Positions 1-64,000 of a DNA stretch of 64,000 bases are shown here, one piece after another. The stretch spans positions 123,002-187,001 of the forward strand of contig CAYODR010000001.1 of the NCBI GenBank assembly GCA_964402895.1. The letters are read 5' to 3'. Position 1 is the stretch's first letter, and every line of letters starts with the position of its first letter. The position numbers and the translations under genes were made by a program. This DNA comes from an uncultured Candidatus Saccharibacteria bacterium. Its GTDB lineage: Bacteria > Patescibacteriota > Minisyncoccia > Phycocordibacterales > UBA9973. The notes under the pieces are model-generated. The model worked only from the letters and a program-made list of their open reading frames with translations, was not told the DNA's origin and searched no databases.

Positions 1-1
1 C

Positions 2-976
2 TATGGTGTACTTTTCAATCAAATAGTATTAGGACTAGTGGGTGGGGGTATTGCTCTATGGGCTACAAGCTTAATCCCTTATACATTTTGGAGACAAAAT
101 GCATTTTATATATTTCTTGGAACAATTATCTTAACACTTTTAGTATTTACATCTCTTGGATTTTCTCATGGAGGTGCTAGGCGTTGGATATCTCTATTTG
201 GTTTTTCACTACAGCCAGCTGAATTACTTAAAATAGGTACAGTGATATATCTAGCAGCTTGGCTTGCATGGACCAAAAGGAAAAAAGAGGAAATGAAATA
301 CAGGGTTATACCACTACTTGTGATTATAGGACTCGTTGCTTGTACTTTGATTTTTCAACCAGATACAAAGAGTTTGATTTTGATAGTAATGGCGGCTTTT
401 GGTATGTTTTTTGTCTCGGGCGTATCTTGGAAAAAAATGTTTATGCTTGCCGGAGTTCTAGTGATATGTTTTGCCGCTATTGTGATATCTAGACCTTATG
501 TGATGGATAGAGTAAAAACTTTTATAAATCCGGCAGTAGATGCACAGGGATCTTCTTGGCAACTTCAACAAAGCTTGATCGCTATTGGTAGTGGGGGAGT
601 ATTTGGTCGTGGACTAGGTCAAAGTGTACAAAAATTCAGTTACTTACCAGAACCACAAGGCGACTCTATCTTTGCCGTAATAGGAGAAGAGTTTGGATTT
701 ATTGGAAGTACTATTATTGTCACTTTATATATATTCTTAGCTATCAGAGGATTTAGAATAGCCCAAAATGCACCTGATACTTTTGGAAAATATTTGGTCA
801 TAGGATTGATAACATTACTCACAGCTCAATCTTTTATGAATATCCTATCACTTATCGGACTCTTTCCTTTGACTGGCGTACCACTAGTCTTTGTCTCACA
901 CGGAGGTACAGCCTTACTTATCGCCCTAGCTTCCGCTGGAATTATTTTAAATGTTTCAAGACACGCTAAAAAATAA
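2..976 (+). CDS. ftsW: SEDS-family peptidoglycan glycosyltransferase FtsW/RodA. It is 5'-partial: the reading frame is open to the window start.
   Basis: Multi-transmembrane protein with the SEDS motifs ...SLGFSHGGARRWISLFGFSLQPAELLKIG... and ...PEPQGDSIFAVIGEEFGF.... It lies directly upstream of murG. Confidence 0.8.
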   Translation, partial: YGVLFNQIVLGLVGGGIALWATSLIPYTFWRQNAFYIFLGTIILTLLVFTSLGFSHGGARRWISLFGFSLQPAELLKIGTVIYLAAWLAWTKRKKEEMKYRVIPLLVIIGLVACTLIFQPDTKSLILIVMAAFGMFFVSGVSWKKMFMLAGVLVICFAAIVISRPYVMDRVKTFINPAVDAQGSSWQLQQSLIAIGSGGVFGRGLGQSVQKFSYLPEPQGDSIFAVIGEEFGFIGSTIIVTLYIFLAIRGFRIAQNAPDTFGKYLVIGLITLLTAQSFMNILSLIGLFPLTGVPLVFVSHGGTALLIALASAGIILNVSRHAKK

Positions 977-1017
977 CCTATATTTGGACTAGGTAGCAAT
1001 TCTGATATAATAAAACT

Positions 1018-2154
1018 ATGAAAATTTTACTTACAGGCGGTGGAACAGGAGGGCACTTTTATCCACTTATTGCTATTGCAGAAGAAATAAATAAATTGGC
1101 AGATGAAGAAAAGCTTTTAAACCTACAAGTTTTCTATATGTCCGATACCCCTTATGACAAGGAGGCTTTGAGACGACAATTCATTACATATATACCGATC
1201 ACGGCAGGAAAGCTTCGTGTGTATTTTTCTATTCAAAACTTTATTGATATTTTCAAAACCTTCTTTGGTACAATTGGAGCCTTGATAAAAGTCTTTAGAC
1301 TCTATCCCGATGTGGTTATCAGTAAAGGAGGGTATTCAGCTTTTCCTGTACTTATGGCGGCACGAATCCTTCGTATACCTATCATTATTCATGAAAGCGA
1401 TACTGTACCTGGCAGAGTAAATAAATGGTCTGGCAAATTTGCCCAAAGAGTTGCACTTTCGTATCCTGAAGCCGCAAAATACTTTAATGAAAAAAAAGTG
1501 GCAATCACAGGTCAACCCGTTAGAAAAACTATTACATATATCCCAGACACAAAAAGTGCGAAAGAATTCTTTGATCTAGACCCAAACGCTTTGACTATAG
1601 GTATTATTGGAGGATCACAAGGTGCAAAGATTTTAAACGATACTATTACATCAATATTACCTCAACTTTTAAATGAATACCAAGTAATTCACCAAACAGG
1701 AGACAAGACATACGAAGAAACCAAAACTGACGCTAATATCATTTTAGGAGATGATGTTAGAAGAACAAAATATAAAATAATACCATTTTTAAATGAAGTA
1801 CAAACAAAAATGTTTGGAGGAGCATCAGATATTATAATATCTAGAGCGGGATCTGCTCTTTTTGAGATAGCTGCATGGGGGAAACCTTCTATAATAGTTC
1901 CTATCCCGGAAAATAATTCACATGGAGATCATCAAAGAAAAAATGCATACCACTTAGCAAGACGGGGTGCTTGTATAGTGATAGAACAACCAAACCTCAC
2001 AGGAAGCGTACTTTTAAATGAAATAAGGCTTATACTGAACAATCAAACCAGATACGACGCTATGTCAAAACATGCAAAAGAATTTTATAAACCAGATGCA
2101 GCCAGAATGATTGGAGCAGAAGCAATAGATATTGCGCTTGCACATCTTAAATAA
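1018..2154 (+). CDS. murG: UDP-N-acetylglucosamine--N-acetylmuramyl-(pentapeptide) pyrophosphoryl-undecaprenol N-acetylglucosamine transferase (MurG)
   Basis: N-terminal motif LTGGGTGGHFYPLIAIAEE (the GGTGGH signature) and glycosyltransferase family 28 architecture. Positioned after ftsW. Confidence 0.9.
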   Translation: MKILLTGGGTGGHFYPLIAIAEEINKLADEEKLLNLQVFYMSDTPYDKEALRRQFITYIPITAGKLRVYFSIQNFIDIFKTFFGTIGALIKVFRLYPDVVISKGGYSAFPVLMAARILRIPIIIHESDTVPGRVNKWSGKFAQRVALSYPEAAKYFNEKKVAITGQPVRKTITYIPDTKSAKEFFDLDPNALTIGIIGGSQGAKILNDTITSILPQLLNEYQVIHQTGDKTYEETKTDANIILGDDVRRTKYKIIPFLNEVQTKMFGGASDIIISRAGSALFEIAAWGKPSIIVPIPENNSHGDHQRKNAYHLARRGACIVIEQPNLTGSVLLNEIRLILNNQTRYDAMSKHAKEFYKPDAARMIGAEAIDIALAHLK

Positions 2155-2174
2155 AAGTATGTTAAAATAAAAGT

Positions 2175-2507
2175 ATGAAAACGACAATTATTACAATCAT
2201 CATATTGATACTTTTGCTACTGGGAGCTTGGTATGCATTTAATACATTCAATGTCAGCACAACTACAACTCCAACTCCAGAAATAAATACAGAAATATTT
2301 TCCCCTGAAACAGGCGCAGAAGACCAAATGGTAATGTGTCCAGCAGATGTGATGCAATGTCCAGATGGTACCTATGTCGGAAGAACAGCACCAAGTTGTA
2401 GCTTTGCTCCTTGTACTACGACAACAGTACCACCTCCAACTAATTGGCAACCAACTCCACCCCCAGCAACCAATCCGCCAGTTTTTACACCCCCAAACAA
2501 TAAGTAG
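2175..2507 (+). CDS. Small secreted/membrane-anchored Thr/Pro-rich protein, hypothetical
   Basis: N-terminal hydrophobic helix followed by TTTTPTPE...TTTTVPPPTNWQPTPPPATNPP low-complexity sequence. Confidence 0.4.
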   Translation: MKTTIITIIILILLLLGAWYAFNTFNVSTTTTPTPEINTEIFSPETGAEDQMVMCPADVMQCPDGTYVGRTAPSCSFAPCTTTTVPPPTNWQPTPPPATNPPVFTPPNNK

Positions 2508-2532
2508 TAGATAAAAATAGAATCAATTGATT

Positions 2533-3342
2533 CTATTTTTTTAATGAGCCATATTTTTTAGAATATACATAGGTAATTGAAGCTCCTAAGAAAAAAACCT
2601 GTGCTGAGTAATAAATCCAAACAAGTAATACCACTAAGGAACCGAAGCCACTTAATACTGAATTAATCACAACATTATCAATATAAAAACCAATCAAAAT
2701 CCTACCAAAAATAAATAAAAAAGATGTAACAATACCTCCAAAAATTAGCTCCCTTAATGGCAATGACCTAAAAGGTGTAATACCATAAACAAAAATAAAA
2801 AATATGCAACTAAATAAGAAAAAAAGGAAAGAGCTAATCCAAGATGAATGTAAATATATATTTGAAAATATACTAGCTGAAATTAAAAAAATAAAAAGCA
2901 ATGTAAAGATTGGCAATATTGAAAAAGTAATAAATTGACGAGATAGAGATTTTTGAATTCTAGCACCAAAGTCTGATTCTTTTTTTGGACGAAGCTCCCA
3001 AAGAGTATCTAAAGATTCATTCAAAGTATTTAAAAGCTGAACAGTAGCAAAAATCATAGTTATAACCAAGAGAGAAATACTAAAAAAAGTAAAATTTTTA
3101 CTTTCTAGCTCGCTTAAACCAGATGAAATAAAATCACTAGCAGAACCACCGACCAAATTATTTATCTGAGTGATAAAAGCACTTTCTGCAATATCAACAC
3201 CAAATACAAAGCCGGCAACAGAGACCACAACCAAAGAAAGCGGGATTAAAGCAAAAATCATATAATAAGAAATGGCTGCCCCCATTTGAGAGGCTTTTTT
3301 ATTTCTAAAATGTCTAAAACTATCTAAGATAATACTCGTCAT
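2533..3342 (-). CDS. YihY/BrkB-family integral membrane protein
   Basis: N-terminus ...AAISYYMIFALIPLSLVVVSVAGFVFG typical of the YihY (formerly RNase BN) family, with multiple transmembrane segments. Confidence 0.5.
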   Translation of the reverse strand: MTSIILDSFRHFRNKKASQMGAAISYYMIFALIPLSLVVVSVAGFVFGVDIAESAFITQINNLVGGSASDFISSGLSELESKNFTFFSISLLVITMIFATVQLLNTLNESLDTLWELRPKKESDFGARIQKSLSRQFITFSILPIFTLLFIFLISASIFSNIYLHSSWISSFLFFLFSCIFFIFVYGITPFRSLPLRELIFGGIVTSFLFIFGRILIGFYIDNVVINSVLSGFGSLVVLLVWIYYSAQVFFLGASITYVYSKKYGSLKK

Positions 3343-3391
3343 ATTTTATTGATGAATAATTATAACATCTTTACTTTTTTTATAAAACCAC

Positions 3392-4585
3392 TTAATCAAT
3401 AGGTATAAATATAACAAAAACAGTACCGATACCTTCGCTAGAGATAAAATCAATACTGCCATTTAGATATTTTTCTACAATATTTTTAGCAGAATATAAA
3501 CCAATACCAGTGCCTGAATTTTTAAGTGTTTGAAATGGTAAAAAAACTTTTTCTTTAAATTCATTTTTAATCCCACAGCCAGTATCTACTATTTTAAATA
3601 GTAAAAACCCAGAGACCTCAGTACAAGATATTGAAATATTTTTATCTAAAATTCTGTTTGCTAAAACTGCATCAATTGAATTTGAAATTAAAGTTGTTAA
3701 AACTTGTTCAAATAAAATCTCATTACAAAACACTCTAGTATCTGCGTGTATATCTACTTTCAAGCTAATATTATTATTTTTTATTTGAAGCTCAAATAAA
3801 TCTAAAACATTATTCACAATTTCTTGTAAATAAACATCCTTCTTATCTAAAGATAAATTTGTTCGGTCTTTAAGACTAAGCATTAAATTGCTCATCTTTT
3901 TTGCAACAAATATTGCTCTCTCAGTAGATCTTTTAGCAATATCTCTAAATTCTTGATTATCTTCATTTTTTATTCCATCTATAGATAGTGCAATGGTATT
4001 GAGTGGATTCATTAACTCATGAAAAACTCCCGCAGAAATATTTTCAAAATCAGCAACCCTATTTTCATTTAAAAAATGATTATTAACATTTTCTCTATGT
4101 TCTTTATTAAAAATTCTAACGATATAAATAAAGGCTGAGGTTAGAAATATAAAACTAAATAGGGGAATGATTTTTATGTCTCTAAAATTTAAAAGTAAAT
4201 AAACCATAAAAAATAAAATGATTGGGGGATAAATGGTTTTTAATTCTTTTAAGATTATGAAAAATGCAAAACCTAAAAATATACATAGCAAGAAAAATAA
4301 AAAATGATTTATCAAATTTATAGCATATAAAGAAAAGACAAATACCATTAAACTGTTTAATAATATACTTTCTAAAATAGAATACCAAAATCTTTTTAAG
4401 AAAAATAAATACAAAATAGAAGATAAAAAGATTATTGACCCAGACACTATAAAAATTAGTACTTTTAAAAAAGATTCATTAACATACAGAGAAGAGAAGA
4501 ACTTAAAATTAAAAAACGCAACAAAAATAATATAAATAGTAGAGGTAATCGCTATAAAATTTACATTTCTTTTAGTATTCTTCAT
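3392..4585 (-). CDS. Sensor histidine kinase (multi-transmembrane N-terminus, HisKA plus HATPase_c)
   Basis: H-box FHELMNPLNTIAL and a C-terminal G-box GTGIGLYSAKNIVEKY. Located upstream of an OmpR-type regulator. Confidence 0.8.
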   Translation of the reverse strand: MKNTKRNVNFIAITSTIYIIFVAFFNFKFFSSLYVNESFLKVLIFIVSGSIIFLSSILYLFFLKRFWYSILESILLNSLMVFVFSLYAINLINHFLFFLLCIFLGFAFFIILKELKTIYPPIILFFMVYLLLNFRDIKIIPLFSFIFLTSAFIYIVRIFNKEHRENVNNHFLNENRVADFENISAGVFHELMNPLNTIALSIDGIKNEDNQEFRDIAKRSTERAIFVAKKMSNLMLSLKDRTNLSLDKKDVYLQEIVNNVLDLFELQIKNNNISLKVDIHADTRVFCNEILFEQVLTTLISNSIDAVLANRILDKNISISCTEVSGFLLFKIVDTGCGIKNEFKEKVFLPFQTLKNSGTGIGLYSAKNIVEKYLNGSIDFISSEGIGTVFVIFIPID

Positions 4586-4593
4586 TTTTTATT

Positions 4594-5268
4594 TTAATTT
4601 TGTGTTAATGTCAGCATATATCCATAACCTGTTATAGTGCGTATAGTGTTACTGGCTTCTGCTCCTAACTTTTTTCTTAAACTAAAAATGTGAGACTCTA
4701 TTGTTTTTGTAAAGGGGTCGGTTTCTATATCCCAAACATGCTCTAATATATTGTCTTTTGATAAGGCGATATCTTGATGTCGGACCATATATTCAAGTAG
4801 GGCAAATTCTTTATTAGTAAAATGAATATGAGTATCTTTAACAAAAACCTTTCTTCTTAAGAGGTCTATTTTGATATCTCCAATAACTACAGTATTTTCT
4901 ATCATGACTTTGGGCCTTCTTAAATTAGCTTTCACACGCGCTTTTAATTCTGAAAAAGAAAATGGCTTAACAAGATAGTCATCGGCACCAATATTTAGAA
5001 CATCTATCTTTTTTGCTGTTTCAGATACCGCAGAAATAATGATGATAGGGGATACAAAAAATCTTTTCCTTAAAATACTGCATATCTCGGGGGCATCCAT
5101 ATCTGGGAGCATGTAGTCCAGCAGTATTAAATCATAAGAATTAACTGAAGAAATGCTCAAGGCTTTGTTTGCGGTATTTACAATATCAACAGCAAAAGAA
5201 TCATCTTCCAAAAATTTTTTAAGTAATAAAGCAAGATCATTATTATCATCTACAATTAAAACCCTCAT
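4594..5268 (-). CDS. OmpR-family two-component response regulator
   Basis: Receiver domain MRVLIVDDNNDL...LDYMLPDMDAPE and a winged-helix C-terminus ...FTNKEFALLEYMVRHQ.... Confidence 0.85.
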   Translation of the reverse strand: MRVLIVDDNNDLALLLKKFLEDDSFAVDIVNTANKALSISSVNSYDLILLDYMLPDMDAPEICSILRKRFFVSPIIIISAVSETAKKIDVLNIGADDYLVKPFSFSELKARVKANLRRPKVMIENTVVIGDIKIDLLRRKVFVKDTHIHFTNKEFALLEYMVRHQDIALSKDNILEHVWDIETDPFTKTIESHIFSLRKKLGAEASNTIRTITGYGYMLTLTQN

Positions 5269-5379
5269 GACATAAATTATATCTTAAAGAAAAGATAAAA
5301 CCTTATGTCAAAACTGTGGATATGATTTTATTTTATTTTTAAAACTTGCATTTTTTATAAAGTATGATATAATTGGGGT

Positions 5380-5667
5380 ATGACACATATTGATAGAATT
5401 TTGATCATAACTTTTATCGTAGTAGCAATTATTACTCTTTTAGTATTAATATCTACAAGACAGGGGAGAGTAATCTCAACCGATAGAGATATTGTGAGAT
5501 ACAATCAGGCTTCAGTTGGTAATGTAATAAGATATGAAAATACAGTGAGAGCAGTATCATCACCGACAAGGTATACAAATGGTATAAACTCAGCAGCAAC
5601 AACACAATCTTCATATACATATTATACTTATGAAGAGCCCGGACAAGTTTATTATTATTCAAACTAA
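5380..5667 (+). CDS. Hypothetical small protein with an N-terminal membrane anchor
   Basis: ORF with an N-terminal transmembrane segment and a Tyr/Thr-rich C-terminus, followed by a rho-independent terminator. Confidence 0.35.
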   Translation: MTHIDRILIITFIVVAIITLLVLISTRQGRVISTDRDIVRYNQASVGNVIRYENTVRAVSSPTRYTNGINSAATTQSSYTYYTYEEPGQVYYYSN

Positions 5668-5670
5668 CAA

Positions 5671-5699
5671 AAAAACGCATAGCAATATGCGTTTTTTTG
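5671..5699 (+). terminator. Rho-independent terminator (hairpin acgcat/atgcgt followed by a T7 run)
   Basis: aaaaACGCATagcaatATGCGTttttttt, read directly from the sequence. Confidence 0.5.
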
Positions 5700-5717
5700 T
5701 TATCCACAGCATAATAC

Positions 5718-5746
5718 TTGCATGTGAACAATCGTTCACTTATAAT
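5718..5746 (+). promoter_or_regulatory. Sigma-70-like promoter (TTGCAT, 17-nt spacer, TATAAT) with an embedded LexA (Cheo-type) box GAACaatcGTTC
   Basis: Sequence ttgcatgtGAACAATCGTTCacttataat; the GAAC-N4-GTTC palindrome occupies the spacer. A LexA homolog lies about 370 nt downstream. Confidence 0.55.
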
Positions 5747-5800
5747 AGATATAGGTCGTGATATCGTTATTAGCGCAGAAGACCGAATCATTAAAAAAAT

Positions 5801-5986
5801 ATGACACAAACACAATACACAAAAGCAATTCTCAAAGAAATACAAAAACTCAACAAAAAGATAGACGCAAAAATATTAAAAGGTGAAAAGTATAATAACG
5901 AATCACTAAAACATAAAAACTTACTAATGAAGATTCAAGAACAAAGACAATCTTCAATCCTTAATAGACTATTTTTATCATACTAA
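5801..5986 (+). CDS. Small Lys-rich ORF (61 aa) between the SOS box and lexA; possibly the first gene of the LexA-regulated unit
   Basis: Open reading frame only, with no recognised homology. Confidence 0.3.
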   Translation: MTQTQYTKAILKEIQKLNKKIDAKILKGEKYNNESLKHKNLLMKIQEQRQSSILNRLFLSY

Positions 5987-6117
5987 TATGACTCCATTTA
6001 AAAAAGTTTTATCCTCTGAAAAAGAGAAAATCAAATCTATAAGTATTCCGAATCTTATAAATAAAAACTTTGCAAAGACATTTTATACATATACAATAGA
6101 CTCATATAAGACCAAGA

Positions 6118-6717
6118 GTGGTCTATATTCAAAAGTATACAGATAGCATGGAATTGCAAAAATACAAAAACCAAATATTTGATTTTTATCATAAACAAAA
6201 AAGAATGCCTTCTTTTTCTGAGATGGCAAGACTTTTTGGTTTTAAATCTAAAAATGCAGTATCTAGAATTATAGATAAACTTATAGATTTAGATATCATA
6301 TCCAAAGATTTAAATGGCAAAATCATACCAACTAAAAGCTTTAGCGAAATTCCTCTAGTTGGAATGGTTAAGGCAGGTTTTCCAAGTGAAGGAGATCAAT
6401 TGACTGATACTCTCAATATAGAAAGCTATCTAATTCCATCAAAAAGAGATTCTACATATCTACTAGAAGTAGACGGGGATTCAATGATAGATGCACATAT
6501 AGAAGACGGTGATATGGTGATAGCTGAACGCACAAATACAGCTAGAGATGGCGATATAGTAATTGCTCAAGTGGATGGAGAGTTTACTATGAAATATTTA
6601 AGAAAAAATGGCGACAAAATCTGGCTTGAAGCTGCTAATAAAAACTATAAGCCTATTTATCCTAAATACGAATTTCAAATTACTGCGATAGTTCGTGGTG
6701 TTATTAGAAAATACTAA
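6118..6717 (+). CDS. lexA: LexA repressor (S24 peptidase family); the true start may be the internal Met at about 6148
   Basis: N-terminal winged HTH, an Ala-Gly cleavage site (MVKAGFP), the catalytic Ser motif VDGDSM and Lys in FTMKYLRK. Confidence 0.85.
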   Translation: MVYIQKYTDSMELQKYKNQIFDFYHKQKRMPSFSEMARLFGFKSKNAVSRIIDKLIDLDIISKDLNGKIIPTKSFSEIPLVGMVKAGFPSEGDQLTDTLNIESYLIPSKRDSTYLLEVDGDSMIDAHIEDGDMVIAERTNTARDGDIVIAQVDGEFTMKYLRKNGDKIWLEAANKNYKPIYPKYEFQITAIVRGVIRKY

Positions 6718-6755
6718 AAACTACATTTATTCTAATAAAATGCTATAGTGTACGA

Positions 6756-8228
6756 ATGTCAAAAAATGATACTGTTATTCGATTTGAAAATGTATCTTTC
6801 AATCATAGCGATATAAAACCAATATTAGATGATGTAAGCTTCAATATAAGACGCGGGGCTAAAATCACACTTATGGGTCAAAATGGCGCTGGTAAAAGTA
6901 CCTTATTTAAACTTATCACAAGAGAGTACGAAGTAGATGAAGGAAAGATAATTATCGGACAAAATACAAGTATTGCTACAGCTAAACAGGTAATACCTCG
7001 AGAACAAATGACTCAAAGTATTAGAGAGTTTTTTGAATCTTGTTTTACAAAAAAGATATATGATATTGACCCACGCATTACAGAGATACTTTCTGTTGTG
7101 GGACTTCCATATGATGAAGATATTTTTGATAAAAAAATCAATTCTTTTTCTGGTGGACAACAAGCGAGACTATTACTTGCATCAGCTTTAATACAAAATC
7201 CAGATATACTATTGCTTGATGAGCCTACAAACAATCTAGATCACGCAGGAATATCTCATCTGACAAAATTCTTAATAGATTATAAAAAGACTGTAATAGT
7301 GATTTCTCACGATGCAGATTTTTTGAATGCTTTTACTGAAGGAGTTCTTTATCTTGATGTGTACACCAGAAAAATAGAGCAGTATGTAGGAAACTATAAC
7401 AATGTACTGAAAGATATTTCTGCTCGTATAGAAAAAGAAAATATGAAAAATGCACAACTTGCAAAAGAGATTCAAGCTAAGAAAGAAAAGGCGAATCAAT
7501 TTGCTTATAAGGGCGGACAAATGAGACTTGTAGCTAAAAAGATGCGAGAAAAAGCTGAAGAGCTAGAAGAAGAAATAGTAGATGTAAGAAAAGAAGATCG
7601 CACTATTAGACCATTTAAAATACCCGCACAAACTGACACTATCGGAACAATTATGAAAATTGAATCTTTTACTATTTTAAAAAATGGGAAAAGGGTAGAT
7701 AGAAAAGCAAATGTGAATTTACGTAAAAACCATCACCTAATCTTAAAAGGTCCAAATGGTATCGGTAAAAGTACCTTACTTGAATCTCTAGCACAGGGGA
7801 CAGCAAGTGGAGCTAGTATTAGTCGTGGAGTGAGAGTCGGATACTATAGGCAAGACTTCTCAACTCTTGATTTCAATGACACTCCATACGAAGCACTTAA
7901 AAAATCTATGGAAATTTCAGGTGAAAGACCCAAAGAAGAAAAGATAAGAAGTGTAGCAGCAAGCATGCTTATCACTAGCGATATTATTAATACAAAAATA
8001 GGTGCACTTTCAGAAGGACAAAAAGGACTTGTGGCTTTTGCTACACTTGTACTACTTGAACCAGGGTTATTAATCTTAGATGAACCCACCAACCATATAA
8101 ACTTCAGACACCTTCCTGTGATAGCTAAGGCTTTGAGTGAATACACAGGAGCCATGATACTAGTATCTCATGTGCCAGAATTTGTAAAACAAATACGCAT
8201 TGATGAAGTTTTAGATTTAGAAAAATAA
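6756..8228 (+). CDS. ABC-F family ATPase (two ABC domains, no transmembrane domain)
   Basis: Walker A motifs GQNGAGKST and GPNGIGKST, signature LSGGQQ/LSEGQK motifs, and an inter-domain Lys/Glu-rich linker. Confidence 0.85.
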   Translation: MSKNDTVIRFENVSFNHSDIKPILDDVSFNIRRGAKITLMGQNGAGKSTLFKLITREYEVDEGKIIIGQNTSIATAKQVIPREQMTQSIREFFESCFTKKIYDIDPRITEILSVVGLPYDEDIFDKKINSFSGGQQARLLLASALIQNPDILLLDEPTNNLDHAGISHLTKFLIDYKKTVIVISHDADFLNAFTEGVLYLDVYTRKIEQYVGNYNNVLKDISARIEKENMKNAQLAKEIQAKKEKANQFAYKGGQMRLVAKKMREKAEELEEEIVDVRKEDRTIRPFKIPAQTDTIGTIMKIESFTILKNGKRVDRKANVNLRKNHHLILKGPNGIGKSTLLESLAQGTASGASISRGVRVGYYRQDFSTLDFNDTPYEALKKSMEISGERPKEEKIRSVAASMLITSDIINTKIGALSEGQKGLVAFATLVLLEPGLLILDEPTNHINFRHLPVIAKALSEYTGAMILVSHVPEFVKQIRIDEVLDLEK

Positions 8229-8230
8229 AA

Positions 8231-8270
8231 AAACCTACATATTTTTAATAAATAATGTAGGTTTTAAAAA
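8231..8270 (+). terminator. Rho-independent terminator hairpin aaacctacat/atgtaggttt
   Basis: Perfect 10-bp stem followed by a T-run, located after the ABC-F stop codon. Confidence 0.5.
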
Positions 8271-8315
8271 ATTCTTTACCAATAACCAATAAAAAGAAAT
8301 CTTTTGTTATTTAGA

Positions 8316-8744
8316 TTATTTTTTATTAATAATATCATCGCGCAACGAAAGAACTGACCCAGAAATCGACCCGACAAAAAATCCCAAAATAAATCCATAA
8401 AAATTAACAGAGATAATTGCCCAAGCAAGTGCAAAAAAAAGTGAAAGTATTAAACTGCCAATGATATCTTTAATCACCTCATCATCTTTATTTAAATTTA
8501 ATTTATAAAATATATTTAGCAAAAGATAAAAATTTATATAAATTAAAATATTAGATATGACAGGAGTCCACACCAGATCGATATCATATATAGTTGCTGT
8601 TTCTGACTTAAGTAACCATATCTCCTTAAATGATGGAAGAATATATCCAATCATTTGGATATATGTAAAAATTCCAAAGCAAATTAGTCCCAGTACATAC
8701 AGTAATGACCGCACGGGTATTGAAAATTTAAGATTCTTTTCCAT
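8316..8744 (-). CDS. Hypothetical integral membrane protein
   Basis: ORF with 3-4 predicted transmembrane helices. Confidence 0.4.
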   Translation of the reverse strand: MEKNLKFSIPVRSLLYVLGLICFGIFTYIQMIGYILPSFKEIWLLKSETATIYDIDLVWTPVISNILIYINFYLLLNIFYKLNLNKDDEVIKDIIGSLILSLFFALAWAIISVNFYGFILGFFVGSISGSVLSLRDDIINKK

Positions 8745-8852
8745 ATTTTTATTTTTTTGTGAAAGATTTTATTTTTTTATCCTATTTGATTGAATATTAG
8801 CATATTTATTAAAAAAGTCAATAGTTTTAAATAATGATGATATATAACATAT

Positions 8853-10103
8853 GTGTATAATATAGGAATGGAAAAGTATGATGTCATCGTAATAGGTGGG
8901 GGAGCAAGCGGAATGATGGCGGCAGGTCATGCATCTAGAAATGGTAAAAAAGTACTTTTGGTTGAGAAAAATAAAAGTCTTGGTGAAAAATTAAAAATCA
9001 CTGGCGGTGGTAGATGTAATATCACAAATGCTGAAGAAAATATCCGTGTATTTATGAAAAACTATGGCAAAGCCGAGCAATTTTTATATTCACCATTTTC
9101 AATATTTGGGGTACCTGAAACTATATCTTTTTTTGAATCTATCGGTATTCCAATAGTAGTTCAAGCTAGAAATAGAGCTTTCCCAAAGACAGAAAAAGCA
9201 TTAGATGTATATAAAGCATTAGAAAGATTTATAACTACAGATAATATCAAAATATTAAAAAATACTTCTGTAAAATCAATTGAAAAAGAAGGGGAACTAA
9301 TAAAGCAGATAAATACTAATAATGGTACATATAAAGCTGATCAATACATACTAGCAACAGGTGGAATGTCGCATCCAGAAACAGGCTCTACTGGAGATGG
9401 TTTTAAATGGCTTAAAGAGCTTGGTCATGATGTAGTTGAGCCCACACCAACAATTGTACCGTTAGCTGTAAAAGAATCTTGGGTACATGAACTTGCTGGG
9501 GTTTCTCTTTCTTTTATGAAAATAACTTTTTTTGTAGATAATAAAAAATCTTTTTCCAAAACCGGAAAAATACTTTTTACACATTTTGGACTTTCTGGTC
9601 CATTGATACTAAATAGTGTCTCTAGTGTTAAGGACTTATTGCATACTGGATTTGTGACCGCACATATTGATACTTATCCTGATACTGATCATAAAACATT
9701 GGAGCAAAAAATAATATCAATTTTTGATAATAATAAAAACAAAGATATTAAAAATATTTTAGATGAAATAGTCCCACACGGAATGCAAAATATTTTTTTC
9801 AAAATCATGCCAACAGTTGATCCAAATACAAAAGTCCATAGTATAAGTAAAGAACAAAGAAAAGAATTGGTATCTCTACTTAAGGCGCTACCAATAACTA
9901 TTACTGGGCTTATGGGTTATGATAGAGCTGTTGTCGCAGACGGTGGAGTACCACTTACAGAAATAAATATGAAAACATTCAAATCTAAAATTGTAAAAAA
10001 TTTATCTATAACAGGGGACTTGCTTCATATAAATAGACCATCCGGGGGGTTCTCGCTTCAATTATGCTGGACTAGTGGCTACATAGCCGGGACAAATACA
10101 TAA
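8853..10103 (+). CDS. HI0933-family NAD(FAD)-utilising dehydrogenase / BaiN-like flavoprotein
   Basis: YDVIVIGGGASGMMAA dinucleotide-binding motif and ...GEKLKITGGGRCNITN typical of the HI0933 family. The start may be the Met of MEKYDV. Confidence 0.8.
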   Translation: MYNIGMEKYDVIVIGGGASGMMAAGHASRNGKKVLLVEKNKSLGEKLKITGGGRCNITNAEENIRVFMKNYGKAEQFLYSPFSIFGVPETISFFESIGIPIVVQARNRAFPKTEKALDVYKALERFITTDNIKILKNTSVKSIEKEGELIKQINTNNGTYKADQYILATGGMSHPETGSTGDGFKWLKELGHDVVEPTPTIVPLAVKESWVHELAGVSLSFMKITFFVDNKKSFSKTGKILFTHFGLSGPLILNSVSSVKDLLHTGFVTAHIDTYPDTDHKTLEQKIISIFDNNKNKDIKNILDEIVPHGMQNIFFKIMPTVDPNTKVHSISKEQRKELVSLLKALPITITGLMGYDRAVVADGGVPLTEINMKTFKSKIVKNLSITGDLLHINRPSGGFSLQLCWTSGYIAGTNT

Positions 10104-10137
10104 ATAAAAATATCCGCTATAAACGGATATTTTTATT

Positions 10138-10344
10138 TTATTCTTCACTAGAGAATGTTTTGTCAATCGTCTTTTTAACTTTTTTAACAAATATAGTTCC
10201 AACTATGAGCAAAATAATTGCAAGGAATAAAAATACATAGAATAGTATTTTTGCAATTCCTAGAGCGATTCCTGAAATAGCACCAAATCCTAAAAGTCCT
10301 GATACGAGTGCAATTACAAGAAAAATTAAACTCCACTTCAGCAT
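10138..10344 (-). CDS. DUF1328-family small membrane protein
   Basis: [43 protein letters not shown] matches the YtjA/DUF1328 pattern. Confidence 0.5.
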
Positions 10345-10505
10345 ATTTAATATAAGATTATATTTATTTGATAAGGGCCATAAGGCTTACTTATATTATA
10401 GTCCCAAACTCTTTTTAAAGACTCATTGACTAATAAATCTATAAATGTTTAAATTATCTCGGAATACTACAAACTAAATCGTGGAACTTTATAAAAAAAC
10501 AAATT

Positions 10506-11045
10506 ATGAAAAGAGCAATTTATAATAAAGGTTTTTTGAGAATTCAGAATCTCAACCTTCCAAAGCTTAAAATGCAATTACTGGCTTTTCAACAAAACAA
10601 CGAGATCCCCGGTATCTTTGTTGAAATGTTGGATGAATTTTATCCCAAAAAAATTTTAATGGCCGTTGTGGAAATTAAAGAATTTGGGTATGAGGATTTA
10701 ATGAGATTGGCATCAAGTAACGATGAGTCTCTAAAACTAGCTATTAAAACTCTTCATGAATTAGAAGCAGAAAAACTTTTGCTTCATTCAAGAATTTTTT
10801 TAATAAAGGGAGTTCTGATAAGAACAGATGGGGAAGTCTTTTTAGAGGGGCTTTCAAATGTTCCCATAAGCGTTTTATACTCAAACCTACACGATCAATC
10901 TGTCTATGTGGTACACAAACCGTATACCATGGATATGATTATTCAAGAAATGCTTGAAGCAGATCTCTGGGGTTCAATTAAAGAAATTTGTAACCAAGAA
11001 GATCTAAAAATGTTTTATGAGGAAAAAAGATTTCTCATGAACTAG
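10506..11045 (+). CDS. Hypothetical protein
   Basis: 179-aa ORF with no recognised motif. Confidence 0.4.
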   Translation: MKRAIYNKGFLRIQNLNLPKLKMQLLAFQQNNEIPGIFVEMLDEFYPKKILMAVVEIKEFGYEDLMRLASSNDESLKLAIKTLHELEAEKLLLHSRIFLIKGVLIRTDGEVFLEGLSNVPISVLYSNLHDQSVYVVHKPYTMDMIIQEMLEADLWGSIKEICNQEDLKMFYEEKRFLMN

Positions 11046-11229
11046 GGATTACATTTGAATAAAAATGAAAAATGCTTGGTAGGGTTAAGCCCGCCAAGCT
11101 TTTTGTTTTTAATTTAAAAGCTTTATTTTATTATTTAATGTCGTAAAAGACATATTGTACGACATTGATACAATTAAAAGAACAAGCCCCCTATCCATAA
11201 ATAAGGGGCTTTCTTTGTGAATTTTATTT

Positions 11230-12168
11230 TTAATTTTTCTGATACTTTAATAGACAATTATTAAAATTATTTACCTGTGTATTATAGATAGCGATAAATT
11301 CTTTAGAGTGAGCGAGCTCAGCATTGTATTCACGCACAATGTTATTAAAAATTTGAACATAGTCTACATATAGAGTATCTCTATCTAATTCCCCACTTTC
11401 AATTGTTTTTCGAAGATTGATAATTTGTATCTCTTTATTACGGAGAGATTTATTCATTGCATCAATAGAATTTTTAATCTCTGGATCAATTCTAGGACAT
11501 GCATTTCTAGTAGTTCCAAAGTGCTGAACAGCAAACCAAACATTTCTTCCTTGGTATTTACCTCGAGCTATATAAATACCTATTTCTAGATAATTCTCAT
11601 TTAAAATATTTTCTCTATGCCCGACACTATTCATCCAGGCGGTCACAATATCTGTTGCACTGTCAAAATTCCCGAGTGCAAGATTTTCTCCCATCGTAAT
11701 ATACTGATACCCAACCATCTCTCCTAAGTCAGAGACTGTAAGCCCCACAGGTGAAGTATGCTCAAAGTATTCTCTGGCTATCATATCTTCTACTTTATAC
11801 TTTGCAGATGAACCTAAGAGAGCGTTTGTTGAAAAAGGCACAAGCCCTGCTTTAATTCTTTCTTTATTGGTCTCATTTACAATGGCTTCTGCTGTAATAT
11901 TCCCCCTATCTGTATTAGACGAAAGAATATTAGTAAAAACCTTACTGACATTTTCTATAGGAGTTAATGGTTCTTTTTTCTCTATCTCTTTGATTACAGC
12001 AAGCTCACTATCTAGTGGAGTATTAAGTACAGAAAAAACTTTCGATAGCCTACTATCTTGAGTAAAAAAATTGATTACAACTTCCCTATCATTTTTAGGA
12101 ATTAAAAGCATAAATATAAAAAATGCTCCTGCACCCATTATTGAAATTGATAAAATTGATTTTAGCAT
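11230..12168 (-). CDS. Membrane-anchored CAP/SCP (PR-1/YkwD-like) domain protein
   Basis: CAP motifs ...DMIAREYFEHTSPVG...GYQYITMGENLALGNFDSATDIVTAWMNSVGHRENILN...FAVQHFG, with an N-terminal transmembrane segment. Confidence 0.7.
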   Translation of the reverse strand: MLKSILSISIMGAGAFFIFMLLIPKNDREVVINFFTQDSRLSKVFSVLNTPLDSELAVIKEIEKKEPLTPIENVSKVFTNILSSNTDRGNITAEAIVNETNKERIKAGLVPFSTNALLGSSAKYKVEDMIAREYFEHTSPVGLTVSDLGEMVGYQYITMGENLALGNFDSATDIVTAWMNSVGHRENILNENYLEIGIYIARGKYQGRNVWFAVQHFGTTRNACPRIDPEIKNSIDAMNKSLRNKEIQIINLRKTIESGELDRDTLYVDYVQIFNNIVREYNAELAHSKEFIAIYNTQVNNFNNCLLKYQKN

Positions 12169-12524
12169 GATCCTTTTGTATATCCTTGTAGTTCAGCATC
12201 TTCAGAACTTTTAAACCAGATATAATTTTCGGGCTTAATTCTTTTTACAGTTGCACAATTTTCTCTATAATACTTTGTTCCATTTTTTGAACCTACATAA
12301 AGACCCTGAGAAAGTTTTTGCGTATTACTATTTATATCACCTTTAGCAATAGATGCAACAGGTATTTTAAGCTTATCAAGGACATCATCTGAGCATTGTA
12401 GTGCTACAGCTGGAGATGTGTCCTTTTGTCCATATAAATACCCTACATAAAATACGGCTCCCGACAGACAAAAAACGAGTAATATCAAGACTAAATAGTA
12501 ATTTTTAAGTATAAAATCCTTCAT
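12162..12524 (-). CDS. Secreted small protein with an Ada-N-terminal (Zn-binding)-like domain
   Basis: C-terminal YYRENCATVKRIKPENYIWFKSSEDAELQGYTKGSC resembles the Ada_Zn_binding pattern (YH..C...I...N...F.s..eA...Gy.pC..C), preceded by a signal anchor. Confidence 0.45.
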   Translation of the reverse strand: MKDFILKNYYLVLILLVFCLSGAVFYVGYLYGQKDTSPAVALQCSDDVLDKLKIPVASIAKGDINSNTQKLSQGLYVGSKNGTKYYRENCATVKRIKPENYIWFKSSEDAELQGYTKGSC

Positions 12525-12594
12525 TTATAAAGGTATTATACATTAAAAAATGAATATTGACATTTATACTAAGGTAGGATATCATGTATAAACT

Positions 12595-12876
12595 ATGGCA
12601 AAGAAAAAGGCACAAGGTGCAGCAAAAAACCTAACAGATTCAAATCCACAGTACTTAGGTACTAAGCTTTATGACGGTCAAGAAGCAAAAGCAGGATCTG
12701 TAATCGTAAGACAAAGAGGAACTAAAATAATGGCTGGTCGTGATGTGGCTATCGGAAAAGATCATACACTTTACGCTCTAAAACCAGGATTTGTTAAATT
12801 CACAAACAAAAGAAAGCTAAATTTTGATGGTACAAAAACAGTTCGCAAAGTAGCAAACATAAACCCTGAAAGATAA
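12595..12876 (+). CDS. rpmA: 50S ribosomal protein L27
   Basis: ...GSVIVRQRGTKIMAGRDVAIGKDHTLYALKPGFVKF is the L27 signature. Confidence 0.9.
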   Translation: MAKKKAQGAAKNLTDSNPQYLGTKLYDGQEAKAGSVIVRQRGTKIMAGRDVAIGKDHTLYALKPGFVKFTNKRKLNFDGTKTVRKVANINPER

Positions 12877-12878
12877 CA

Positions 12879-12910
12879 TAAAATCCCCTACTACGGGGGA
12901 TTTTATTTTT
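12879..12910 (+). terminator. Rho-independent terminator (aaatcccc tactac ggggattt followed by T-rich sequence)
   Basis: Hairpin plus T-run immediately after the rpmA stop codon. Confidence 0.5.
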
Positions 12911-12928
12911 ATATGATATAATTTAAAC

Positions 12929-13426
12929 ATGTCAGAAGAAAAAGAAAATAAAGAAATAATCTTTTCTAAAAAAACAGAAGAAAGTATTACTATTAAAAGT
13001 CCTAATAATGAATCATCTAAACAATTTGATGAAATTATCGAGACATTACACGTGTCTCTTCCTAAGGGAGATATGACACTTACAACTAAAATCATCGCAT
13101 TTTTAACAGCAGCTGGTGGACTCAGTATCATTGCTGGTATACTTGCTGATGTTGTGCGTCCGGGTGGAATATCTTTAGGATTTTATCTTCTTAGAATAAT
13201 AGTTGGTATCATTATGGTATTTGTAGGATACGGGATTATCAAAAGAAAAGACTGGGTAGTGTGGCTATATGGCGGAATTAGTTTAGTAAGTCTTTTTATA
13301 AATCCAGTTGTTGCTATCATTCCACTTATTATCACCTTCTATCTATATAGACAAAAGGTCTACTTCAATAAAAATGTACCTAGTGATTTTATAAATAAAA
13401 TAAAAAGTTTTTGGAAAGAAGCTTAA
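12929..13426 (+). CDS. Hypothetical membrane protein
   Basis: ORF with 3-4 transmembrane helices. Confidence 0.4.
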   Translation: MSEEKENKEIIFSKKTEESITIKSPNNESSKQFDEIIETLHVSLPKGDMTLTTKIIAFLTAAGGLSIIAGILADVVRPGGISLGFYLLRIIVGIIMVFVGYGIIKRKDWVVWLYGGISLVSLFINPVVAIIPLIITFYLYRQKVYFNKNVPSDFINKIKSFWKEA

Positions 13427-13454
13427 AACAAAAAACCGCATAGGCGGTTTTTTG

Positions 13455-13763
13455 TTATTGCTGAGATGATAATAGCTGCATAAGTGGAGCAAGCTCTTCT
13501 CTGTATTTTGAGATTTCCGCTTTATACTTCCCCATTACTTGCACTGCAGCATATGATTCTGGCATACCTGACTTTTTCTTTTCTTCGATCTCTTTTTGAA
13601 TATTTTCGAAAAGAGTCTTAAGCTCTTTATTACTCTCAAGAGCTTTCATAGCATTCATAAGCTCTGGATTATTGTTTAGAGTTTCTGCTATTTTTTCCGC
13701 TTGTTCTTTTGGAACACCCTTGAACTGCAAGGCTTTTTTAGTTAAAAATGATTTAATACCCAT
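13455..13763 (-). CDS. Hypothetical small alpha-helical protein
   Basis: 102-aa ORF. Confidence 0.4.
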   Translation of the reverse strand: MGIKSFLTKKALQFKGVPKEQAEKIAETLNNNPELMNAMKALESNKELKTLFENIQKEIEEKKKSGMPESYAAVQVMGKYKAEISKYREELAPLMQLLSSQQ

Positions 13764-13814
13764 ATTTAGATTATAACATATTTAGATTATTTTTAAAATA
13801 TTTGTATTTTAAAT

Positions 13815-14558
13815 CTAAGAAGCGCAACGAACATAATGATCAGCATCAACAACCCTACCTATATTACCACTACCAAAACTTTGACGATAATTACGAGAAG
13901 TTGATGTATAAGCTGGAGTAGATGACCAATAATAATTAACAGTAAAACCATACTGTGTGACATCACTACTGCTATAATCATAAATAGCTTTGAATACTTC
14001 AACTGGCGGAAGTCTTTTTCCTACATTAGCACAAATATTATTTGCATTGGCCCAATTAGCAGAACCACTATCTGCAGGGTCAAGTGTCATAACACTTTGG
14101 GTATCAACTGCATAATGAGTGTCATTGTAATATACTGCAACACCGAAATTTTTATCTTGTAATCCATCTGCTGCTGCAAAGTGTGAGGATCCAGCTGGAA
14201 CATCACTCGTCCTCACCACACATCTAACCCTATCTGCTCCTGCGATACTAGTTAAAGCATCTATCATAGGCTGTATTGAAGAATGTGCTGTGACTCCTGT
14301 TGTATTGTATGTACATAAACCTACAAAAGTACCGTTATCATTGTGATACATGATAGCTTGAGTTTGTAAGTTCTTTAGATTTGATTTAATCGCCGCTACT
14401 CTGCCTTTGGTCCTGACGCTGTTTAGACTTGCAATTACCACCGTTGCTAAGATACCTATAATAGCTATCACTACTAATAGTTCTATGAGAGTGAAGGCTT
14501 TTCTATAAGTGGTATACCCCCCTATTAGACTTTTTGAAAGGTTGGTTAATTTTTTCAT
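13815..14558 (-). CDS. Type IV pilin-like protein with a C-terminal CLec/FGE-like domain (pilin-CLec paralog 1). Candidate DGR-type target architecture.
   Basis: Prepilin leader MKKLTNLSKSLIGGYTTYRKA|[17 protein letters not shown]. The C-terminus contains NWANANNICANVGKRLPPVEVFKAIYDY...WSSTP...YVRCAS, resembling the FGE/CLec fold and the ...GFRCA ending of DGR variable regions. Paralogous to 30450..31253 and 63268..64000. Confidence 0.75.
   Translation of the reverse strand: MKKLTNLSKSLIGGYTTYRKAFTLIELLVVIAIIGILATVVIASLNSVRTKGRVAAIKSNLKNLQTQAIMYHNDNGTFVGLCTYNTTGVTAHSSIQPMIDALTSIAGADRVRCVVRTSDVPAGSSHFAAADGLQDKNFGVAVYYNDTHYAVDTQSVMTLDPADSGSANWANANNICANVGKRLPPVEVFKAIYDYSSSDVTQYGFTVNYYWSSTPAYTSTSRNYRQSFGSGNIGRVVDADHYVRCAS
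14517..14522 (-). repeat. Poly-G tract (6 nt, coding strand) in the Gly-Gly-Tyr codons of this pilin
   Basis: The plus strand shows cccccc; the gene is in frame with 6 G. Confidence 0.6.
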
Positions 14559-14586
14559 AAATATATTATATCATATACAACACTTC

Positions 14587-14688
14587 AAACAACATAGCTT
14601 TTTGCCGTCGGTGTATTTCTCCGGCTTTTGAATCACCTGACTCTCGGACGAGTCGTCCTGCGAGACACGGCAAAAAGCTATGTTGTTT
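14587..14688. repeat. Hairpin element A1 (type II; 21-bp perfect inverted arms aaacaacatagctttttgccg, ~60-nt loop; core in inverted orientation)
   Basis: Arms 14587-14607 and 14668-14688 are exact reverse complements of each other. The loop is the reverse complement of the loop of element B2 at 49415..49511. Confidence 0.6.
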
Positions 14689-14724
14689 TCGTTTTTGTGT
14701 TTGATATATTTAAAAATGAAAAAA

Positions 14725-14823
14725 CAAATATGTCTTTCTGGTGGGACTTAGCTACGGCTGACTGAGCCGAGCGTAGCAATTTCTCTGCTGAGAAATATGC
14801 GTGCCCCCAGAAAGATATATTTG
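14725..14823. repeat. Hairpin element A2 (type I; arms caaatatgtctttctggtggg / cccccagaaagatatatttg; loop contains GGCTGACTGAGCCGAGCGTAGC plus an inner 7-bp hairpin)
   Basis: Read directly from the sequence. Homologous to B1 (49279..49376) and C2 (57935..58039). Confidence 0.6.
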
Positions 14824-14892
14824 TTTTGGAATGGAGACTTATCCATGTCTAAAAATAATAATAGGATTTTAGAGGTTTTTAGTTTTAAAATA

Positions 14893-16575
14893 TTATTGCA
14901 AATTCACTTTTTCAGGAGCTATGGGTTTTTGTTTCCAGAATTTTGATTTTAGAGTTTTGATAAATTGATCTATATCTTCATTTTCAAGCAGTATCAGTAC
15001 CATAGCATAAACTAAGATACCAAAAATACCCGCCACAAAACCTTGTAAGAATATCCCCCAGAAAGTACTTTGGACCACATATTTGCCCATTATCACAAGC
15101 ATTACATAAGTAGCAGCTCCAGAGATAATACCAGAACCAAAAGTATGAAATGCTGCCCTAATAAAGTTTTTATTTTCAATTTTAATTCCAGTAGAACGAT
15201 GGAAAGATATCCATAAGAATATCGCATTAAATACCTGACCAATCGAAAATGCCAGTGGCAACATCAGTACACTTGTACCACTTACACCCTCTACACGCAA
15301 AAGTGATTCAATAAAAGATCTAAAAACTTGATAATTTTCAAATAAGTAAAGAAGTAATACTAAAGATACTGCTGTAAAAGCTACAGATAGTAGATTTATA
15401 AACAAAGGTTTTTTAGTGTTGTTCATAGCATAAAAACCACGAACAAATATAAGTACTAAACATTGAGCTACAATAGACAAGCAAAAAAGTGCTACAGATG
15501 CTGCTACAAGCCTAGTATCATTCCAAGAAAAATTCCCCGCTCCAAGTAGCACTCTAACTATTTGAGCACGCAAAACTATAAGTAAAATAGAGGCTGGAAT
15601 TGCTAAGAAAAGAATATTTCGAATTGCGCGGTGGACAACTTCTAAAAACTCTTCCTTTTTTCCGTCCATAAATAATTTTGTGATAGTCGGAAAAGCTGAT
15701 ACTGCATAAGAAACTCCGATAATCAAAAGTGGAGTATTTTCAATATTATAAGAAAGTTGAAATACAGAAATAGATCCAGCTACTAAAAGAGATGCTACTG
15801 CTCCCAATATAATCATTGTAATATTTGTCAGAGATAATGTAAGTGTCCTTGGTAATGAAATCTTAATAACATCCCATATCATTTTATAATCAACTTTATA
15901 AACGAATTTTGGCAATGTGCTTACATTTAAAAGTGAAGGTATTTGTACCAATAAATGCATAAGTGCACCTATTACAACTCCTATCACAACGCCTAGTATT
16001 CCGATATATGGTAGTAAAAATAATATACCAAAAAGTATTCCTAAGTTATAAAATACCGGAGCAATAGCAAAAGATAAAAACTTTTTTTGAACTTGGGCAA
16101 AAGCGCCTAATAAGCTAGATAATCCCATCAAAAATGGTGAGAGTAACATTATTCTAGAAAATAAAACTAAATCTTTTATTTGTTCATAAGAAAATCCCGG
16201 AGCAATCATTTTAGCCAAATAAGGCATCAGTATAAATACAATAGCAGATATCAAAACCATCCCCACAGAATAAACAGTAAAGACACTATTAGAAAAGTTT
16301 TTCAAATCATTTTTTGAATCTATGTATTTTGTAATAAAAGGTATTACTACTGTCACTGCAAAAAGTGAGGCTATAGATACATAAATAAAATCAGGAATTC
16401 TAAAAGCTGCATAATACACATCCAGACTAGCAGATGGTCCTATAGTAGAAGCTAAAAGTCTATCACGAATAAGACCAAAGATTTGTGATAAAAAAGAAAA
16501 TATAGCTAAAACAAGCGCAGCTTGATTGATAGTGCTAATGTCTTTATTTAAAAGTTTTAATAACTTAGATACCAT
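14893..16575 (-). CDS. murJ: Lipid II flippase MurJ (MviN)
   Basis: 14-transmembrane MOP-superfamily protein with an N-terminus ...QAALVLAIFSFLSQIFGLIRDRLLASTIG typical of MurJ. Confidence 0.85.
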   Translation of the reverse strand: MVSKLLKLLNKDISTINQAALVLAIFSFLSQIFGLIRDRLLASTIGPSASLDVYYAAFRIPDFIYVSIASLFAVTVVIPFITKYIDSKNDLKNFSNSVFTVYSVGMVLISAIVFILMPYLAKMIAPGFSYEQIKDLVLFSRIMLLSPFLMGLSSLLGAFAQVQKKFLSFAIAPVFYNLGILFGILFLLPYIGILGVVIGVVIGALMHLLVQIPSLLNVSTLPKFVYKVDYKMIWDVIKISLPRTLTLSLTNITMIILGAVASLLVAGSISVFQLSYNIENTPLLIIGVSYAVSAFPTITKLFMDGKKEEFLEVVHRAIRNILFLAIPASILLIVLRAQIVRVLLGAGNFSWNDTRLVAASVALFCLSIVAQCLVLIFVRGFYAMNNTKKPLFINLLSVAFTAVSLVLLLYLFENYQVFRSFIESLLRVEGVSGTSVLMLPLAFSIGQVFNAIFLWISFHRSTGIKIENKNFIRAAFHTFGSGIISGAATYVMLVIMGKYVVQSTFWGIFLQGFVAGIFGILVYAMVLILLENEDIDQFIKTLKSKFWKQKPIAPEKVNLQ

Positions 16576-16577
16576 AT

Positions 16578-19121
16578 CTATATAACGACTATATTTACTA
16601 TTCTACCCTGAACAACTATTATTTTCTTTATTTGCCTTCCTTTGGTGTGCTCAATGACTTTATCCAGCATCAACGCTTTTTCTTCATATTCCTTTTGGGT
16701 AGCATCTTTAGCTATTTGAAGTTCTGCGCGAGTTTTCCCATTTATTTGTACGCCAATAGTCACAGTGTCATCTACTGTGTATTTAGCATTGAACTTTGGC
16801 CAAATAGATAAATGTATACTCCCCTTTTGTTTAAAGTTTTCCCAAATTTCTTCTGTGATAAATGGTGCAAAAGGAGAAAGTATTTGTACAAACTTTAAGA
16901 ATTCATCTTTTGGTATAAATTGATTTTTCTCTAAAGTATTTAGACAGATCATCATTGAAGATATTGCTGTGTTGAAAGAAAAGGTCTGTACATCATTAGA
17001 TACTTTTTTAATTGCCTTATGAATAGCTTTTAATCCATCTTTATATTCATCAGTTTTTAAATATTCTTTTGGTATTTCATCTTGATTTTGAATCTTGATA
17101 GCAAGTCTCCAAACTTTATCAATAAATCTTCTTGAACCCATGATACCATCTTCACTCCAAGGAGTATGAGAATCAAAAGGACCGATAAACATTTCAAATA
17201 CACGAAACGCGTCTGCTCCATAATTCTTTACAACATCATCTGGATTAACTACATTCCCAAATCTCTTACTCATCTTTTGTCCATCAGCACCACCGATCAT
17301 ACCTTGATTTCTAAGTGCTTTAAACGGCTCTTTTGTCGGAGCAAGACCTATATCATAGAGAAACTTATGCCAAAAACGAGAATATAAAAGATGTCCTGTT
17401 GCATGCTCTGTACCACCTACATACATATCTACATCTCTCCAGTATTCTAGGTTTTTCTTTGAAACAAATCTAGAATTATTTTTTGGATCCATGTATCTTA
17501 AAAAATACCAAGAAGATCCTGCCCAACCCGGCATAGTATTGGTCTCATATCCCTCTTTAACCCAAGCTTTAATAGTAGAAAGTGGGCTTTCTCCTGTACC
17601 GGATGGTTCGTATGATTTAACTTTTGGTAAGATCAAAGGAAGTTCTTTTTCTTTAAGAGGTGTGATAATACCTTCTTTTGATTTAAGCGGAATAGGCTCA
17701 CCCCAATATCTTTGTCGTGCAAATATAGCATCACGCATTTTATATTTAAGCACTAGTTTACCGCCAACTTTTTTAACAACATCTTTAATATCTAAAAGTT
17801 TTTTATCAACTATTGGTAATTTATATTTTTCTGCAAATTCTCTATCACGCTCATCGTGCTTTGGCACCGCCATAACAGCCCCTGTACCGTACCCAGCAAG
17901 TACATAGTCCGCTATCCAAACCGGAACTTCTTGATTGTTGTACGGATTGATAGCAAAAATACCGCGAAGTGGAACACCACTTTTTTCTTTATCCCCCATT
18001 CTATCAATTTCTGATTTTCTGAGAGTACCTTCTATATACGACTGCACTTCATTCCAATTTGTGATACTTGGTCTTAATTTTTCAAGCAAGTCATGCTCGG
18101 GTGCTAGGACAACATATGTAACACCATCAATAGTATCGGCTCTTGTAGTAAATACTTTTATAGTATGGTCAAAATTTTTTAATTTAAAATCTATTTCTGC
18201 ACCCAAACTTTTACCAATCCAATTCCTTTGTATATCTTTAATGCTTTGTGAAAAGTCTACTAAATCTAAATCATCAGCAAGTCTTGATCCATAAGCTGTG
18301 ATGCGCATAAACCATTGACGCATTTTCTTTTTAACTACGGGATACTCACCTCTTTCTGAAACTAAACCATTTGGAGTATCAAGTACTTCATCATTTGCAA
18401 GTACTGTACCAAGCTCTGCACACCAATTCACCTCAGCAAAACCCTCATATGCAAGTCTATAATTCATCAAAAAATCTTGCTTTTCTTTTTTAGAATACGC
18501 CTTCCACTCTTTTGCAGAAATAATAGGAGTGTCGGTATTACAAGCAGCTAAAATATTTTTGTTGCCAGACTTCTCAAGAATCATAACGAGATCTTTTATC
18601 TCTCTTGCCTTATTCTTTTTATTGTCATACCAAGAATCATAAATCTTTAAAAAGATCCATTGTGTCCATTTATAAAATTCTGGTCTATGTGTAGATACTT
18701 CCCTATCCCAATCAAAAGAAAAGCCAATAACATCTAGTTGCTCTTTGTATCTCTTTATCAAAGAATCTGTAAATGGTCCTGGGTGTTTTCCAGTCTTGAT
18801 AGCGTATTGCTCAGCGGGTAGCCCAAAAGAGTCAAAACCCATTGGATGCAGAACATTAAAACCGTGCATTCTTTTAGTACGAGCAAATACATCACTAGCT
18901 ACATAGCCCCTAGGATGCCCCACATGAAGACCTGCGCCTGATGGATAAGGGAACATGTCCAAAACATAATATTTCTTCTTTTTTAGGTCTTCTTTGACTT
19001 TATAAGTCTGATTCTTTTCCCAATTCTTTTGCCATTTTTTATCTATCTTTAAATGGTCATAAATATTTACTTTTTGGACTTTCATAACTGATATTTTCCC
19101 ATAAAATAAGGGTTTTAGCAA
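16578..19121 (-). CDS. leuS: Leucyl-tRNA synthetase
   Basis: HIGH-type motif (PYPSGAGLHVGHP), KMSKR (QKMSKRFGNVV), and the class I editing (CP1) region; 847 aa. Confidence 0.95.
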   Translation of the reverse strand: MLKPLFYGKISVMKVQKVNIYDHLKIDKKWQKNWEKNQTYKVKEDLKKKKYYVLDMFPYPSGAGLHVGHPRGYVASDVFARTKRMHGFNVLHPMGFDSFGLPAEQYAIKTGKHPGPFTDSLIKRYKEQLDVIGFSFDWDREVSTHRPEFYKWTQWIFLKIYDSWYDNKKNKAREIKDLVMILEKSGNKNILAACNTDTPIISAKEWKAYSKKEKQDFLMNYRLAYEGFAEVNWCAELGTVLANDEVLDTPNGLVSERGEYPVVKKKMRQWFMRITAYGSRLADDLDLVDFSQSIKDIQRNWIGKSLGAEIDFKLKNFDHTIKVFTTRADTIDGVTYVVLAPEHDLLEKLRPSITNWNEVQSYIEGTLRKSEIDRMGDKEKSGVPLRGIFAINPYNNQEVPVWIADYVLAGYGTGAVMAVPKHDERDREFAEKYKLPIVDKKLLDIKDVVKKVGGKLVLKYKMRDAIFARQRYWGEPIPLKSKEGIITPLKEKELPLILPKVKSYEPSGTGESPLSTIKAWVKEGYETNTMPGWAGSSWYFLRYMDPKNNSRFVSKKNLEYWRDVDMYVGGTEHATGHLLYSRFWHKFLYDIGLAPTKEPFKALRNQGMIGGADGQKMSKRFGNVVNPDDVVKNYGADAFRVFEMFIGPFDSHTPWSEDGIMGSRRFIDKVWRLAIKIQNQDEIPKEYLKTDEYKDGLKAIHKAIKKVSNDVQTFSFNTAISSMMICLNTLEKNQFIPKDEFLKFVQILSPFAPFITEEIWENFKQKGSIHLSIWPKFNAKYTVDDTVTIGVQINGKTRAELQIAKDATQKEYEEKALMLDKVIEHTKGRQIKKIIVVQGRIVNIVVI

Positions 19122-19135
19122 ATAACTATTTTAAA

Positions 19136-19168
19136 AACAAAACACCTCTTACAAGAGGTGTTTTGTTT
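19136..19168 (-). terminator. Rho-independent terminator (acacctctt / aagaggtgt)
   Basis: Perfect 9-bp stem with flanking A/T runs, between leuS and the downstream gene. Confidence 0.45.
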
Positions 19169-19171
19169 ATT

Positions 19172-20152
19172 TTATAAAGGCTTTACAAAATTAGTATTTA
19201 TTTTTCTTTCAAAACACTGCCTACCCGCTTCATGTTCCCAATTCATATCACTGTTATTCATATAAACTGCTGTGTCTCTTTCCATAAGACCCATATATGG
19301 TGTTGAAGAACTTCCATTTACCCAACCCCTTGGCATAGGTTTTGAAAATTCGGCACAGAGTTCATATGTAAGATTTTCCTCTGAAAGAATATTGTACTCA
19401 TATACTTTTCCAAGTCCGAATTCTGGGTCTTTAATATTTCTCATGCCACTATAAAGAACATTTAAATCAGAAAAATTATCTGGGAGTTTCTTAGTTTGTT
19501 GCCAATAAGAAACGATATCATAGTTTAAAGAATTCAAATCATCTCTTCTTTTTTGATCAAGTTTAAGAAGTCTTTGGTCTTTTGGTAAACCAATAACACT
19601 AAAACCAAAAAATACAATAGCTAAAAATAAAATAGCTGAAACAATAGCAAATATATTTTTACCATTTTTAGCATTATTTAACTCACGAATATAATAATAT
19701 CCAGCAACACCAACAACCAATATAGAAGATAGTGTTTTTAAAATAAATCTAGTAGTAAGCTCTCCGCCTACAAAATACCTTACAAGCATTGAAAGATTTA
19801 TGACCAGTGTAAGTGTTGCTAAAAATATAACTAAATACAAAGCCCATCTTCTAGTGATAGAATCCCAAATACTTTGCTCACCTTTTGAAATCTTTGACCA
19901 TTTTCGCTCCAAAATAAGATATATCGGGAAAAAGATTATAAGCGTAGCAAGTGCCCCTCTGATACTAGAGTATTGATAATCATAGTATCCATACTGATAA
20001 GAATCAGATAATACATCAACAAATGTTTTATCAATCAGCCCACCAGACAAATTCATAAAAGATATCACTGAAGTGATAAGTGCTATAAGCGTCCCTAATG
20101 TTATAAAAAAGAACTTTGGTGTAATTTTAATTTTCTCCATATTTTTGATCAT
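19172..20152 (-). CDS. Hypothetical membrane protein with an extracytoplasmic C-terminal domain
   Basis: ORF with about 6 transmembrane segments, then a soluble domain. Confidence 0.4.
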   Translation of the reverse strand: MIKNMEKIKITPKFFFITLGTLIALITSVISFMNLSGGLIDKTFVDVLSDSYQYGYYDYQYSSIRGALATLIIFFPIYLILERKWSKISKGEQSIWDSITRRWALYLVIFLATLTLVINLSMLVRYFVGGELTTRFILKTLSSILVVGVAGYYYIRELNNAKNGKNIFAIVSAILFLAIVFFGFSVIGLPKDQRLLKLDQKRRDDLNSLNYDIVSYWQQTKKLPDNFSDLNVLYSGMRNIKDPEFGLGKVYEYNILSEENLTYELCAEFSKPMPRGWVNGSSSTPYMGLMERDTAVYMNNSDMNWEHEAGRQCFERKINTNFVKPL

Positions 20153-21110
20153 TATCTTCTAATATACTTTGTGTGAACTCTGAAAGCGATGCACCCACAG
20201 AATCAAGTCCTACAATAAATGGTGCATTTTTTGTAAGATATGGCTGTGTATCTGTCTCAATAAACCAGACCCTACCTCGCCTATCTACGATAAATTCACT
20301 TTGTGAATAATCTTTAGCTCCAAAAGCTTTGTGTAGCTTTCGCGCTAAATCTTCTAGTGCCTTTTTTTCTTCTGAGCTAAAAGTCCCTCCACATATAGCA
20401 TACTCCTCATTTTCGTCTATTCTACAAACTCTTTCAAGCAAGCCCTTTGCCTTAGAGTGAATTTCTATTACAGGAAGTGCATAATTTTCTTCTTTTCTAA
20501 AATTATCTACCACGCCAACAGCAGCTTCTCTGCCCTGAATATATTGCTCTACTATAAAAGGTAAATTCATTGATACACTTTGATCTACATACTGAGAAAG
20601 TTCAAGTGGTGTAAAAGCAAAATATGAGTCCAGACTTCCACTGCCCAGTAGTGGTTTAATAACCCAAGGTGGTGCCATTTTATTATATATACGAGAAGTT
20701 AATTCTGATACACTGTGCCCCTCTTCTGGCATGATCAGCATATATTCTGGAGTATATAGACCATTTTTTTGAGCTATTTCTTTTGCCTTAGCTTTATTAA
20801 ATATCTTAGCACTGACTTCAGAATTACTCCCTGTATAAGGAATATCATACCTATCTAGTACCCCCTGTATCTGACCGTCTTCTCCAAATTCTCCATGAAG
20901 CGCATTCCAAACAACATCAACTTCACCGCCGACATCATCAATGTCTGTTGGGATACCTCTTAAGTGTAGTATTCCATTTTTATCTAAAAGCATATCTATA
21001 GCTTCAATTCCGGCATCAAAAAGTGCACGCTGAACATTGGCGCCTGTCTTTATAGAAATATCATATTCTGGACTAATACCTCCACGAATAATTCCAACTC
21101 TTTTTTTCAT
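20127..21110 (-). CDS. ddl: D-alanine--D-alanine ligase
   Basis: N-terminus MKKRVGIIRGGISPEYDISIKTG and ATP-grasp fold motifs. Confidence 0.9.
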   Translation of the reverse strand: MKKRVGIIRGGISPEYDISIKTGANVQRALFDAGIEAIDMLLDKNGILHLRGIPTDIDDVGGEVDVVWNALHGEFGEDGQIQGVLDRYDIPYTGSNSEVSAKIFNKAKAKEIAQKNGLYTPEYMLIMPEEGHSVSELTSRIYNKMAPPWVIKPLLGSGSLDSYFAFTPLELSQYVDQSVSMNLPFIVEQYIQGREAAVGVVDNFRKEENYALPVIEIHSKAKGLLERVCRIDENEEYAICGGTFSSEEKKALEDLARKLHKAFGAKDYSQSEFIVDRRGRVWFIETDTQPYLTKNAPFIVGLDSVGASLSEFTQSILEDNDQKYGEN

Positions 21111-21163
21111 GATTAAATTATATCATTAAAAAAACGAAGTTTAAAACTTCGTTTTTTTAATGG

Positions 21164-22165
21164 CTAGATTTTTTCTGCTTTATAATATTCTGGCGCATTT
21201 GCTAAATGCTTTTCCAATTCTTCTTGAGAAAGTAAACCTCTTTGAGCACCGATATCCTGTACTACTGACATAGAATTGATAGGTCCCCAAAGAAGTGCTT
21301 CATCTACTGACTTCCCGAGTAGTAATGCTGCTGTAAAAGTACTTGAAAAAGAATCCCCCGCTCCAGTACGATCTACTGGATCTTTTGGGTCTGGGTACAT
21401 TGGACCATGCCACATATCTTGACCATCATATACATAAGCACCCTCTGGTCCGTCTGTAATAACGGTAATCTTTGGACCAAGTGCCGCAATACCTCTTAAA
21501 AGTTCTTTGATATCTTGCGAATTATTTTTTAAAATTCTTTGTGCTTCTTCTTTATTGCAGAAAAATAAATACGAATGTGTATAAACATCTTTTAGTGTGT
21601 CCTTTCCAAGTGACATTTGAAATGTCCCCGGCTGAAATACTAACTTCACTTCTGGATTTGATTTTACATATTCTACAATCTCTGCGTGATAGTCAATAGA
21701 GTTCTCAGCGAGTGAACTTAAATAAATTGCTTTTGGTGGAATTGCAAGCTTTGGTAGCTCATAAGGGAAAAGTGTGTGCTTAACTAATATAGTACGCTCT
21801 GCCCCTCTTCTAAGTACATAGTGATAATTAGACTTCATGCCTTCATGCGTTTTTATAAACTGTGTATCAATACCTTCATTTTGAAGAGTTTCAAGTTGTT
21901 CTTTTCCAAAGTCATCTCCACCTACATTTGTAATAAGTGCGGATTTAAGACCAAGTCTATGAGCCGCCACAGATGCATTGGCACTATTTCCAACAGCAGC
22001 TACAACATCTACATCTTCATAAGGGAGCTTGTCGCCAAAGCGCATACAAAGTTCGTTTGCTTTTTCTGGGTTATCATTTTCAACCCAAGAATGGTCATCT
22101 CTTAGCTTGATAAATGCATCTGTTACTGTGTCGCCGATAGCGAGAAAATCTATTTGTTCATTCAT
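21164..22165 (-). CDS. PfkB-family carbohydrate/nucleoside kinase (ribokinase-like)
   Basis: ...GGSAANASVAAHRLG and the C-terminal DRTGAGDSFSSTFTAALLLG (GAGD anion-hole motif). Confidence 0.8.
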   Translation of the reverse strand: MNEQIDFLAIGDTVTDAFIKLRDDHSWVENDNPEKANELCMRFGDKLPYEDVDVVAAVGNSANASVAAHRLGLKSALITNVGGDDFGKEQLETLQNEGIDTQFIKTHEGMKSNYHYVLRRGAERTILVKHTLFPYELPKLAIPPKAIYLSSLAENSIDYHAEIVEYVKSNPEVKLVFQPGTFQMSLGKDTLKDVYTHSYLFFCNKEEAQRILKNNSQDIKELLRGIAALGPKITVITDGPEGAYVYDGQDMWHGPMYPDPKDPVDRTGAGDSFSSTFTAALLLGKSVDEALLWGPINSMSVVQDIGAQRGLLSQEELEKHLANAPEYYKAEKI

Positions 22166-22189
22166 ATACGAACCATTATAACATAGATA

Positions 22190-23185
22190 TTATTTTTTCT
22201 TTTCCATTACGCGTAAACTAGCTGAAATAATAGCATCTACTCCCATTCCATAGTGCTCTATGAGCTCTTTTGGAGTACCTGATTGACCAAAATCATCATC
22301 CACACCGATAAACTCCATTGGTGTCGGTAAATTTTCTGAAAGGTACTCTGCAATAGCACCACCTAGCCCACCTTTTTTCTGATGTTCTTCTACACTAACT
22401 ATTGCGCGAGTTTCAAGAGCTACTTTATGAAGAAGTTCAGTATCAAGTGGCTTAATAGTATGAATATTTACAACTATGACTTTTATTCCCTTCTTATCTA
22501 AATCTTTAGCCGCGCGAAGTGCATTGGCTACAAGTCCACCAGTTGCAACTATTGCAACATGCGCAATACCATCAGGACGATAAAAAACTTGTCCCTTCCC
22601 TAATTCAAAAGGAGTTTCTTCAGTAGTTATAACTGGAGTTTTTTCTCGAGCAAGTCTTAAGTATGCTATCTTTGGATCACGACCAAGGGCAATTGTTGCT
22701 TTCTTTGCTTGTATAGAATCACAAGGAGATATGACATGCATTCTAGGGACCACACGCATAAGAGCAATATCCTCAATCGCTTGATGTGTTCCTCCATCTG
22801 GTCCGACAGATACACCGGCATGGCTACCTACCACAACAGCAGGCACATCGTTATAAGCAATAGTTGTACGAATCTGTTCCCAATTCCTACCAGGAGAAAA
22901 CATTGCATAAGAAGAGAAAAATGGATATTTGCCCATTGCCGCTAGACCACTTGCTACGGTTGCAAGATTTTGTTCTGCAACACCAATTTGTATAAAACGC
23001 TCAGGAAAAGCATCGCGAAAAAAATGCATCATAGTACTTTCTGTTAGGTCGGCTGAAAGTGCAACAATTTTTTTATTAGCCTCACCCGCTTCACGCAAAC
23101 CCTCACCAAACCCTTTACGAATTGGAACTTGCTCTACATCGTCATTGAAGATTTTTGTATTTAGTTTTAATTCTGGATTAAGCAT
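22190..23185 (-). CDS. Transketolase, C-terminal (pyrimidine-binding and C-terminal domain) subunit
   Basis: Homology to the transketolase central and C-terminal domains. The N-terminal subunit is encoded separately at 23752..24618. Confidence 0.9.
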   Translation of the reverse strand: MLNPELKLNTKIFNDDVEQVPIRKGFGEGLREAGEANKKIVALSADLTESTMMHFFRDAFPERFIQIGVAEQNLATVASGLAAMGKYPFFSSYAMFSPGRNWEQIRTTIAYNDVPAVVVGSHAGVSVGPDGGTHQAIEDIALMRVVPRMHVISPCDSIQAKKATIALGRDPKIAYLRLAREKTPVITTEETPFELGKGQVFYRPDGIAHVAIVATGGLVANALRAAKDLDKKGIKVIVVNIHTIKPLDTELLHKVALETRAIVSVEEHQKKGGLGGAIAEYLSENLPTPMEFIGVDDDFGQSGTPKELIEHYGMGVDAIISASLRVMEKKK

Positions 23186-23667
23186 TATTTTTTAATTTTA
23201 TTTTCTACTTTTAATACTCTAATTGATAATTTATCAAAATTAGATTTTGAAACTAATTTGTCTTGAAGATTTAAAATATCGGATTTTGTAGCACTAGTCT
23301 TTAGTTCCTTTTTGAATTCTAAAATATCAGATTTATTTGCTTTAGTTGCCAATTCATTTTGAAGTTTTAAAATGTCAGACTTATCAGCCTTATTTGCTAA
23401 TTCCTCCCGAAGTTTAAGGATGTCAGATTTGTCGGCTTTATTTGCTAACTCATCTTGAAGTTTCAAGATGTCAGATTTTGTGGCTTTGGTTTTTAATTCT
23501 GCTTCAATTTTATCAAGTCTATTGCCATGATTTTCAGACTGAGTAGCAGTCATGCGAGCTAAATCTTCAAGATTAGAACTTAAACCTTCAATAGCATAGC
23601 CCAAATTCTCAATGGCATTAAGATAAATATCTTTATTTTTCGATTTTTTATTTATAGTATTTTTCAT
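23185..23667 (-). CDS. Coiled-coil protein with about five tandem 16-aa repeats (KSDILKLQxELANKAD)
   Basis: 48-nt tandem DNA repeats between roughly 23270 and 23510. The gene sits between the two transketolase subunit genes. Confidence 0.5.
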   Translation of the reverse strand: MKNTINKKSKNKDIYLNAIENLGYAIEGLSSNLEDLARMTATQSENHGNRLDKIEAELKTKATKSDILKLQDELANKADKSDILKLREELANKADKSDILKLQNELATKANKSDILEFKKELKTSATKSDILNLQDKLVSKSNFDKLSIRVLKVENKIKK

Positions 23668-23751
23668 AAGCTTGTTATTTTTAACTTAAATATAAAATGC
23701 GCAACAATATATTTATTCTACCACGCAAAACATGATATATCCTATTGATAT

Positions 23752-24618
23752 CTATTCTGCTTTAATTTTCCCACCTAATGTCCTAAGCTCAGAAAGGGCC
23801 ATGTCTGCTTCTTCTTTATTTGGTGGTTTTCCGTGCCATTCAAATTTCCTTTCAAATTCTCTCACTCCTTTTCCTGGTATAGTACGAGCAATGATAACTG
23901 ATGGTTTTTCAAATACAGCCTTAGACTCATTTACTGCATCAATAATCATTTCTATATTATGTCCATCAATCTCATGCACATCCCAGCCAAAAGATCTCCA
24001 TTTATCTGCTAGATTCTCAAGTGGCATCACATCTTCTGTGTATCCATCTATCTGTATATTGTTTCTATCTACAATAGCAATCACATTACGAAGTTTTTCT
24101 TTTCCAGCAAGCATGACAGCTTCCCAATTATTTCCTTCATTTAATTCTCCATCACCGAGCAAGCAATAGAAAAATCTTTGCGATGATACCCCTCTATCCA
24201 TTCTATCAGCTATAGCCATTCCAACTATTTGTGAAAGTCCGCTTCCAAGTGGACCGCTTGAATTCTCAAGTGCTGGTAAAAATTCCCTATGAGGATGACC
24301 CTGTAATCTAGAGCCGAATTTTCTTAAGGTTAAAAGCTCTTCCACAGGAAAATATCCAGCATGTGCCATAGCTGCATAAAGCACAGGACAAATATGCCCA
24401 TTTGAAAGTATCAGCCTATCTCTATCTTCCCAATCAGTATTTTGTGGGTCATGCCTTAAAATATCAAAATAAAGTGCAGCAAAAATATCTGCCATACCAA
24501 GTGGTCCCGCAGTATGTCCACTACCCGCCTCAAGAAGCATTTCGATGATACTTTTTCGAATATCGTTTGCCTTGATTTGTATTTCTCTTTGTGTGTACGT
24601 TTGTTTATTCATGATCAA
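23752..24618 (-). CDS. Transketolase, N-terminal (TPP-binding) subunit
   Basis: ...GHTAGPLGMADIFAALYF and the GDGELNEG TPP-binding motif. Confidence 0.9.
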   Translation of the reverse strand: MIMNKQTYTQREIQIKANDIRKSIIEMLLEAGSGHTAGPLGMADIFAALYFDILRHDPQNTDWEDRDRLILSNGHICPVLYAAMAHAGYFPVEELLTLRKFGSRLQGHPHREFLPALENSSGPLGSGLSQIVGMAIADRMDRGVSSQRFFYCLLGDGELNEGNNWEAVMLAGKEKLRNVIAIVDRNNIQIDGYTEDVMPLENLADKWRSFGWDVHEIDGHNIEMIIDAVNESKAVFEKPSVIIARTIPGKGVREFERKFEWHGKPPNKEEADMALSELRTLGGKIKAE

Positions 24619-25300
24619 TATTTTCTAATATTTCTATTATACCGTACATATCTACACTTCCAAATATAGCTGAACCAGCAACCAAAGTATCAGCTCCGGC
24701 TTGAACCATTAGTCTTGCTGTATCAATTTTTACACCACCATCAACACTTATATATTTATTGGGATATAATTCTCTAGTTTTTTTAATATTCTGAAGAACC
24801 CGCTCATCAAAGGGTTGCCCTTGAAGACCAATGTTTTCTATACCCATACATTGTATTGTGTCTATATAATCAATATATGGAGCAATATCTTTAGGGTCAT
24901 CATTAAGCCCTAATGCAATACCAAAAGAAATAGTTTCTTTTATGATATAAGGAAGATTTTCAAAATATTTAAGCATTTCGTTTTTTTCAAACGAACCTAA
25001 ATGAAAAATTATTTTAGATGGTCCCAGTGCAATGAATTCATCTATTTTTTTCAGTGGATCTTTAACCATTAAATCAAGTTCAAAATTCATATCTTCCCAA
25101 TATGGTAGCCCTTCATCTTCTCTCAAGATAGCATCAAAAGCATCTCTGTCTTTTCCATTAAAAAGCCAAGTGCGAGTAGGAGCAAAAACACCGTCAACAA
25201 AATCTATTTGCACGGTATCTACAATAGAATGAATTTTGTTTAATCCATGAATTATTGCACCATATGATTGTGGAAGAATTGCGGGTATAACTTTTACCAT
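24605..25300 (-). CDS. rpe: Ribulose-phosphate 3-epimerase
   Basis: N-terminus KVIPAILPQSYG...IDFVDGVFAP and a TIM-barrel. Confidence 0.85.
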   Translation of the reverse strand: MVKVIPAILPQSYGAIIHGLNKIHSIVDTVQIDFVDGVFAPTRTWLFNGKDRDAFDAILREDEGLPYWEDMNFELDLMVKDPLKKIDEFIALGPSKIIFHLGSFEKNEMLKYFENLPYIIKETISFGIALGLNDDPKDIAPYIDYIDTIQCMGIENIGLQGQPFDERVLQNIKKTRELYPNKYISVDGGVKIDTARLMVQAGADTLVAGSAIFGSVDMYGIIEILENIDHE

Positions 25301-25302
25301 AA

Positions 25303-25746
25303 TTAAATTGAATCTATTTTATTATTGCGACGCACATGTCTTTCATCATTTGTAAAATCAGTCTGAAGCCACAACTTAACTGCTTCTATACATTCTTCAA
25401 TGGATACAAAGCGTGCGCCAATAGAAAGAATATTAGAATTATTATGTTCTCTACCTAATGTAATAATATTACTTGGCCCGCCGTAGTACACAGTAGTACG
25501 AACACCTTTATGCCTGTTTGCAACAACTGCTTCACCTTGACCTGTCCCTCCAAAAATAATTCCAGCATTATTTATATCTGATTGTACAGCCTTAGCTACT
25601 GGAAATACAAAATCCGGGTAGTCATCTGATTCATCAAGCTCAAAAGCGCCGACATCAACAACCTCAATTCCTTCTGAGGTTAAAAATTCTTTAACAGCTT
25701 CCTTGTGCAAGAAACCAGCATGATCTGTACCCAAGATTATTGCCAT
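25303..25746 (-). CDS. rpiB: Ribose-5-phosphate isomerase B
   Basis: MAIILGTDHAGF...IIFGGTGQGEAVVANRH (RpiB/LacAB family). Confidence 0.9.
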   Translation of the reverse strand: MAIILGTDHAGFLHKEAVKEFLTSEGIEVVDVGAFELDESDDYPDFVFPVAKAVQSDINNAGIIFGGTGQGEAVVANRHKGVRTTVYYGGPSNIITLGREHNNSNILSIGARFVSIEECIEAVKLWLQTDFTNDERHVRRNNKIDSI

Positions 25747-25747
25747 A

Positions 25748-25981
25748 CTATTCTACCCCTTCTTCTATACCGAGTTCTTCTGCCAATTCATTTAGTTTTG
25801 ATTCTATTTCTTCTCTTTTTTGCAAATCTTCTTCTGAAATAAGCTGAACTTGTAAACGTTCATACTCCTCAAACATTTCTTCTCTGGGCGAAAGCTTGAT
25901 ATCTTCTCCTTCTATGTTGTTGTGATTTATAAATTTTTCCATATATTTATTATACCAAAAAAGCAAAAAGTACCCAACCAA
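25748..25981 (-). CDS. Hypothetical small acidic protein
   Basis: 77-aa ORF. Confidence 0.3.
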   Translation of the reverse strand: MVGYFLLFWYNKYMEKFINHNNIEGEDIKLSPREEMFEEYERLQVQLISEEDLQKREEIESKLNELAEELGIEEGVE

Positions 25982-26038
25982 AATAAAATGTCTACATAAA
26001 AAGAACTTTATATCAAAATAATAAAAATACTAAAACTT

Positions 26039-26626
26039 TTAAGGATTCTGATGACAACCTGCTGCTGTAGCGCTATATGACCCATCGTATACTGCGCCAG
26101 ATGAACCTATACAAAACCAATCTCCAGATACTGAAGCAGCACTATCTTTTTGTTTAACATTAACAGAAAATCTATTTTTAACATCGCCACAACTCGTGCC
26201 ACAACCTAAGTACATTTTATTTGCAGCATTATCATCATTCGCATTTGTTGGAAGTTTAGATGTAATACTATTACAGATTTCTATTGCCCTATCTCTGTTT
26301 AGTGCAGTTATGAGTATTCTACTAGAACAAGTATACGCTCCACTACCACTTTGAGAATCTCCCATAAACCATGAACGAGTAACAAAAGTACTAAAATCCC
26401 CCGTCTCCGCATAATGCTCCATTGCTAAATTAAAGAGTTGTCTAGCTTCAGACTTAATGGCTGCAGTTTTAGCTTTTTCTCTTGCTCCATTTAGACTAGC
26501 TATTACTACTGTTGCTAGTATTCCGATGATTGCGATGACGACTAGGAGTTCAATGAGAGTGAAGGCTCTACTTTTTAGTGTATACCCCCCCTTAAAATTC
26601 TTTAGTTGGTTTGATAGGTTTTTCAT
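26039..26626 (-). CDS. Type IV pilin-like protein (Cys-rich C-terminus); paralog of 28711..29307
   Basis: Leader [21 protein letters not shown]|[19 protein letters not shown], with a shared internal [24 protein letters not shown]. Confidence 0.75.
26595..26601 (-). repeat. Poly-G tract (7 nt) at the GGY codons of this pilin
   Basis: The plus strand shows ccccccc; the gene is in frame. Confidence 0.6.
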
Positions 26627-26821
26627 AATTATATTGTATCATATGAAATTTCTAAAAGAAATATATATGCAGCTTTGTATTTTATTATAAATTTTAATTA
26701 TTTATTTCCTAATAATATAAAACAATACCTACATTCTTCTGGACCTTATAAGTGTTTCCATGACTCAATAATCCACGATATGAAGTCACTGTTTGGTGTT
26801 TTGGGTACCACTTCAATTTTT

Positions 26822-26900
26822 TATTAAATAGCGTTGCCTGTCTTGATGACATGATCAGCTAAGGTATAATATATCCCATTTCGTTACAACATCACCTCAC
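26822..26900 (-). pseudogene. Degraded duplicate of the gap 3' end (GAPDH C-terminus ...NEMGY..DHVIKTG), non-functional
   Basis: About 75% nucleotide identity to 27641..27715 (...cctgtcttgat[g/a]acatgatca...cccatttc...). The fragment carries a stop codon and a frameshift. Confidence 0.5.
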
Positions 26901-27043
26901 TTACTTACCCCTACAAATAAAAACCAGATAATAAAAAGCTCTGTTGTAGCTTACCCGTGTTCTAATTTGACAAGACTGATTTTATTATAGTAAAAAAAAT
27001 AAAAAAAAGCGTTGCGGTTTTATACACAACGCCTTACCATTTA

Positions 27044-27469
27044 TCAGACAGTTTTGAGATAAAAGGAATTTGGTGTTAAAAGAAAACAACCTCTTGCAAA
27101 CCACGCCCTGTTTGGGTCAGCTTCTCTTTCAGAAAAAATTTCAATATAGAAACCAGTATCATTACTTTCAAATTTTTCCCGGGTATTAAGAAAACCAGAA
27201 CCATCTTCAACTCTTTCACCGCGGACAATAATAATATCTCCGTGCTCATTTTTTATCAATCCAACCATGTGAGGAGGCCATATTTCATCGTGTTTATATG
27301 GCGGCAAAGATTCCATGGATGAAAATATTTTTTCTTCATCTCCTATATTAAAGAAGAGAGACTCGTTTGAAAAAAATTCTTTAATTCTTGTGGACCCAGA
27401 AAAAAGTTTTTCCTCAATTGTAAAAACAAAGCAATCCTTTATTTCTTTTCTTGATTCTAAATTTATCAT
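27044..27469 (-). CDS. Hypothetical protein
   Basis: 141-aa ORF. Confidence 0.4.
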   Translation of the reverse strand: MINLESRKEIKDCFVFTIEEKLFSGSTRIKEFFSNESLFFNIGDEEKIFSSMESLPPYKHDEIWPPHMVGLIKNEHGDIIIVRGERVEDGSGFLNTREKFESNDTGFYIEIFSEREADPNRAWFARGCFLLTPNSFYLKTV

Positions 27470-27635
27470 GATTATCTATTTTTGATTGGTTATCTCAAAC
27501 ACTAAAAAGGGTCTAAGATAACCAATCAAAATGTTTTGAAAGGGCTATTTATTGCTAATATAATAGCACATTTATATTATAAAGTCAATATGAAAAAGAT
27601 CTCTAATTTAGAGATCTTTTTACTTATAGTTTTTT

Positions 27636-28673
27636 CTACTTAATTGTCTCCCCTGTCTTGATAACATGATCAACAAGTGTATATGTATACCCCATTTCAT
27701 TATCGTACCATGCCATTACTTTTATCAAATTACCTCCAACAACCCTAGTAAGTGGCAAATCTGCAATTGATGCATGTGGGTCTGCTAAAATATCACTTGA
27801 TACAATCGGTTCATTTGTGACTGTAAACAAATTTTTCCAACGAATATCTTTTGAAGCTTGAGTGAGTATTTCATTTACTTCTTCTACTGTAGTTTCCTTC
27901 TTTGAAATAAACGTCACATCTACAATAGAGCCCGCAGGAACTGGTACACGAATAGCAATACCATCAAAGAGTCCAGTAAGCTGTGGAAATGCTTTTGTCA
28001 CCGCAATAGCCGCACCAGTAGAAGAAGGAATGATGTTTTCTGCTGCAGCTCTACCTTCTCTTAAATCTTTCCTACTAGGACCATCCACAAGTGCTTGTGA
28101 TGCAGTATATCCATGTACAGTATTTAAAATAGCTTTTTCAATTCCTAGTGTCCCATGCAAAATAGCAATTAAAGGACTTGCGGCATTGGTAGTACAAGAA
28201 GCATTTGATGTAATATCACATGTACCGAATTTATTTTCATTTACACCAAGAAGTATTGTTTCTCCTTTAATCTCTTGAGTACCAATACCGTCACCATCTT
28301 TTGCTGGAGCTGATATCACAACTTTCTTTGCTCCATTTTCAATATGAAAATTCGCTTTATCGTATGAAGTGAAAAGTCCAGTAGATTCTACAACTACATC
28401 AATTTCTAAATCTTTCCAAGGAAGCTTTGCGGTATCTCTTTCAGAAATAAATCTAACTTTCTTTCCATCTACTAAAATATTTTCTTGATCATGAGAGACT
28501 TCCTTGTCCCACTTACGATAAACTGTATCGTACTGAAGTAGATAAGAAAGTGATTCAATAGAACCAAGATCATTTACTGCTACTATTTCTATTTCTGGAC
28601 GATTCCATGCTACTTTTAAAAATGCTCTACCGATACGGCCGAAACCATTTATTGCTACTCTAATTTTTTTCAT
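27636..28673 (-). CDS. gap: Glyceraldehyde-3-phosphate dehydrogenase
   Basis: N-terminal RVAINGFGRIGR Rossmann motif and the active-site sequence ASCTTNA. Confidence 0.95.
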   Translation of the reverse strand: MKKIRVAINGFGRIGRAFLKVAWNRPEIEIVAVNDLGSIESLSYLLQYDTVYRKWDKEVSHDQENILVDGKKVRFISERDTAKLPWKDLEIDVVVESTGLFTSYDKANFHIENGAKKVVISAPAKDGDGIGTQEIKGETILLGVNENKFGTCDITSNASCTTNAASPLIAILHGTLGIEKAILNTVHGYTASQALVDGPSRKDLREGRAAAENIIPSSTGAAIAVTKAFPQLTGLFDGIAIRVPVPAGSIVDVTFISKKETTVEEVNEILTQASKDIRWKNLFTVTNEPIVSSDILADPHASIADLPLTRVVGGNLIKVMAWYDNEMGYTYTLVDHVIKTGETIK

Positions 28674-28710
28674 ATAGAAGTATTATAACACTGTAGAGAT
28701 AAAGTGTGAA

Positions 28711-29307
28711 TTATGGATTTTGAGTACAACCTTGTCTAGAAAGATTATAAACTCCTTCACTAACAACACCTGAAGTTCCAACGCAAAACCAATTTCCTGA
28801 AGTTCCTTCACTATCTTTCAGCTTTATATTTATTCCAAACCTATTTACTTTATCTGTACAACCACCAGTACATCCTAAATTAAGTTTATTTCTTGCTGAA
28901 TTGTCAGACCTATTAGTTGGTAATTTATTTACCATACTATTACATATCTCTATTGCTTTCTGTCTGTTGAAAGTATTTATGTTAAATGCAGATGAACAAG
29001 TACTTTCACTGGTAGAACTTGTTTGACCATCAGCTCTAACCCAACTATTAGGCATGTTAGATAAAAATGTAGTAAAATCCCCTGTCTCTGCATAATGTTC
29101 CATAGCAAGATTAAAGAGTTGTCTGGCTTCAGATTTTATAACTGCAGTTTTAGCTTTGTCTCTTGCGCTGTTTAGTGTTGCTATTACAACCGCAGCAAGA
29201 ATTCCTATGATTGCGATAACAACAAGTAGTTCGATTAGAGTGAAGGCTTTTCTATAAGAGGTATACCCCCCCATTTGTGTTTTAGAGATTGCCTGCAAAT
29301 CTTTCAT
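28711..29307 (-). CDS. Type IV pilin-like protein (Cys-rich C-terminus)
   Basis: Leader [21 protein letters not shown]|[19 protein letters not shown]. Paralog of 26039..26626. Confidence 0.75.
29266..29272 (-). repeat. Poly-G tract (7 nt) at the GGY codons of this pilin
   Basis: The plus strand shows ccccccc; the gene is in frame. Confidence 0.6.
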
Positions 29308-29338
29308 GGTTTTATTTTAACATAAATCAAAATTTATG

Positions 29339-30418
29339 TTAAAAAATATCCATCTTTTTTAATAAATAAAAACTATTAGCATGTATACAATGACCTTTAT
29401 AAGAAGTCAGTCTAGACAAATTTTTTACCTTTATCAAACCATCTCTTTTATCTATTATTTCATCATAAAAAACCTTTTTAAATCTCCGAACCACTTTTCT
29501 CCGAACTAAAGTATGTGTTGGCTTAATGAAATACCCTAGAAAATCAAGTCCATGTTCTACTTTATGAATAAATACCTTATCCATACAAAGCTTAAGCAAA
29601 AGTTCATTATTTAAAAATTCTTCTATCTCATTTATAGTAGAGACTAACCTATCCCTATCTTCATTAAGAATAACAAAGTCATCTACATATCTCACGTACC
29701 CTTTGAAACCCAATACCTTTTCTATAAAATAATCCATTTTGTGTAAATATACATTTGCAAAAAACTAACTAGTGATATTCCCAATGGGAAGTCCTCTGGT
29801 ACTATCCCCCGACAACAAAGACTTCTGTATCGGGATTAATTTTTTAGTCCACTTTTTTCCTTTAAAAATAAAGTCTTGAGCTGGATCATGAAAAATTATT
29901 ATTTTAGTTATCCATAAAACTTCTTTTTTCCATAACTCACTTTTATCTTGTAAAAATATTTCAGATTGCATTATTTTCCATAAAGTTTCTTTATGTATAG
30001 ATCTAAAAAAACTTTTAATATCCATTTTTAAATAAAATAATTTTTGACGATTTAATCCACCACGAGTAATAAAAAATCGCGCCCTTTTAAAAGCGCGATG
30101 CGTACCCTTGCCGACCCTATTCGCAAAAGAACTATCTAAAAAATCTTTTTCAAAAATAGATTCTATTTCATTACATAACAAATGTTGCACTACTCTATCT
30201 CTAAAGTCGCTAGCAAAAACTTCTCTTGGTGATGGACTTTTGATTACAAAACATATATGCCTAGATATTTTATATTCTCCACTTTTTAAATCCTCTAAAA
30301 GGTTTAAAAGATTTTGTTCTCTATTCATTTCAAATCTCAAGGCATTAGTTGTATTCTTTTTATTTTTAATACACTGTTTATAAGCCCTATAAAGATTATC
30401 CATTGTAAATATAGTCAT
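29339..30418 (-). CDS. Diversity-generating-retroelement (DGR)-type reverse transcriptase. The gene is full length but interrupted by one in-frame TAG (29765..29767) at the conserved Gln of the IGNxxSQ motif.
   Basis: Strong similarity to Bordetella bRT: NLYRAYKQC..., ...FRDRVVQHLLCNEIESIFE..., GKGTHRAFKRA, YLKMDIKSFFRSIHKE (motifs 1-2), RGLPIGNITS*FFANVYL (bRT has GLPIGNLTSQLFANVY), YVDDFVIL (motif 5), and GLDFLGYFIKPTH (motif 7). The two ORF fragments 29765..30418 and 29339..29737 are in the same frame. Confidence 0.8.
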
Positions 30419-30449
30419 AATAAATATATTAGATCAAGCAAAAAGAATA

Positions 30450-31253
30450 CTAGGCGGCACAACGAACGTGGGTATAATTACCAGTAGGGTTCCTAACCAC
30501 ATTACCAAGATTGAAAGCCTGTATATAAGCGATACTGGACTGGGTAGCAGAAGGGGTAGATGACCACCAACCGTTAGCAAAAAACCCATACTGAGTTACA
30601 TCAGTACTACTATAGTCATATATGGCTTTAAAGACTTCGATTGGGGGAAGTCTCTTTCCTGCTGCAGCACATCTATTATTTGCTTCAGCCCAGTTTGTTT
30701 CTGCACCATTGTTTGCAGAATCAAGTGTCATTACGCTTTGAGCATCAACAGCGTAGTGGTTTCCTTTGAACCAGACTGCTACACCAAAATTTTTATCTTG
30801 AAGTCCATCTGCTGCAACAAAGTGTGTAGCTGAAGTACTAGGAACATTTGAAGTACGAACAACACAGCGTACATTCTCATCTCCTGCAATATTCTTAAGA
30901 GCATCTATCATTGGTTCAACTGATGAATGATAACCTGTTTGAATAGTAGATGGTGCTACCCATGTACAAAGTCCAGCAAAAGTCCCATTGTCTGCATGGT
31001 ACATTATTGCCTGAGTCTGAAAATTCTTTAGATTGGATTTGATAGCTGCAATACGTCCTTTGTCTCTGGCTGAGTTTAGTGATGCGAGGACTACTCCAGC
31101 GAGTATACCTATGATTGCGATGACTACGAGAAGTTCGATTAGAGTAAAAGCTTTATTAAAAGAATTATTTCTAAACTTTTTTAACGAAAATAGGGTCTTT
31201 CTATGATTGCCCCCCCTATTTTCGCCTTTGGCAAAATGGTTAATTTTTATCAT
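30450..31253 (-). CDS. Type IV pilin-like protein with a C-terminal CLec/FGE-like domain (pilin-CLec paralog 2). It directly abuts the DGR reverse transcriptase and is a candidate DGR target.
   Basis: Long leader MIKINHFAKGENRGGNHRKTLFSLKKFRNNSFNKA|[19 protein letters not shown] (the ORF-track extension beyond 31253 is probably spurious; a TATAAT sits 8 nt upstream of this ATG). C-terminus NWAEANNRCAAAGKRLPPIEVFKAIYDY...WWSSTP...NLGNVVRNPTGNYTHVRCAA. Confidence 0.75.
   Translation of the reverse strand: MIKINHFAKGENRGGNHRKTLFSLKKFRNNSFNKAFTLIELLVVIAIIGILAGVVLASLNSARDKGRIAAIKSNLKNFQTQAIMYHADNGTFAGLCTWVAPSTIQTGYHSSVEPMIDALKNIAGDENVRCVVRTSNVPSTSATHFVAADGLQDKNFGVAVWFKGNHYAVDAQSVMTLDSANNGAETNWAEANNRCAAAGKRLPPIEVFKAIYDYSSTDVTQYGFFANGWWSSTPSATQSSIAYIQAFNLGNVVRNPTGNYTHVRCAA
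31210..31216 (-). repeat. Poly-G tract (7 nt) at the Arg-Gly-Gly codons of this pilin
   Basis: The plus strand shows ccccccc; the gene is in frame. Confidence 0.55.
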
Positions 31254-31425
31254 GACAATATTATAACATCTACAACTATAAGAACAAATATTTTTATTAG
31301 TACTATGTGGATAAAATATTAAAATAAAGTACGCTAACATAATACATTTTTAAAAAATTTACAAAATAAATTATAGAAATAAAAGTCTTGTTTTTCTATC
31401 TTCAATAAAGTATATTATAGCCAAT

Positions 31426-31497
31426 GGCCCTATCGTCTAACGGTTAGGACATCGCCTTCTCAAGGCGGTAATCGGGGTTCGATTCCCCGTAGGGTCA
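31426..31497 (+). tRNA. tRNA-Glu (anticodon CTC)
   Basis: Cloverleaf: acceptor ggcccta/tagggtc, anticodon loop ttCTCaa, T-arm ggggTTCGATTcccc. CCA is not encoded. Confidence 0.8.
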
Positions 31498-31645
31498 CAC
31501 GAGCGAAAAGCACCACAACTGCTTGTGGTGCGGGCGAAGTGTGAAGCCGGAGATATGTTGAGCTTGCGAGACAATCGAGGCGGGGTCGAGAGTACTTAGT
31601 AGAATTTGAGTGAAGCGAAAAATTATACTTAGTAACTCGTGACAC
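31498..31645 (+). ncRNA. GC-rich (~50% versus ~32% genome) structured element immediately 3' of tRNA-Glu; candidate ncRNA of unknown family
   Basis: Perfect 8-bp hairpin caccacaa-ctgc-ttgtggtg; the termini cacgag...ctcgtg can pair to close a helix; no plausible ORF. Confidence 0.25.
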
Positions 31646-31728
31646 CATCAACAGCTAGCACGAAACATTGTTATTAGGACAATAAGAAAAAGCGCCCCTA
31701 TTTTTATAATAGGAACGCTTTAGACTTT

Positions 31729-32505
31729 TTAGAGCGGATAGCACAAGGTTATCATGGCGACAGAATTTATTCGCCCCTCAATAACCGATATAGAGGTAGT
31801 GCAGATTAATTTTTTATCTTCATCATACACATTACCAGTACACATTGGATTTTCTTTTACTAAATATTCTTTTTTAGAAAAGAAATCAAATAGAACTTTC
31901 TGGATATCATACTCGCTAGTTTCTTTTAAAACCTCGAACTGTAAATTCTCAACCCTAAAGTTATTACTTAATCTCCCAGTTCTAAGACTCTGCAATTCGC
32001 GAGCAACATCGTCATGAAGTAGATATTCCTTGTACAATGTTTTCACTTCTAAATCGGATTGTATCAGAATGTAGTTGAATGGACTATCTGTTCGAACAAG
32101 AAGAGCGTCCCTGTTTTTTCTGAATGCATTATTGATATTGATAACATTTATATTTTCATCATCAGGATGCACTCCATACAACACATTTGCTATATCAACA
32201 TAATTTTTAAATACCCAACCCGAATCCTCCTGGAGAGGTGTTACCTTATTCTTCTCTTCGAGGATTTTATGTATCCCAGCTGAGTAAATAAAAAGTATTT
32301 TCTGACACCAATCAAAATAATCATTTTTACCACGCATTGATGCGAGAATAAGGAGATTGTGGAGAAGGATCCAAGATTCGGGTTCCCAATTATTTTGATT
32401 ATGATTAGAAAACCCCCCGAAAAAAGTTAGAATTTCATGAGAAGTAAGAGATGCACTGTGACGTATCTCCTCCTCAGTTTTTAATGCTACTGGTTTTACT
32501 TCCAT
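31729..32505 (-). CDS. Hypothetical protein
   Basis: 258-aa ORF with no recognised motif. Confidence 0.4.
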   Translation of the reverse strand: MEVKPVALKTEEEIRHSASLTSHEILTFFGGFSNHNQNNWEPESWILLHNLLILASMRGKNDYFDWCQKILFIYSAGIHKILEEKNKVTPLQEDSGWVFKNYVDIANVLYGVHPDDENINVININNAFRKNRDALLVRTDSPFNYILIQSDLEVKTLYKEYLLHDDVARELQSLRTGRLSNNFRVENLQFEVLKETSEYDIQKVLFDFFSKKEYLVKENPMCTGNVYDEDKKLICTTSISVIEGRINSVAMITLCYPL

Positions 32506-32664
32506 TATTTTTGATTTTTAAGTTACAAAATTTATTTTTTGGCATTATATCATATATTTAGATTTTGTAAATTATTCCGTAGGTGCTCTAGAAGGGTCGA
32601 AATGATATACTAAAAACATTAGAAAAGTCTTATGGGACAAGGATCGAAAAATCTTTTTCAAAAA

Positions 32665-32712
32665 TAAAAAAGACCTCATCGTATGTATAGCACATACGAT
32701 GAGGTCTTACTT
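32665..32712 (-). terminator. Rho-independent terminator with a 17-bp perfect stem (aagacctcatcgtatgt / acatacgatgaggtctt)
   Basis: Read directly from the sequence, downstream of the 32719..33702 gene. Confidence 0.55.
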
Positions 32713-32718
32713 GGTATC

Positions 32719-33702
32719 TTACCAGGATATACGATTATTCCATTCAGATAATAATGTTGACACTTGTTTCATATTTCCCGATAAACCCCTTAAGGATTGT
32801 GATTGCGACCAAAAAAGAGTTGGTGTCTGATCATGATATTGTCCGTGATAATTCTCGGCAATAGGCTGGTTTATTTTTGAAATAGCAACCGGTTCGAAGC
32901 CGCTATATTTATCTGCTTTAACAACCAATTCTTCTCCTTCTGTAGTTAGAATATAAAAGGAGTTTGGTTCAAGAGTTGGCATAAACCTTCTAAACGTTGC
33001 AATCTTTTTTCCATCAGGACTAAGTGCCCATTTAAAATGGTGTAATTTTTCCTTGGTATTAGAGTATTCAAATACCCTATAGAGCTGATCAGAACATATC
33101 GCTAACCACCATCTCCCCTCTTTAAAAGGAAAAGGGCCTAATATTTCAACGATATAAAATCCATTTTCAGATTCAGGGGTATCATCGTAAGAAAAGAAAG
33201 GTGTTGGAAGTGGGTCTATGCCACGAACTTTCTCATCACGCAAACTATTACGGTCCGTATATTCACCTATTTTGTGTATATACATTTGTTTACGATTACT
33301 ACTAAATCCAATACTATTACACGAAAAAACAAAATGTTTACTAAATGCCCCATCGCTAGTATGAAGTTCAGTGATCAAATCAAATCTCTCTTTTCCACCA
33401 GAAGAAAATAATACATATTTCCTATAGTCGTAATCTTCAGTCAAAACAACAAAATCATCACAAGTTGTTTTTAATATAATTACCTTTCCATGAAAAAAAT
33501 GCTTATAACCTACAAACAATGTCTTCTTATTGCGCGGCATTAGTTCTTTATTATCCAAAAGAACCATAAATGGTTTTGGTAATGGAACAATAACTTTATT
33601 ACAATTAAAACTAAAATTCTCAAACGCTAGTGTTTTTATAGCTGGGACAGGAATTTCTTCTGACATAACAGGCTGTATTCTGATGTTGAATTTTTCTTTC
33701 AT
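32719..33702 (-). CDS. Hypothetical protein
   Basis: 327-aa ORF with no recognised motif. Confidence 0.4.
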   Translation of the reverse strand: MKEKFNIRIQPVMSEEIPVPAIKTLAFENFSFNCNKVIVPLPKPFMVLLDNKELMPRNKKTLFVGYKHFFHGKVIILKTTCDDFVVLTEDYDYRKYVLFSSGGKERFDLITELHTSDGAFSKHFVFSCNSIGFSSNRKQMYIHKIGEYTDRNSLRDEKVRGIDPLPTPFFSYDDTPESENGFYIVEILGPFPFKEGRWWLAICSDQLYRVFEYSNTKEKLHHFKWALSPDGKKIATFRRFMPTLEPNSFYILTTEGEELVVKADKYSGFEPVAISKINQPIAENYHGQYHDQTPTLFWSQSQSLRGLSGNMKQVSTLLSEWNNRISW

Positions 33703-33776
33703 ATCAAATTTTTAAAGTTACAAAATATTTTTATCACTATATCACACATAAAAAATTTGTAAATACTAAATATTAT

Positions 33777-34220
33777 TTGCTTTTCAATATGCTACAATAC
33801 TTCTTAATGAAAATATATTTTGCTGGTTCAATAAGGGGCGGAAGAGATGATCAAGAGCTCTACTTCTCTATTATCAAAGAGCTAGAAAATTTTGGCACAG
33901 TTTTAACTGAACATATTGGAGATAAAGAATTAAGCGCCCGCGGAGAAAGCTCTCTAACAGACAAAGAAATATTTGAGCGAGATATGGCGTGGGTTAGAGA
34001 ATCTAGTGTTATTGTAGCGGAAGTGACAACACCAAGCTTGGGGGTTGGATATGAATTAGGCCAATCTGAAGCAATGAATAAAAAAGTTATTTGTCTGTAC
34101 AGAGAAAGTGTTGATAAAAGACTCTCAGCAATGATTTCTGGTAATGCGTATATGAAAGTATTTAAATACAAAACACTTGAAGATATAAAAAGTATTTTCT
34201 TAAATAATTTAAAAAAATAA
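33777..34220 (+). CDS. DNPH1/Rcl-family 2'-deoxynucleoside 5'-phosphate N-hydrolase (nucleoside 2-deoxyribosyltransferase-like). The likely start is the Met of MKIYFAGSIRGG.
   Basis: YFAGSIRGGRDDQELY...GTVLTEHIGDKELSARGE...VIVAEVTTPSLGVGYELG...VICLYR...RLSAMISG aligns closely with animal Rcl/DNPH1. Confidence 0.75.
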   Translation: MLFNMLQYFLMKIYFAGSIRGGRDDQELYFSIIKELENFGTVLTEHIGDKELSARGESSLTDKEIFERDMAWVRESSVIVAEVTTPSLGVGYELGQSEAMNKKVICLYRESVDKRLSAMISGNAYMKVFKYKTLEDIKSIFLNNLKK

Positions 34221-34225
34221 AATAA

Positions 34226-34260
34226 ACAACCGCGAATTCCCAAAGGAATTCGCGGTTTAA
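34226..34260. terminator. Bidirectional terminator hairpin (aaccgcgaattcc caaa ggaattcgcggtt)
   Basis: 13-bp perfect stem between two convergent genes. Confidence 0.5.
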
Positions 34261-34276
34261 AGTTTGCCGGCAAACT

Positions 34277-35071
34277 TTATTTCAGGTTTACGGTCAAGAC
34301 AGGAGCTTTAATCCTGCCTTGTGGATGATAATTCCGAAGCTCAAAGTCTTTCATGGTAAAACCATCGATGTCTTTGATTTCAGGATTAATCCAGAGTTGA
34401 GGCCTTTCAGCACTCGGTGATCTTTGAAGTTGTTCTTTAGCTTGCTCCACATGGGCATCATACACATGATAATCACCCAGTGTAATTATTAACTCATCAA
34501 CTTCCATATCAGATGCTTGAGCAATGATATTTGTGAAAGCTCCATAACTTGCAATATTATAAGCAACACCGAGGAACATATCACATGATCTTTGATTCAT
34601 ATGTAGAGAAAGATGGAACTTTCCATTCTCATCTCTTCTGACAAAACATTGAAAATCTCTATGACATGCTGGTAAAGACATATCATGAAGCTCTGCTGGG
34701 TTCCAAGCAGTCACTATCATGTACCGACTTGTATAATCACCTTTGAGGGTTTTCAACAGATCAGCAAGTTGATCCAGAGAACTTACTTCCACAGAACAAC
34801 CATCATCAGTGACACACTTCCACGATCTCCACTGGCTACCATAAATTTTACCCAAATCACCCTCAAACTGAGCTTTACCTCTTTTTTTGAAATTCTCAGC
34901 ATCCCCAACCCACATTTGTGTAATTGGTTTACCATAAATTTCTTCTAATCGTTTAAGGGACATTCTTCCTCTGATCTCACCTCTGTCTTGATTGGGTTTT
35001 GAACCGCCCTCAATGAACCAAAGAAGTTCAGCAAGAACTAAATCAAAATTCACAGACTTAGTTGTAAGCAA
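34277..35071 (-). CDS. thyA: Thymidylate synthase (ThyA). The core is intact, but the N-terminal ~35 residues are encoded in a different frame upstream (35088..35196) and no in-frame start codon is visible.
   Basis: ELLWF, GxIYGSQWR, LPACH (catalytic Cys), and NIASYGAFTNIIA motifs. Upstream frame A encodes KYPYLSAMNDCLESGDRRNTRNGVTYAKFGHQMRFNLQ, matching the ThyA N-terminus. Confidence 0.85.
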   Translation of the reverse strand: MLTTKSVNFDLVLAELLWFIEGGSKPNQDRGEIRGRMSLKRLEEIYGKPITQMWVGDAENFKKRGKAQFEGDLGKIYGSQWRSWKCVTDDGCSVEVSSLDQLADLLKTLKGDYTSRYMIVTAWNPAELHDMSLPACHRDFQCFVRRDENGKFHLSLHMNQRSCDMFLGVAYNIASYGAFTNIIAQASDMEVDELIITLGDYHVYDAHVEQAKEQLQRSPSAERPQLWINPEIKDIDGFTMKDFELRNYHPQGRIKAPVLTVNLK

Positions 35072-35311
35072 AGGAAAACCTTCTTTGAAGATTAAATCTC
35101 ATTTGATGGCCAAATTTTGCATAAGTAACACCATTACGAGTATTTCTTCTATCGCCAGACTCAAGGCAATCATTCATAGCCGAAAGATAAGGATACTTCC
35201 ACCCCCACCTTTAAAGTAAAGAATTTTCTGTCATTTTTATATATTTCTTAAGTAAAAAACTAGTTATTTTGTTTTTAAACTAGAATTTTTATATTCAATA
35301 AGTAAACAGTA

Positions 35312-35554
35312 TTATTTTATTGGCAAAACTTCAATATCAACAGAAAGTATCTTTGCTAGTCTATCTATTTGTTGAAATTTACAATACTTGATAGGTGTTC
35401 CATCTTTAGAATAAATACGAAAATAATAGGGATACTCTATTATATCCCCCTGAAAGTTTTGTGCTTTGGTCTTAGAATTTATTTTCTGAATATACCAACC
35501 CCTTGGCTCATTCTTCAATATTTCTCTTATTTTTGCATAGTGATTAAATGACAT
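35312..35554 (-). CDS. Hypothetical small protein
   Basis: 80-aa ORF. Confidence 0.3.
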   Translation of the reverse strand: MSFNHYAKIREILKNEPRGWYIQKINSKTKAQNFQGDIIEYPYYFRIYSKDGTPIKYCKFQQIDRLAKILSVDIEVLPIK

Positions 35555-35559
35555 ATAAA

Positions 35560-36135
35560 TTAAATACTTTCACTTTTTATCATTTTATTTTTGCGTTCAT
35601 TTCCCCATCTATATCCTCCTATTCCCCCGTCTGTTCTTAAAACCCTATGGCATGGTATCAGATATCCTATTGGGTTTTTACCAGTAGCTGAACCTACGGC
35701 ACGAGACAAATTTTTATCACCTAAAGATATTGATACATCTTTGTATGTCAGACTCTTTCCTTTTGGTATTTTTAAAAGCTCACTCCAGACATTTAATTGA
35801 AAATCTGTACCATACAAATGAATTGGAATCTTTGTATCTGATATCTCCCTCTTTAAATATTTCTTAACTAAATTATGAATTTCTTTTTTCTTTGTTTTTA
35901 AATTAAAATTTTTCCACCTTTTTTCTAAATCTTTAAATACATCATTTTCATTATCTCCAAAAAGTACATTACAGATTCCAATCTCAGTTGAAGCAACTAA
36001 ACAAAAACCAAAAGGACTTTTAAAGATTTCATAAAAAATATCAAAAGAATGCGCAGAATACTCTGCCTTACTAATTATTTTTATATCAAATTTTTTATTT
36101 TGTATTTTCAATCTTTTTAAAAATATTATGAACAA
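35560..36135 (-). CDS. ogt: Methylated-DNA--protein-cysteine methyltransferase (Ogt/MGMT)
   Basis: Active site IPCHRVL and a C-terminal HTH ...NVWSELLKIPKGKSLTYKDVS...GKNPIGYLIPCHRVLRTDGGIGGY. Confidence 0.8.
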   Translation of the reverse strand: MFIIFLKRLKIQNKKFDIKIISKAEYSAHSFDIFYEIFKSPFGFCLVASTEIGICNVLFGDNENDVFKDLEKRWKNFNLKTKKKEIHNLVKKYLKREISDTKIPIHLYGTDFQLNVWSELLKIPKGKSLTYKDVSISLGDKNLSRAVGSATGKNPIGYLIPCHRVLRTDGGIGGYRWGNERKNKMIKSESI

Positions 36136-36664
36136 GTGAATCTAAATTAAACTCAGATTGCTCTTGCTTACACATGTTCTGCTCTTTATCATCATAGTTC
36201 ATACATTGAACAAATCTAAAAGAAAAATTTAAAGCTACTGTTTGCCCGTCAATATCTTTTAAATATGAATATTGTGTATAAGTACTACCAGCTGCACCTT
36301 CGGAAACTTTTGTTAGACAATATTCATCATTATCAATTTTGATAATATCTGTCTTGCCTGCTCTTAGGTGTTCATCACCCGCTTCAGTACAAGAATATGC
36401 TTCAGGAATAATCCTAGCTATAGGTGGAAAATCTACTGGTGTGACAAAATCTCTATCAAAATTTTGATCTTGAACAAAATTCAAAATAATTTTATTTATT
36501 TCATCTTCTGAAAGATTCTTTGTTGAATTATAAAAAACTGGTGAAATCGGAATTATTTTAGAATTCTTAATAGATTCATCTTGTGTTTTATAAAGATAAA
36601 ACACAATTAAACCTAAGGCCATTAAGAAAATAAGAGTAAATATAATACGATTTATTTTAGTCAT
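36095..36664 (-). CDS. Hypothetical membrane-anchored protein
   Basis: N-terminal transmembrane segment then a Cys-containing soluble domain. Confidence 0.35.
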   Translation of the reverse strand: MTKINRIIFTLIFLMALGLIVFYLYKTQDESIKNSKIIPISPVFYNSTKNLSEDEINKIILNFVQDQNFDRDFVTPVDFPPIARIIPEAYSCTEAGDEHLRAGKTDIIKIDNDEYCLTKVSEGAAGSTYTQYSYLKDIDGQTVALNFSFRFVQCMNYDDKEQNMCKQEQSEFNLDSLVHNIFKKIENTK

Positions 36665-36699
36665 AAAAACATTATAACCTTAAAATAAATATCCCAAAA

Positions 36700-37116
36700 C
36701 TATCTATTATATTTTCTTGCCAATCTTAATTTTCCAAGCTCTCTTTCAAACATCGCTTCAAAGCGCGCAAAGTCAATATCTTCATTTTTAATAGCATTTT
36801 CTTTCAAAAGCCTAGCTCTTTCATAAGCTTCTTCTGCATATTTTGTATTTAGATTTTTCACATCTTCAAGTGCATCAATAAGAATTACTAAAATACCTTC
36901 TGACATTTTAGCAATTCCGGTATCCACAAAAAATGCTTCTACCTGACCTTTTTCATCGACAACACGAAGCTCACCATGAACAATTGCCGTAATAATATCT
37001 TGGTGATCTGGTAAAATAGTTATTTCTCCATTATGCGTAGGAAAGGTCGCACTCTTAATATGGCGTTCATACTCTACTTTCTCTGGAGTTATTATTTTAA
37101 CCAAAAAACTTTTCAT
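36700..37116 (-). CDS. atpC: F1Fo ATP synthase epsilon subunit
   Basis: Beta-sandwich plus helical hairpin; last gene of the atp operon. Confidence 0.85.
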   Translation of the reverse strand: MKSFLVKIITPEKVEYERHIKSATFPTHNGEITILPDHQDIITAIVHGELRVVDEKGQVEAFFVDTGIAKMSEGILVILIDALEDVKNLNTKYAEEAYERARLLKENAIKNEDIDFARFEAMFERELGKLRLARKYNR

Positions 37117-37118
37117 AA

Positions 37119-39405
<2,287 letters not shown>

Positions 39406-39410
39406 GTTAT

Positions 39411-40901
39411 TTACTTAGATGAATTATAAGTACTTATCGCTTCTTTCAAAGCATCTTCTATTTCTTGATTCCAATCTTCTGATATTTTTTGAAGTAAATC
39501 TTTTTGGGTTTTCTTCATAAAGTCATGAAGCCCCACTTCCCAAACCTTTACATCTTTAACCTCAATAGAATCCAAGAATCCAGCATTTAGTGCATACAAG
39601 CTTGCTATTTGAAGTGGTGTTTGCACTGGAGAATATTGATTCTGTTTTAGAACTTCAACAGATCTTTTACCTCTCTCTAAACTACTCTTAGTTTCTGGGT
39701 CAAGATCAGAATCAAATTGTGAAAAACTCTCAAGCTCACGATATTGTGCAAGCGCAAGTTTCATTGGTCCTGCAACTTTTTTCATCGCTTTGATTTGTGC
39801 AGATCCACCCACACGAGATACAGATAGTCCCACATTTACAGCAGGTCTCACTCCTTTATGGAATAGATTTGTTTCTAAAAAGATTTGACCATCTGTAATT
39901 GAGATTACATTAGTTGGAATATATGCTGATACATCTCCACCTTGTGTTTCAATGATTGGTAGCGCTGTAATAGACCCTCCTCCATGCTCATCATTTCTGC
40001 GACAAGCTCTTTCAAGCAGTCTTGAGTGTAGATAAAAAATATCTCCCGGGTAGGCTTCTCTACCCGGTGGTCTGCGCAAAAGAAGCGATACTTCACGATA
40101 AGCCACAGCGTGCTTTGAAAGGTCATCATATACGATAAGCACATCTTTGCCTTTATCCATAAAGTACTCTGCAAGAGTTACTCCAGCATAAGGGGCGATA
40201 TATGAAAGTGTTGCGCTATCTGAAGCACTAGACATCACTACTGTGGTATAAGCCATAGCACCAGATTTTTCAAGTTCTGATACTACTCTAGAAACTTTTG
40301 ATTTCTTTTGACCGATAGCAACATAGATACATATTACATCTTGATCCTTTTGGTTGATGATAGTATCAATAGCAATAGCGGTTTTACCTGTTTGTCTATC
40401 ACCAATGATCAGCTCTCTTTGTCCGCGACCAATAGGAATAAGGGCATCAATAGTTTTGATACCTGTTTGAAGTGGTTGATTTACTGATTTTCTAGACATC
40501 ACCCCTGGAGCTACACGCTCAACAGGCATTCTTTCATTAGAATTTATCTTATTTCCACCATCGATAGGTTCAAGTAGTGGATTAAGTACACGACCCACCA
40601 TTTCATCTGACACAGGTACGGAAAGAATTTGTTTTGTACGCTTTACAGTATCTCCTTCTTTTATCTCATCTGTACTACCAAGCAAAATAGCACCAACGAA
40701 GTCTTCTTCAAGGTTTAAAGCAATTCCAAAAACTCCATTTGAAAACTCAAGCATTTCTGATGACTGACAACCAGAAAGACCTGATACACGAGCAATACCA
40801 TCAGCTACAGATATAACTGTACCGATTTCATTTTGCTCTATACTACCAGAAAAACTTTCAATATTCTTTTTTATTTGGTTTATAAATGTTTCTGTATTCA
40901 T
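39411..40901 (-). CDS. atpA: F1Fo ATP synthase alpha subunit
   Basis: P-loop GDRQTGKTA and typical alpha-subunit length and organisation. Confidence 0.95.
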
Positions 40902-40906
40902 ATGCT

Positions 40907-41290
40907 TTAGTTATTAATGATTGCTTGTTTTAGACGAGATAATTGTTTTTTGATACTTGCATCATATTCTTTACCAGAATAATAAGCGATAAATCCTCCA
41001 ATGACATCTTTTTGAATTTTATTTTGGACTTTGGTTTCTTTTTCTACACCAATGTACTTTTTAATTTCATCTAATGTGTCATTACTTACATCATGTGCTG
41101 ATATTATTTTGAGAGATGAATTGCTTTCTTTTTCTTTAGAAAAATATTCTAGATACCAAAGTATTTTTGGTACTACACCTTCAAAATGATTTACTTTTAC
41201 AAACTTTGTAAAAGCTTGAAAAATCTGATCTTGAGGTACACCTTGCTCTAAAAGAATAAATAATGCTTTTGCTATGTCTTTAGACTTCAT
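40907..41290 (-). CDS. atpH: F1Fo ATP synthase delta (OSCP) subunit, short form
   Basis: Operon position between atpF and atpA; helical ~127-aa protein. Confidence 0.6.
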
Positions 41291-41291
41291 A

Positions 41292-41783
41292 TTATTTATT
41301 AACTATATCTTTGATTAGATTGTCGCCTTTTCCACTGGCTATATATCCATCAAACATTTTTTCAAGACTTGATACGACAACCTCAGCAGACTTCGTTCTA
41401 AACTCTAATTCTGCCTGAGACTGGTTTTGATCAATTTTTTCTTGAGCGCTTTTAATAATAGAATCTTTTTCTTTTTGAGCATTAGAAAGTAAATCATTCT
41501 TTTCTTTCTCTGCAGTGTCGTGAGCATTAGAAAGGATTACTCCAGCTTCTTTTTTAGCGTCAGATAAAACATCTTGATAATGAACTTCTGCGTCTGTTTT
41601 TATTTGTTCTGAAAGTTCTGCATTTTTTATTCCATCTTCTATAGTTTTTGATCTCTTATCTAGCATTTTTGATAGAGGTTTTAAAGCAAAGAAATACAAT
41701 GCCAAAAAAACCAAACCGAAGTTTACTACCTGTGCGATAAGTAATGGTAAATCAATATGAAATGTTGAGATTAGTTGATCCAT
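41292..41783 (-). CDS. atpF: F1Fo ATP synthase subunit b
   Basis: N-terminal transmembrane helix plus a long charged coiled coil; operon position. Confidence 0.7.
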   Translation of the reverse strand: MDQLISTFHIDLPLLIAQVVNFGLVFLALYFFALKPLSKMLDKRSKTIEDGIKNAELSEQIKTDAEVHYQDVLSDAKKEAGVILSNAHDTAEKEKNDLLSNAQKEKDSIIKSAQEKIDQNQSQAELEFRTKSAEVVVSSLEKMFDGYIASGKGDNLIKDIVNK

Positions 41784-41803
41784 AGAAAACTTTTAAATTA
41801 AAA

Positions 41804-42049
<246 letters not shown>

Positions 42050-42119
42050 TTAAACCATTAAAACGGATACCCCTGCAATCAATATTTATATCTATTCATT
42101 GTGAGGGTATCAGTTTTAA

Positions 42120-42983
42120 TTAAGCAATCTTGGGACTCTGCTTTTCTTCATTGGCATGCTCCTCATGTTCATGATCATCATGTGATGAGGCTGCGATTGT
42201 GAAGTAAACGATTGTTAAGATTGAGAAAATAAGTGCTTGAATAAATCCAACGAAAAATTCTAAGAATAAAAATGGGATTGGGACAAAATAAGCCACGAGT
42301 AAACTCATTGAGATAAGCAAGACTTCCCCTGCAAAAATATTCCCAAACAAACGAAATGACAAAGATGCAACTTTGGCAATTTCTCCAATGATTTCAAAAA
42401 TGCCGACAAAGAATTGTATAGGGGCTAAGACTAAGATAGTTGGATCTTTTTTGATTTTCTTTGGAATAGATAAAAATATTTCTAAATTGATATATTTATT
42501 AAACATCTTCCAAGCACCGATAGAGATAGCCCCAAATATATTTGCCCCAATCACAGATATAAGTCCGAGTGCCAGAGTTGTATTGATATCAGCCGTACCT
42601 CCACGGAAAAGCGGGACAAGTACATCGTGTCCGCCATGCTCTTGTACAAAACCAATAGATCCAACTCCTGGGAAAAATCCTAAAAAGTTATTTACTAAAA
42701 CAAAAATAAATACCGTTAAAGCTATAGGAAATATTTTATTTGATAATTTTCTATCATTAGTCACAAGGTCTGCCAGATTTAATCCTTGTTCAATAATAAT
42801 TTCAAAAATACTTTGAAAATAACTTGGAATCATTTTTATTTTTCTACGCAAAAAGAAAACACCTAAAATAATCACAAGTACTGCAATCCATGCAGTCAAA
42901 AGAGAATTGGTAATACTAAAACCACCAACCGACAAAATCGGCTCAGCAAAAAGTGTTGTTTCGTGAGATATTCCTTTAGCCAT
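42120..42983 (-). CDS. atpB: F1Fo ATP synthase subunit a
   Basis: Multi-transmembrane protein with the conserved Arg region (...ASLSFRLFGNIFAGEV...). Confidence 0.85.
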   Translation of the reverse strand: MAKGISHETTLFAEPILSVGGFSITNSLLTAWIAVLVIILGVFFLRRKIKMIPSYFQSIFEIIIEQGLNLADLVTNDRKLSNKIFPIALTVFIFVLVNNFLGFFPGVGSIGFVQEHGGHDVLVPLFRGGTADINTTLALGLISVIGANIFGAISIGAWKMFNKYINLEIFLSIPKKIKKDPTILVLAPIQFFVGIFEIIGEIAKVASLSFRLFGNIFAGEVLLISMSLLVAYFVPIPFLFLEFFVGFIQALIFSILTIVYFTIAASSHDDHEHEEHANEEKQSPKIA

Positions 42984-42985
42984 GA

Positions 42986-43228
42986 TTATAGTGTTTTTTT
43001 ATAATTCTTTATTTCTCTTAAAATAATAAAAATAGAAAATGCAAAACCTAAGATAGTGAAAATTATAGTGATGAGTGGGAAGCTAGAAAAATTCTTATCT
43101 AATCTCATTCCTAAGAAAATACTCACTAAAGCTGAAAATGTAATTGCTCCAGATACTTTTGCCAAAAAAACTATTGCTGGCTTAAACCATGGATTATTTG
43201 ATATTTTTTCTGGGCTTTGTTTTGTCAT
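42986..43228 (-). CDS. AtpI/AtpZ-like small membrane protein leading the atp operon
   Basis: 80-aa two-transmembrane protein immediately upstream of atpB. Confidence 0.4.
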   Translation of the reverse strand: MTKQSPEKISNNPWFKPAIVFLAKVSGAITFSALVSIFLGMRLDKNFSSFPLITIIFTILGFAFSIFIILREIKNYKKTL

Positions 43229-43307
43229 TTTATTTAAAGAAATACGCGCGTATTATAACCTAAAAGTGCCAAAAAACCAAACAAAAACCCCCTTTGAGGG
43301 GTTTTTG

Positions 43308-43592
43308 TTATTTGAGTAATTCTCTTTTTTTAAAATTAAATTCTTCTTCCGAAATTAATCCTTCTTTTTTCATCTCAGATAGTTTAAATAATTTATCTAT
43401 ATTACTATCTCTTGAACCCCCCGAAGATGTCTTAACCAATCCGACAATACTAAGAGGTATAGAATATAATAAAGCAAATATACCCCAACCAGCAGAAGCT
43501 TCTGCATCTTCAGATAAAAGAGCTACTATGATTATAAAACAAAATGAGAACCAAATAATACCTATAATAGATAGAATTCTTAAGCTTTTCAT
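43308..43592 (-). CDS. SHOCT-domain membrane protein
   Basis: C-terminal ...KLFKLSEMKKEGLISEEEFNFKKRELL is the SHOCT motif. Confidence 0.5.
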   Translation of the reverse strand: MKSLRILSIIGIIWFSFCFIIIVALLSEDAEASAGWGIFALLYSIPLSIVGLVKTSSGGSRDSNIDKLFKLSEMKKEGLISEEEFNFKKRELLK

Positions 43593-43632
43593 ATTTAAAA
43601 ATATATTATTAATAATTTATATAAATACTATA

Positions 43633-44583
43633 TCATATATTTATATTTATTTCATATAGTTTACTATACAAACCTGTAAATAAAATTACTGATATTGGAT
43701 ATAAAAACAACACTACTATGCTATCCAAGATAGTGGTCAATCCACCCTCGATAACATTATTAAGAACAAAAATATTTAATAAAAATAGAATAAAAAATGT
43801 TATAATATATATAAAAAAAATAAAAAAATTATGACCAAAAATAATCCAAAAATTATTATTAGTAAATAACCAAGATTTTTTTATAGAATATATAATACTT
43901 TTTTTCTTTTCTAAATAAACAAGAGCCGAGAAACCTGTTTTGATATTTAAATATAAGAAAGATATAAAAAATACCAAAATACCCAAAATAAAAGATGAAT
44001 AATATAAAAATATTGATGTACTTGAAATTAAGTTTATTATTATTCTAAAAAATAATAATACGAATATCCCAAGCGTAGAAGATATAACTAATGCCAATAT
44101 TGACGGTATTATAGAAACTAATAAAAAATAAAAATAATCTTTAAATCTCGGTAGATGACTTATTATGCTAGAAAATTTAATTTTTTCTTTTTTTCTATGT
44201 AAAAAAATTGAGATAGAAAATGTAATATAAACAAATAAAAAAGTTAGAAGTAAAACTACTAAAAATAGAGCTATATCAAAAACTAGGTTTGAATTAGTAA
44301 AAAATAATTTAGTGCAATTAATGATAAAGATAAGTAATGTAAGAGCAAAAAATACCCAGAAATTACTTTTAAGTACGCTCCAAGAATCTTTTATATTTTG
44401 TTTTATAAGAAAATTAAATTTTGTCATTTTATCTATCTGGACTAATCGTATAATAACTACCCAAGAATTGTACCATATCAAAGAATGGGTCGCCAAGTGT
44501 TTGTGTAGCATACAAAGCTCCTTTTGGATAAATATTAAAAAGATATATAACAAATCTAGGATTACTCGCCGGAAAATAACCAA
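43633..44583 (-). CDS. Hypothetical polytopic membrane protein (the ORF-track N-terminus overlaps ftsI; the real start is probably internal)
   Basis: Highly hydrophobic ORF. Confidence 0.35.
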   Translation of the reverse strand: MVIFRRVILDLLYIFLIFIQKELCMLHKHLATHSLIWYNSWVVIIRLVQIDKMTKFNFLIKQNIKDSWSVLKSNFWVFFALTLLIFIINCTKLFFTNSNLVFDIALFLVVLLLTFLFVYITFSISIFLHRKKEKIKFSSIISHLPRFKDYFYFLLVSIIPSILALVISSTLGIFVLLFFRIIINLISSTSIFLYYSSFILGILVFFISFLYLNIKTGFSALVYLEKKKSIIYSIKKSWLFTNNNFWIIFGHNFFIFFIYIITFFILFLLNIFVLNNVIEGGLTTILDSIVVLFLYPISVILFTGLYSKLYEININI

Positions 44584-46153
44584 TCAAAGAGTGCATATTT
44601 CTGTCGGTATAATATCCTTGCCCTCCACTTTTCGCCATTTGAGCAGTTCCCGTCTTGGCTGCTACAGTATAGTGCTCAAGCTTTCTGTTATAACTTTCCT
44701 CTACTGAATGAACCATCATCTTGTTAATGGCGGCAATTGATTCTGGTTTCAGTATTGGTTCAGTACTTTTTTCATATTTTAGTTTCTTTATAATTCCCGT
44801 TTCCTCACGAATTGTTTTGGCAATATGCGGAGTAACCAAATACCCACCATTAGCTAAGACTGAAAACCCTCGTACAATATTTATAGGTGTTGTTGCAATT
44901 CCTTGACCAAAAGCAGCATTGGCAAAGTTAACATCATTATTGCCACTAATACCTGACATTTGCCCATTGACTTCACCGGGCAAATCTATTCCCGTTCGCT
45001 CACCGAGCTTATATCTATCTACCATATATTCTCTAAAAGCATCTTTACCCATTTTCTGTCCGACAAAAACCATACCGGTATTTAAAGACTGACTGATAAC
45101 CTCTTGCATACTGATTACCCCTCTACCCTTTTTATCAAAGTTATTGATTGTTCTATCTTGCACCACGACAGAGCCGGTATCGTTGTAAGTAGTCTCTGGC
45201 GTGACAGCTCCTACATCAATTGCGGCAGCCATTACAAGTGGTTTAATAATAGAGCCCATCTCATATCTTCCTTGAGATAAAATATTAGTATAAATACTTG
45301 GGTCTTTTTCCAATCTATAATTATTCAAATCAAAAGTCGGTGCACCCGCCATCGCGACAATTTCCCCTGTATATGGGTCCATCACAAGTCCGCCCACACT
45401 TTCACTATTCCAATCTTTTTGAATATTATTGATAATAACTTCAAGTTGAGACTGAACGGTTGGTTCAAGTGTTGTGATAATATCACCTGTAGCGGTAGTA
45501 TTTTTAAATACAGATGATTGTACATTGGCAAAAATCTCAGCAAAAAAATTAATATATAAACTACTACCATTTCTGGTTAAAATATTATTATATTTTTCTT
45601 CAAGCCCGTATGTACCTGTAAGCAAATCACCTCCACGATAAGAGACGAAGCCCAAAGTATGTGCTGCCAAAGTATTTCCAGGATAAAATCTCCATTTTTG
45701 CCTTATCAAAAGAACTCCCTTTAATTTCATCTCAGAAATCTCATTTGCAATCTCGGTGTCTATCTTTTCCAAAATCTCTTCATAAGGATCATTTTTCTTT
45801 GTAGCTCTGCGTATAAAAATTTCTTCATCAATATCTATAACCTCACTTAGTCTTTGATAAATATATTCAGCATCTTCTATTTCATTTGGGTTTACCGCTA
45901 AAATAAAGCCGCTCTCAACAGTTGCGGCAGCAACAGTAGTACCATCTTTATCACTAAAATAAATAAGTCCACGATCAAAAGGCGCACCCGATGAAGATAC
46001 ATACTGTCTTTCAGCATCTTCTTTTGCACTATCTGAGTTTAAAATTTGTAATTGAAATAATCTTAAAACAACAAAAAAGCCCAGGAAAATAATAAGTCCT
46101 GTGAGAATATATATTCTTCTTTTTTGAATACTAGTATCCGACATTCCAAGCAA
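44429..46153 (-). CDS. ftsI: Penicillin-binding protein (class B transpeptidase, FtsI-like)
   Basis: SxxK (SIIKP), SxN, and KTG (KTGTAQ) motifs, with an N-terminal transmembrane segment. Follows ftsL and rsmH. Confidence 0.85.
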   Translation of the reverse strand: MLGMSDTSIQKRRIYILTGLIIFLGFFVVLRLFQLQILNSDSAKEDAERQYVSSSGAPFDRGLIYFSDKDGTTVAAATVESGFILAVNPNEIEDAEYIYQRLSEVIDIDEEIFIRRATKKNDPYEEILEKIDTEIANEISEMKLKGVLLIRQKWRFYPGNTLAAHTLGFVSYRGGDLLTGTYGLEEKYNNILTRNGSSLYINFFAEIFANVQSSVFKNTTATGDIITTLEPTVQSQLEVIINNIQKDWNSESVGGLVMDPYTGEIVAMAGAPTFDLNNYRLEKDPSIYTNILSQGRYEMGSIIKPLVMAAAIDVGAVTPETTYNDTGSVVVQDRTINNFDKKGRGVISMQEVISQSLNTGMVFVGQKMGKDAFREYMVDRYKLGERTGIDLPGEVNGQMSGISGNNDVNFANAAFGQGIATTPINIVRGFSVLANGGYLVTPHIAKTIREETGIIKKLKYEKSTEPILKPESIAAINKMMVHSVEESYNRKLEHYTVAAKTGTAQMAKSGGQGYYTDRNMHSLIGYFPASNPRFVIYLFNIYPKGALYATQTLGDPFFDMVQFLGSYYTISPDR

Positions 46154-46451
46154 AAGCCTTCTTAGGAGCAGAGAATGTTATTTGTTTAGCTGATTTCAGA
46201 CCTAAAGAGCTTGCGTATTCTTCTGTAAGTTTCTTTTGATTTTGTAAATAAACAAGTTCTTGTTTACCAATACTTGAAATCAAAAGTTTGATTTCATTTT
46301 GAATATCTTTTTGCTTAACTACTGAGAAAGTTATTGAGCCGATAAAATATAGATAACAAGCAAACAACATGCCTGTACCGAGCCACATGTAAGTCGTAAT
46401 GCCCCTAACTATTTTATTCAAATTTGAAGTTGTTTCTGCAAAATTATTCAT
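46131..46451 (-). CDS. ftsL: FtsL-like cell-division protein
   Basis: Small bitopic protein located between rsmH and ftsI. Confidence 0.5.
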   Translation of the reverse strand: MNNFAETTSNLNKIVRGITTYMWLGTGMLFACYLYFIGSITFSVVKQKDIQNEIKLLISSIGKQELVYLQNQKKLTEEYASSLGLKSAKQITFSAPKKAFAWNVGY

Positions 46452-46452
46452 T

Positions 46453-47355
46453 TTATTGTTTTTCTATAATTCTTAGTTTTGCACTGCGTGCTCTAGGATT
46501 TTCTAATAATTCTATCTCGCTTGGAATGATTGGTTTTTTTGTGATAACGCGTTTATCTTCTGCTCCATCTTTACTCCATCTTTTCACTACTCTATCTTCA
46601 AGAGAATGAAAGGTAATGACAGCAATCCTTCCCCCGACATTTAGGTGTGTCCACCAATTGTCTAATGCTTCCCGAACTACCTGAAGCTCATCATTAACGG
46701 CAATTCTGAGAGCTTGAAAGGTTTTTGTGGCTGGATGTATCTTTTTCTTTTTAGTAAAAAAATTGTTTTGAGGAAAAATATTTTGAATAATATCAGCAAG
46801 TTCTTTGGAGGTATCAATAGATTTTGATTTTCTAGCTTCAACGATTGCCTTAGCTATTTTTCTAGATTTTGGCTCTTCACCATATGCATAGATAATATCG
46901 GCAATAGATTCTTCTGCCCATTCATTTACAATATCATGAGCATTAAATCCTGTATGACTTCCCTCTTTTGAAAAACTCATTTGAAGTGGTGTATCGCTGT
47001 TGAAAGAAAATCCTCTATCATCATCTAATAGCTGAAAGGTGCTTGTACCCAAATCAAGCAGTACCTTGTCTACCATCTTCTCTCCAGTTTGATTTAAGAT
47101 ATAATCCGCATCTTTGAAATTGGATTGAACAAAGTAAACATTTTTAGCTAAAGAAAACTTTTGATCAAATCTAAACTTTGCTTTCTCATCTAAATCAGTG
47201 CAGATAAGCTTGATATTGTCTCCATAAACTTCAACAATCTTTTGGCTGTGTCCTCCACCGCCAAATGTTCCATCAACAACAATATCACCATCCTGAATAT
47301 TTAACCCTCTTATTGATTCATCTAAAAGAACAGAAATATGTATAACCTTGTCCAT
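46453..47355 (-). CDS. rsmH: 16S rRNA (cytosine1402-N4)-methyltransferase RsmH (MraW)
   Basis: HISVLLDE...VDGTFGGGGHS SAM-binding motif. Confidence 0.9.
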   Translation of the reverse strand: MDKVIHISVLLDESIRGLNIQDGDIVVDGTFGGGGHSQKIVEVYGDNIKLICTDLDEKAKFRFDQKFSLAKNVYFVQSNFKDADYILNQTGEKMVDKVLLDLGTSTFQLLDDDRGFSFNSDTPLQMSFSKEGSHTGFNAHDIVNEWAEESIADIIYAYGEEPKSRKIAKAIVEARKSKSIDTSKELADIIQNIFPQNNFFTKKKKIHPATKTFQALRIAVNDELQVVREALDNWWTHLNVGGRIAVITFHSLEDRVVKRWSKDGAEDKRVITKKPIIPSEIELLENPRARSAKLRIIEKQ

Positions 47356-47357
47356 GA

Positions 47358-47804
47358 CTATAAAATACCTACATTACTTAATCTCTCTGCAAGTGCATCA
47401 GCATCTTTTTCAATTCCTTTTTGAAATACATTCCAGGTATCTTCGTCCCAAATCTCAACCCTAGAATGAACGCCAATAATAGTAACCTTGCTTTTAAGAC
47501 CAGCTTTTTCCTTTAAAAAGTCTGGGATTAAAATTCTGCCTTGTGCATCTACTGAAGCCTCTGTGGCACCACCCAAAAGGTACCGGTTGAGGTTCCTCGC
47601 ATCTGCATGGAGCATTGATGAATTAGCGAGCTTTTCAGAAATTTTCTCCCATTCTTTTGTTGTGAAAACAAATAGACATTTATCAAGTCCTTTGGTGATT
47701 ACAACACTTTTGCCCATAGACTTACGAAATTTGACTGGAAACGACAGCCTTTTTTTATCATCTATGTTGTGTGTGTATTCTCCGATTAACATATTTTTTA
47801 CCAC
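47358..47804 (-). CDS. mraZ: Transcriptional regulator MraZ
   Basis: Duplicated MraZ/SpoVT-AbrB-like domains (DDKKRLSFP...DAQGRILIP). Confidence 0.85.
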   Translation of the reverse strand: MVKNMLIGEYTHNIDDKKRLSFPVKFRKSMGKSVVITKGLDKCLFVFTTKEWEKISEKLANSSMLHADARNLNRYLLGGATEASVDAQGRILIPDFLKEKAGLKSKVTIIGVHSRVEIWDEDTWNVFQKGIEKDADALAERLSNVGIL

Positions 47805-47921
47805 TTCTTCCCACTTGGTACCATTTTAACCCACAAGTACTTTACAATGCAAGTAAAAAGAATGTGGATAACCCAATATAAAAAACCCGAAGACCTATGG
47901 TCTTCGGGTTTTCAAATATTT

Positions 47922-48383
47922 TTATTCTACAGAGATAATTTCGTATTCAATAACACCCTTTGGGGCTTCTACTGATACGACATCACCTTTCTTTTTTTCA
48001 AATAAAGCACTTCCAAGCGGACTTTTATAAGATATCTTGCCTGCTAGCATGTCTGATTCTTCACTACCCACGATTGTATAGATACGATTATTTGTATCAC
48101 CAATCTTTTTGATAGTGACAGAAGATCCTACACCAATAGCACCAGTAGCTGAGGGCTCAACCACAACAGCATTGTTTAGAATATGCTCAATTGTAGAAAT
48201 TCTCTCTACGAGTCTTGCTTGAGCTTCTCTAGCGCTGTGGTACTCAGCATTTTCAGAGAGATCACCAAGAGATTTTGCATATTCAATAGCCGCGATTATC
48301 TCAGCGCGCTTTACTTGAGTGAGTTCTTGATACTCTTTCTCAAGTGCTTCTTTATTTTCTTTTGTTATATATTCTTTCTTCAT
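47922..48383 (-). CDS. greA: Transcription elongation factor GreA
   Basis: N-terminal coiled coil with acidic tip ...GDLSENAEYHSAREAQ and a C-terminal FKBP-like domain. Confidence 0.9.
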   Translation of the reverse strand: MKKEYITKENKEALEKEYQELTQVKRAEIIAAIEYAKSLGDLSENAEYHSAREAQARLVERISTIEHILNNAVVVEPSATGAIGVGSSVTIKKIGDTNNRIYTIVGSEESDMLAGKISYKSPLGSALFEKKKGDVVSVEAPKGVIEYEIISVE

Positions 48384-48484
48384 ATAATAAAATATGCTTC
48401 CCTATAATGATATCCCGTCCAAATAAATGGACGGGATATGTATTCACATTATACACCAACTTATAAAAAAAGTCTAATCAAATA

Positions 48485-49184
48485 TTATTTACCACAGGCA
48501 AATAAAAGGGTATCCGTCTTCAAAAAATTAGATATTGCTCCATTATAACCTACATTTTCCATATGAATATAAAATCTCCTATCTAAATTTGAAAATAACT
48601 CTGTTGAAGTACCGTGCACTGCAGCTAAAAGTCCAAAAACAACATCTCCTTGATAACTCATGTGGAGAGCTTTTAATTGTTCCAAACTTGTCATCCTTGC
48701 ACCTTCATTTAAGCAGGTATTCATTGAGTTTATATAATTTTGTGTACCCACACTATGAGTCCCTAATATCTCAACCACCCCCCTATTGTCCACTGAGAAA
48801 TTCCTATCATTAAAATTCGCTGATACTCCAAAATTTAGATTTTTCTGCATAGTATAGCCATCGGGAATGATATAGCATCCCGACCTCACACCTCCAGAAT
48901 TTAATGAGTTCATCATATCTAGTATTTTAGCATCCTCACAAAGCCCTCCATAAGTCTTATTTGTATCAAAATACAATTCAGCTTGAAGACCGATATTTTT
49001 TAAACTTGATTTAATAGCCGCTATTCTACCTTTAGTGCGAGCAGAATTAAGTGATGCAATGACTACTCCTGCAAGGATACCTATAATAGCTATCACTACT
49101 AATAGTTCTATGAGAGTGAAGGCTTTTCTATAAGTGGTATACCCCCCCTATTTGTCTTTTAGAGTCCGCCTTTAATTTTTTCAT
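48485..49184 (-). pseudogene. Type IV pilin-like gene whose N-terminus is out of frame because its poly-G tract is 7 nt where 6 nt would be in frame (phase-OFF copy or homopolymer sequencing error)
   Basis: With 6 G the upstream ATG at 49184 reads [40 protein letters not shown]... continuous with ORF 48485..49096. As sequenced, that frame hits TAG after 18 codons. Confidence 0.6.
49142..49148 (-). repeat. Poly-G tract (7 nt) causing the frameshift in this pilin
   Basis: The plus strand shows a-ccccccc-t. Confidence 0.6.
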
Positions 49185-49278
49185 ATAAATATTATAACAT
49201 TTATATTTATACAAACAAATACTATACGCTTCAAAATACATTCCTATTTTTAGACACGGACAAACATTCACTCCAAAA

Positions 49279-49376
49279 CAAATATGTCTTTCTGGGGGCA
49301 CGCATAAAACTCTGCTGAGTTTTTGCTACGCTCGCACCAGTCGCGCTGCGCGAGTCCCACCAGAAAGACATATTTG
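49279..49376. repeat. Hairpin element B1 (type I, inverted orientation, diverged core)
   Basis: Arms caaatatgtctttctggggg / cccaccagaaagacatatttg. The loop is the reverse complement of the A2/C2 loop, with an inner hairpin aaaactc-agca-gagtttt. Confidence 0.6.
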
Positions 49377-49414
49377 TTTTTTCATTTTGTGTATTTTTAA
49401 ATTTTAAGAACGAA

Positions 49415-49511
49415 AAACAAAGCCTTTTTGCCGTGTCTCGCAGGCTGACTGAGCCGAGAGTCAGGTGATTTCTTAGCAAAGAAATACACCGACGGCAAAA
49501 AGGCTTTGTTT
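49415..49511. repeat. Hairpin element B2 (type II, core GGCTGACTGAGCCGAG in forward orientation)
   Basis: Arms aaacaaagcctttttgccg / cggcaaaaaggctttgttt. The loop is the reverse complement of the A1 loop. Confidence 0.6.
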
Positions 49512-49611
49512 GAAGTGATGGATATTAAATAAGCAATATGGTTTTGGGGGTTTTACGATTCAAGTAAAAATACTTATTTAGACTATGTAGTAATTCTGAT
49601 ATAATAAAAAC

Positions 49612-50076
49612 ATGGAAAATATTAATATAAATAGAGTAGAAAATAACTCAGAAAATACAAACGAACAAGCTATAAATATTTCAAAAAAGCTTTTAGAAAT
49701 AAAAAATGATTTTATTTCTAAAATATCAAGTCTTATAGAAAATGATGAAAATCTTAAAAATGCTCTCAGAAAATATACAGGCTCAAGTAATGCTCAATAT
49801 CTTCTTGATGGATTTGAATTATATTTTAGTGGAGGAACATTAAACTATACAGATTTAGATTTTGAAAAAAATATATTAGCTAATCCAGAAAAGACAGCTT
49901 CATTAGAAAATATAAACTCAGTTGAAAATGAATTAAATAATAGAATAGAATCTATTACAAATATGATTTCAGATTTTTCTGGAAATGAAGATGAAGCTTA
50001 CGAATTAATAGAGCTTATACACAAAAGAGAGATTTTGCCTAAATTAAATACAGAAGAAACTCCTATATTAGTTTAA
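49612..50076 (+). CDS. Hypothetical Asn/Glu-rich protein
   Basis: 154-aa ORF; the only plus-strand gene in this neighbourhood. Confidence 0.4.
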   Translation: MENININRVENNSENTNEQAINISKKLLEIKNDFISKISSLIENDENLKNALRKYTGSSNAQYLLDGFELYFSGGTLNYTDLDFEKNILANPEKTASLENINSVENELNNRIESITNMISDFSGNEDEAYELIELIHKREILPKLNTEETPILV

Positions 50077-50120
50077 TCTAAATAAACCGCTTAATTTTTA
50101 AGTGGTTTATTTATTATATT

Positions 50121-51797
50121 TTATTTCAATAAATCTAAATTCTCAGCATACCATTCTATCACTGGTCTCATTGCATAAGTTGCACCGCTTGAAGTTTTAG
50201 GACCATCTTCCATAAGTACAGTAAAGGCATACTTTGGATTCTCAGATGGGAAAAATCCTATAACCCATGAGTTTACTCTGGTATTAGATTTTATCTGTGC
50301 AGTACCAGTTTTGGCTGATACAGCCACAGCACTGTTTCTAAGTGGACCACCAGTACCCTCTGTCACCACCTGTCTCATACCTTCTTGAACAGCTTTATAA
50401 TGATTTGGTGCAATATCCAAAATATCTTGCCTCACTCTATTATTGAAATTTTTATGAATAGTTGGATTGACCAATTTCCCATTAGAAGAAATCCCCGCAA
50501 CCCCTCTTAATACTTGTATAGGCGTCACCTGCAGTCCATACTGACCAATAGATGTGTTATATGTATCTCCAACTCTCCAAGCATCACCATTAAATACGCG
50601 AGCTTTCCATTCAACACTTGGAATGACACCTTCAAGCTCCCCAGATATATCTATACCGGTCTTTTCTCCTAGGCCAAACATTCTAAAATATTTTTCAATG
50701 TTATTGATACCAATACCTCTTTGATCCCCAAAACCTCCACCTATTTGATAAAAATAAATGTTTGAAGAAACAGCAATAGCTTTGCGTAAATCCACATATC
50801 CATGAGAATCATTATCTTTAAAAATTGTAAACTCTTTTGGATTGTATGGATTTGGAATACGAAGCTCACCAGAACTAAATATATGCTTTCTCTCATCAAT
50901 CACACCCTCATTTAAAGCTGCAATTCCTAAAAATGGCTTAACAATAGATCCGGGAGTATAAAGACCCTCTGTCATACGATTCAAAAATACCTTGCCTGCC
51001 CCCTGCATATAGCTATTAATTGTCTCAACATCTTTTCCTAAAGATATAATACTTGAGTTGTATTCTGGATAACTCGTAATAGCGATAAGCTCTCCTGTCT
51101 CAATATCCATCACTGCTCCTCCCCCACCAACATATCCAGACCGCTCTGCTAAGCTTTTGATTCCATTAAATAAAGTTTCTTGAACTCTAGCATCAATAGA
51201 AAGATAGACATTGTCGCCCGGTGTTGGATACTCAACCACACTTCCAGATAAAATGTTTCCACTGACACTTGTCTCAATCAATCTCTTACCATTTTTTCCA
51301 GCAAGTTCTAAATCAAAATCTTTTTCAATCCCATCTTTTCCGACAATTCGCTCTCGCCAAAAATTCCCGTTATTGTCTTTTGCAGGATATGATACATAGC
51401 CAAGTAAACTAGAGAATCCTTCTTTCTTAATATATTCACGAAATGTCGGGACATCTTCATTGCCTAAACTATTCCAAATAAGCTCTACTCCATTTCTATC
51501 ATAAACAACACCTCTATCTGCAAATACAGGAATATGGTCTAAACTATTTTGTTCACTTCTTTTTGCATAAAATTCATGCTTAACTATTTGTATTTGACCA
51601 AGTCTACCTATAAAAAACAAAGAAATAAATATTACAAAAGCAAAAAGAATATTGAGCGATCTTTTAGAGATAGCGCGTTCAACACGACCCTCAAATTGCT
51701 GAGTATCGAAAGATGGAAGATTGTGTGAATCTATCAAAATCTCATCTGGATCTATTTTATAAACTTGATATTTCTTTTTTCCTCTCCACCAAATCAT
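50121..51797 (-). CDS. mrdA: Penicillin-binding protein 2 (class B transpeptidase, elongation type)
   Basis: SxxK (SIVKPF), SSN, and KTGTAQ motifs, with an N-terminal transmembrane segment. Confidence 0.8.
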   Translation of the reverse strand: MIWWRGKKKYQVYKIDPDEILIDSHNLPSFDTQQFEGRVERAISKRSLNILFAFVIFISLFFIGRLGQIQIVKHEFYAKRSEQNSLDHIPVFADRGVVYDRNGVELIWNSLGNEDVPTFREYIKKEGFSSLLGYVSYPAKDNNGNFWRERIVGKDGIEKDFDLELAGKNGKRLIETSVSGNILSGSVVEYPTPGDNVYLSIDARVQETLFNGIKSLAERSGYVGGGGAVMDIETGELIAITSYPEYNSSIISLGKDVETINSYMQGAGKVFLNRMTEGLYTPGSIVKPFLGIAALNEGVIDERKHIFSSGELRIPNPYNPKEFTIFKDNDSHGYVDLRKAIAVSSNIYFYQIGGGFGDQRGIGINNIEKYFRMFGLGEKTGIDISGELEGVIPSVEWKARVFNGDAWRVGDTYNTSIGQYGLQVTPIQVLRGVAGISSNGKLVNPTIHKNFNNRVRQDILDIAPNHYKAVQEGMRQVVTEGTGGPLRNSAVAVSAKTGTAQIKSNTRVNSWVIGFFPSENPKYAFTVLMEDGPKTSSGATYAMRPVIEWYAENLDLLK

Positions 51798-51800
51798 GAA

Positions 51801-52052
51801 TTAAATTCTCAATCTATTTAAAATAAATCTGTATAAAAGTATAAGTAAAACTGCGAAAATAGTATACTTAAAACTACTTATACTATAAGACCCGACAGAA
51901 TACAATGCGTCAGCAAATACGGCTGGAATTACTAAAAAAATATTTTTAGGAGCAAAAAACAATGAAATTATAAATATCGCTCCCTGCGCCCAAACAGGTA
52001 GCCATATTACAGAAAATAGTAAAATAACAACTAAGAGTAATGTCCTCAACAT
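51801..52052 (-). CDS. Small membrane protein, possibly MreD-like
   Basis: 83-aa protein with 2-3 transmembrane segments, directly upstream of the PBP2 gene. Confidence 0.3.
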   Translation of the reverse strand: MLRTLLLVVILLFSVIWLPVWAQGAIFIISLFFAPKNIFLVIPAVFADALYSVGSYSISSFKYTIFAVLLILLYRFILNRLRI

Positions 52053-52055
52053 TTA

Positions 52056-52511
52056 TTAACTATACCATTTAAAAGATATTTTTGATATAAATCTAGTAAT
52101 TAACAGAAAAACTAATATTATAAAAGTATAAAATACTAATTTATCTGAGAAAAAAGTCGCTAGTGGTATATAGATTATATATAGTACATAATCCATTGGA
52201 TTACCCATTTCTATCTTATCTTTAATTCTAGGATCATCTAAATCACCATATGATAGATTGGTCTCATTATTCATGAATTCACTATGACCATTTATCTTTA
52301 ATACTTTTTTCATCATATCTCGCTCTTTGGAAAAATATTCTGCTTTTTGTAATCTATATTTTTCAACTGCGATAAACACTTCATTAAAAAGTTCTAATAC
52401 TTGAGCTTTCGCATTTTGCCAGATGCTTTTATTGGGAGCATCTTGCGCTAGTGCATAATTTGAACCAAATAAAATAAAAGTTAAGAAAAAAGAAATGATG
52501 AGAATTTTCAT
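52056..52511 (-). CDS. Hypothetical protein with a signal peptide and a C-terminal transmembrane segment
   Basis: 151-aa ORF. Confidence 0.35.
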   Translation of the reverse strand: MKILIISFFLTFILFGSNYALAQDAPNKSIWQNAKAQVLELFNEVFIAVEKYRLQKAEYFSKERDMMKKVLKINGHSEFMNNETNLSYGDLDDPRIKDKIEMGNPMDYVLYIIYIPLATFFSDKLVFYTFIILVFLLITRFISKISFKWYS

Positions 52512-52517
52512 GGTATT

Positions 52518-53336
52518 TTATTTGAGAGTAAACACTGCGCGTACTGTCACTGTGATTTGTTTTTCAAGTTGAGATGTATCATACATTCCATAATCAGAAA
52601 TTTCAGTAGAATTTAGAGATTGAACTTGTACCACACCACTTGATGCACTTTTGATTGAACCTACCCTTTTGCCTGAGTTCTTGGCTATTTCACCAGCTCT
52701 CATTTTAGCATCAGCAATAGCATCTGATAAAAGACCTACTCTCACATCTGGAAGTTTTGAATAATAGTACTCAAGACTTCTAGCGGAAAAAATCACATTC
52801 TTATCAATGATCTGAGAAACATTTTCTGATGCTTTTTTGATCTTGCTGACATCATTAGATTGAACAACGATGTTTTGGGTTAAACTATAAAGTTTCTCTG
52901 CATTTTGATTTTGTTGATAAACTTCATACATAGAAATAGGACTTATCTCTAGCTCTTCCTCAGTAATACCCTGTCCTGCAAAAAAAGATTTTACTTGCAC
53001 TAAATCTTCTGACATTTTCGTATAACCACCTTTCAAGGCACTTTCACGAACAGTGCGAGAAAATTCTGAATTCCATTTTACCAAATCAGAAACCACCTCA
53101 ACCTTAGCTGAGCCTGTAACTGTCACAATGTCATTTTGGGCACGAATCTTAAATACAGTAAATGCGCCCATAAGCGTAGCGACTAAAAAACTTCCTCCTA
53201 AAATTATTCCTAACCAAACTATGGGGTGTGACTTTATATTATTCATATCTATATTATATATCTTTAATAATTGAATATCAAAGTATGTGGAAAAGAAAAA
53301 GTCGAGAGCATTGCTGCTCCCGACTGGTTGTTTCAA
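52518..53336 (-). CDS. SIMPL (DUF541)-like periplasmic protein
   Basis: Transmembrane anchor followed by ...ITVTGSAKVEVVSDLVKWNSEF... and a C-terminal ...QITVTVRAVFTLK consistent with SIMPL. Confidence 0.45.
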   Translation of the reverse strand: MKQPVGSSNALDFFFSTYFDIQLLKIYNIDMNNIKSHPIVWLGIILGGSFLVATLMGAFTVFKIRAQNDIVTVTGSAKVEVVSDLVKWNSEFSRTVRESALKGGYTKMSEDLVQVKSFFAGQGITEEELEISPISMYEVYQQNQNAEKLYSLTQNIVVQSNDVSKIKKASENVSQIIDKNVIFSARSLEYYYSKLPDVRVGLLSDAIADAKMRAGEIAKNSGKRVGSIKSASSGVVQVQSLNSTEISDYGMYDTSQLEKQITVTVRAVFTLK

Positions 53337-53351
53337 CCTTTAAAAAATATT

Positions 53352-53672
53352 TTATCTTTTTTTGACAAAATACTTTCTTGTAAAATCAGAACCATTAAAA
53401 GGTTCTTCAAATACAATTAAAGTATCTCCGTCAAAAAACTTTTCCTCTTCACTATAGATAGCAAATTCACTTTCGTAAAATTGCTTCCCTACATCATTCT
53501 TGATTTGAACCCAATCCTTAGAATCAGGATCATTTTGGTCCGTTTGCTGTACGGCTTCATGTTTTACCATGATCCATACAGTGGACTCTGTTGAATCTTG
53601 AGTTTTGGCACCAGCCAAAAACAAGGTTATCGCTACCAAAACGGCAACGATGAAGAATAAGATATTTTTCAT
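53352..53672 (-). CDS. Hypothetical secreted protein
   Basis: 106-aa ORF with a signal peptide. Confidence 0.4.
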   Translation of the reverse strand: MKNILFFIVAVLVAITLFLAGAKTQDSTESTVWIMVKHEAVQQTDQNDPDSKDWVQIKNDVGKQFYESEFAIYSEEEKFFDGDTLIVFEEPFNGSDFTRKYFVKKR

Positions 53673-53815
53673 AACTTTTATTATATGTAAATGTTCTAGC
53701 CCCTACTCCTTCTTTAATCATATCATATATGATTGTAATTGTCAAACCTAATTTCATATAGTATATATTTTCTTGCAAACTTTCTAAAATAGAGTAAAAT
53801 GTCTATGTTCTAGTT

Positions 53816-53888
53816 GGGCCCTTAGCTTAGTTGGTAGAGCGCTGCTTTTGCAAAGCAGAGGTCAGGAGTTCGAATCTCCTAGGGTCCA
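53816..53888 (+). tRNA. tRNA-Ala (anticodon TGC)
   Basis: Acceptor gggccct/agggtcc, anticodon stem-loop ctgct-ttTGCaa-agcag, T-loop gagTTCGAAtctc. Confidence 0.8.
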
Positions 53889-54280
53889 CAGACAAATAGG
53901 CGTTAAGCCTATTTTTTATTGGAGCCTAAAGATAAAATAAACAAAAGGTCCTAAAGTGTTTTAATTTGATAAAAAACTTTAGGACCAATTTTAATAGGTT
54001 CGTAACGCGCTGACATTTTGAGATACTTTGTTTGCTCCATTTATAACGAAATCCATAATAAATGCCGAAGCGTAAAACATGAAAATCAATACGATTATTA
54101 AGATGCTTATTGCTCCTAATAATTCCCAAACAGAGGTCCTTGACTCCTGTTTTTCTAAAATCTCTTTTTCCATAAGTTCTATATTTGGTTTAATTTAAGT
54201 ATAGCAATAAAAATACAAAAGGAAACCCCAGCACTTAAGGACAATATTATTGTTCTTAAGTGCTGGGGGATTTAAGTTTT

Positions 54281-54556
54281 TTAGAACCTGCCATAATATT
54301 TATTTCTTTTTCTTATTTTCTCTTTTAACTCCATGAAGAAGTGCAGAGATGCTATAAGAGATACAATGGCAGCCGTAAAAAACAGCGGTGTAGACAGAGG
54401 GAGGCTATAAAAATACAACCCAGACGATGTATGTCTGAAAATCCCTTCAAACTTAAAAATTTCAAAAGTTCCGAATAGTATCATTGCAGATACTATAAAA
54501 ACAATCAGACTTGCTACAAGCCCTAAGAGTGTCTTTTTTATTTTAAGTCTTCTCAT
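54281..54556 (-). CDS. Hypothetical small membrane protein
   Basis: 91-aa ORF with 2 transmembrane segments. Confidence 0.3.
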   Translation of the reverse strand: MRRLKIKKTLLGLVASLIVFIVSAMILFGTFEIFKFEGIFRHTSSGLYFYSLPLSTPLFFTAAIVSLIASLHFFMELKEKIRKRNKYYGRF

Positions 54557-54606
54557 ATGTAAGGTATTTATATATGAGATTAACAGAAAATCTTAAAAGG
54601 TCAATT

Positions 54607-55053
54607 TTATTTTTTGACTATTTCAAGTTCAAATTGACTGGAGAAATCTCCATCAGATACATCTACTTTATATATTCCTAGGCTTTTTATGGCACCACCT
54701 TGCACTTTTAAATACTTTGAATCCATCAAGATATCATATTCATCTTTGATAATCTTTGAAATATCTTTTTCATCAATTTTAGAAAATAGATTGCCCTTTT
54801 CATTTACCGGCACAGCTATCTGAACTTTTAAATTTTGAAGTTCAGCGATGGCCCTATCTAGCAAATTGTGCTGAATGTCTTTCTCAGCTACTTTTTGTTG
54901 TTGGCGCACCCTAAGAGCGTCAATCACTGCCGGTGTTGCTACAACAGCTAGCTTCTTGGGAAAAAGCGCATTGTTTGCATATCCCTGATTGACTTCAATA
55001 ATATCATCTTTTTTACCAAGCTTAGGAATATTTTTCAATAAAATAACTTTCAT
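54607..55053 (-). CDS. rplI: 50S ribosomal protein L9
   Basis: MKVILLKNIPKLGKKDDIIEVNQGYANNALFPKKLA... is the L9 N-domain; the start is taken at MKV. Confidence 0.85.
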   Translation of the reverse strand: MKVILLKNIPKLGKKDDIIEVNQGYANNALFPKKLAVVATPAVIDALRVRQQQKVAEKDIQHNLLDRAIAELQNLKVQIAVPVNEKGNLFSKIDEKDISKIIKDEYDILMDSKYLKVQGGAIKSLGIYKVDVSDGDFSSQFELEIVKK

Positions 55054-55054
55054 A

Positions 55055-56263
55055 CTATTCAAATAATTTTAGAGTTTCTGCTAATTGATTGTCTCCTTCT
55101 ATTTCTGGATCGTTTTTAATAATAATTTTTGGAGTTAGACCATTATCCGAGATAGATATATCGTTTGGTGTATACCATTTTGCAATAGTTACTTTCATAG
55201 ATGTATCTTTGGTAATAGACACGAGCTCTTGCACAGATCCTTTACCAAAAGTATTAGTTCCAACAAGCATTCCTATGCCGTGCTCACTCAATGCTCCAGC
55301 TAAAATCTCACCAGATGATGCTGTACCCTTGTCTACCAAGATGATAAGTCTATGTCCTTGTGGGAATATTGTACCGCCCCTACTTCTATGAATTACAGCT
55401 TTTTCTTTGTCTTTACCTATTTCTTTAAGTACCACTTTCCCTTCTGGTACAAACATACTAGCAATCTCCACAGCAGCATCTACATATCCACCTGGGTTAC
55501 CTCTTAAGTCTAAAACCAATTTATTTTTACCTGAAATCAAATATTCATTTAAAGCTTCTTTGAACTGTTTACTTGATTGAGCTGAAAAATTATAAAGACT
55601 CAGTACAAAAACATCGCCCTTTATTTCTGTATTTACAATAGGAATATTTATTTTGCTACGAGTAATATTAAAAACTTTTGGTGTATTAAAACCCTCTCTT
55701 AAAATAGTTAGACTGACTTGTGTTCCCTCTTCCCCGCGAATCATTTTTGCAGATTCATCTACACTAATATTTGATGTGAGAGTGTCATTGATCTTCAAGA
55801 TTTTGTCTCCAGAAAGAATACCTGCATGGTATGCTGGAGTATTTTTAAGTGGAGATACCACTGTGAGAGTATTGTCCTTTTCTGCTAGCTCAATACCGAC
55901 GCCCACAAAGGTCCCGCTGATATCTTCTTTAAAAGATGAATTTTCTTTTGGATCTAAAAATGTAGTGTAAGGATCGCCAAAAGATGCAAGCATACCTTCA
56001 ATCGCACCATAAACACGATCTTGATAAGAAACATTTTGTGAATCTGGGAATTTTTCTTGTGCCAATTGCCAAGCTTTCCAGAAGGGCTCAAAATCCACAC
56101 CCTCAGAAGCCATGGTTTCTTTATTTACAAGACCAGTAATCTTTTTTACCTCTGGACCTTTTTCTGTACCTATATAGATACCACCCAAAAACAAAGCGAC
56201 GCCTATCACAAGTGAGCCGATAATTCCTCCTTTATTTTTTAATTTGTTAGATTTTATTTCCAT
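55055..56263 (-). CDS. ctpA: S41-family C-terminal processing peptidase (CtpA/Prc-like) with a PDZ domain
   Basis: PDZ sequence (GVGIELAEKDNTLTVVSPLKNTPAYHAGILSGDKI) and S41 motifs LVLDLRGNPGGY and DKGTASSGEILAGAL. Confidence 0.85.
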   Translation of the reverse strand: MEIKSNKLKNKGGIIGSLVIGVALFLGGIYIGTEKGPEVKKITGLVNKETMASEGVDFEPFWKAWQLAQEKFPDSQNVSYQDRVYGAIEGMLASFGDPYTTFLDPKENSSFKEDISGTFVGVGIELAEKDNTLTVVSPLKNTPAYHAGILSGDKILKINDTLTSNISVDESAKMIRGEEGTQVSLTILREGFNTPKVFNITRSKINIPIVNTEIKGDVFVLSLYNFSAQSSKQFKEALNEYLISGKNKLVLDLRGNPGGYVDAAVEIASMFVPEGKVVLKEIGKDKEKAVIHRSRGGTIFPQGHRLIILVDKGTASSGEILAGALSEHGIGMLVGTNTFGKGSVQELVSITKDTSMKVTIAKWYTPNDISISDNGLTPKIIIKNDPEIEGDNQLAETLKLFE

Positions 56264-56277
56264 AAAAATATTATAAC

Positions 56278-56979
56278 TTATCTATAGTATATTGGCGATA
56301 CCACAATACAAAACTCTCCGCGAACCCTATCTTTATTATCATTAAAATACTCAAGCATTTCTTTAGATGTACCTCTGGGGTATTCTTCAAAAGCTTTAGT
56401 CATTTCTCTGCCAATCATGATGTGCCTATCTGGTATCACAGAAACCAAGGACTCCAGTGCCTTTATAACCCTATGAGGTGATTCATAAAAAACAACAGCA
56501 TGCTCAGTATTTTTTATTTTTTCAAAGAAAGTAAGTCGCCCTTTCTTGTGTGGAACAAAGCCTAAAAATTCAAAATGATTTACCGGAAAACCCGAAACAG
56601 ATATCCCCGTAACCAAAGCAGATACTCCGGGTATTGGATAAACATTTGCATCTTTATAAGTCTTTCTAAAAGTATCAACAAAAAGTGACCCCGGATCAGA
56701 AATAGCTGGAGTACCCGCATCTGTCATGAGCGATACATGTTCATGATTTACAGATTCAAGAATAGCTTTCTGCATTGCAAAATCAGAACTTTGTGCATGC
56801 ATGGCCAAAAAGTTTTTTCCACTCAGTGAAATTTCTAAAAGATTAAAAAGCTTCTTTGCTACCCGTGTATCTTCAGCAAGTATTAAAGTAGACTTTTCAA
56901 GTATTTCTTTCGCGCGAATTGTAATGTCTTTAATATTTCCTATCGGAGTTGCAACTACATAAAGACTAGGCGAATTCAT
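56278..56979 (-). CDS. rsmI: 16S rRNA (cytidine1402-2'-O)-methyltransferase RsmI
   Basis: LYVVATPIGNIKDITIRAKEIL...LILAEDTR (tetrapyrrole-methylase fold, RsmI signature). Confidence 0.85.
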   Translation of the reverse strand: MNSPSLYVVATPIGNIKDITIRAKEILEKSTLILAEDTRVAKKLFNLLEISLSGKNFLAMHAQSSDFAMQKAILESVNHEHVSLMTDAGTPAISDPGSLFVDTFRKTYKDANVYPIPGVSALVTGISVSGFPVNHFEFLGFVPHKKGRLTFFEKIKNTEHAVVFYESPHRVIKALESLVSVIPDRHIMIGREMTKAFEEYPRGTSKEMLEYFNDNKDRVRGEFCIVVSPIYYR

Positions 56980-56980
56980 G

Positions 56981-57052
56981 TGCGTGTACTTGGAATCGGA
57001 CCAAGGACCTCTGTCTTATCAGGACAGCGTTCTACCACTGAACTATACACGC
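56981..57052 (-). tRNA. tRNA-Ile (anticodon GAT)
   Basis: Reverse complement gives gcgtgta-ta-gttcagtggtagaac-g-ctgtc-ctGATaa-gacag-aggtc-cttgg-tccgatt-ccaag-tacacgc-a. Confidence 0.75.
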
Positions 57053-57067
57053 AAGTGTTAAATAAAG

Positions 57068-57131
57068 CTGTATGTCTGGAATCGGGGCGTCTGTTTTTCA
57101 GGCAACGATTCTATTATGAACTATACACGCG
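57068..57131 (-). pseudogene. Degenerate tandem copy of the tRNA-Ile gene (pseudo-tRNA or duplicated remnant)
   Basis: Shares gcgtgtatagttca (5' end), tggaatcgg (T-arm) and a ct..tt.tcagg anticodon-arm remnant with the adjacent tRNA, but the stems no longer pair. Confidence 0.35.
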
Positions 57132-57203
57132 TAAACTAAAGCTTAAAAAAGCTGAATCTCATTATAACAAAATATCAAACTTTTTCAAGTTTGATATTTT
57201 ATA

Positions 57204-57701
57204 TTAAAAATTACACCTAGGATTAGATACATACCAACCTAAATCTTCTGGATATACTCCTGTTTTACAATAACCACTATTTTCAAGATATACTCTTATA
57301 GCAAACTTGTCTTTATCTATAACACTTGAAATCATTTTATAAGCTTCATTGCCACTTATATATTTAGGATCTTTTGGAATTTCAGATATATAATTAGGAA
57401 CGAGATCTGTTTCATAAAAACTCATATCATAATATAAATCACCAGAACCAGGGCTTTTTTGTGCTGGATATCTACCATGATCCATATAATACATATTCAT
57501 AGCCATTTGTACTTGTTTGATATCTGAAATCCTCTTTGCATCTCTCGCCCTACTTCTCGCACTATTTAAATTTGCAATCACAACTGTAGCTAATATTCCG
57601 ATAATTGCAATGACTACTAGGAGCTCAATGAGAGTGAAGGCTCTACTTTTTAGTGTATATCCCCCCCCTACACTTTTTGAAAGGTTGGTTAATTTTTTCA
57701 T
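57204..57701 (-). CDS. Type IV pilin-like protein (the start is taken at MKKLTNLSKS; the ORF-track extension to 57737 covers the promoter)
   Basis: Leader [21 protein letters not shown]|[19 protein letters not shown], with a TATAAT 8 nt upstream of the ATG. Confidence 0.75.
   Translation of the reverse strand: MKKLTNLSKSVGGGYTLKSRAFTLIELLVVIAIIGILATVVIANLNSARSRARDAKRISDIKQVQMAMNMYYMDHGRYPAQKSPGSGDLYYDMSFYETDLVPNYISEIPKDPKYISGNEAYKMISSVIDKDKFAIRVYLENSGYCKTGVYPEDLGWYVSNPRCNF
57661..57668 (-). repeat. Poly-G tract (8 nt) encoding Gly-Gly-Gly in this pilin
   Basis: The plus strand shows cccccccc; the gene is in frame with 8 G. Confidence 0.6.
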
Positions 57702-57725
57702 GGTTTTATTATAACATATAGCATT

Positions 57726-57840
57726 AGTCCCAAACAATACATCCTATGAAGAGACTTAGCTTCGGCTGACTGAGCCGAGCACAGGAAAAAATCAGCAGAT
57801 TTTTATCCGTGTCTCTTCATAGGATGTATTGTTTGGGACT
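57726..57840. repeat. Hairpin element C1 (type II; 30-bp perfect arms; loop with GGCTGACTGAGCCGAG and inner hairpin aaaaatc-agca-gattttt)
   Basis: The arms atgtcccaaacaatacatcctatgaagagac and gtctcttcataggatgtattgtttgggacat are exact reverse complements. The pilin -35 box (TTGTTT) lies in the proximal arm. Confidence 0.6.
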
Positions 57841-57934
57841 TTTATCTTTACTAACGGAAAATAAAGCTTTTTGTATTTATTAAATTAAAACCGAAGAAAC
57901 TACATTGCTTATTTTTAGACTTGCGGAAAACGAG

Positions 57935-58039
57935 AAACCAAATATGTCCTTCTGGGGGACTTGCGCAGGCTGACTGAGCCGAGCATAGCGATTTTTCCTC
58001 AGAAAAATACGCGTGCCCCCAGAAGGACATATTTGGTTT
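57935..58039. repeat. Hairpin element C2 (type I; arms ccaaatatgtccttctggggg / cccccagaaggacatatttgg; core GGCTGACTGAGCCGAGCATAGC)
   Basis: Read directly from the sequence; homologous to A2 and B1. Confidence 0.6.
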
Positions 58040-58132
58040 TGGGTTTTTATTTATAAATAAGCAATATAGTTTTTTCGGTTTTTTCTAGATAATTAAAAAA
58101 CCGCCGAAGCGGTTTTTTGTTTTAGTATTCAA

Positions 58133-59098
58133 TTACTCCTCCTCTGCATCCCCAGTCTCGCCAGATTGAAGAGCTTCTATTATCTTTTCTATCTTACCAA
58201 GCATGATACCTTCAATATTTGACCAACTTTGTTTAATGCGATGATCTGTGACACGATCCTGGGGGAAATTATATGTACGAATTTTTTCACTTCTATCACC
58301 CGTCCCAATCTGACTCTTTCTCTCACCATCATATTTTTTAGCTTCTTCTTCCTCTTTCATTTGTTGAAGCTTAGCCTGAAGAATAGCTAAAGCTTTTTCA
58401 CGGTTTGCTAACTGTGATCGTTCACTGGTAGAGCGGACATCTATACCAGTCGGCCTGTGAATAAGTCGAACTGCTGTTTCAACCTTGTTTACATTTTGAC
58501 CACCCGCACCACCTGAACGAGAATACTCCATATCTAAATCTGTAGGATTAATCTCAAATTTTACTTTTTTACGAATAGGCAATACTGCAATAGAAGCAGT
58601 AGAAGTATGAATGCGGCCATTCTTCTCTGTTGCAGGTACTCTCTGTACACGATGTACTCCTGTCTCATACCGAAGTAATTTATAAACATCCTTTCCTCTG
58701 ATTTCAATAGAAGCAGTTTTATATCCACCGATATCATTGATAGAAGCTTCAACAATCTTAGAAGACCAGCCGGTGTTCTCAGCATATCTTTGGTACATCT
58801 CTACTAGCTGATAAGCAAAAAGTGCTGCTTCATCTCCTCCAGCACCCGCACGAGCTTCAAGAATGATTTCATTTGGAAATTCTTCTTCCTCTTTTTCAGA
58901 TTGCTCTATTGCTTTTATTTGATTTTCTAAACTTTTCTTTTGTTCTTCAAAAGATTTAAGCTCATCTTCTGCGAGCTCTCTCATAGATTCATCTGTTTCA
59001 GCTAAAAGCTTCACATCTTCTTCTTGTTTTAAGATGCGTTCATACTCTTCAGCAATATATTGAGTTTTAGGATTCTTTTTTAATTCTTCTAAATTCAT
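58133..59098 (-). CDS. prfA: Peptide chain release factor 1
   Basis: GGQ motif ([18 protein letters not shown]) and the PxT tripeptide (RVQRVPATE). Confidence 0.85.
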
Positions 59099-59161
59099 AA
59101 CTTTTTATATCTTAGCAAAAGTACAATAGAAAAAGCCACTTTGTGGCTTTTTCTGAGGGTG

Positions 59162-59413
59162 TTATTTTGCAGCTTGTGCAGCGCGACGCTTGAAACGATC
59201 AACACGACCAGCAGTGTCAATAACTTTCTCATTACCTGTATAGAATGGGTGTGAAGCACTTGAGATTTCTACACGATATAATGGGTATTCTTTACCATCA
59301 ATAGTAGTTGTTTCTGTAGTCTTAACAGTAGAACTAACGATAAAATTAGTTTCTGAAGAGTTATCATGAAATACTACTTCTCTATAATTGTTTGGGTGGA
59401 TGTCTTTTTTCAT
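59162..59413 (-). CDS. rpmE: 50S ribosomal protein L31 (type B, no Cys4 zinc motif)
   Basis: [15 protein letters not shown]...[23 protein letters not shown]. Confidence 0.85.
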
Positions 59414-59466
59414 ACGGGCTATTATAGCATAATCATTTTTCTTTTCAAGTTTTTGGTATCCAAAAA

Positions 59467-60867
59467 TTATCTTCTAGAAACACCATAAGTATTTAGATAG
59501 TCAATATCTGCTTGCAGGGTTCTGGTAAGCGCGACAACGCTATTTCCATAAGAAGCAATCGCTGCGCTTGTTGCACATCCCCTACCTGAATAATATCTAC
59601 AAGCTGCCTCTCTTTCGTTTGTGGCTGCGCCATTGTCTCTATGTAGCATACTTGATGCCATGATAGCATCTCGCGCAATCCATGGGTTTGCTGTTGATTT
59701 TCCAAGTGCTGCTGCTACTCTTGGAGCATAAGATATCCATGTAGATGGGATAAACTGTGCGGGCCCCATCGCTCCTCCCCAACCTCCTACACTTGCAATT
59801 CTACAAGATATAGGAGTTGTATTTGGATCCATACCTAATGCTGTTGTGATTTGAATAAATAGACTTTGATCATCTCTACCAGACCTTCCTGCAGCTTTAT
59901 CTGCTGGTCCTGGCATCTGAACCTTGTAGCTCTTCTCTGGCGGGTCTCCCGCTCTATTACAAGTACCGACATTGGCACCCAGATTACTTTCTTGAGTAAG
60001 GGTTGCAAGTACAAAAGCAGCACTTACCCCCGTCACTTTTTGTGCTTCAAGCGCATATTCATAAGCCTCCTTAAATGGAATAGCCTTTGTTGCACCTCCA
60101 GCAAATGTAAAGAGTCTACTTTGGATTTCAGCAACTTTCTTTTGTTGCTCTGCCACAAGCGCAGCTTTCTTTTGCTCTTCTGTCTTACTTGTATCTAATA
60201 ATTGTTGAGCTTGCCTTTGAGAATCTGAAAGTTTTCCTCTTTCACCTTCAAGCGCATTTTTAGCATCAAGTGCTTGAGATTGCTTGTCTCTAAGATTTTG
60301 TTTTTCTTTTTCTGTAAGATTTTTAATTTTCTTAACCTGTGTCAAAGAATCATAAAGAGAAGCCTTAATAGAAAGAAAGTCATCTAAATCTTGATAAAAT
60401 TCACTAACAGAATCTGATGAAAAAAGTACATAAGCTGCCCCTTTTTGATCAAGTTCATTGGTACGCTTGATCAATTGCTCAAGAGAAGCTCTTTCGCGCA
60501 TTAGCTCACTTTCAAGCGTAGATATAGCTTCTTCTTTTTTACCAATTTCTTGACTCAATCTGCTGATATTGTTGATCTGAGTAGTGATTTTGGCTTGAGT
60601 ATTTTTAATCTGAGTCAAAAGAGTATTAACATCTTTTTGTAGAACTCCTGTTTTATTTTTCTGTTCATTAAGTTGAACTTGTAGTCTAGCTAGAGCCGCA
60701 GCTTCGGCTGCATACTCAGCACAAGCTTTTCTGACATCTTCTGAGGTTGGATTATTACAAACAGCTGGAGTTTGTGCATGTGTGTTATTTGTAAAAGAAA
60801 CTCCAAACAAAAATAGTGCTATAAATGTTAAAAATATTTTCTTCGTCATACTAAATAAGACCTCCAT
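59467..60867 (-). CDS. Secreted coiled-coil protein with a C-terminal lytic-transglycosylase (MltB/Slt-like) domain
   Basis: Signal peptide, a long coiled coil, and C-terminal ...[17 protein letters not shown]...[15 protein letters not shown] resembling MltB-family motifs. Confidence 0.5.
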
Positions 60868-60909
60868 TATACCAGAGATCTTACATAGATACCGTATTGA
60901 CAGTCTAGA

Positions 60910-61545
60910 CTATTCCTCGTCTTGTTCTTTTTTACCTTTCTTTTCTACTTCAACAGAACTTACATCAAGCACTAAATCTTCTTTTTCTTCAGCGAAAGGA
61001 GTTACAAGTGCTACTGCTTCATCAGCGTTAGTGATAAGAGATACACCAGAAGGAAGCTTAAGGTCACCTGCTTTGATTTGATCTTCAAGAGTATTGAGGA
61101 CTGACACATCAACTTCAATTGATTGTGGAATGTTTGCTGGCAGAGATTTTACTAATACTTCATGTAAAACTTTCACCAATGTTCCAAGACCATTTTTTTC
61201 TGCTTCTGCAATTCCTATAAATTCAAGTGGAATTGTGATTTCAAGCTCTTGTTTCATATCAACCTTAAAGAAATCAACATGAATAGGATTACCATAAATC
61301 GCATCTCTTTGAATATCTTTAATAATTACCGGGATTTTTTCAGCACCAATCATAAGATCAAGAGTAGCAGTTTCTCCTGCTTCTTTATAAACCTTAGCAA
61401 ATTCTTTTGCATCAATCACAACTGACACAGCGTCAGACCCTTGTCCGTAATATACAGCGGGGATTTTGTCAGCGGCACGAAGTGCGCTCAATGTTTCTTT
61501 TCTTTGTTCTGCAGATAATGTAATCATAGTGGCAATACTATACAC
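60910..61545 (-). CDS. rplY: 50S ribosomal protein L25 / general stress protein Ctc
   Basis: ...RKETLSALRAADKIPAVYYGQG... and IQRDAIYGNPIHVDFFKV, with an acidic C-terminal tail. Confidence 0.8.
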   Translation of the reverse strand: MYSIATMITLSAEQRKETLSALRAADKIPAVYYGQGSDAVSVVIDAKEFAKVYKEAGETATLDLMIGAEKIPVIIKDIQRDAIYGNPIHVDFFKVDMKQELEITIPLEFIGIAEAEKNGLGTLVKVLHEVLVKSLPANIPQSIEVDVSVLNTLEDQIKAGDLKLPSGVSLITNADEAVALVTPFAEEKEDLVLDVSSVEVEKKGKKEQDEE

Positions 61546-61574
61546 AATAAAGACTTTTTTGTCTACTGTGTAAA

Positions 61575-63221
61575 TTAGTTATTTTTAATAATGTATTTTT
61601 TGATATCTTCAACTGTTCCCCCTACCTTTTTATTAGGATTAAAGATATTTAATGGGTCAAAAATGTCTTTTATTTGAGAAAAAATCTTTATAATCTCAGG
61701 ACTATATACATAATGAAGATAAGGAGTACGCACAATACCATCATTATGCTCGGCTGTAGTTGAGCCATTATAATCAGCAACTAATTTATAAACTTTATCA
61801 GATAATTCTAAAATAATATCTGATGAAAGTGGATTATTTAAGTCCATAAGCGGAATGATATGGAAATTACCATTACCAGCGTGCCCAGCTATTGTATATA
61901 TCAAATTATACTCACTGAGAATTGATTGAAGTTTTGGAAAGAATTCTGGTAATACATGTGGATTAACTACGATATCGTCTATAAACGGTGCTGTCCTCTT
62001 TCCTTTAATATGATTACGCAGTAAATTAAAACTCTCTCTGCGAATCTTCCAATATTTTTCAGATTCTGCAGCACTTTTAGCGATATGTGTTTTATATTTA
62101 AATTTTCTTAAAGCATTTTTAATTACTTTCGCTCTGTGTAATACTACCGGTTCATTATCTCCCGTAACTTCTATCATGATAACCATCTTGGGTACGCCTC
62201 CGGTGAGTACTTTAACAATATCTGGGATAAATTGTATAGCAAGCTTAAGTGCTCCCACAATTCCCATTTGTTTAAAGAAACCGCCTGCAAATCTAATAGC
62301 CAATCTCATACTATAATCATCATAGCTTTCAAGACTTTCTGGCTCATATTTCATAATCTCATCAACAATGTCTCCGACCCTATTTATATCTGTAAGATAC
62401 ATCACCACCATACGAGAGTATTTTGGTATAGGGACAAGTCCAAGCTCTACCTCTGTAGTGATACCCAGTGTTCCTTGCGCTCCAACAAATAATTGGTTCA
62501 GGTCAAAAATACCAGTCTCTCTGTCCCAAACATTCCAAATACCATATCCTGCAGAATTTTTATTTACATCAGGCTTAGCGGATTTTATAAGATCATAATT
62601 TTTTTCTATGAGTTTATATACTTGTCTATATACAAGCGCTTCAAAATTACGCTTACGCATTTTCTTTTTTAAATCCTCAAGTGAAAGCGGTAGTACTTCG
62701 TATTCGTTTCCATCAGCAAAAACAACCTTTTGTCTTCTCACATATTTTTCAACCTTTCCATACTTAATACTTTTCTCACCACCAGCATTATTGGCTACCA
62801 TTCCACCAAGCGCGCATAAATCTTTTGATCCTGTATAAGCCGGCATTACACGACGAAGTCTAAGAGTTTCTTTTTCAAAATCACGATAAAAAGTACCAGG
62901 TTCAGCAACTCCATACTCATAATTAACTTCATGGATTTTATTCATGTGTTTTGTAAAATCCAAAATGATAGAATCATTTATTGGACCTCCGCTCATATCA
63001 GTACCAGCACCTCTAGCCGTAATAGACAAAGATGGGTCTAAATCTTTATTTTCACTTACATACTTTACGATATTTTGTATATCTTCTGTATTTTTTGGAA
63101 AAATAACTGCTTCAGGTTTTATTTCAAAAAGACTAGCGTCACGAGAGTATTTTTGAAGAGTATTTTCATCAGCATAAATATCGCCATCAATCTTTTTTTG
63201 CAAATCTGAAACATTCAACAT
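61575..63221 (-). CDS. FAD-linked oxidase (FAD_binding_4 plus FAD-oxidase C-terminal domain; GlcD/D-lactate dehydrogenase-like)
   Basis: ...ITARGAGTDMSGGPINDSIILDF... FAD-binding PCMH-type domain. Confidence 0.8.
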   Translation of the reverse strand: MLNVSDLQKKIDGDIYADENTLQKYSRDASLFEIKPEAVIFPKNTEDIQNIVKYVSENKDLDPSLSITARGAGTDMSGGPINDSIILDFTKHMNKIHEVNYEYGVAEPGTFYRDFEKETLRLRRVMPAYTGSKDLCALGGMVANNAGGEKSIKYGKVEKYVRRQKVVFADGNEYEVLPLSLEDLKKKMRKRNFEALVYRQVYKLIEKNYDLIKSAKPDVNKNSAGYGIWNVWDRETGIFDLNQLFVGAQGTLGITTEVELGLVPIPKYSRMVVMYLTDINRVGDIVDEIMKYEPESLESYDDYSMRLAIRFAGGFFKQMGIVGALKLAIQFIPDIVKVLTGGVPKMVIMIEVTGDNEPVVLHRAKVIKNALRKFKYKTHIAKSAAESEKYWKIRRESFNLLRNHIKGKRTAPFIDDIVVNPHVLPEFFPKLQSILSEYNLIYTIAGHAGNGNFHIIPLMDLNNPLSSDIILELSDKVYKLVADYNGSTTAEHNDGIVRTPYLHYVYSPEIIKIFSQIKDIFDPLNIFNPNKKVGGTVEDIKKYIIKNN

Positions 63222-63267
63222 GTGATAATTGTATCACAAAAATTTTTTCTTTAAATTCTGTGGAATA

Positions 63268-64000
63268 CTAGGCGGCACAGCGGACATATCGATTGGTGGG
63301 TGTCCCTATATTAATTACACCACTACCAAAGGTAAGATGATAAGCTTCAAAACCAGATGTACTACTAAGGGTAGCAGACCAATAAGTAGTAGTTGTTCCA
63401 ATAGTAAATCCTAAATTACCGCCCTCAGCTCCATAATCATTGATAGCTTTAAGTATTTCAATTGAAACAAGTCTTTTGCCAACATTAGAACATCTTAAAA
63501 TTGCGGTGGCATAATTAGTAATACCTCCGTTGTTTCCAGTATCAAGTGTCATTACCCCCTGAGCATCAACTGCGTAATGTCTTTCATTAAAATAAACTGC
63601 TACACCAAAGTTCTTGGTCTCAAGAGAGTCTGCTGCAAAAAAATTATCGATTAGTGGTACATCACTTGTCCTCACCACGCACCTGACCCTATCTGCTCCT
63701 GCAATACTTACGAGCGCATCTATCATAGGCTGTATTGAAGAATGTGCTGATACGCCTGTTTTATTGTATGTACAAAGTCCTGCAAAAGTACCATTGTCTG
63801 CGTGGTACATGATGGCTTGAGTTTGAAGATTCTTTAGATTGGACTTTATTGCTGCTACTCTGCCACTAGTGCGAGCTGAGTTTAAAGATGCGATGATGAC
63901 TCCTGCGAGTATTCCGATGATTGCAATAACTACTAGGAGTTCAATCAGAGTGAAGGCGTAACTTTTAGTGGTATACCCCCCCATTTGCCTTTTAGAGTCC
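63268..64000 (-). CDS. Type IV pilin-like protein with a C-terminal CLec/FGE-like domain (pilin-CLec paralog 3). It is 5'-partial: the start codon lies beyond the window end.
   Basis: In-frame upstream sequence ...DSKRQMGGYTTKSYA|[20 protein letters not shown]-terminus ...NVGKRLVSIEILKAINDY...YWSATLSS...GTPTNRYVRCAA. Confidence 0.75.
   Translation of the reverse strand, partial: DSKRQMGGYTTKSYAFTLIELLVVIAIIGILAGVIIASLNSARTSGRVAAIKSNLKNLQTQAIMYHADNGTFAGLCTYNKTGVSAHSSIQPMIDALVSIAGADRVRCVVRTSDVPLIDNFFAADSLETKNFGVAVYFNERHYAVDAQGVMTLDTGNNGGITNYATAILRCSNVGKRLVSIEILKAINDYGAEGGNLGFTIGTTTTYWSATLSSTSGFEAYHLTFGSGVINIGTPTNRYVRCAA
63936..63942 (-). repeat. Poly-G tract (7 nt) at the GGY codons of this pilin
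   Basis: The plus strand shows ccccccc; the gene is in frame. Confidence 0.6.

What the first reader, a model, noticed from the sequence alone, without database searches (positions are those of the whole stretch)
14583..14830. Family of paired ~100-nt hairpin elements (core GGCTGACTGAGCCGAG) at pilin 5' regions, with compensatory stem changes and both orientations
Six elements occur as three pairs, each upstream of a minus-strand pilin gene: locus A (14587..14688, 14725..14823), locus B (49279..49376, 49415..49511), and locus C (57726..57840, 57935..58039). Each element is a long perfect inverted repeat (16-30 bp arms) enclosing a ~55-60 nt loop. Type I arms are caaatatgtcYttctggggg in all three copies. 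Type II arms differ completely between copies (aaacaacatagctttttgccg / aaacaaagcctttttgccg / atgtcccaaacaatacatcctatgaagagac), yet each pairs perfectly with its own partner, which is covariation. Loops share ACTT(A)GCnnCGGCTGACTGAGCCGAGCnTAGC plus an inner 7-bp hairpin whose stem also covaries (atttctc/gagaaat; aaaactc/gagtttt; aaaaatc/gattttt; atttttc/gaaaaat). Orientation of the loop differs between loci: the A1 loop is the reverse complement of the B2 loop, and the B1 loop is the reverse complement of the A2/C2 loop. Locus B is therefore the inverse of locus A as a whole, while locus C is mixed. This is what invertible segments flanked by inverted repeats (invertons) would look like if captured in different states. 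Insertion of palindromic MITE-like elements in either orientation would look the same. In loci A and C the pilin -35 box (TTGTTT) lies inside the proximal hairpin arm, and a TATAAT sits 8 nt before each ATG. The elements therefore overlap the promoters of phase-variable surface genes. I do not recognise this repeat family.
Basis: seen in the sequence. Interest (0 to 1): 0.8.

Follow-up and report, generated by a model that had tools for sequence, protein, structure and literature searches.

The report
Dispersed palindromic repeat family of CPR bacteria
The six hairpins upstream of the pilin genes are real, but they are not pilin switches: they belong to an apparently undescribed palindromic repeat family that is spread through Patescibacteria (CPR) genomes, has a strongly conserved three-way-junction core, and is even inserted in frame inside housekeeping genes.

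Summary
All six elements exist at the stated coordinates. Each folds as a long stem of 19-30 bp capped by a ~55-nt three-way junction (z -7 to -13). A covariance model finds exactly these six in the 64-kb window. The core is not specific to pilins or to this genome. The same core with unrelated, self-complementary arms occurs in at least 77 copies in 62 sources (61 Patescibacteria loci plus the window; Saccharibacteria, Paceibacteria and others). These copies lie between genes in either orientation, often in pairs. At least 10 lie in frame inside housekeeping genes (UvrB, UvrC, RNase HII, Dus, RseP-like), where they are read as ...TDIFLLENSSCSAQSASQG.... The UvrB copy is a 49-aa insert that the closest orthologue (84% identical) lacks. 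Covariation is strong: 28 of 28 pairs vary on both sides, and 93.7% of cells are paired against 66% in shuffles. The core stays identical in orthologous inserts while flanking codons diverge. No Rfam family or paper matches. The inverton reading is not supported. Arm asymmetries and flanks turn together with the loop. The pilin -10 boxes lie outside the module. No recombinase is encoded in the window. Three other pilin genes here, and pilin homologues in relatives, lack the elements. Best reading: a mobile palindromic element like the Rickettsia palindromic elements (RPE), with an unusual conserved structured core. How it moves is unknown.

The parts
14587..14688 (-). Element A1 (type II). The core is on the minus strand. 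21-bp perfect arms. The P2 stem is GGAC/GTCC. P3 is partly decayed.
   Evidence: 54.5 bits; z -7.9
14725..14823 (+). Element A2 (type I). Arms CAAATATGTCTTTCTGGTGGGAC / GTGCCCCCAGAAAGATATATTTG. The P3 loop is TGCT, the reverse complement of the family consensus AGCA.
   Evidence: 66.8 bits; z -8.8
49279..49376 (-). Element B1 (type I). The core is on the minus strand. The P2 stem is GCGC/GTGC and the P3 stem is AAAACTC/GAGTTTT, both compensated relative to A2.
   Evidence: (76.6 bits)
49415..49511 (+). Element B2 (type II). 19-20-bp perfect arms, homologous to the A1 arms with compensated changes.
   Evidence: (83.5 bits)
57726..57840 (+). Element C1. 30-bp perfect arms unrelated to types I and II. 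Its outer end supplies a TTGTTT 18 nt upstream of the pilin C -10 box.
   Evidence: I4; 80 bits; z -12.7
57935..58039 (+). Element C2 (type I). 24-bp arms. It is nested inside a further 49-nt, 80% complementary inverted repeat (57869-57917 / 58052-58100).
   Evidence: I1, I5; 92.5 bits; z -11.1
14566..14870 (.). Two-element module at locus A. It is homologous, in inverted orientation, to 49233-49532 at locus B.
   Evidence: 309-nt alignment, 79%
49233..49532 (.). Two-element module at locus B. It is inverted relative to the pilin gene when compared with locus A. It is bracketed by weak inverted copies of the motif AAATAAGCAATATRGTTTT.
13815..14558 (-). Pilin gene A (N_methyl domain). The extended -10 TGATATAAT lies at 14565-14573, 6 nt before the ATG. 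The G6 tract is the + strand C run 14517-14522.
48485..49184 (-). Pilin gene B. It is frameshifted in a G7 tract (+ strand C run 49142-49148). Removing one G restores a 233-aa ORF. The -10 TGTTATAAT lies at 49191-49199.
57204..57701 (-). Pilin gene C (N_methyl, T2SSG). The -10 TGTTATAAT lies at 57708-57716. The G8 tract is the + strand C run 57661-57668.

Best explanation
**What it is.** The six hairpins are copies of a dispersed, non-autonomous palindromic repeat family of Patescibacteria (CPR).
- Each copy is a 100-150-nt hairpin.
- Its apex is a conserved three-way junction of about 57 nt:
  - P2 is 3 bp, a tandem G.A, 4 bp, and a GACUG loop.
  - P3 is an A/T-rich helix of 7-10 bp with an AGCA loop and a bulged A.
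- The long basal stem P1 differs in sequence between subfamilies but stays self-complementary.

**Shown.**
- The family is multi-copy and occurs in many CPR lineages.
- Copies sit between genes in either orientation, and are often clustered in pairs of different subtypes.
- Copies are also inserted in frame in housekeeping genes, with presence or absence differing between close orthologues.
- The core is kept unchanged in orthologous inserts while the surrounding codons drift.

**Inferred.**
- The element spreads as DNA, mobilised in trans by an enzyme that recognises the folded single strand carrying the GGCTGACTGAGCC sequence (the core) rather than the terminal repeat sequences.
- The arms stay complementary through selection for the hairpin, helped by template switching within the palindrome.

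**In this genome.** Young, near-perfect copies form two-element modules directly upstream of three paralogous pilin genes that are probably leaderless.
- The A/B difference is an orientation difference of the whole ~305-bp module, from an old inversion or from independent insertion. It is not a working switch.
- The likely local effect, which is inferred and untested, is passive. The hairpins would block read-through from the upstream genes (MurJ, RF-1), and their outer ends place a TTGTTT at -35 distance from the pilin extended -10.
- If these pilins phase-vary, the poly-G tract in the leader codons is the more likely cause.
For: **Family and structure.**
- The core motif scan of one genome per species gave 110 loci. 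All hits with flanking arms are in Patescibacteria or unnamed low-GC bins. The high-GC hits lack arms.
- The covariance model finds 77 copies in 62 sources (61 CPR loci plus the window).
- 93.7% of cells are paired against 66.3% in shuffles and 34-53% in the slid controls. All 28 pairs change on both sides.
- On the core strand there are 41 G.U against 15 A.C. Tandem G.A pairs recur in P2 and P1.

**Dispersal.**
- Of 32 copies closely flanked by two ORFs, 11 sit between convergent genes, 4 between divergent genes and 17 between tandem genes, and the tandem ones occur in both orientations. No pilin neighbours occur outside the window.
- The genes lying between paired copies are recA, efp, fpg and ruvA. 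No transposase lies between them.

**Coding inserts.**
- Nine copies in RseP-like, Dus, RNase HII, UvrB, UvrC and one other gene are all read in one antisense frame.
- UvrB carries a 49-aa insert exactly between residues 427 and 429 of the solved UvrB 9gy7_E.
- RNase HII has extra residues at the insert position.
- Among 120 UvrB homologues only the host carries this insert. The 84%-identical orthologue is empty at that site.

**Constraint on the core.** 35 of 35 core nucleotides are identical in three Dus orthologues whose third codon positions differ. Their P3 stems are compensated.

**Not known.** No Rfam match was found, and no paper was found.

**Local.**
Against: - No autonomous parent element or mobilising enzyme was found.
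- No target-site duplication is visible.
- Terminal repeats that vary while the core is conserved is the opposite of ordinary MITEs and REPINs.
- Nucleotide-level conservation of the core in old orthologous inserts is not expected for decaying selfish DNA. It could instead mean a host function.
- Translation of the coding copies is inferred only from open reading frames.
- The sample was seeded with an exact 18-mer, so the diversity of the core is under-sampled. Many copies are related, so the counts are not independent.
- Only one strain of this organism was available, so ongoing inversion could not be tested.
Confidence: 0.62

Rival explanations
1. The elements are a host-functional structured nucleic acid. 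This could be a small RNA, or a cis-acting terminator, insulator or stability element, or a protein-binding DNA hairpin. The cell would keep the conserved three-way junction because it binds a conserved factor, and the copies would be recruited rather than selfish.
For: - Covariation is very strong.
- The core is invariant in orthologous Dus and RNase HII inserts while flanking codons diverge.
- There is a strand-specific excess of G.U, and tandem G.A motifs are conserved.
- The family persists across distant CPR classes with tiny genomes.
- Copies are enriched between convergent genes, and T-rich tracts follow the arms.
Against: - Copies are inserted in frame inside housekeeping proteins, mostly antisense to the mRNA.
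- Copies show both orientations relative to neighbouring genes and no consistent gene association.
- Presence differs between 84%-identical UvrB orthologues.
- No conserved promoter was seen.
Confidence: 0.22
2. The elements are invertons. The loops, or the ~305-bp modules, are flipped by a site-specific recombinase acting on the flanking inverted repeats, and this switches pilin expression.
For: - Every loop is flanked by inverted repeats.
- Module A is the exact inverse of module B relative to the pilin gene.
- The modules are bracketed by weak outer inverted repeats.
- The neighbouring genes are surface pilins, one of which is out of frame.
Against: - Arm asymmetries and flanks invert together with the core.
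- The A and B modules are only 79% identical, so they have long been separate.
- The -10 boxes lie outside the module.
- A 52-58-nt spacer between the arms is very short for recombinase synapsis. This rests on established knowledge of Hin and Fim type systems.
- No recombinase was found among the window ORFs scanned.
- The same family sits inside coding genes and next to unrelated genes elsewhere.
- No orientation variant was seen in the one other sample.
Confidence: 0.05
3. The coding copies are intervening sequences that are removed from the mRNA or skipped by the ribosome, in the manner of mini-introns or translational bypass elements. The core is conserved because it is needed for that removal.
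For: The core is under purifying selection inside essential genes. The inserts form very stable hairpins.
Against: - The reading frame stays open through every coding copy, in one preferred frame.
- Sense-oriented copies have lost the TGA of the GACTGAG loop.
- The structure-preserving mismatches (G.U, G.A) are on the strand antisense to the mRNA.
- There is no match to any known ribozyme or intron family.
Confidence: 0.05

Closest known systems
Rickettsia palindromic elements (RPE; Ogata et al. 2000, cited from my own knowledge)
   Same: - Palindromic repeats of 100-150 bp in a reduced genome.
- Dispersed in intergenic regions and inserted in frame in housekeeping genes.
- Apparently translated.
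- No transposase, no clear target duplication, and an unknown mechanism of spread.
   Different: - There is no sequence relationship and the host phylum is different.
- Here a ~57-nt three-way-junction core is nearly invariant across classes, while the arms differ completely between subfamilies.
- The core stays fixed in orthologous inserts.
- Coding copies show a strong bias in orientation and frame.
Correia repeat-enclosed elements (Neisseria) and other bacterial MITEs
   Same: - Short non-autonomous palindromic repeats near surface-protein genes.
- Their ends can supply promoter hexamers.
- They form hairpins in transcripts.
- They occur in either orientation.
   Different: - Correia elements and MITEs have conserved terminal inverted repeats and a TA (or other) target duplication, and they trace to an IS family. 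None of these was found here.
- The conserved part here is internal and structured.
REP / REPIN elements with RAYT transposases; IS200/IS605-derived palindrome-associated transposable elements (PATEs)
   Same: - Hairpin-forming repeats thought to move as single-stranded DNA.
- They are recognised by structure.
- They are often found in pairs or clusters between convergent genes.
- They persist for a long time.
   Different: - In REPINs the arms are the conserved part and the loop is variable.
- No GTAG/CGTC tag was seen.
- No RAYT or TnpA was seen near any copy.
- REPs are not found in frame in genes.
Promoter invertons (the fimS switch of E. coli, Bacteroides invertible promoters)
   Same: Segments flanked by inverted repeats upstream of pilus or surface genes. 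The ~305-bp module is similar in size to fimS.
   Different: - The promoter is not inside the segment.
- No invertase is nearby.
- No two-state evidence exists.
- The family is dispersed in unrelated contexts, including coding sequence.
Translational bypass elements ('byps') of yeast mitochondria, and T4 gene 60
   Same: Short hairpin-forming mobile inserts inside coding sequence.
   Different: The inserts here keep an open frame and show no matching take-off and landing codons. The evidence points to read-through translation.

Membership tests
MITE (miniature inverted-repeat transposable element) | Terminal inverted repeats conserved within the family and related to those of an autonomous IS | tested here: not met
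   The arms are unrelated between subfamilies, while the internal core is conserved. No transposase gene lies near or between copies.
MITE (miniature inverted-repeat transposable element) | Target-site duplication flanking each copy | tested here: not met
   No direct repeat is visible at the ends of the arms in the window or in the CPR copies. The boundaries are imprecise because no empty site was available at the DNA level.
MITE (miniature inverted-repeat transposable element) | Many dispersed copies, either orientation, presence or absence differing between relatives | tested here: met
   77 copies were found in 62 sources (61 CPR loci plus the window), in both orientations. The UvrB insert is absent from the 84%-identical orthologue.
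RPE-like palindromic elements | Palindromic repeat inserted in frame in protein-coding genes without disrupting them | tested here: met
   The ORF is open through the element in UvrB, UvrC, Dus, RNase HII and an RseP-like gene. The UvrB copy is a precise 49-aa insert relative to a solved UvrB.
RPE-like palindromic elements | Sequence homology to the Rickettsia RPE families | not tested
   No RPE consensus was available in the tools. The hosts and the core sequence are different, so this is an analogy and not membership.
Inverton (invertible promoter segment) | The same locus found in both orientations within a population | not testable with these tools
   Only one other sample holds the organism. 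Its contig shows the same orientation and breaks inside A2.
Inverton (invertible promoter segment) | Only the segment between the repeats inverts, while the repeats and flanks stay fixed | tested here: not met
   The arm bulges, the spacer and the flanks are inverted together with the cores.
Inverton (invertible promoter segment) | Promoter inside the segment, and an invertase encoded nearby | tested here: not met
   The extended -10 boxes lie in the direct pilin homology, outside the module. No recombinase was found in the Pfam scans of 70 of the 74 window ORFs. Three more ORFs were checked through the L113 annotation, and 63268-63984 was not scanned. The rest of the genome was not visible.
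Any Rfam RNA family (including known ribozymes, the HEARO family, CRISPR repeats) | Score at or above the family gathering threshold | tested here: not met
   Only tRNAs pass the threshold. The sub-threshold hits are generic long-hairpin miRNA models, at 12-31 bits against cut-offs of 56-230 bits.
Structured functional RNA or single-stranded DNA element (generic) | Base pairs maintained by compensatory changes beyond what relatedness explains | tested here: met
   All 28 pairs show double changes. The covariation score is 0.68, against 0.19 in shuffles and 0.06-0.17 in the slid controls. Caveat: the alignment was fitted to the model.
REPIN / RAYT system | Conserved REP arms with a variable loop, and a single-copy RAYT gene | tested here: not met
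   The pattern of conservation is the opposite. No RAYT-like gene was seen in the window or between copies. Whole genomes were not searched.

The most novel reading that the evidence does not exclude
The ~57-nt three-way junction may be the active module of a new class of mobile or semi-domesticated element that is confined to, and ancient in, Patescibacteria. On this reading it propagates and is maintained through a folded single strand, either DNA or an antisense RNA, that a conserved CPR factor recognises or that has catalytic activity of its own. That would explain three things: why the core is under nucleotide-level purifying selection even inside essential genes, why the arms are free to vary, and why copies cluster in pairs of different subtypes.
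Probability: 0.3. Interest if true: 0.85.

Novelty: new variant of a known kind. Interest (0 to 1): 0.62.

Why it matters
**Why the family matters.**
- CPR genomes are about 1 Mb and are thought to carry little selfish DNA.
- A repeat family shared by Saccharibacteria, Paceibacteria and their relatives, sitting inside UvrB, UvrC, RNase HII and Dus, would be a second, independent case of the Rickettsia 'selfish DNA in proteins' phenomenon.
- Its conserved structured core gives a handle on the mobilising machinery, which has never been identified for RPEs.

**Practical consequences.**
- These repeats break short-read assemblies. The contigs of the only other sample end inside them.
- They add about 40-50 residues to annotated proteins.
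- They can be mistaken for regulatory switches.

**For this window.** The pilin phase-variation story moves from inversion to the poly-G tracts in the leader codons.

Tried and rejected
- **Known RNA families.** Rfam at gathering and at permissive thresholds, on the window and on CPR copies, gave only tRNAs and generic hairpin matches.
- **Insertion into pre-existing terminator hairpins** as the source of the variable arms. Rejected, because the arms come with the insert inside UvrB, where no palindrome pre-exists. Also, two copies with nearly the same inner arms lie in different genes (L063 and L073).
- **rRNA or other large RNA context** for the copies with long ORF-free flanks. Rejected, because these copies lie inside protein genes.
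- **Transposase between paired copies.** Only housekeeping genes were found there.
- **Phage carriage.** There were no hits in viral contigs.
- **Strain variants of this organism.** There is one sample only, with contigs broken at the repeats. NCBI-only proteins are not in the contig index, which cost three look-ups.
- **Pilin homologues in relatives.** They carry no element.
- **Metagenome scan with the type I arm 20-mer.** It gave four chance hits and no element.
- **Protein search with the 49-aa insert peptide.** It returned nothing because of the word index, although the host protein is in the collection.
- **Promoter and terminator consensus scans.** They did no better than chance.
- **Apparent flip of C2** relative to the TATTTTTAGAC flank. 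This is resolved: C2 carries that flank motif on both sides as an outer inverted repeat.

Full report
**1.

Reading the three loci and the inverted-repeat scan confirm six elements at the stated places.
- The arms are 19-30 nt and the apical part is 52-58 nt.
- The 16-mer GGCTGACTGAGCCGAG occurs four times, where 0.07 is expected.
- A1 and B1 carry compensated variants on the other strand.
- Each element folds into the same shape:
  - a long basal stem, P1;
  - a hairpin P2, with stem GGCU/AGCC and loop GACUG;
  - an A/T-rich hairpin P3.
- Folding z-scores are -7.3 to -12.7.
- A covariance model built later scores the six at 54-92 bits. Nothing else in the 64 kb scores above 22 bits.

BLAST and a pairwise alignment show that A 14566-14870 equals B 49532-49233 in inverted orientation (79% over 309 nt). 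The pilin 5' ends are direct repeats.

- The A1 and B2 arms are homologous with compensated differences.
- The -10 box is an extended TGnTATAAT, 6 nt before each ATG.
- Locus B has the same TTGTTT plus -10 arrangement without a hairpin arm.

**2. The elements are not a local peculiarity**

- About half are low-GC Patescibacteria bins (Saccharibacteria, Paceibacteria, Zambryski-, Taylor- and Nomurabacteria, Minisyncoccia).
- In every one of those the motif sits in the same ~57-nt core, flanked by inverted-repeat arms of unrelated sequence.
- The high-GC hits have no arms and are chance matches in coding sequence.

The model finds 77 copies in 62 sources, which are 61 CPR loci plus the window. 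Several genomes hold four or more copies within the few loci fetched.

On this alignment:
- 93.7% of cells are paired, against 66.3% after shuffling and 34-53% when partners are slid.
- All 28 pairs show changes on both sides.

Rfam has no such family, at gathering or at permissive thresholds. Five literature searches found nothing on it.

**3. Context elsewhere**

- Outside this window no copy is next to a pilin.
- Of 32 copies closely flanked by two ORFs, 11 lie between convergent genes, 4 between divergent genes and 17 between tandem genes. Among the tandem cases, 12 are antisense and 5 sense to the genes.
- Copies cluster. Pairs 20-90 nt apart occur in L021, L030 and L078.
  - L021 and L030, from one Paceibacterota genome, pair an element of type II kind (inner arm GCCGT...ACGGC) with one of type I/beta kind, as in this window.
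- Genes lying between more distant pairs are recA, efp, fpg and ruvA. None is a transposase.

**4. Copies inside genes**

Nine copies with long 'ORF-free' flanks turned out to lie inside long ORFs. The hosts are an RseP-like protease, Dus (three genomes), RNase HII (two genomes), UvrB, UvrC and a membrane protein.
- All nine are antisense to the gene and are read in the same frame. The peptide is (K/S)(C/S)TDIFLL(E/K)NSSCSAQSASQG, with the arms translated on either side.
- Against solved UvrB structures, the L073 protein has a 49-residue insert exactly between residues 427 and 429 of 9gy7_E.
- RNase HII shows extra residues at the insert position.
- In all, 14 of the 77 copies lie in frames open for at least 40 codons on both sides. 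Three of these are in sense orientation, and two of the three (L108, L021) have lost the TGA of the GACTGAG loop.
- Among the 120 closest UvrB homologues only the host protein carries this insert.
  - The 84%-identical orthologue reads EVRPITEKAKYKGQIADFI across the empty site.
  - About 40 others carry unrelated inserts at the same loop, and some of these look like translated palindromes.

This is the pattern described for Rickettsia palindromic elements, which I cite from my own knowledge.

**5. The core is constrained**

- In the three Dus orthologues and the two RNase HII orthologues, 35 consecutive core nucleotides are identical, while the flanking codons differ at most third positions.
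- The P3 stems differ by compensated changes, and the arms have diverged but still pair.
- On the core strand G.U outnumbers A.C by 41 to 15.
- Tandem G.A pairs recur in P2. GA/GA or GAG/GAA internal loops recur at a fixed depth in P1.
- On the complementary strand these would be destabilising C.A and pyrimidine-pyrimidine mismatches.
- So the strand that matters is the one carrying GGCTGACTGAGCC, and in genes that strand is antisense to the mRNA.

This is more constraint than decaying selfish DNA should show. It is the main reason the host-function rival keeps weight.

**6. Why not invertons**

- The type I arms have a T bulge on the 5' side and a G bulge on the 3' side of the core, both in A2(+) and in B1(-).
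- The spacer and about 20-50 nt of flank are inverted too.
- What differs between A and B is therefore the orientation of a whole module that is only 79% identical between the two loci. It is not a loop between fixed repeats.
- The pilin -10 boxes lie in the direct pilin homology.
- Pfam scans of 70 of the 74 window ORFs found no recombinase, transposase or reverse transcriptase. Three more ORFs were checked through the L113 annotation, and 63268-63984 was not scanned.
- Three further pilin genes in the window, and pilin homologues in relatives, have no element.
- The single other sample with this organism has locus A in the same orientation, and its contigs stop inside the repeats.

The modules are bracketed by weak outer inverted repeats (AAATAAGCAATATRGTTTT; 49-nt arms around C2). 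An old inversion by recombination between repeats is therefore possible. Ongoing switching cannot be excluded without reads.

**7. Local reading**

- The three pilin genes that carry the elements sit singly between housekeeping genes (MurJ, GreA, tRNA-Ile and RF-1).
- Their TGnTATAAT lies 6 nt from the ATG, which implies leaderless mRNAs.
- The outer end of each kind of arm is ...TTGTTT, which falls 16-18 nt upstream of the -10 in A and C.
- Whether this matters for an extended -10 promoter is unknown.
- The hairpins (-47 to -71 kcal/mol) stand between the ends of the upstream genes and the pilin promoters. They could stop read-through. This is inference only, and the consensus scans were uninformative.
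- All the related pilin genes have a G6-G8 run in the leader codons.
- Pilin B is out of frame at G7, and one G fewer restores a 233-aa protein. If these genes phase-vary, this is the likelier route.

**8. Verdict**

- The inverton reading is not supported.
- The MITE-like reading is supported in spirit, but the family fails two defining MITE features (conserved terminal repeats and a target duplication). It is best compared with RPEs.
- What is new is the combination of four features:
  - a distribution across the CPR;
  - a three-way-junction core that is nearly invariant and supported by covariation;
  - arms that are free to vary;
  - in-frame inserts with a fixed frame.
- The mechanism of spread, and whether the core serves the host, remain open.

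Noticed in passing
window 14517-14522, 49142-49148, 57661-57668 (+ strand C runs); also inside genes 26039-26626 and 28711-29307: Every MKxL...GGYT pilin gene has a G6-G8 homopolymer in its leader-peptide codons. Pilin B (G7) is frameshifted, and removing one G restores a 233-aa ORF. This is either slipped-strand phase variation or a homopolymer sequencing error.
   Followed up: partly
window 14565-14573, 49191-49199, 57708-57716; upstream of 26626 and 29307: The pilin genes have an extended -10 box (TGnTATAAT or a close variant) ending 6 nt before the ATG, with no room for a Shine-Dalgarno sequence. The mRNAs are therefore probably leaderless.
   Followed up: partly
window 26039-26626, 28711-29307, 30450-31340: These are three further N_methyl (prepilin) genes in the window. 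None has a hairpin element upstream.
   Followed up: yes
UvrB homologues P0124-P0243, loop EVRPIT...YPGQIADFI (L073 6436-6582): This loop is an insertion hot spot in CPR UvrB. 74 of 120 close homologues are empty there. About 40 carry unrelated inserts of up to about 57 residues, and some look like translated palindromes (PSLTLREGRE...SPLKVRG). This suggests other palindromic element families in CPR coding genes.
   Followed up: partly
window 49527-49545 (+), 57896-57914 (-), 58055-58073 (+); degenerate copies at 14853-14872 and 49233-49251: A second short repeat, AAATAAGCAATATRGTTTT, brackets the modules as outer inverted repeats. Around C2 it extends to 49-nt arms that are 80% complementary (57869-57917 / 58052-58100). 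The hairpins are therefore nested in larger palindromes.
   Followed up: partly
window 14776-14793 (A2 P3 hairpin): The P3 loop of A2 is TGCT, the reverse complement of the family consensus AGCA, between unchanged stem arms. This looks like a small hairpin-loop inversion of the kind produced by template switching within a palindrome.
   Followed up: no
L108 5626-5704 and 6331-6408: One Dus gene carries two copies in opposite orientations. The sense-oriented copy has GACTG changed to GGCTG, which removes the in-frame TGA.
   Followed up: partly
L114 2069-2839: In a related organism a homologue of pilin A (61% identical) sits in the middle of the ribosomal protein operon, between L5 and S14. These pilin genes therefore seem to be inserted singly among housekeeping genes.
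   Followed up: no
window 21124-21162, 5665-5702, 32670-32708, 19135-19168, 54226-54268: These intergenic palindromes have perfect or near-perfect arms of 16-21 nt and loops of 1-5 nt, flanked by A and T tracts. They are probably bidirectional terminators. They are unrelated to the element family, scoring at most 22 bits with the model.
   Followed up: partly
window, whole: Nearly all genes lie on the minus strand. Four of the six elements have their core strand on the plus strand, which fits the antisense bias seen for copies in and between genes elsewhere.
   Followed up: no

Follow-up and report, generated by a model that had tools for sequence, protein, structure and literature searches.

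A probably decayed DGR of a known Patescibacteria type beside a lectin-tipped prepilin gene

Genes at the locus

The window, by which we mean the whole 64 kb stretch of DNA that was analysed, contains a reverse transcriptase (RT) gene of the diversity-generating retroelement (DGR) type next to a prepilin gene whose product ends in a C-type-lectin-like (CLec) domain. Both genes lie on the minus strand, and they are bounded by a tRNA-Glu gene and a GAPDH gene that recur around the pilin gene of a related strain (L158, below). The features are collected in Table 1.

Table 1. Features of the RT locus and of the related pilin genes in the window
Feature	Position	Strand	Basis
Prepilin with C-terminal Lcl_C/DUF1566 C-type-lectin-like domain, probable former DGR target	30450..31340	minus	Pfam, AF2, Foldseek
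Putative former variable region (VR): last 43 codons and stop, FANGWWSSTPSATQSSIAYIQAFNLGNVVRNPTGNYTHVRCAA	30450..30581	minus	aligns with VRs and template repeats (TRs) of L005 and L007
31-nt spacer of TR-to-RT type, TATTCTTTTTGCTTGATCTAATATATTTATT, probable scar of VR/TR collapse	30419..30449	minus	match to relatives' spacers
DGR-clade RT, pseudogene through one nonsense codon	29339..30418	minus	RVT_1 match, intact relatives
In-frame TAG in place of the invariant motif 4 Gln (IGNxxSQ)	29765..29767	minus	translation, alignment, Logan contig L157
Second prepilin, 198 aa, without Lcl_C, downstream of RT	28711..29307	minus	Pfam N_methyl
GAPDH, downstream flank marker common to L158	27636..28673	minus	ORF list, L158 alignment
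tRNA-Glu(CUC), upstream flank marker common to L158	31426..31498	plus	ARAGORN, Rfam
Paralogous prepilin-CLec gene P0123, 68% identical, no RT adjoining	13815..14558	minus	alignment, Pfam
Paralogous prepilin-CLec gene P0137, 60% identical, 5' end beyond window	63268..64000	minus	alignment

The pilin beside the RT has 296 residues as called in NCBI (P0244, 30450..31340) and 267 if read from the ATG at 31253. Its prepilin character is well supported by profiles (Pfam N_methyl, E = 5e-8; TIGR02532, E = 1.4e-7, over its cut-off) and by a class III signal of the [GA]FTLIE type that is followed by a hydrophobic helix. The C terminus is more divergent. The profile comparison proposed for it in an earlier note on this DNA gave a divided answer: Lcl_C (PF07603) matched with an E value of 5e-6, yet the score of 27.2 bits is below the gathering cut-off of 34.9. 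Many homologs of the pilin carry precomputed PF07603 hits. In the AF2 model (pLDDT 87.9), residues 38-89 form a long helix in the N-terminal part, and the top Foldseek match of the model is the C-terminal domain of Legionella Lcl (8q4e_A, E = 1.9e-4), with C-type lectin-like domains next. These hits in homologs together with the matching fold indicate that the window pilin is a divergent member of Lcl_C/DUF1566, and the lectin-like fold with a VR-like ending, which the earlier note had read from the letters and wished to see modelled, is borne out. Judging by model and sequence, the protein would carry its VR at the C terminus of a CLec-fold domain, as expected of a DGR target. The two further prepilin-CLec genes that had been named as paralogs are real; P0137 has GCCGCCTAGTATTC near its 3' end in common with the pilin beside the RT and diverges after it.

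The RT frame runs from 30418 to 29339 over 359 codons and contains a single internal stop, a TAG, inside GLPIGNITS-stop-FFANVY. The motif 4 signature [LIV]GxxxSQ is thus present with its Q changed to a stop, and the gene is not translatable from end to end. With the Gln restored, the product matches Pfam RVT_1 at E = 3e-15; a sub-threshold group II intron RT is the sole other Pfam or NCBIfam profile that it matches, and neither database has a dedicated DGR-RT HMM. Identity to intact RTs is 57-74%, and several of these RTs belong to verified DGR cassettes; the closest homologs, at 59-64% identity, are in cassettes whose TR/VR pairs were verified. Together with motif 4, these cassettes uphold the assignment to the DGR type.

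The stop codon itself is well established. Gln occupies the motif 4 column in all 28 aligned relatives, it is encoded in RT relatives by CAA (n = 44) or CAG (n = 36), and none of the RT genes in 88 fetched loci has a stop. The same TAG is found in a second assembly, the Logan assembly of run SRR16797981 (L157), where 417 nt of the RT gene align and are identical to the window. Amber aside, the RT departs from its relatives in a single one of 110 highly conserved columns, which suggests that its decay is recent. Compared with the RT of L001, dN/dS is about 0.09, with dS saturated.

A reassigned TAG was considered and ruled out from stop-codon usage, in agreement with what had been claimed from the sequence alone: TAG terminates 11 of the 39 long ORFs of the window, GAPDH and the pilins among them. 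None of the three window tRNAs has a CUA anticodon, and Rfam finds these three tRNAs and nothing else in the window. The idea that the amber codon acts as a regulated switch finds almost no support.

Template, avd and the cassettes of relatives

Within the 64 kb window, no TR was detected by a direct-repeat search, by an adenine-tolerant scan or by self-BLAST ranked by adenine bias. The scan was ungapped, took the three CLec pilin 3' ends as queries and allowed unlimited mismatches at template adenines with at most 4 others per 60 nt. No avd was found in the window either, by tblastn with the Avd of L005 or with a profile of 75 Avds (best E = 0.11); the same profile recognizes Avd in 72 fetched loci. 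The window thus holds neither a TR/VR pair nor an avd gene, as the earlier note had stated. No pilin paralog in the window differs from the pilin beside the RT at the adenines of the latter alone. The sole adenine-biased pair of the window (32515-32572 and 33710-33764) lies in intergenic upstream regions.

Four close homologs of the pilin (P0125-P0128) differ from the window VR in positions that are interleaved with an invariant scaffold, WWSSTP..AY..F..GNV.R..VRCAA. One of them, P0126, is encoded on the same 236 kb contig but beyond the window. Over its central ~185 residues, which correspond to about 68-253 in the window pilin, the two proteins are identical, but their VRs have some 16 interleaved differences. 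The window pilin as template of P0126, or the reverse, was ruled out, as there are differing codons without adenine: a Phe codon (TTT) of the window VR faces Ala in P0126, a difference that adenine substitutions alone could not bring about. Since neither VR templates the other, both look copied from a common TR. An identical centre with a different VR suggests that diversification was recent, so that a functional TR and avd, and perhaps another RT, may persist elsewhere in the genome.

The relatives of the RT show what surrounds such a gene when the cassette is complete. Their canonical order is target with VR, avd, TR, about 35-50 nt, and RT, and TR/VR mismatches fall mostly at TR adenines. 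In L005 (GCA_964663815.1), a pilin-Lcl_C gene is followed by bAvd, TR and RT, and all aligned TR/VR mismatches are at TR adenines; L007 has VR, avd and then a TR abutting the RT. Canonical prepilin-Lcl_C DGRs are found among the closest RT relatives (L005, L013, L014 and L018). The TR lies within ~0.5 kb of the RT gene in relatives, usually on its upstream side; a few loci have it downstream. In 15 of the 27 loci with a TR/VR pair, 33-57 nt separate the TR end from the RT ATG; the distance from VR end to TR start is ~200-770 nt in the 27 loci and ~550-770 nt in those 15. In relatives, the 3' ends of VR and TR are identical over 23-60 nt.

Against this background, the short gap in the window becomes intelligible. 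The pilin stop is followed by the RT ATG after 31 nt, close to the ~30 nt first estimated. The first 28 nt of this spacer equal the sequence upstream of the RT ATG in L001 and L008, 27 of its 31 nt match the TR-to-RT spacer of L007 (manual count), and it also matches the sequence upstream of the L006 RT. The flanks that follow the VRs of L007, L158 and L159 are of another type; they start with CATTCTTT and then diverge. The window retains the VR 3' end, GTTCGTTGTGCCGCCTAG, and there a TR-type spacer replaces the VR-type flank (CATTCTTT.., palindromic in L158). Because the spacer is of the TR-to-RT type, the pilin 3' end occupies the position of a TR, as would be expected if matching VR and TR 3' ends had recombined with deletion of avd and TR. 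In none of ~85 relatives does a long ORF run right up to the RT, which makes the window arrangement singular and derived. The description of the DGR as atypical was therefore not sustained: its relatives at 57-64% RT identity are in canonical cassettes, and the short gap is best read as a TR-to-RT spacer left after loss of avd and TR.

A conserved TR-less variant, with the same pilin-end/spacer/RT junction in L001 and L008, was dropped, as L006 and L007 show that this junction is the normal one between TR and RT. Assembly at k=31 most likely interrupted the contigs of L001 and L008 within the TR/VR repeat. A metagenome scan with the spacer motif returned 68 matches, one with an RT adjoining (L148, of the L007 lineage) and the others attributable to chance.

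The most instructive relative is L158, in which the pilin gene has the same tRNA-Glu and GAPDH neighbours and continues through a VR-type flank, TAGCATTCTTTATAAAGAAT, directly into GAPDH; aligned to the window, it is missing both the RT and the 198-aa second prepilin. Its nt 1-245 are 97.6% identical to window positions 31453..31210. Overall identity of the pilins is ~97.5%; outside a mosaic block at the N terminus they are almost the same, and the VRs differ by 3 nt. The GAPDH genes are 90.5% identical in nucleotides, and a position-by-position comparison of their products (344 and 345 residues) gives 330 identities. Nearly identical VRs despite 10% GAPDH divergence do not indicate ongoing diversification. 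The window thus combines an L158-like VR with an L001/L008-like TR flank, which places the crossover within the last ~20 nt.

Other relatives are also incomplete. L159 retains a 13-aa avd stub and has no TR or RT; P0245, the RT of a sister MAG (85% identity), lacks residues ~138-317 and with them motifs 3-7; and in L015 a truncated avd abuts the RT without a TR. These three are cases of independent decay in close relatives; the losses in L158, L159 and P0245 lie at the same or an orthologous locus.

Proposed history and alternatives

We consider it likely that the locus was once a canonical DGR of the common Patescibacteria/Paceibacteria type and lost its function recently, through VR/TR collapse and an RT nonsense mutation. 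The parts, the junction homology, the amber codon and the canonical and decayed states of relatives are observed; from them we infer the mechanism of the deletion and the order of events. The ancestral order would have been a prepilin-CLec target with a C-terminal VR, a short flank, avd, TR, a spacer of ~30-45 nt, and RT. The matching 3' ends of VR and TR (~18-21 nt, GTTCGTTGTGCCGCCTAG) may then have recombined or slipped, and the VR flank, avd and the variable part of the TR would have been deleted, leaving an intact VR fused to the TR-to-RT spacer. For RecA-type recombination, 18-21 nt of common sequence is little, and slippage or illegitimate recombination would have to be assumed. The RT also carries the nonsense mutation at the invariant motif 4 Gln, and the pilin would persist as an ordinary, "frozen" lectin-tipped pilin. 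With neither a separate invariant template nor Avd, the RT would be unable to diversify it.

An assembler could in principle have produced the same junction. If the genome keeps pilin-VR, avd, TR and RT, a jump from the VR 3' stretch to the spacer downstream of the TR would drop an avd-TR loop of ~0.7-0.9 kb. Direct repeats with identical 3' ends, as in the relatives, are an error-prone structure, and Logan contigs L001-L004 and L008 all end 54-55 nt upstream of the RT, which indicates that the region fragments assemblies. The pilin-RT junction is known from a single MAG assembly; the Logan contig of the same population starts within the RT and does not reach the junction. Neither the complete pilin nor the N-terminal fragment of the RT was found in the Logan assembly. 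We nevertheless regard an artefact as unlikely. The amber codon is an independent lesion that is present in the second assembly, and two unrelated defects fit decay better than an error plus a mutation. Losses in close relatives are genuine and differ from one another (no RT in L158, an avd stub in L159, an internal RT deletion in P0245), and no separate piece with avd or TR was found in the 64 kb window.

It is less probable still that a TR, avd and possibly a second RT elsewhere in the genome diversify the pilin and its paralogs, with the amber as a minority or recent allele or subject to low-level read-through; we infer that neither a TR nor an avd gene works in trans there. The comparison with P0126, which suggests a common TR, and an RT that is undegenerated apart from the amber would suit such a system, and avd-less DGR cassettes have been discussed by Wu et al. 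(PMC5758913). However, relatives have no in-frame RT stop, TAG is a standard stop, no suppressor tRNA is found in the window, and the amber is the assembled allele in both assemblies. The near identity of the L158 and window VRs and the proximity of TR to RT in relatives also speak against it, as does the loss of the native downstream VR flank; in Bordetella, homing is helped by an inverted repeat that follows the IMH (PMC3240598; PMC12875486). Least probable of all, and by our estimate scarcely credible, is an architecture in which the pilin 3' end is itself the template and a pilin-RT co-transcript is copied into paralogous pilins or back into the pilin. The pilin 3' end does lie exactly where relatives have their TR, 31 nt upstream of the RT start codon, and would share a transcript with the RT. 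Yet no paralog in the window differs solely at pilin adenines, the differences in P0126 include adenine-free codons, and L158 carries nearly the same VR with no RT beside it. Self-templating should also deplete adenines and so limit itself, and the arrangement occurs once among ~85 relatives, with an RT that contains a stop codon.

Returning to inactivation by VR/TR collapse, it is conceivable, if rather doubtful, that recombination between VR and TR 3' ends is a recurrent natural "off switch" of DGRs. Such an event could excise avd and TR at once and freeze a pilin-tip variant in frame, after which the RT decays; among strains with this Paceibacteria pilin family, the cassette might be lost time and again and perhaps also reacquired.

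Relation to known DGRs

The window locus is most likely a recently decayed member of the already known pilin-DUF1566 DGR type of Patescibacteria, an instance of ordinary gene decay and not a new system. Prepilin/DUF1566 proteins are a known class of DGR target according to Paul et al. 2017, as cited in PMC6642488, and form category "d" of Wu et al. 2018 (PMC5758913). The earlier suggestion of a possibly working, notable surface-variation system could not be maintained, with a stop in the RT and TR and avd gone from the window. Of the outcome that the earlier note itself had named as refuting, the half concerning a decayed orphan RT essentially describes the locus, but the CLec assignment did not fail, as the fold holds. 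Both the closeness of target and RT and the lack of TR and avd are best read as a deletion scar in a DGR of known type, and call for no new mechanism.

The value of the locus is modest, as a worked example of DGR death with a precise breakpoint and with alternative decay states in sister strains (RT absent, avd stub, internally deleted RT). It suggests that lectin-tipped pilins were diversified in these episymbiotic bacteria until recently. For annotation pipelines, an orphan DGR RT beside a CLec gene can mean a collapsed cassette or a collapsed assembly.

Canonical Patescibacteria DGRs with DUF1566/Lcl_C (CLec2-type) targets (L005, L007, L013, L014 and L018) share with the window an RT family (57-64% identity), a target with a prepilin N terminus and an Lcl_C-fold C terminus ending in ..VRC[AV][ARH], the TR-to-RT spacer sequence and the order of target and then RT on one strand. 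The window differs in having no avd or separate TR, a VR joined to the spacer and an amber codon in the RT, and so appears as a degenerate derivative. Like the degenerate or orphan DGR parts in other MAGs (L015, L158, L159 and P0245), it is a partial cassette left after deletion, but its end-points lie inside the VR/TR repeat and an apparently intact target remains in frame; our literature search found no description of a scar of this type.

More distant likenesses are found outside the Patescibacteria. The DGR of Bordetella phage BPP-1 is the prototype, with the order mtd-avd-TR-brt. Its CLec-fold variable C terminus and the IGNxxSQ motif of its RT resemble the window, and its adenine-specific copying from TR to VR and its Avd resemble the relatives of the window. 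BPP-1, however, is a phage and diversifies a tail fibre, whereas the window has a cellular host and a type IV pilin-like target, a broken RT and neither TR nor avd. In Legionella pneumophila, the DGR target is the lipoprotein LdtA, and Lcl is a collagen-like adhesin. The DUF1566/Lcl_C fold of LdtA and of the Lcl C-terminal domain (8q4e) is common to the window pilin, in which the domain is instead fused to a prepilin helix and sequence identity is ~16%.

A probably decayed cassette and its reverse transcriptase

The locus is probably a diversity-generating retroelement (DGR) of the prepilin-DUF1566 type, already known from Patescibacteria, that has decayed recently. It bears the unusually clear scar of a putative deletion at the repeat common to the variable region (VR) and template repeat (TR), together with a nonsense codon in the reverse transcriptase (RT) gene.

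Features of the locus and of the pilin genes and repeats around it
Feature	Position	Strand	Basis or remark
Prepilin with Lcl_C-type C terminus	30450..31253, or ..31340 as NCBI P0244	minus	N_methyl motif, Lcl_C match
31-nt pilin-RT gap, reads TATTCTTTTTGCTTGATCTAATATATTTATT	30419..30449	minus	matches TR-to-RT spacers
DGR-clade RT, 359 codons	29339..30418	minus	frame translation; one internal stop
In-frame TAG within GLPIGNITS-stop-FFANVY	29765..29767	minus	RT frame translation
Seven prepilin genes, conserved N-terminal helix region	14371-14522, 26439-26590, 29120-29271, 31024-31175, 48996-49147, 57514-57665, 63830-63981		
Repeated element, ~115 nt (GGCTGACTGAGCCGAGC...)	14713-14827, 57927-58039 (83% identical), also 57764-57835		upstream of two pilin genes
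Inverted repeat, ~59 nt, 80% identity	14550-14608 and 14667-14724		directly upstream of pilin gene 13815..14558
Similar 58-nt stretches, 76% identical	32515-32572 and 33710-33764		upstream of two adjacent genes
Neighbouring gene pair, function unknown	31729..32505 and 32719..33702	minus	

With glutamine restored at the amber codon, the RT matches Pfam RVT_1 (E=3e-15), and the NCBIfam models for group II intron, retron, and Drt enzymes recognize it only below threshold. The earlier note had placed an amber at the glutamine of the IGNxxSQ motif of a DGR RT, and both the frame and the copy in L157 (a Logan assembly of run SRR16797981) bear this out. Because L157 has the same TAG, an assembler-specific consensus error is excluded; its RT gene is identical to that of the window across the aligned 417 nt, and the downstream genes are identical copies. 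The affected column is invariant (Gln in 28/28 aligned relatives, with CAA 44 times and CAG 36 times as the relatives' codon), and none of 88 fetched relative loci has a stop codon in its RT. The amber aside, only one of 110 highly conserved columns is deviant in the window RT (V59I), compared with 0–7 deviations in the intact RTs of relatives, so the lesion is young. Probably by coincidence, one canonical DGR contig of order target-avd-TR-RT (L039, JAPLYQ010000146.1) stops at position 4386 within the IGNLTSQ glutamine codon, the counterpart of the window's TAG.

TAG is an ordinary stop in this genome, as had been claimed. The 39 long window ORFs end in TAA (27), TAG (11, GAPDH and pilins among them), or TGA (1), and none of the three window tRNAs is a suppressor. 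Since code 11 yields intact conserved genes, the rarity of TGA seems to reflect base composition and not a changed code.

The lectin-like pilin and the pilin-RT junction

The RT ATG lies 31 nt downstream of the end of the prepilin gene. Against the Lcl_C/DUF1566 profile the prepilin gives a match that remains below the cut-off (27 bits, E=5e-6; cut-off 34.9). An AlphaFold2 model (68 homologs as input, pLDDT 87.9) combines a long pilin helix with a globular pilin domain and, at its C terminus, a further domain. Among solved structures, this last domain is best matched by the C-terminal domain of Legionella Lcl (8q4e_A, E=1.9e-4, rmsd 2.5 Å across 105 columns), with Bd2740 and many C-type lectin-like domains next. 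The C-type-lectin-like (CLec) assignment in the earlier note therefore holds. DUF1566 is described as the commonest Pfam domain of DGR targets, and CPR targets as including putative pilin structures, in passages of PMC6642488 (citing Paul et al. 2017), PMC5758913, and PMC11661182; DGRs that target the lectin tip of a pilin thus form an already known class.

RT homologs number in the thousands, chiefly in Paceibacteria/Patescibacteria MAGs. L005 (GCA_964663815.1; RT 59% identical) is a textbook cassette with a prepilin-Lcl_C target, bAvd, a 166-nt TR, and RT, and all mismatches of its aligned TR/VR pair fall at TR adenines. L007 (RT 64% identical) has a VR, avd, and a TR abutting the RT, the TR's stop-equivalent TAG being followed by TCTTCTTTTTGCTTGATCTAACATATTCACT and then the RT ATG, and in L006 (RT 67% identical) the RT is immediately preceded by an AAC-rich TR. 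Among 80 further loci taken from GTDB genomes, most with enough flank contain a TR/VR pair, with 75–100% of mismatches at TR adenines. The TR ends 33–57 nt before the RT in 15 of the 27 loci with a pair; the VR end lies ~200–770 nt from the TR start in the 27 and ~550–770 nt in those 15. The FTLIELLVV prepilin motif is present in at least four targets (L005, L013, L014, and L018).

Within the 64-kb window no TR was found, and avd was recovered neither by tblastn nor by a profile of 75 Avd ORFs from 72 fetched loci (best match E=0.11), confirming the absences reported earlier. Counted by eye, the first 28 nt of the 31-nt gap are identical in the relatives L001 and L008, and 27/31 nt match the TR-to-RT spacer of L007; by comparison, the VRs of L007, L158, and L159 are followed by CATTCTTT and then by divergent sequence, unlike the window spacer. 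The pilin 3′ end therefore occupies the exact TR position of working cassettes. L158, a Logan contig from another sample, carries the same pilin (~97.5% identical overall; near-identical once a mosaic N-terminal block is set aside, and differing by 3 nt only in the VR) between the same flanks, tRNA-Glu and GAPDH. Its stop codon is followed by the palindromic VR-type flank CATTCTTTATAAAGAAT and, after ~50 nt, by the GAPDH promoter; the contig has neither an RT nor a second pilin. The window thus joins an L158-type VR to an L001/L008-type TR flank as a recombinant, which puts the crossover within the last 18–21 nt common to VR and TR (GTTCGTTGTGCCGCCTAG). Such a product is expected of a deletion between VR and TR as direct repeats, in which avd, the flank of the VR, and the TR's variable part would be lost. 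In ~85 relatives, no long ORF ends immediately ahead of the RT; the arrangement is a one-off derivative rather than a conserved architecture. The earlier note had identified the parts correctly, but its atypical, notable system does not stand: the relatives are canonical, the target class is known, and the short gap is a TR-to-RT spacer.

The 5′ end of the pilin gene is a recombination mosaic between the window and L158 strains; the block covering leader and N-terminal helix (window 31100..31230, L158 230..330) is ~80% identical with a 39-nt indel. Logan contigs from several runs begin at almost one spot in the TR/VR 3′ end, L001–L004 starting 55 nt and L008 starting 54 nt ahead of the RT. Most likely the k=31 assembly graph branches in the shared stretch; population heterogeneity there may be an alternative cause.

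Recurrent decay and other readings of the locus

Decay is recurrent in the clade of the window element. In L159 (pilin 81% identical), the VR and its flank are followed by only the first 13 avd codons at the usual distance (VSKYSELSIYNNL versus MSLYSELPIYNNL in L007; 10/13 positions match), and past this stub lies unrelated sequence with no TR or RT. The closest RT found (P0245, from a sister MAG, 85% identity) has 174 residues; motif 2 (YLKMDIKSF) is fused directly to the C-terminal tail, with about residues 138–317 (~180), including IGNxxSQ and YVDD, missing. In L015 (CAZLXA010000001.1, about 3800–4001), a degenerate cassette of a different MAG, the N-terminal half of avd abuts RT residue 7, and no TR is detectable in this 9-kb locus. 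Counting the window amber, closely related elements carry four or five different lesions. The 106,003-bp NCBI contig of P0245 also bears the prepilin-CLec paralogs P0131, P0132, and P0135.

Because positions 30419..30449 are spanned by one assembly only, the junction may instead have been made by assembly collapse of the VR/TR repeat. The amber, however, is independent of the junction and verified in L157, and sister strains show real losses, so true decay is the likelier explanation. There is little support for a cassette that works in trans with its amber read through: no relative has such an RT stop, TAG terminates genes normally here, the VR has lost its native flank, and window and L158 have almost the same VR although the adjacent GAPDH is 10% diverged. 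A self-templating design that dispenses with a TR is contradicted by comparisons among the paralogs, and the arrangement it would explain has been seen once only.

Pilin paralogs and repeats

P0126, a pilin paralog outside the window on the same 236-kb (236,134 bp) NCBI contig, is identical to the 30450 pilin over its central ~185 residues (about 68–253 of the window protein); its leader differs from that pilin's and resembles that of the 13815 pilin. The two VRs differ at ~16 positions, which alternate with residues of the invariant scaffold WWSSTP..AY..F..GNV.R..VRCAA. The mosaic points to pilin genes that were recently duplicated or converted, with DGR-type variation in addition. Neither VR can have templated the other; the change between Phe (TTT) in the window and Ala in P0126, for example, involves no adenine. 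Both VRs seem to derive from one shared AAY-rich TR. Diversification of the pilins was thus recent, and a TR and avd, perhaps with a further RT, may survive outside the window in the same genome.

CLec domains occur in three of the seven window prepilins, and seven prepilins per 64 kb is a large repertoire for a small, low-GC (~33%) genome. The similar 58-nt stretches have adenine/thymine-biased mismatches, yet both are intergenic and were therefore rejected as a TR/VR pair. The ~115-nt repeated element, for which Rfam gave no match, may represent a 5′ leader common to pilin genes or else a small RNA.

What the first reader, a model, noticed from the sequence alone, without database searches (positions are those of the whole stretch)
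48485..49184. Pilin paralog in the phase-OFF state: a 7-G tract where 6 G restores a full prepilin
From the ATG at 49184 (minus strand) the sequence reads atg aaa aaa tta aag gcg gac tct aaa aga caa ata ggggggg tat acc.... With 7 G the frame hits TAG after 18 codons. With 6 G it reads MKKLKADSKRQIGGYTTYRKA|[25 protein letters not shown]... continuous with ORF 48485..49096, a complete prepilin with the same leader as its paralogs. The only lesion is the homopolymer length. The promoter (TTGTTT...TATAAT) and hairpin elements B1/B2 lie just upstream.
Basis: seen in the sequence. Interest (0 to 1): 0.55.

Follow-up and report, generated by a model that had tools for sequence, protein, structure and literature searches.

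The report
Poly-G frameshift switch in pilin leader
A pilus-protein gene in an uncultured ultra-small (CPR) bacterium is knocked out of frame by one extra G in a run of Gs; all six sister genes keep the same G-run in the part of the protein that is later cut off, so it is probably a reversible on/off switch of a well-known kind, seen here in a new group of organisms.

Summary
From ATG 49184 (minus strand) a G7 run (49142-49148) leads to TAG after 18 codons. With G6 or G9 the frame gives a 232/233-aa prepilin that has no other lesion and models confidently as a pilin with a C-type-lectin-like head.

The context was missed. All seven pilin paralogs in the window have a G6-G8 run at the same leader position, and only this one is out of frame. 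GGG is 13% of Gly codons here, yet 13 of 15 tract glycines are GGG while nearby synonymous sites are almost randomised. A copy from another sample has identical flanks and G10, also out of frame. Prepilin families with G8-G14 leader tracts, mostly out of frame, occur in unrelated low-GC lineages.

Best explanation (about 0.6): a slipped-strand ON/OFF switch sited in the cleaved leader, so in-frame lengths give the same mature protein. It resembles Neisseria opa and pilC.

Switching itself is not shown. No reads or second assembly cover this tract, and the genome has other fixed lesions (thyA frameshift, a stop inside a reverse transcriptase), so a plain pseudogene remains a real rival. Assembly error is unlikely.

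This is a new member of a known kind. Interest is moderate.

The parts
49191..49218 (-). Promoter-like element: -35 TTGTTT (49218-49213), 16-nt spacer, extended -10 TGtTATAAT (49199-49191). Only 6 nt separate it from the ATG, so the mRNA is predicted to be leaderless or nearly so (inference).
   Evidence: Sequence. The same layout is conserved in p14, p57, L002 and L117 in alignment A3. It is not listed by the generic scan, because the -35 matches 3 of 6.
49128..49184 (-). OFF-state reading frame as assembled: ATG 49184, 18 codons (MKKLKADSKRQIGGVYHL), TAG 49130-49128.
49142..49148 (-). G7 homopolymer (C7 on the + strand), the proposed slipped-strand switch. G6 or G9 is in frame; G7 is out of frame.
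49121..49184 (-). Coding region of the prepilin leader (class III signal peptide, 21 aa when in frame, Ala at -1). It is removed on maturation, so the Gly number encoded by the tract would not affect the mature protein.
   Evidence: The N_methyl / TIGR02532 match starts at residues 19-22.
48485..49120 (-). Mature pilin coding region (211 aa plus TAA): N-terminal [17 protein letters not shown] helix, beta-sheet, and a C-type-lectin-like C-terminal domain. It is intact.
   Evidence: AlphaFold model with pLDDT 87.5 and pTM 0.78. Foldseek hits to the 8oks Bd2740 C-terminal domain and to C-type lectin domains.
48410..48439 (-). Hairpin (atatcccgtcc ... ggacgggatat) between the pilin stop and the greA start. 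It is a possible terminator but has no T-tail.
   Evidence: Sequence. Not flagged by the terminator scan.
13815..14558 (-). Paralog p14 with G6 at 14517-14522 (ATA GGG GGG TAT), in frame. It shares a 72-nt exact repeat with p49 (14451-14522 = 49076-49147).
26039..26626 (-). Paralog p26 with G7 at 26585-26591 (AAG GGG GGG), in frame.
28711..29307 (-). Paralog p29 with G7 at 29266-29272 (ATG GGG GGG), in frame.
30450..31253 (-). Paralog p31 with a long 35-aa leader and G7 at 31210-31216 (AGG GGG GGC), in frame. It has an Lcl_C/DUF1566-like C-terminus.
57204..57701 (-). Paralog p57 with G8 at 57661-57668 (GGG GGG GGA, three glycines), in frame.
63268..64000 (-). Paralog p63 with G7 at 63976-63982 (ATG GGG GGG), in frame. 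Its start lies beyond the window end (= P0004, leader MKKLQADSKRQMGGYTTKSYA).
49275..49380 (.). Palindromic element of about 100 nt (27-nt arms, 93% complementary) upstream of p49. Copies lie upstream of p14 (14726-14822) and p57 (57954-58034), and the p49 copy is in the opposite orientation. It probably does not belong to the switch.
   Evidence: Fold z-score -8.4. No Rfam family.

Best explanation
p49 is one of a family of at least seven solitary genes in a Patescibacteria (CPR, Paceibacteria-type) genome. Each encodes a type IV pilin-like protein with a C-type-lectin-like head, most likely an adhesin or ligand-binding subunit displayed on a pilus.

Each gene carries a short poly-G run in the DNA that encodes its cleaved leader peptide. 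During replication the run can gain or lose a G by slipped-strand mispairing. Lengths that keep the frame (G6 or G9 in this cassette) give a full prepilin. Other lengths (G7 here, G10 in L002) end translation after 18 or 19 codons. Because the run sits in the leader that prepilin peptidase removes, every in-frame length yields the same mature protein, and an OFF copy wastes only a tiny peptide. The mRNA is predicted to be leaderless and there is no in-frame start after the tract, so OFF should mean fully off.

As sequenced, six copies are ON and p49 is OFF. Independent switching of each paralog would let a clonal population vary which lectin-tipped pilins it displays.

Shown: the tract, the two frames, the intact ORF, the family-wide conservation of the G-run against codon bias, and length differences between copies with identical flanks. 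Inferred: that the length changes reversibly at a useful rate in this organism, that the leader is cleaved after Ala-1, that the mRNA is leaderless, and that the proteins are adhesins.
For: 1. Frames and tract were verified.

2. All seven paralogs have G6-G8 at the same leader position, and p49 is the only one out of frame.

3. The run looks selected at the nucleotide level. GGG is 13.4% of Gly codons in 39 other ORFs and 9% in the mature pilins. Only 2 of 91 Gly-Gly pairs elsewhere are GGGGGG. Yet 13 of 15 tract Gly codons are GGG, while third-position identity in the invariant [17 protein letters not shown] block is only 0.44.

4. Tract length varies within one cassette type. p49 has G7 and L002 (a different sample) has G10, with 17 nt upstream and about 66 nt downstream identical. 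p14 and L117 have G6. The only in-frame lengths are multiples of 3. A third relative, P0073, is also called from the internal MIAIIGILA start.

5. The Gly number is tolerated: two or three glycines occur in the ON copies.

6. There is no other lesion. The AlphaFold model has pLDDT 87.5, and a 77%-identical full-length ortholog exists.

7. The same architecture with G8-G14 recurs in unrelated low-GC lineages and is mostly out of frame in consensus assemblies. In Lapin-027 bin54, 13 of 16 copies are G10 OFF and 2 are G9 ON. Other cases are a 'Tenericutes' MAG, Elusimicrobiaceae, and the complete genome of Elusimicrobium posterum Dip510.

8. A 7-G run is long enough in principle: M. tuberculosis glpK switches at GGGGGGG (PMC6667613).

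9. Assembly quality is good. Logan contigs are 100% identical to the window over 19.7 kb.
Against: There is no direct evidence of switching. I had no reads, and no second assembly covers this tract: the Logan contigs span 31469-48827 and 49490-57654 only. I never saw two lengths at the same locus; L123 and L127 turned out to be different genes.

G6-G8 is at the short end for contingency loci. Neisseria tracts are 9-21 (PMC5953494).

The genome carries other fixed lesions: a thyA +1 frameshift outside any long run and a TAG inside the reverse transcriptase. An ordinary dead copy is therefore credible.

Paralogs share ancestry and some recent gene conversion (the 72-nt exact p14/p49 repeat), so the codon statistics overstate independence. 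Some relatives have interrupted or absent tracts (IGWYT, MGRYT, QIRFRY), so the tract is not obligatory.

The ON/OFF tallies in the other MAGs may be distorted, because many of those tracts lie at contig ends within repeated cassettes.

The mismatch-repair status of the organism is unknown.
Confidence: 0.6

Rival explanations
1. Ordinary pseudogene. A one-off +1 insertion, at a site that happens to be mutation-prone, has killed one redundant pilin paralog. There is no adaptive or reversible switching. The G-run is kept in the family for another reason, such as a conserved Gly-Gly in the leader, or homogenisation of the 5' cassette by gene conversion.
For: The genome carries other fixed lesions. 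thyA has a +1 frameshift at CAA[A]GAA that is reproduced in an independent contig, and the reverse transcriptase has an in-frame TAG. G7 is short for a contingency tract. Six intact paralogs make p49 dispensable. The 72-nt exact p14/p49 repeat shows that gene conversion homogenises the cassette. Gly-Gly is conserved at the protein level even where the run is interrupted in relatives, as in GEGYT and GRGY.
Against: The rest of the ORF is untouched: 211 codons remain open in a 33%-GC genome, and the model is confident. GGG GGG is used in every paralog, although synonymous sites next to it are nearly saturated. A protein-level Gly-Gly constraint would allow GGT or GGA, which are 76% of Gly codons here. 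The same cassette has expanded to G10 elsewhere. Independent lineages have longer tracts at the same place.
Confidence: 0.2
2. The gene is expressed despite the G7. Either ribosomes slip +1 on GGG GGG G, or RNA polymerase slips on the G-run, so a fraction of products are full length. On this view the genomic 'OFF' is a low-expression state or a programmed recoding site.
For: A tRNA-Gly paired to GGG can re-pair perfectly one base downstream within the run (from the sequence). In the gut MAGs the out-of-frame length (G10) is the overwhelming consensus across paralogs. That would be odd if none of them were ever made.
Against: There is no recognised +1 stimulator. The 0-frame codon after the run is GUA, which is neither a stop nor an obviously rare codon, and the first stop is four codons further on. 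Six of seven paralogs in this genome are simply in frame, which argues against an obligatory recoding mechanism. ON copies with the 3n length exist in every lineage examined.
Confidence: 0.08
3. Sequencing or assembly error. The true sequence is G6 and the gene is intact.
For: Homopolymers are the classic site of indel errors. The tract abuts a 72-nt exact repeat shared with p14, which has G6, and the region is missing from the Logan contigs I could fetch.
Against: The window is 100% identical to independently built Logan contigs over 6906 + 4587 + 8234 nt, including the thyA frameshift. The other six G6-G8 tracts and the long housekeeping ORFs checked are in frame; thyA is the one exception. 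The seventh G lies next to p49-unique sequence, so k-mers containing 'CAAATA + G7 + TATACC' must exist in the reads; no other paralog could supply them.
Confidence: 0.07

Closest known systems
Neisseria Opa family (CTCTT pentamer repeats in the leader-peptide coding region)
   Same: A multi-copy family of surface adhesin genes is scattered around the chromosome. Each copy has its own simple repeat in the part of the gene that encodes the cleaved leader. Each switches independently by slipped-strand frameshifting, so in-frame repeat numbers give the same mature protein (PMC3960869; abstract of PMC3745409).
   Different: The repeat here is a G homopolymer of 6-8, not a pentamer. The proteins are type IV pilin-like with a class III (prepilin) leader, not Sec-dependent outer-membrane beta-barrels. 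The organism is an uncultured CPR bacterium. Switching has not been measured.
Neisseria pilC1/pilC2 poly-G phase variation
   Same: A poly-G/C tract inside the reading frame of a pilus-associated adhesin gene switches expression ON and OFF by frameshift (PMC5953494, which cites Jonsson 1991). From my own knowledge, the tract lies in the signal-peptide region.
   Different: The pilC tracts are G9-20. PilC is a large tip- or retraction-associated protein, not a pilin with an N-terminal methylation motif. There are two copies, not a family of seven or more.
Campylobacter / Helicobacter poly-G contingency loci in low-GC genomes
   Same: In an AT-rich genome, long G/C runs are rare and concentrated in surface-structure genes, where they act as hypermutable switches (abstracts of PMC8355987 and PMC8437040).
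   Different: Those tracts are typically G8 or longer, and they lie mostly in glycosylation, capsule, LOS or restriction-modification genes, not in prepilin leaders.
Mycobacterium tuberculosis glpK GGGGGGG tract
   Same: A 7-G run in a coding region gains a base and produces reversible loss of function in natural populations (PMC6667613). This shows that a run as short as the one here can work as a switch.
   Different: It is a single metabolic gene, not a surface-protein family, and the tract is not in a cleaved leader.
Type IV pilins / class III signal peptide proteins
   Same: There is an N-terminal cleavage/methylation motif, the FTLIELL hydrophobic helix with Glu at +5, and a long alpha-1 helix followed by a beta-sheet.
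   Different: The leader is 21 aa rather than the short 5-10 aa leaders of the canonical small CPR pilins found in the same search. Position -1 is Ala, not Gly. There is an extra C-type-lectin-like C-terminal domain.

Membership tests
Type IV pilin-like protein (prepilin-type N-terminal cleavage/methylation domain) | N-terminal motif: a short basic leader, the cleavage site, then F-x-x-x-E and a hydrophobic helix of about 20 residues. | tested here: met
   For the 6-G-restored protein, PF07963 scores 31.5 bits (cut-off 21.2) and TIGR02532 scores 30.3 bits (cut-off 16.3). All six paralogs also pass PF07963.
Type IV pilin-like protein (prepilin-type N-terminal cleavage/methylation domain) | Gly at position -1 of the cleavage site. 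| tested here: not met
   All seven window paralogs have Ala at -1 (..RKA|F..SRA|F..NKA|F), whereas the canonical small CPR pilins in the same search have ..RG|F. From my own knowledge, Ala at -1 is the one substitution reported to allow some cleavage. Cleavage here is an inference.
Type IV pilin-like protein (prepilin-type N-terminal cleavage/methylation domain) | Pilin fold: an extended alpha-1 helix packed on a beta-sheet. | tested here: met
   The AlphaFold2 model has a helix at 24-75 followed by beta-strands, with pLDDT 87.5 and pTM 0.78. This is a prediction only.
Type IV pilin-like protein (prepilin-type N-terminal cleavage/methylation domain) | Prepilin peptidase and an assembly ATPase/platform encoded in the genome. 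| not testable with these tools
   None was found among the window ORFs scanned against Pfam; small ORFs and the ATP-synthase region were not all scanned. A T2SSE/MshEN ATPase lies next to a related pilin in L117, from a related genome in the same sample. The rest of the source genome was not available.
Simple-sequence-repeat (homopolymer) phase-variable contingency locus | A homopolymeric tract inside the 5' coding region whose length sets the reading frame, with no other inactivating lesion. | tested here: met
   G7 lies at codons 13-15. G6 or G9 restores a 232/233-aa ORF, and the rest of the gene is intact.
Simple-sequence-repeat (homopolymer) phase-variable contingency locus | The tract is maintained by selection (over-representation against composition and codon usage). 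| tested here: met
   Seven of 11 G/C runs of 6 or more lie in 0.7% of the window. Thirteen of 15 tract Gly codons are GGG against a 13.4% background. Synonymous sites nearby are nearly randomised. Caveat: the paralogs are not independent.
Simple-sequence-repeat (homopolymer) phase-variable contingency locus | Tract length differs between closely related sequences while the flanks stay the same. | tested here: inconclusive
   p49 has G7 and L002 has G10 with identical flanks, and p14 and L117 have G6. But these are different genes or genomes that share a cassette, not the same locus. The candidate same-locus pair L123/L127 proved not to be one locus.
Simple-sequence-repeat (homopolymer) phase-variable contingency locus | Length heterogeneity within a population, and reversibility. 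| not testable with these tools
   No read data were available. The Logan contigs of the source sample stop at 48827 and 49490.
DGR (diversity-generating retroelement) variable protein | A C-type-lectin-fold C-terminal domain carrying the variable region. | tested here: met
   The Foldseek top hits are the Bd2740 C-terminal domain (8oks) and C-type lectin domains. p14 and p31 hit Lcl_C/DUF1566 below the cut-off.
DGR (diversity-generating retroelement) variable protein | A template repeat matching the variable region, with mismatches at adenines, next to a reverse transcriptase. | tested here: not met
   A reverse transcriptase lies at 29339-30418 between p29 and p31, but it has an in-frame TAG. 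Neither blastn nor an adenine-aware scan found a template repeat in the window for any pilin 3' end. p49 lies 19 kb from the RT.
Programmed +1 ribosomal frameshift site | A slippery codon followed by a stop or slowly decoded codon, or another conserved stimulator, with the out-of-frame arrangement conserved among homologs. | tested here: not met
   The codon after the run is GUA and the stop is four codons later. Six of seven paralogs, and the ortholog P0002, are in frame.

The most novel reading that the evidence does not exclude
This reading goes beyond one broken gene to a general, undescribed design. Families of large, lectin- or adhesin-tipped type IV pilin-like proteins with an unusual Ala(-1) leader would each be gated by a poly-G tract placed in the cleaved leader. 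The length changes would then be invisible in the mature protein. Most copies would be OFF and a few ON at any time.

The design would occur in a CPR episymbiont, where it sits alongside a DGR-like reverse transcriptase among the pilin genes, suggesting two layers of variation: which adhesin is displayed and what it binds. With longer tracts (G8-G14) it would also occur in unrelated low-GC lineages: gut 'Bacilli' and 'Tenericutes' MAGs and Elusimicrobia, including a cultured Elusimicrobium isolate. It would amount to a pilin 'phasome' that lets uncultured, host-dependent bacteria vary their attachment specificity.
Probability: 0.4. Interest if true: 0.65.

Novelty: new member of a known kind. 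Interest (0 to 1): 0.5.

Why it matters
CPR/Patescibacteria are thought to live attached to host cells, and type IV pili have been shown to mediate that attachment in Saccharibacteria (PMC9894109, abstract). How they vary or choose their binding specificity is poorly understood.

A set of lectin-tipped pilins that can each be switched on or off by a simple G-run would give a tiny genome a cheap, heritable and reversible way to vary attachment. It would add CPR to the organisms with contingency loci. In the held literature I found no report that links Patescibacteria with homopolymeric or phase-variable tracts, or that describes poly-G tracts in prepilin leaders.

There is a practical side too. 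Annotation pipelines call these genes as truncated proteins starting at 'MIAIIGILA' (P0001, P0037, P0073) or miss them. The repeated cassettes also break assemblies, so the repertoire is probably undercounted.

The hypothesis can be tested directly with existing reads.

Tried and rejected
1. I tried to find the same locus in other assemblies. Exact-protein look-ups of the truncated ORF, of the ortholog P0002 and of P0073 returned nothing. Look-ups of both neighbours (the greA side and the upstream ORF) gave Logan contigs from the source sample that end at 48827 and 49490, short of the tract.

2. A strict DNA pattern for this family's leader found nothing in GTDB species representatives or in JGI metagenomes. 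Only relaxed patterns gave hits, most of them high-GC Planctomycetota/Verrucomicrobiota that I treated as chance.

3. L123 (G8) and L127 (G9) looked like one gene with two tract lengths. They share only a 322-nt 5' cassette at 92% identity, so I rejected them as same-locus evidence.

4. My first ON/OFF classifier counted an ATG formed by 'AT' plus the first G of the tract as a start (L127, L129, L134). These are probably OFF relative to the canonical start, so the tallies are approximate.

5. I considered the upstream hairpins as a regulator or invertible promoter. The element is flipped as a whole upstream of p49 relative to p14 and p57, occurs at only three of the seven genes, and matches no Rfam family. 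I did not pursue it.

6. I tested whether the G-run could be a Shine-Dalgarno-like site for a downstream start. There is no start codon within range.

7. I looked for a DGR template repeat with blastn and with an adenine-aware scan, and found none.

8. I checked whether TGA might be a sense codon, because none of 46 ORFs ends in TGA. Well-annotated genes have no internal TGA, and the apparent thyA case is a frameshift, not read-through.

9. Cluster look-up gave no names or accessions for the source genome.

10. The Gracilibacteria hypervariation paper and the 2026 CPR pilus preprint are not precedents. Paul et al. 2017 was not held.
Full report
**Observation**

On the minus strand an ATG at 49184 is followed by atg aaa aaa tta aag gcg gac tct aaa aga caa ata, then exactly seven G (49148-49142), then tat acc. 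As assembled, the frame gives MKKLKADSKRQIGGVYHL and stops at TAG 49130-49128. Removing one G gives a 232-aa protein, MKKLKADSKRQIGGYTTYRKA|[18 protein letters not shown]..., that runs into ORF 48485..49096. Adding two G also restores the frame, with three glycines.

In the pilin frame a TAG lies immediately 5' of the tract. The first possible start after it is GTG 49096, already inside the hydrophobic helix. So no alternative start can rescue the protein.

One refinement concerns the nature of the lesion. Relative to paralogs p63 and p29 (CAAATGGGGGGG) it can be read as an inserted A. Relative to p14 and L117 (ATA+G6) it is an extra G. In both cases loss of one G repairs the frame.

**What the gene is**

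The restored protein passes the curated thresholds for the prepilin N-terminal cleavage/methylation motif: PF07963 at 31.5 bits against a cut-off of 21.2, and TIGR02532 at 30.3 against 16.3.

An AlphaFold2 model built on a 32-sequence alignment is confident (pLDDT 87.5, pTM 0.78). It shows a disordered leader, a long alpha-1 helix (residues 24-75), a beta-sheet and a C-terminal alpha/beta domain. The best structural matches for that domain are the C-terminal domain of the Bdellovibrio Bd2740 protein (8oks) and many C-type lectin domains.

A 77%-identical full-length ortholog exists in another NCBI assembly (P0002). So the frame encodes a coherent, conserved protein with no other visible lesion: a pilin-anchored, lectin-like, probably ligand-binding subunit.

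LeuRS from the window is closest (64-67% identity) to proteins labelled Patescibacteria, Candidatus Paceibacterota or Nomurabacteria. The nearest relative outside the source contig is only 71% identical. The organism is therefore a poorly sampled CPR bacterium.

Searching all six frames for the pilin N-terminus found seven paralogs, all on the minus strand. They are p14, p26, p29, p31, p49, p57 and p63, named after their position in kb. They are solitary genes scattered among intact housekeeping genes: murJ, leuS, ddl, the pentose-phosphate genes, gap, the mraZ-rsmH-ftsL-ftsI cluster, greA, prfA and others. No pilus machinery was found among the window ORFs scanned.

Every paralog has a poly-G run at the same place in its leader:
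- p14: ATA GGG GGG (G6)
- p26: AAG GGG GGG (G7)
- p29 and p63: ATG GGG GGG (G7)
- p31: AGG GGG GGC (G7)
- p57: GGG GGG GGA (G8, three glycines)
- p49: ATA GGGGGGG (G7)

Only p49 is out of frame.

In this 33.5%-GC window there are just 11 G or C runs of six or more, and seven of them are these tracts.

**Is the run more than codon chance?**

- In 39 non-pilin ORFs, GGG is 13.4% of Gly codons, and only 2 of 91 Gly-Gly pairs are GGGGGG.
- In the mature parts of the pilins, GGG is 10 of 109 Gly codons.
- Yet 13 of the 15 tract glycines are GGG, and the two exceptions sit at the 3' edge of the run.
- In the 17 residues that are invariant in all seven proteins ([17 protein letters not shown]), mean pairwise third-position identity is only 0.44. 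Synonymous sites have largely randomised between most paralogs.

A constraint on the peptide alone would allow GGT or GGA. The homopolymer itself appears to be conserved.

The nominal probabilities (about 4e-10 and 3e-13) overstate the case. Paralogs share ancestry, and p14 and p49 share a 72-nt exact repeat (14451-14522 = 49076-49147), which points to recent gene conversion.

**Tract length varies between copies**

Two other assemblies have relatives called from the same internal 'MIAIIGILA' start as the truncated p49 ORF: P0037 and P0073.

The contig encoding P0037 is L002, from a different sample (SRR23593165). It reads atg aaa aat ttc ata cca acg aac tct aaa aga caa ata, then ten G, then tat acc act tat aga aaa gcc ttc. 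That is out of frame, and G9 would restore it.

Aligned with p49, 17 nt upstream and about 66 nt downstream of the tract are identical; only the run length differs, G7 against G10. Copies of the same cassette type with G6 (p14, L117) are in frame.

In relatives the run is sometimes interrupted (IGWYT, MGRYT, GEGYT) or absent (QIRFRYSSYRKA). That mix of 'locked' and variable versions is what one expects when such tracts are gained and lost.

I could not obtain DNA for P0002 or P0073.

**The same design elsewhere**

I used a relaxed pattern: G6 or longer, then 15-45 nt, then a degenerate Ala-Phe-Thr-Leu-Ile-Glu-Leu coding stretch. In GTDB species representatives it returned mostly high-GC hits that I regard as chance.

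It also returned several low-GC genomes with many hits at fixed spacing:
- 'Uncultured Bacilli' Lapin-027 bin54: 16 copies, of which 13 are G10 and out of frame, 2 are G9 and in frame, and 1 is G8 and out of frame.
- Lapin-018 bin91.
- An 'uncultured Tenericutes' MAG: G9-G11, with 2 of 7 copies in frame.
- An Elusimicrobiaceae MAG: G13 and G14.
- The complete genome of the cultured Elusimicrobium posterum Dip510: G10, out of frame.

A second scan of JGI metagenomes for G8 or longer found further low-GC examples with G8-G12.

These genes encode large proteins (400 to more than 970 aa) with a conserved pilin-like N-terminus and divergent C-termini. All share Ala at -1. By contrast, the canonical small CPR pilins found in the homology search have short ...RG|FTLIEL leaders and no tract.

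Two caveats apply. Many of these tracts lie at contig ends inside repeated cassettes, so the assembled length may not be locus-specific. My ON/OFF classifier is also approximate.

**Mechanism proposed**

The run is a slipped-strand mispairing switch. It sits at codons 13-15, so an OFF copy produces only an 18-residue peptide.

It also lies in the leader that prepilin peptidase removes. In-frame lengths (two or three glycines are both seen in ON copies) would therefore give identical mature proteins.

The promoter-like TTGTTT-16-TGtTATAAT ends 6 nt before the ATG, with no Shine-Dalgarno sequence. This layout is conserved in p14, p57, L002 and L117. It predicts a leaderless mRNA whose only usable start is the ATG upstream of the tract, so OFF should be tight.

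These last points, together with cleavage after Ala-1, are inferences.

A 7-G run is long enough in principle: M. tuberculosis glpK varies reversibly at GGGGGGG (PMC6667613).

**Rivals**

(a) Plain pseudogene. This genome does carry fixed lesions.
- thyA is frameshifted by an extra A at about 35084 (CAA[A]GAA). Removing it raises the Pfam match from 228 bits over model positions 44-264 to 267 bits over 8-264. The lesion is present in an independent Logan contig.
- The reverse transcriptase between p29 and p31 has an in-frame TAG.

So a dead copy is credible; I give it 0.2. Against it are the intact remainder of the ORF and the evidence that the tract is selected.

(b) Recoding by ribosomal or transcriptional slippage. 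This is possible on a G-run, but there is no stimulator, and six of the seven paralogs are simply in frame (0.08).

(c) Assembly error. The window is 100% identical to Logan contigs over 6906, 4587 and 8234 nt. The other tracts and the long ORFs checked are in frame, thyA excepted. The seventh G abuts p49-unique sequence, so G7 k-mers must exist in the reads (0.07).

**What could not be done**

No reads were available, and no second assembly covers the tract. The Logan contigs of the source sample span window 31469-48827 and 49490-57654. Some of the breaks coincide with 31-mer repeats between paralog cassettes, so they say nothing about heterogeneity at the tract. I never observed two lengths at one locus. 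Reversibility is therefore inferred, not shown.

**Comparison with known systems**

The closest analogue in logic is the Neisseria opa family. Its roughly 11 scattered adhesin genes each carry a CTCTT repeat in the leader-peptide coding region and switch by slipped-strand frameshifting (PMC3960869; PMC3745409).

Next is pilC, a pilus-associated adhesin gated by a homopolymeric G/C tract of 9-20 within the reading frame (PMC5953494). The concentration of G-runs in surface genes of an AT-rich genome parallels Campylobacter.

The mechanism is thus a known kind. What is new is the host lineage, the gene family (lectin-tipped, Ala(-1) prepilins), the placement in a class III leader, and the fact that a whole paralog family carries the tract.

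Full-text searches found no report linking Patescibacteria with homopolymeric or phase-variable tracts, or describing poly-G tracts in prepilin leaders. That library is incomplete, so this is absence of evidence only.

**Verdict**

It is the best explanation at about 0.6, and much better supported than a single frameshift would suggest, but switching is untested.
- Novelty: a new member of a known kind.
- Interest is moderate (0.5). A phase-variation specialist would not be surprised by the mechanism. For CPR biology it offers a concrete hypothesis about how attachment proteins are varied, and one that can be tested with existing reads.

Noticed in passing
window 29339-30418 (-): A reverse transcriptase lies between pilins p29 and p31. 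It is a single reading frame interrupted by an in-frame TAG in ...LPIGNITS*FFANVYL.... From memory, that is the position of the conserved Q in the IGxxxSQ motif of DGR reverse transcriptases. Read through, it matches RVT_1 over positions 14-203 of 205 at 56.9 bits. Several neighbouring pilins have C-type-lectin / DUF1566-like C-termini, the usual DGR targets. However, blastn and an adenine-aware scan found no template repeat in the window; only a 23-nt shared 3' end between p31 and p63 (30445-30467 and 63263-63285) turned up. It may be a decayed or split DGR, or the template may lie elsewhere.
   Followed up: partly
window 34277-35177 (-), frameshift near 35084: thyA (thymidylate synthase) is frameshifted. 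The first 31 codons, from ATG 35177, are in a different frame from the rest, consistent with one extra A in CAA[A]GAA, which is not a long homopolymer. Removing it restores a full-length Pfam match (267 bits, model positions 8-264 of 266). The lesion is also present in the independent Logan contig L138, so it is in the reads.
   Followed up: yes
whole window: None of 46 ORFs ends in TGA (34 TAA, 12 TAG). RF-1 (prfA) is encoded at 58133-59098. I found no in-frame TGA inside well-annotated genes, so TGA looks avoided or unused, not reassigned. With about 15% TGA stops expected, zero of 46 is unusual.
   Followed up: partly
window 49275-49380; 14726-14822; 57954-58034: A palindromic element of about 100 nt (27-nt arms, conserved stems, an inner hairpin with apparently compensatory changes between copies) lies upstream of p49, p14 and p57. 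The p49 copy is in the opposite orientation. The fold z-score is -8.4, and it matches no Rfam family (best hit 26.7 bits, below that family's gathering score of 49). It could be a small mobile element or an unknown RNA.
   Followed up: partly
window 49394-49434 and 49492-49532: A second inverted repeat (41-nt arms, 76% complementary, exact 20-mer ACGGCAAAAAGGCTTTGTTT in both arms) lies between p49 and the divergent ORF 49612-50076. A related sequence lies upstream of p14. The Logan contig of the source sample ends here, at 49490.
   Followed up: no
window 48778-48783 (-), inside p49: A second G6 run (GAC AAT AGG GGG GTG) lies within the p49 coding region. The ortholog P0002 has Met where p49 has Arg (DNMGVV against DNRGVV), so this run is probably a lineage-specific accident and not a designed tract.
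   Followed up: partly
window 14451-14522 = 49076-49147; 26550-26584 = 57625-57659: Exact repeats of 72 nt and 35 nt link the 5' cassettes of different pilin paralogs (p14/p49 and p26/p57), while their C-terminal domains differ. This suggests gene conversion or cassette exchange at the 5' ends. It also explains why short-read assemblies break at these genes.
   Followed up: partly
p29 (29266-29272), p63 (63976-63982); relatives P0002, P0010 (L118 around 1849): In some copies the codon just before the tract is ATG (ATG GGG GGG TAT...), and gene callers start the protein there (MGGYT...). In L118 the canonical upstream ATG is out of frame, and only this internal ATG gives a prepilin (MGRYTIKSKA|F). 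So a short-leader start just before the tract may be a second way to express these genes.
   Followed up: no
L009, L013, L015, L016, L020, L023, L037, L045, L071, L080, L092, L105, L110 (CANQIV01); L006, L027, L049, L075, L094, L095, L111 (CANAXT01); L106 (NZ_CP152277.1): Gut 'Bacilli' and 'Tenericutes' MAGs, and the complete genome of Elusimicrobium posterum Dip510, carry families of large pilin-like genes with G8-G14 tracts in an Ala(-1) leader. Most are out of frame in the consensus sequence. Some sit in tandem, 1.5-1.9 kb apart.
   Followed up: partly
window 49184, 14558, 57701 and relatives L002, L117: The pilin genes have an extended -10 box (TGnTATAAT) ending only 6 nt before the ATG, with no Shine-Dalgarno sequence. 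This suggests leaderless transcripts.
   Followed up: no
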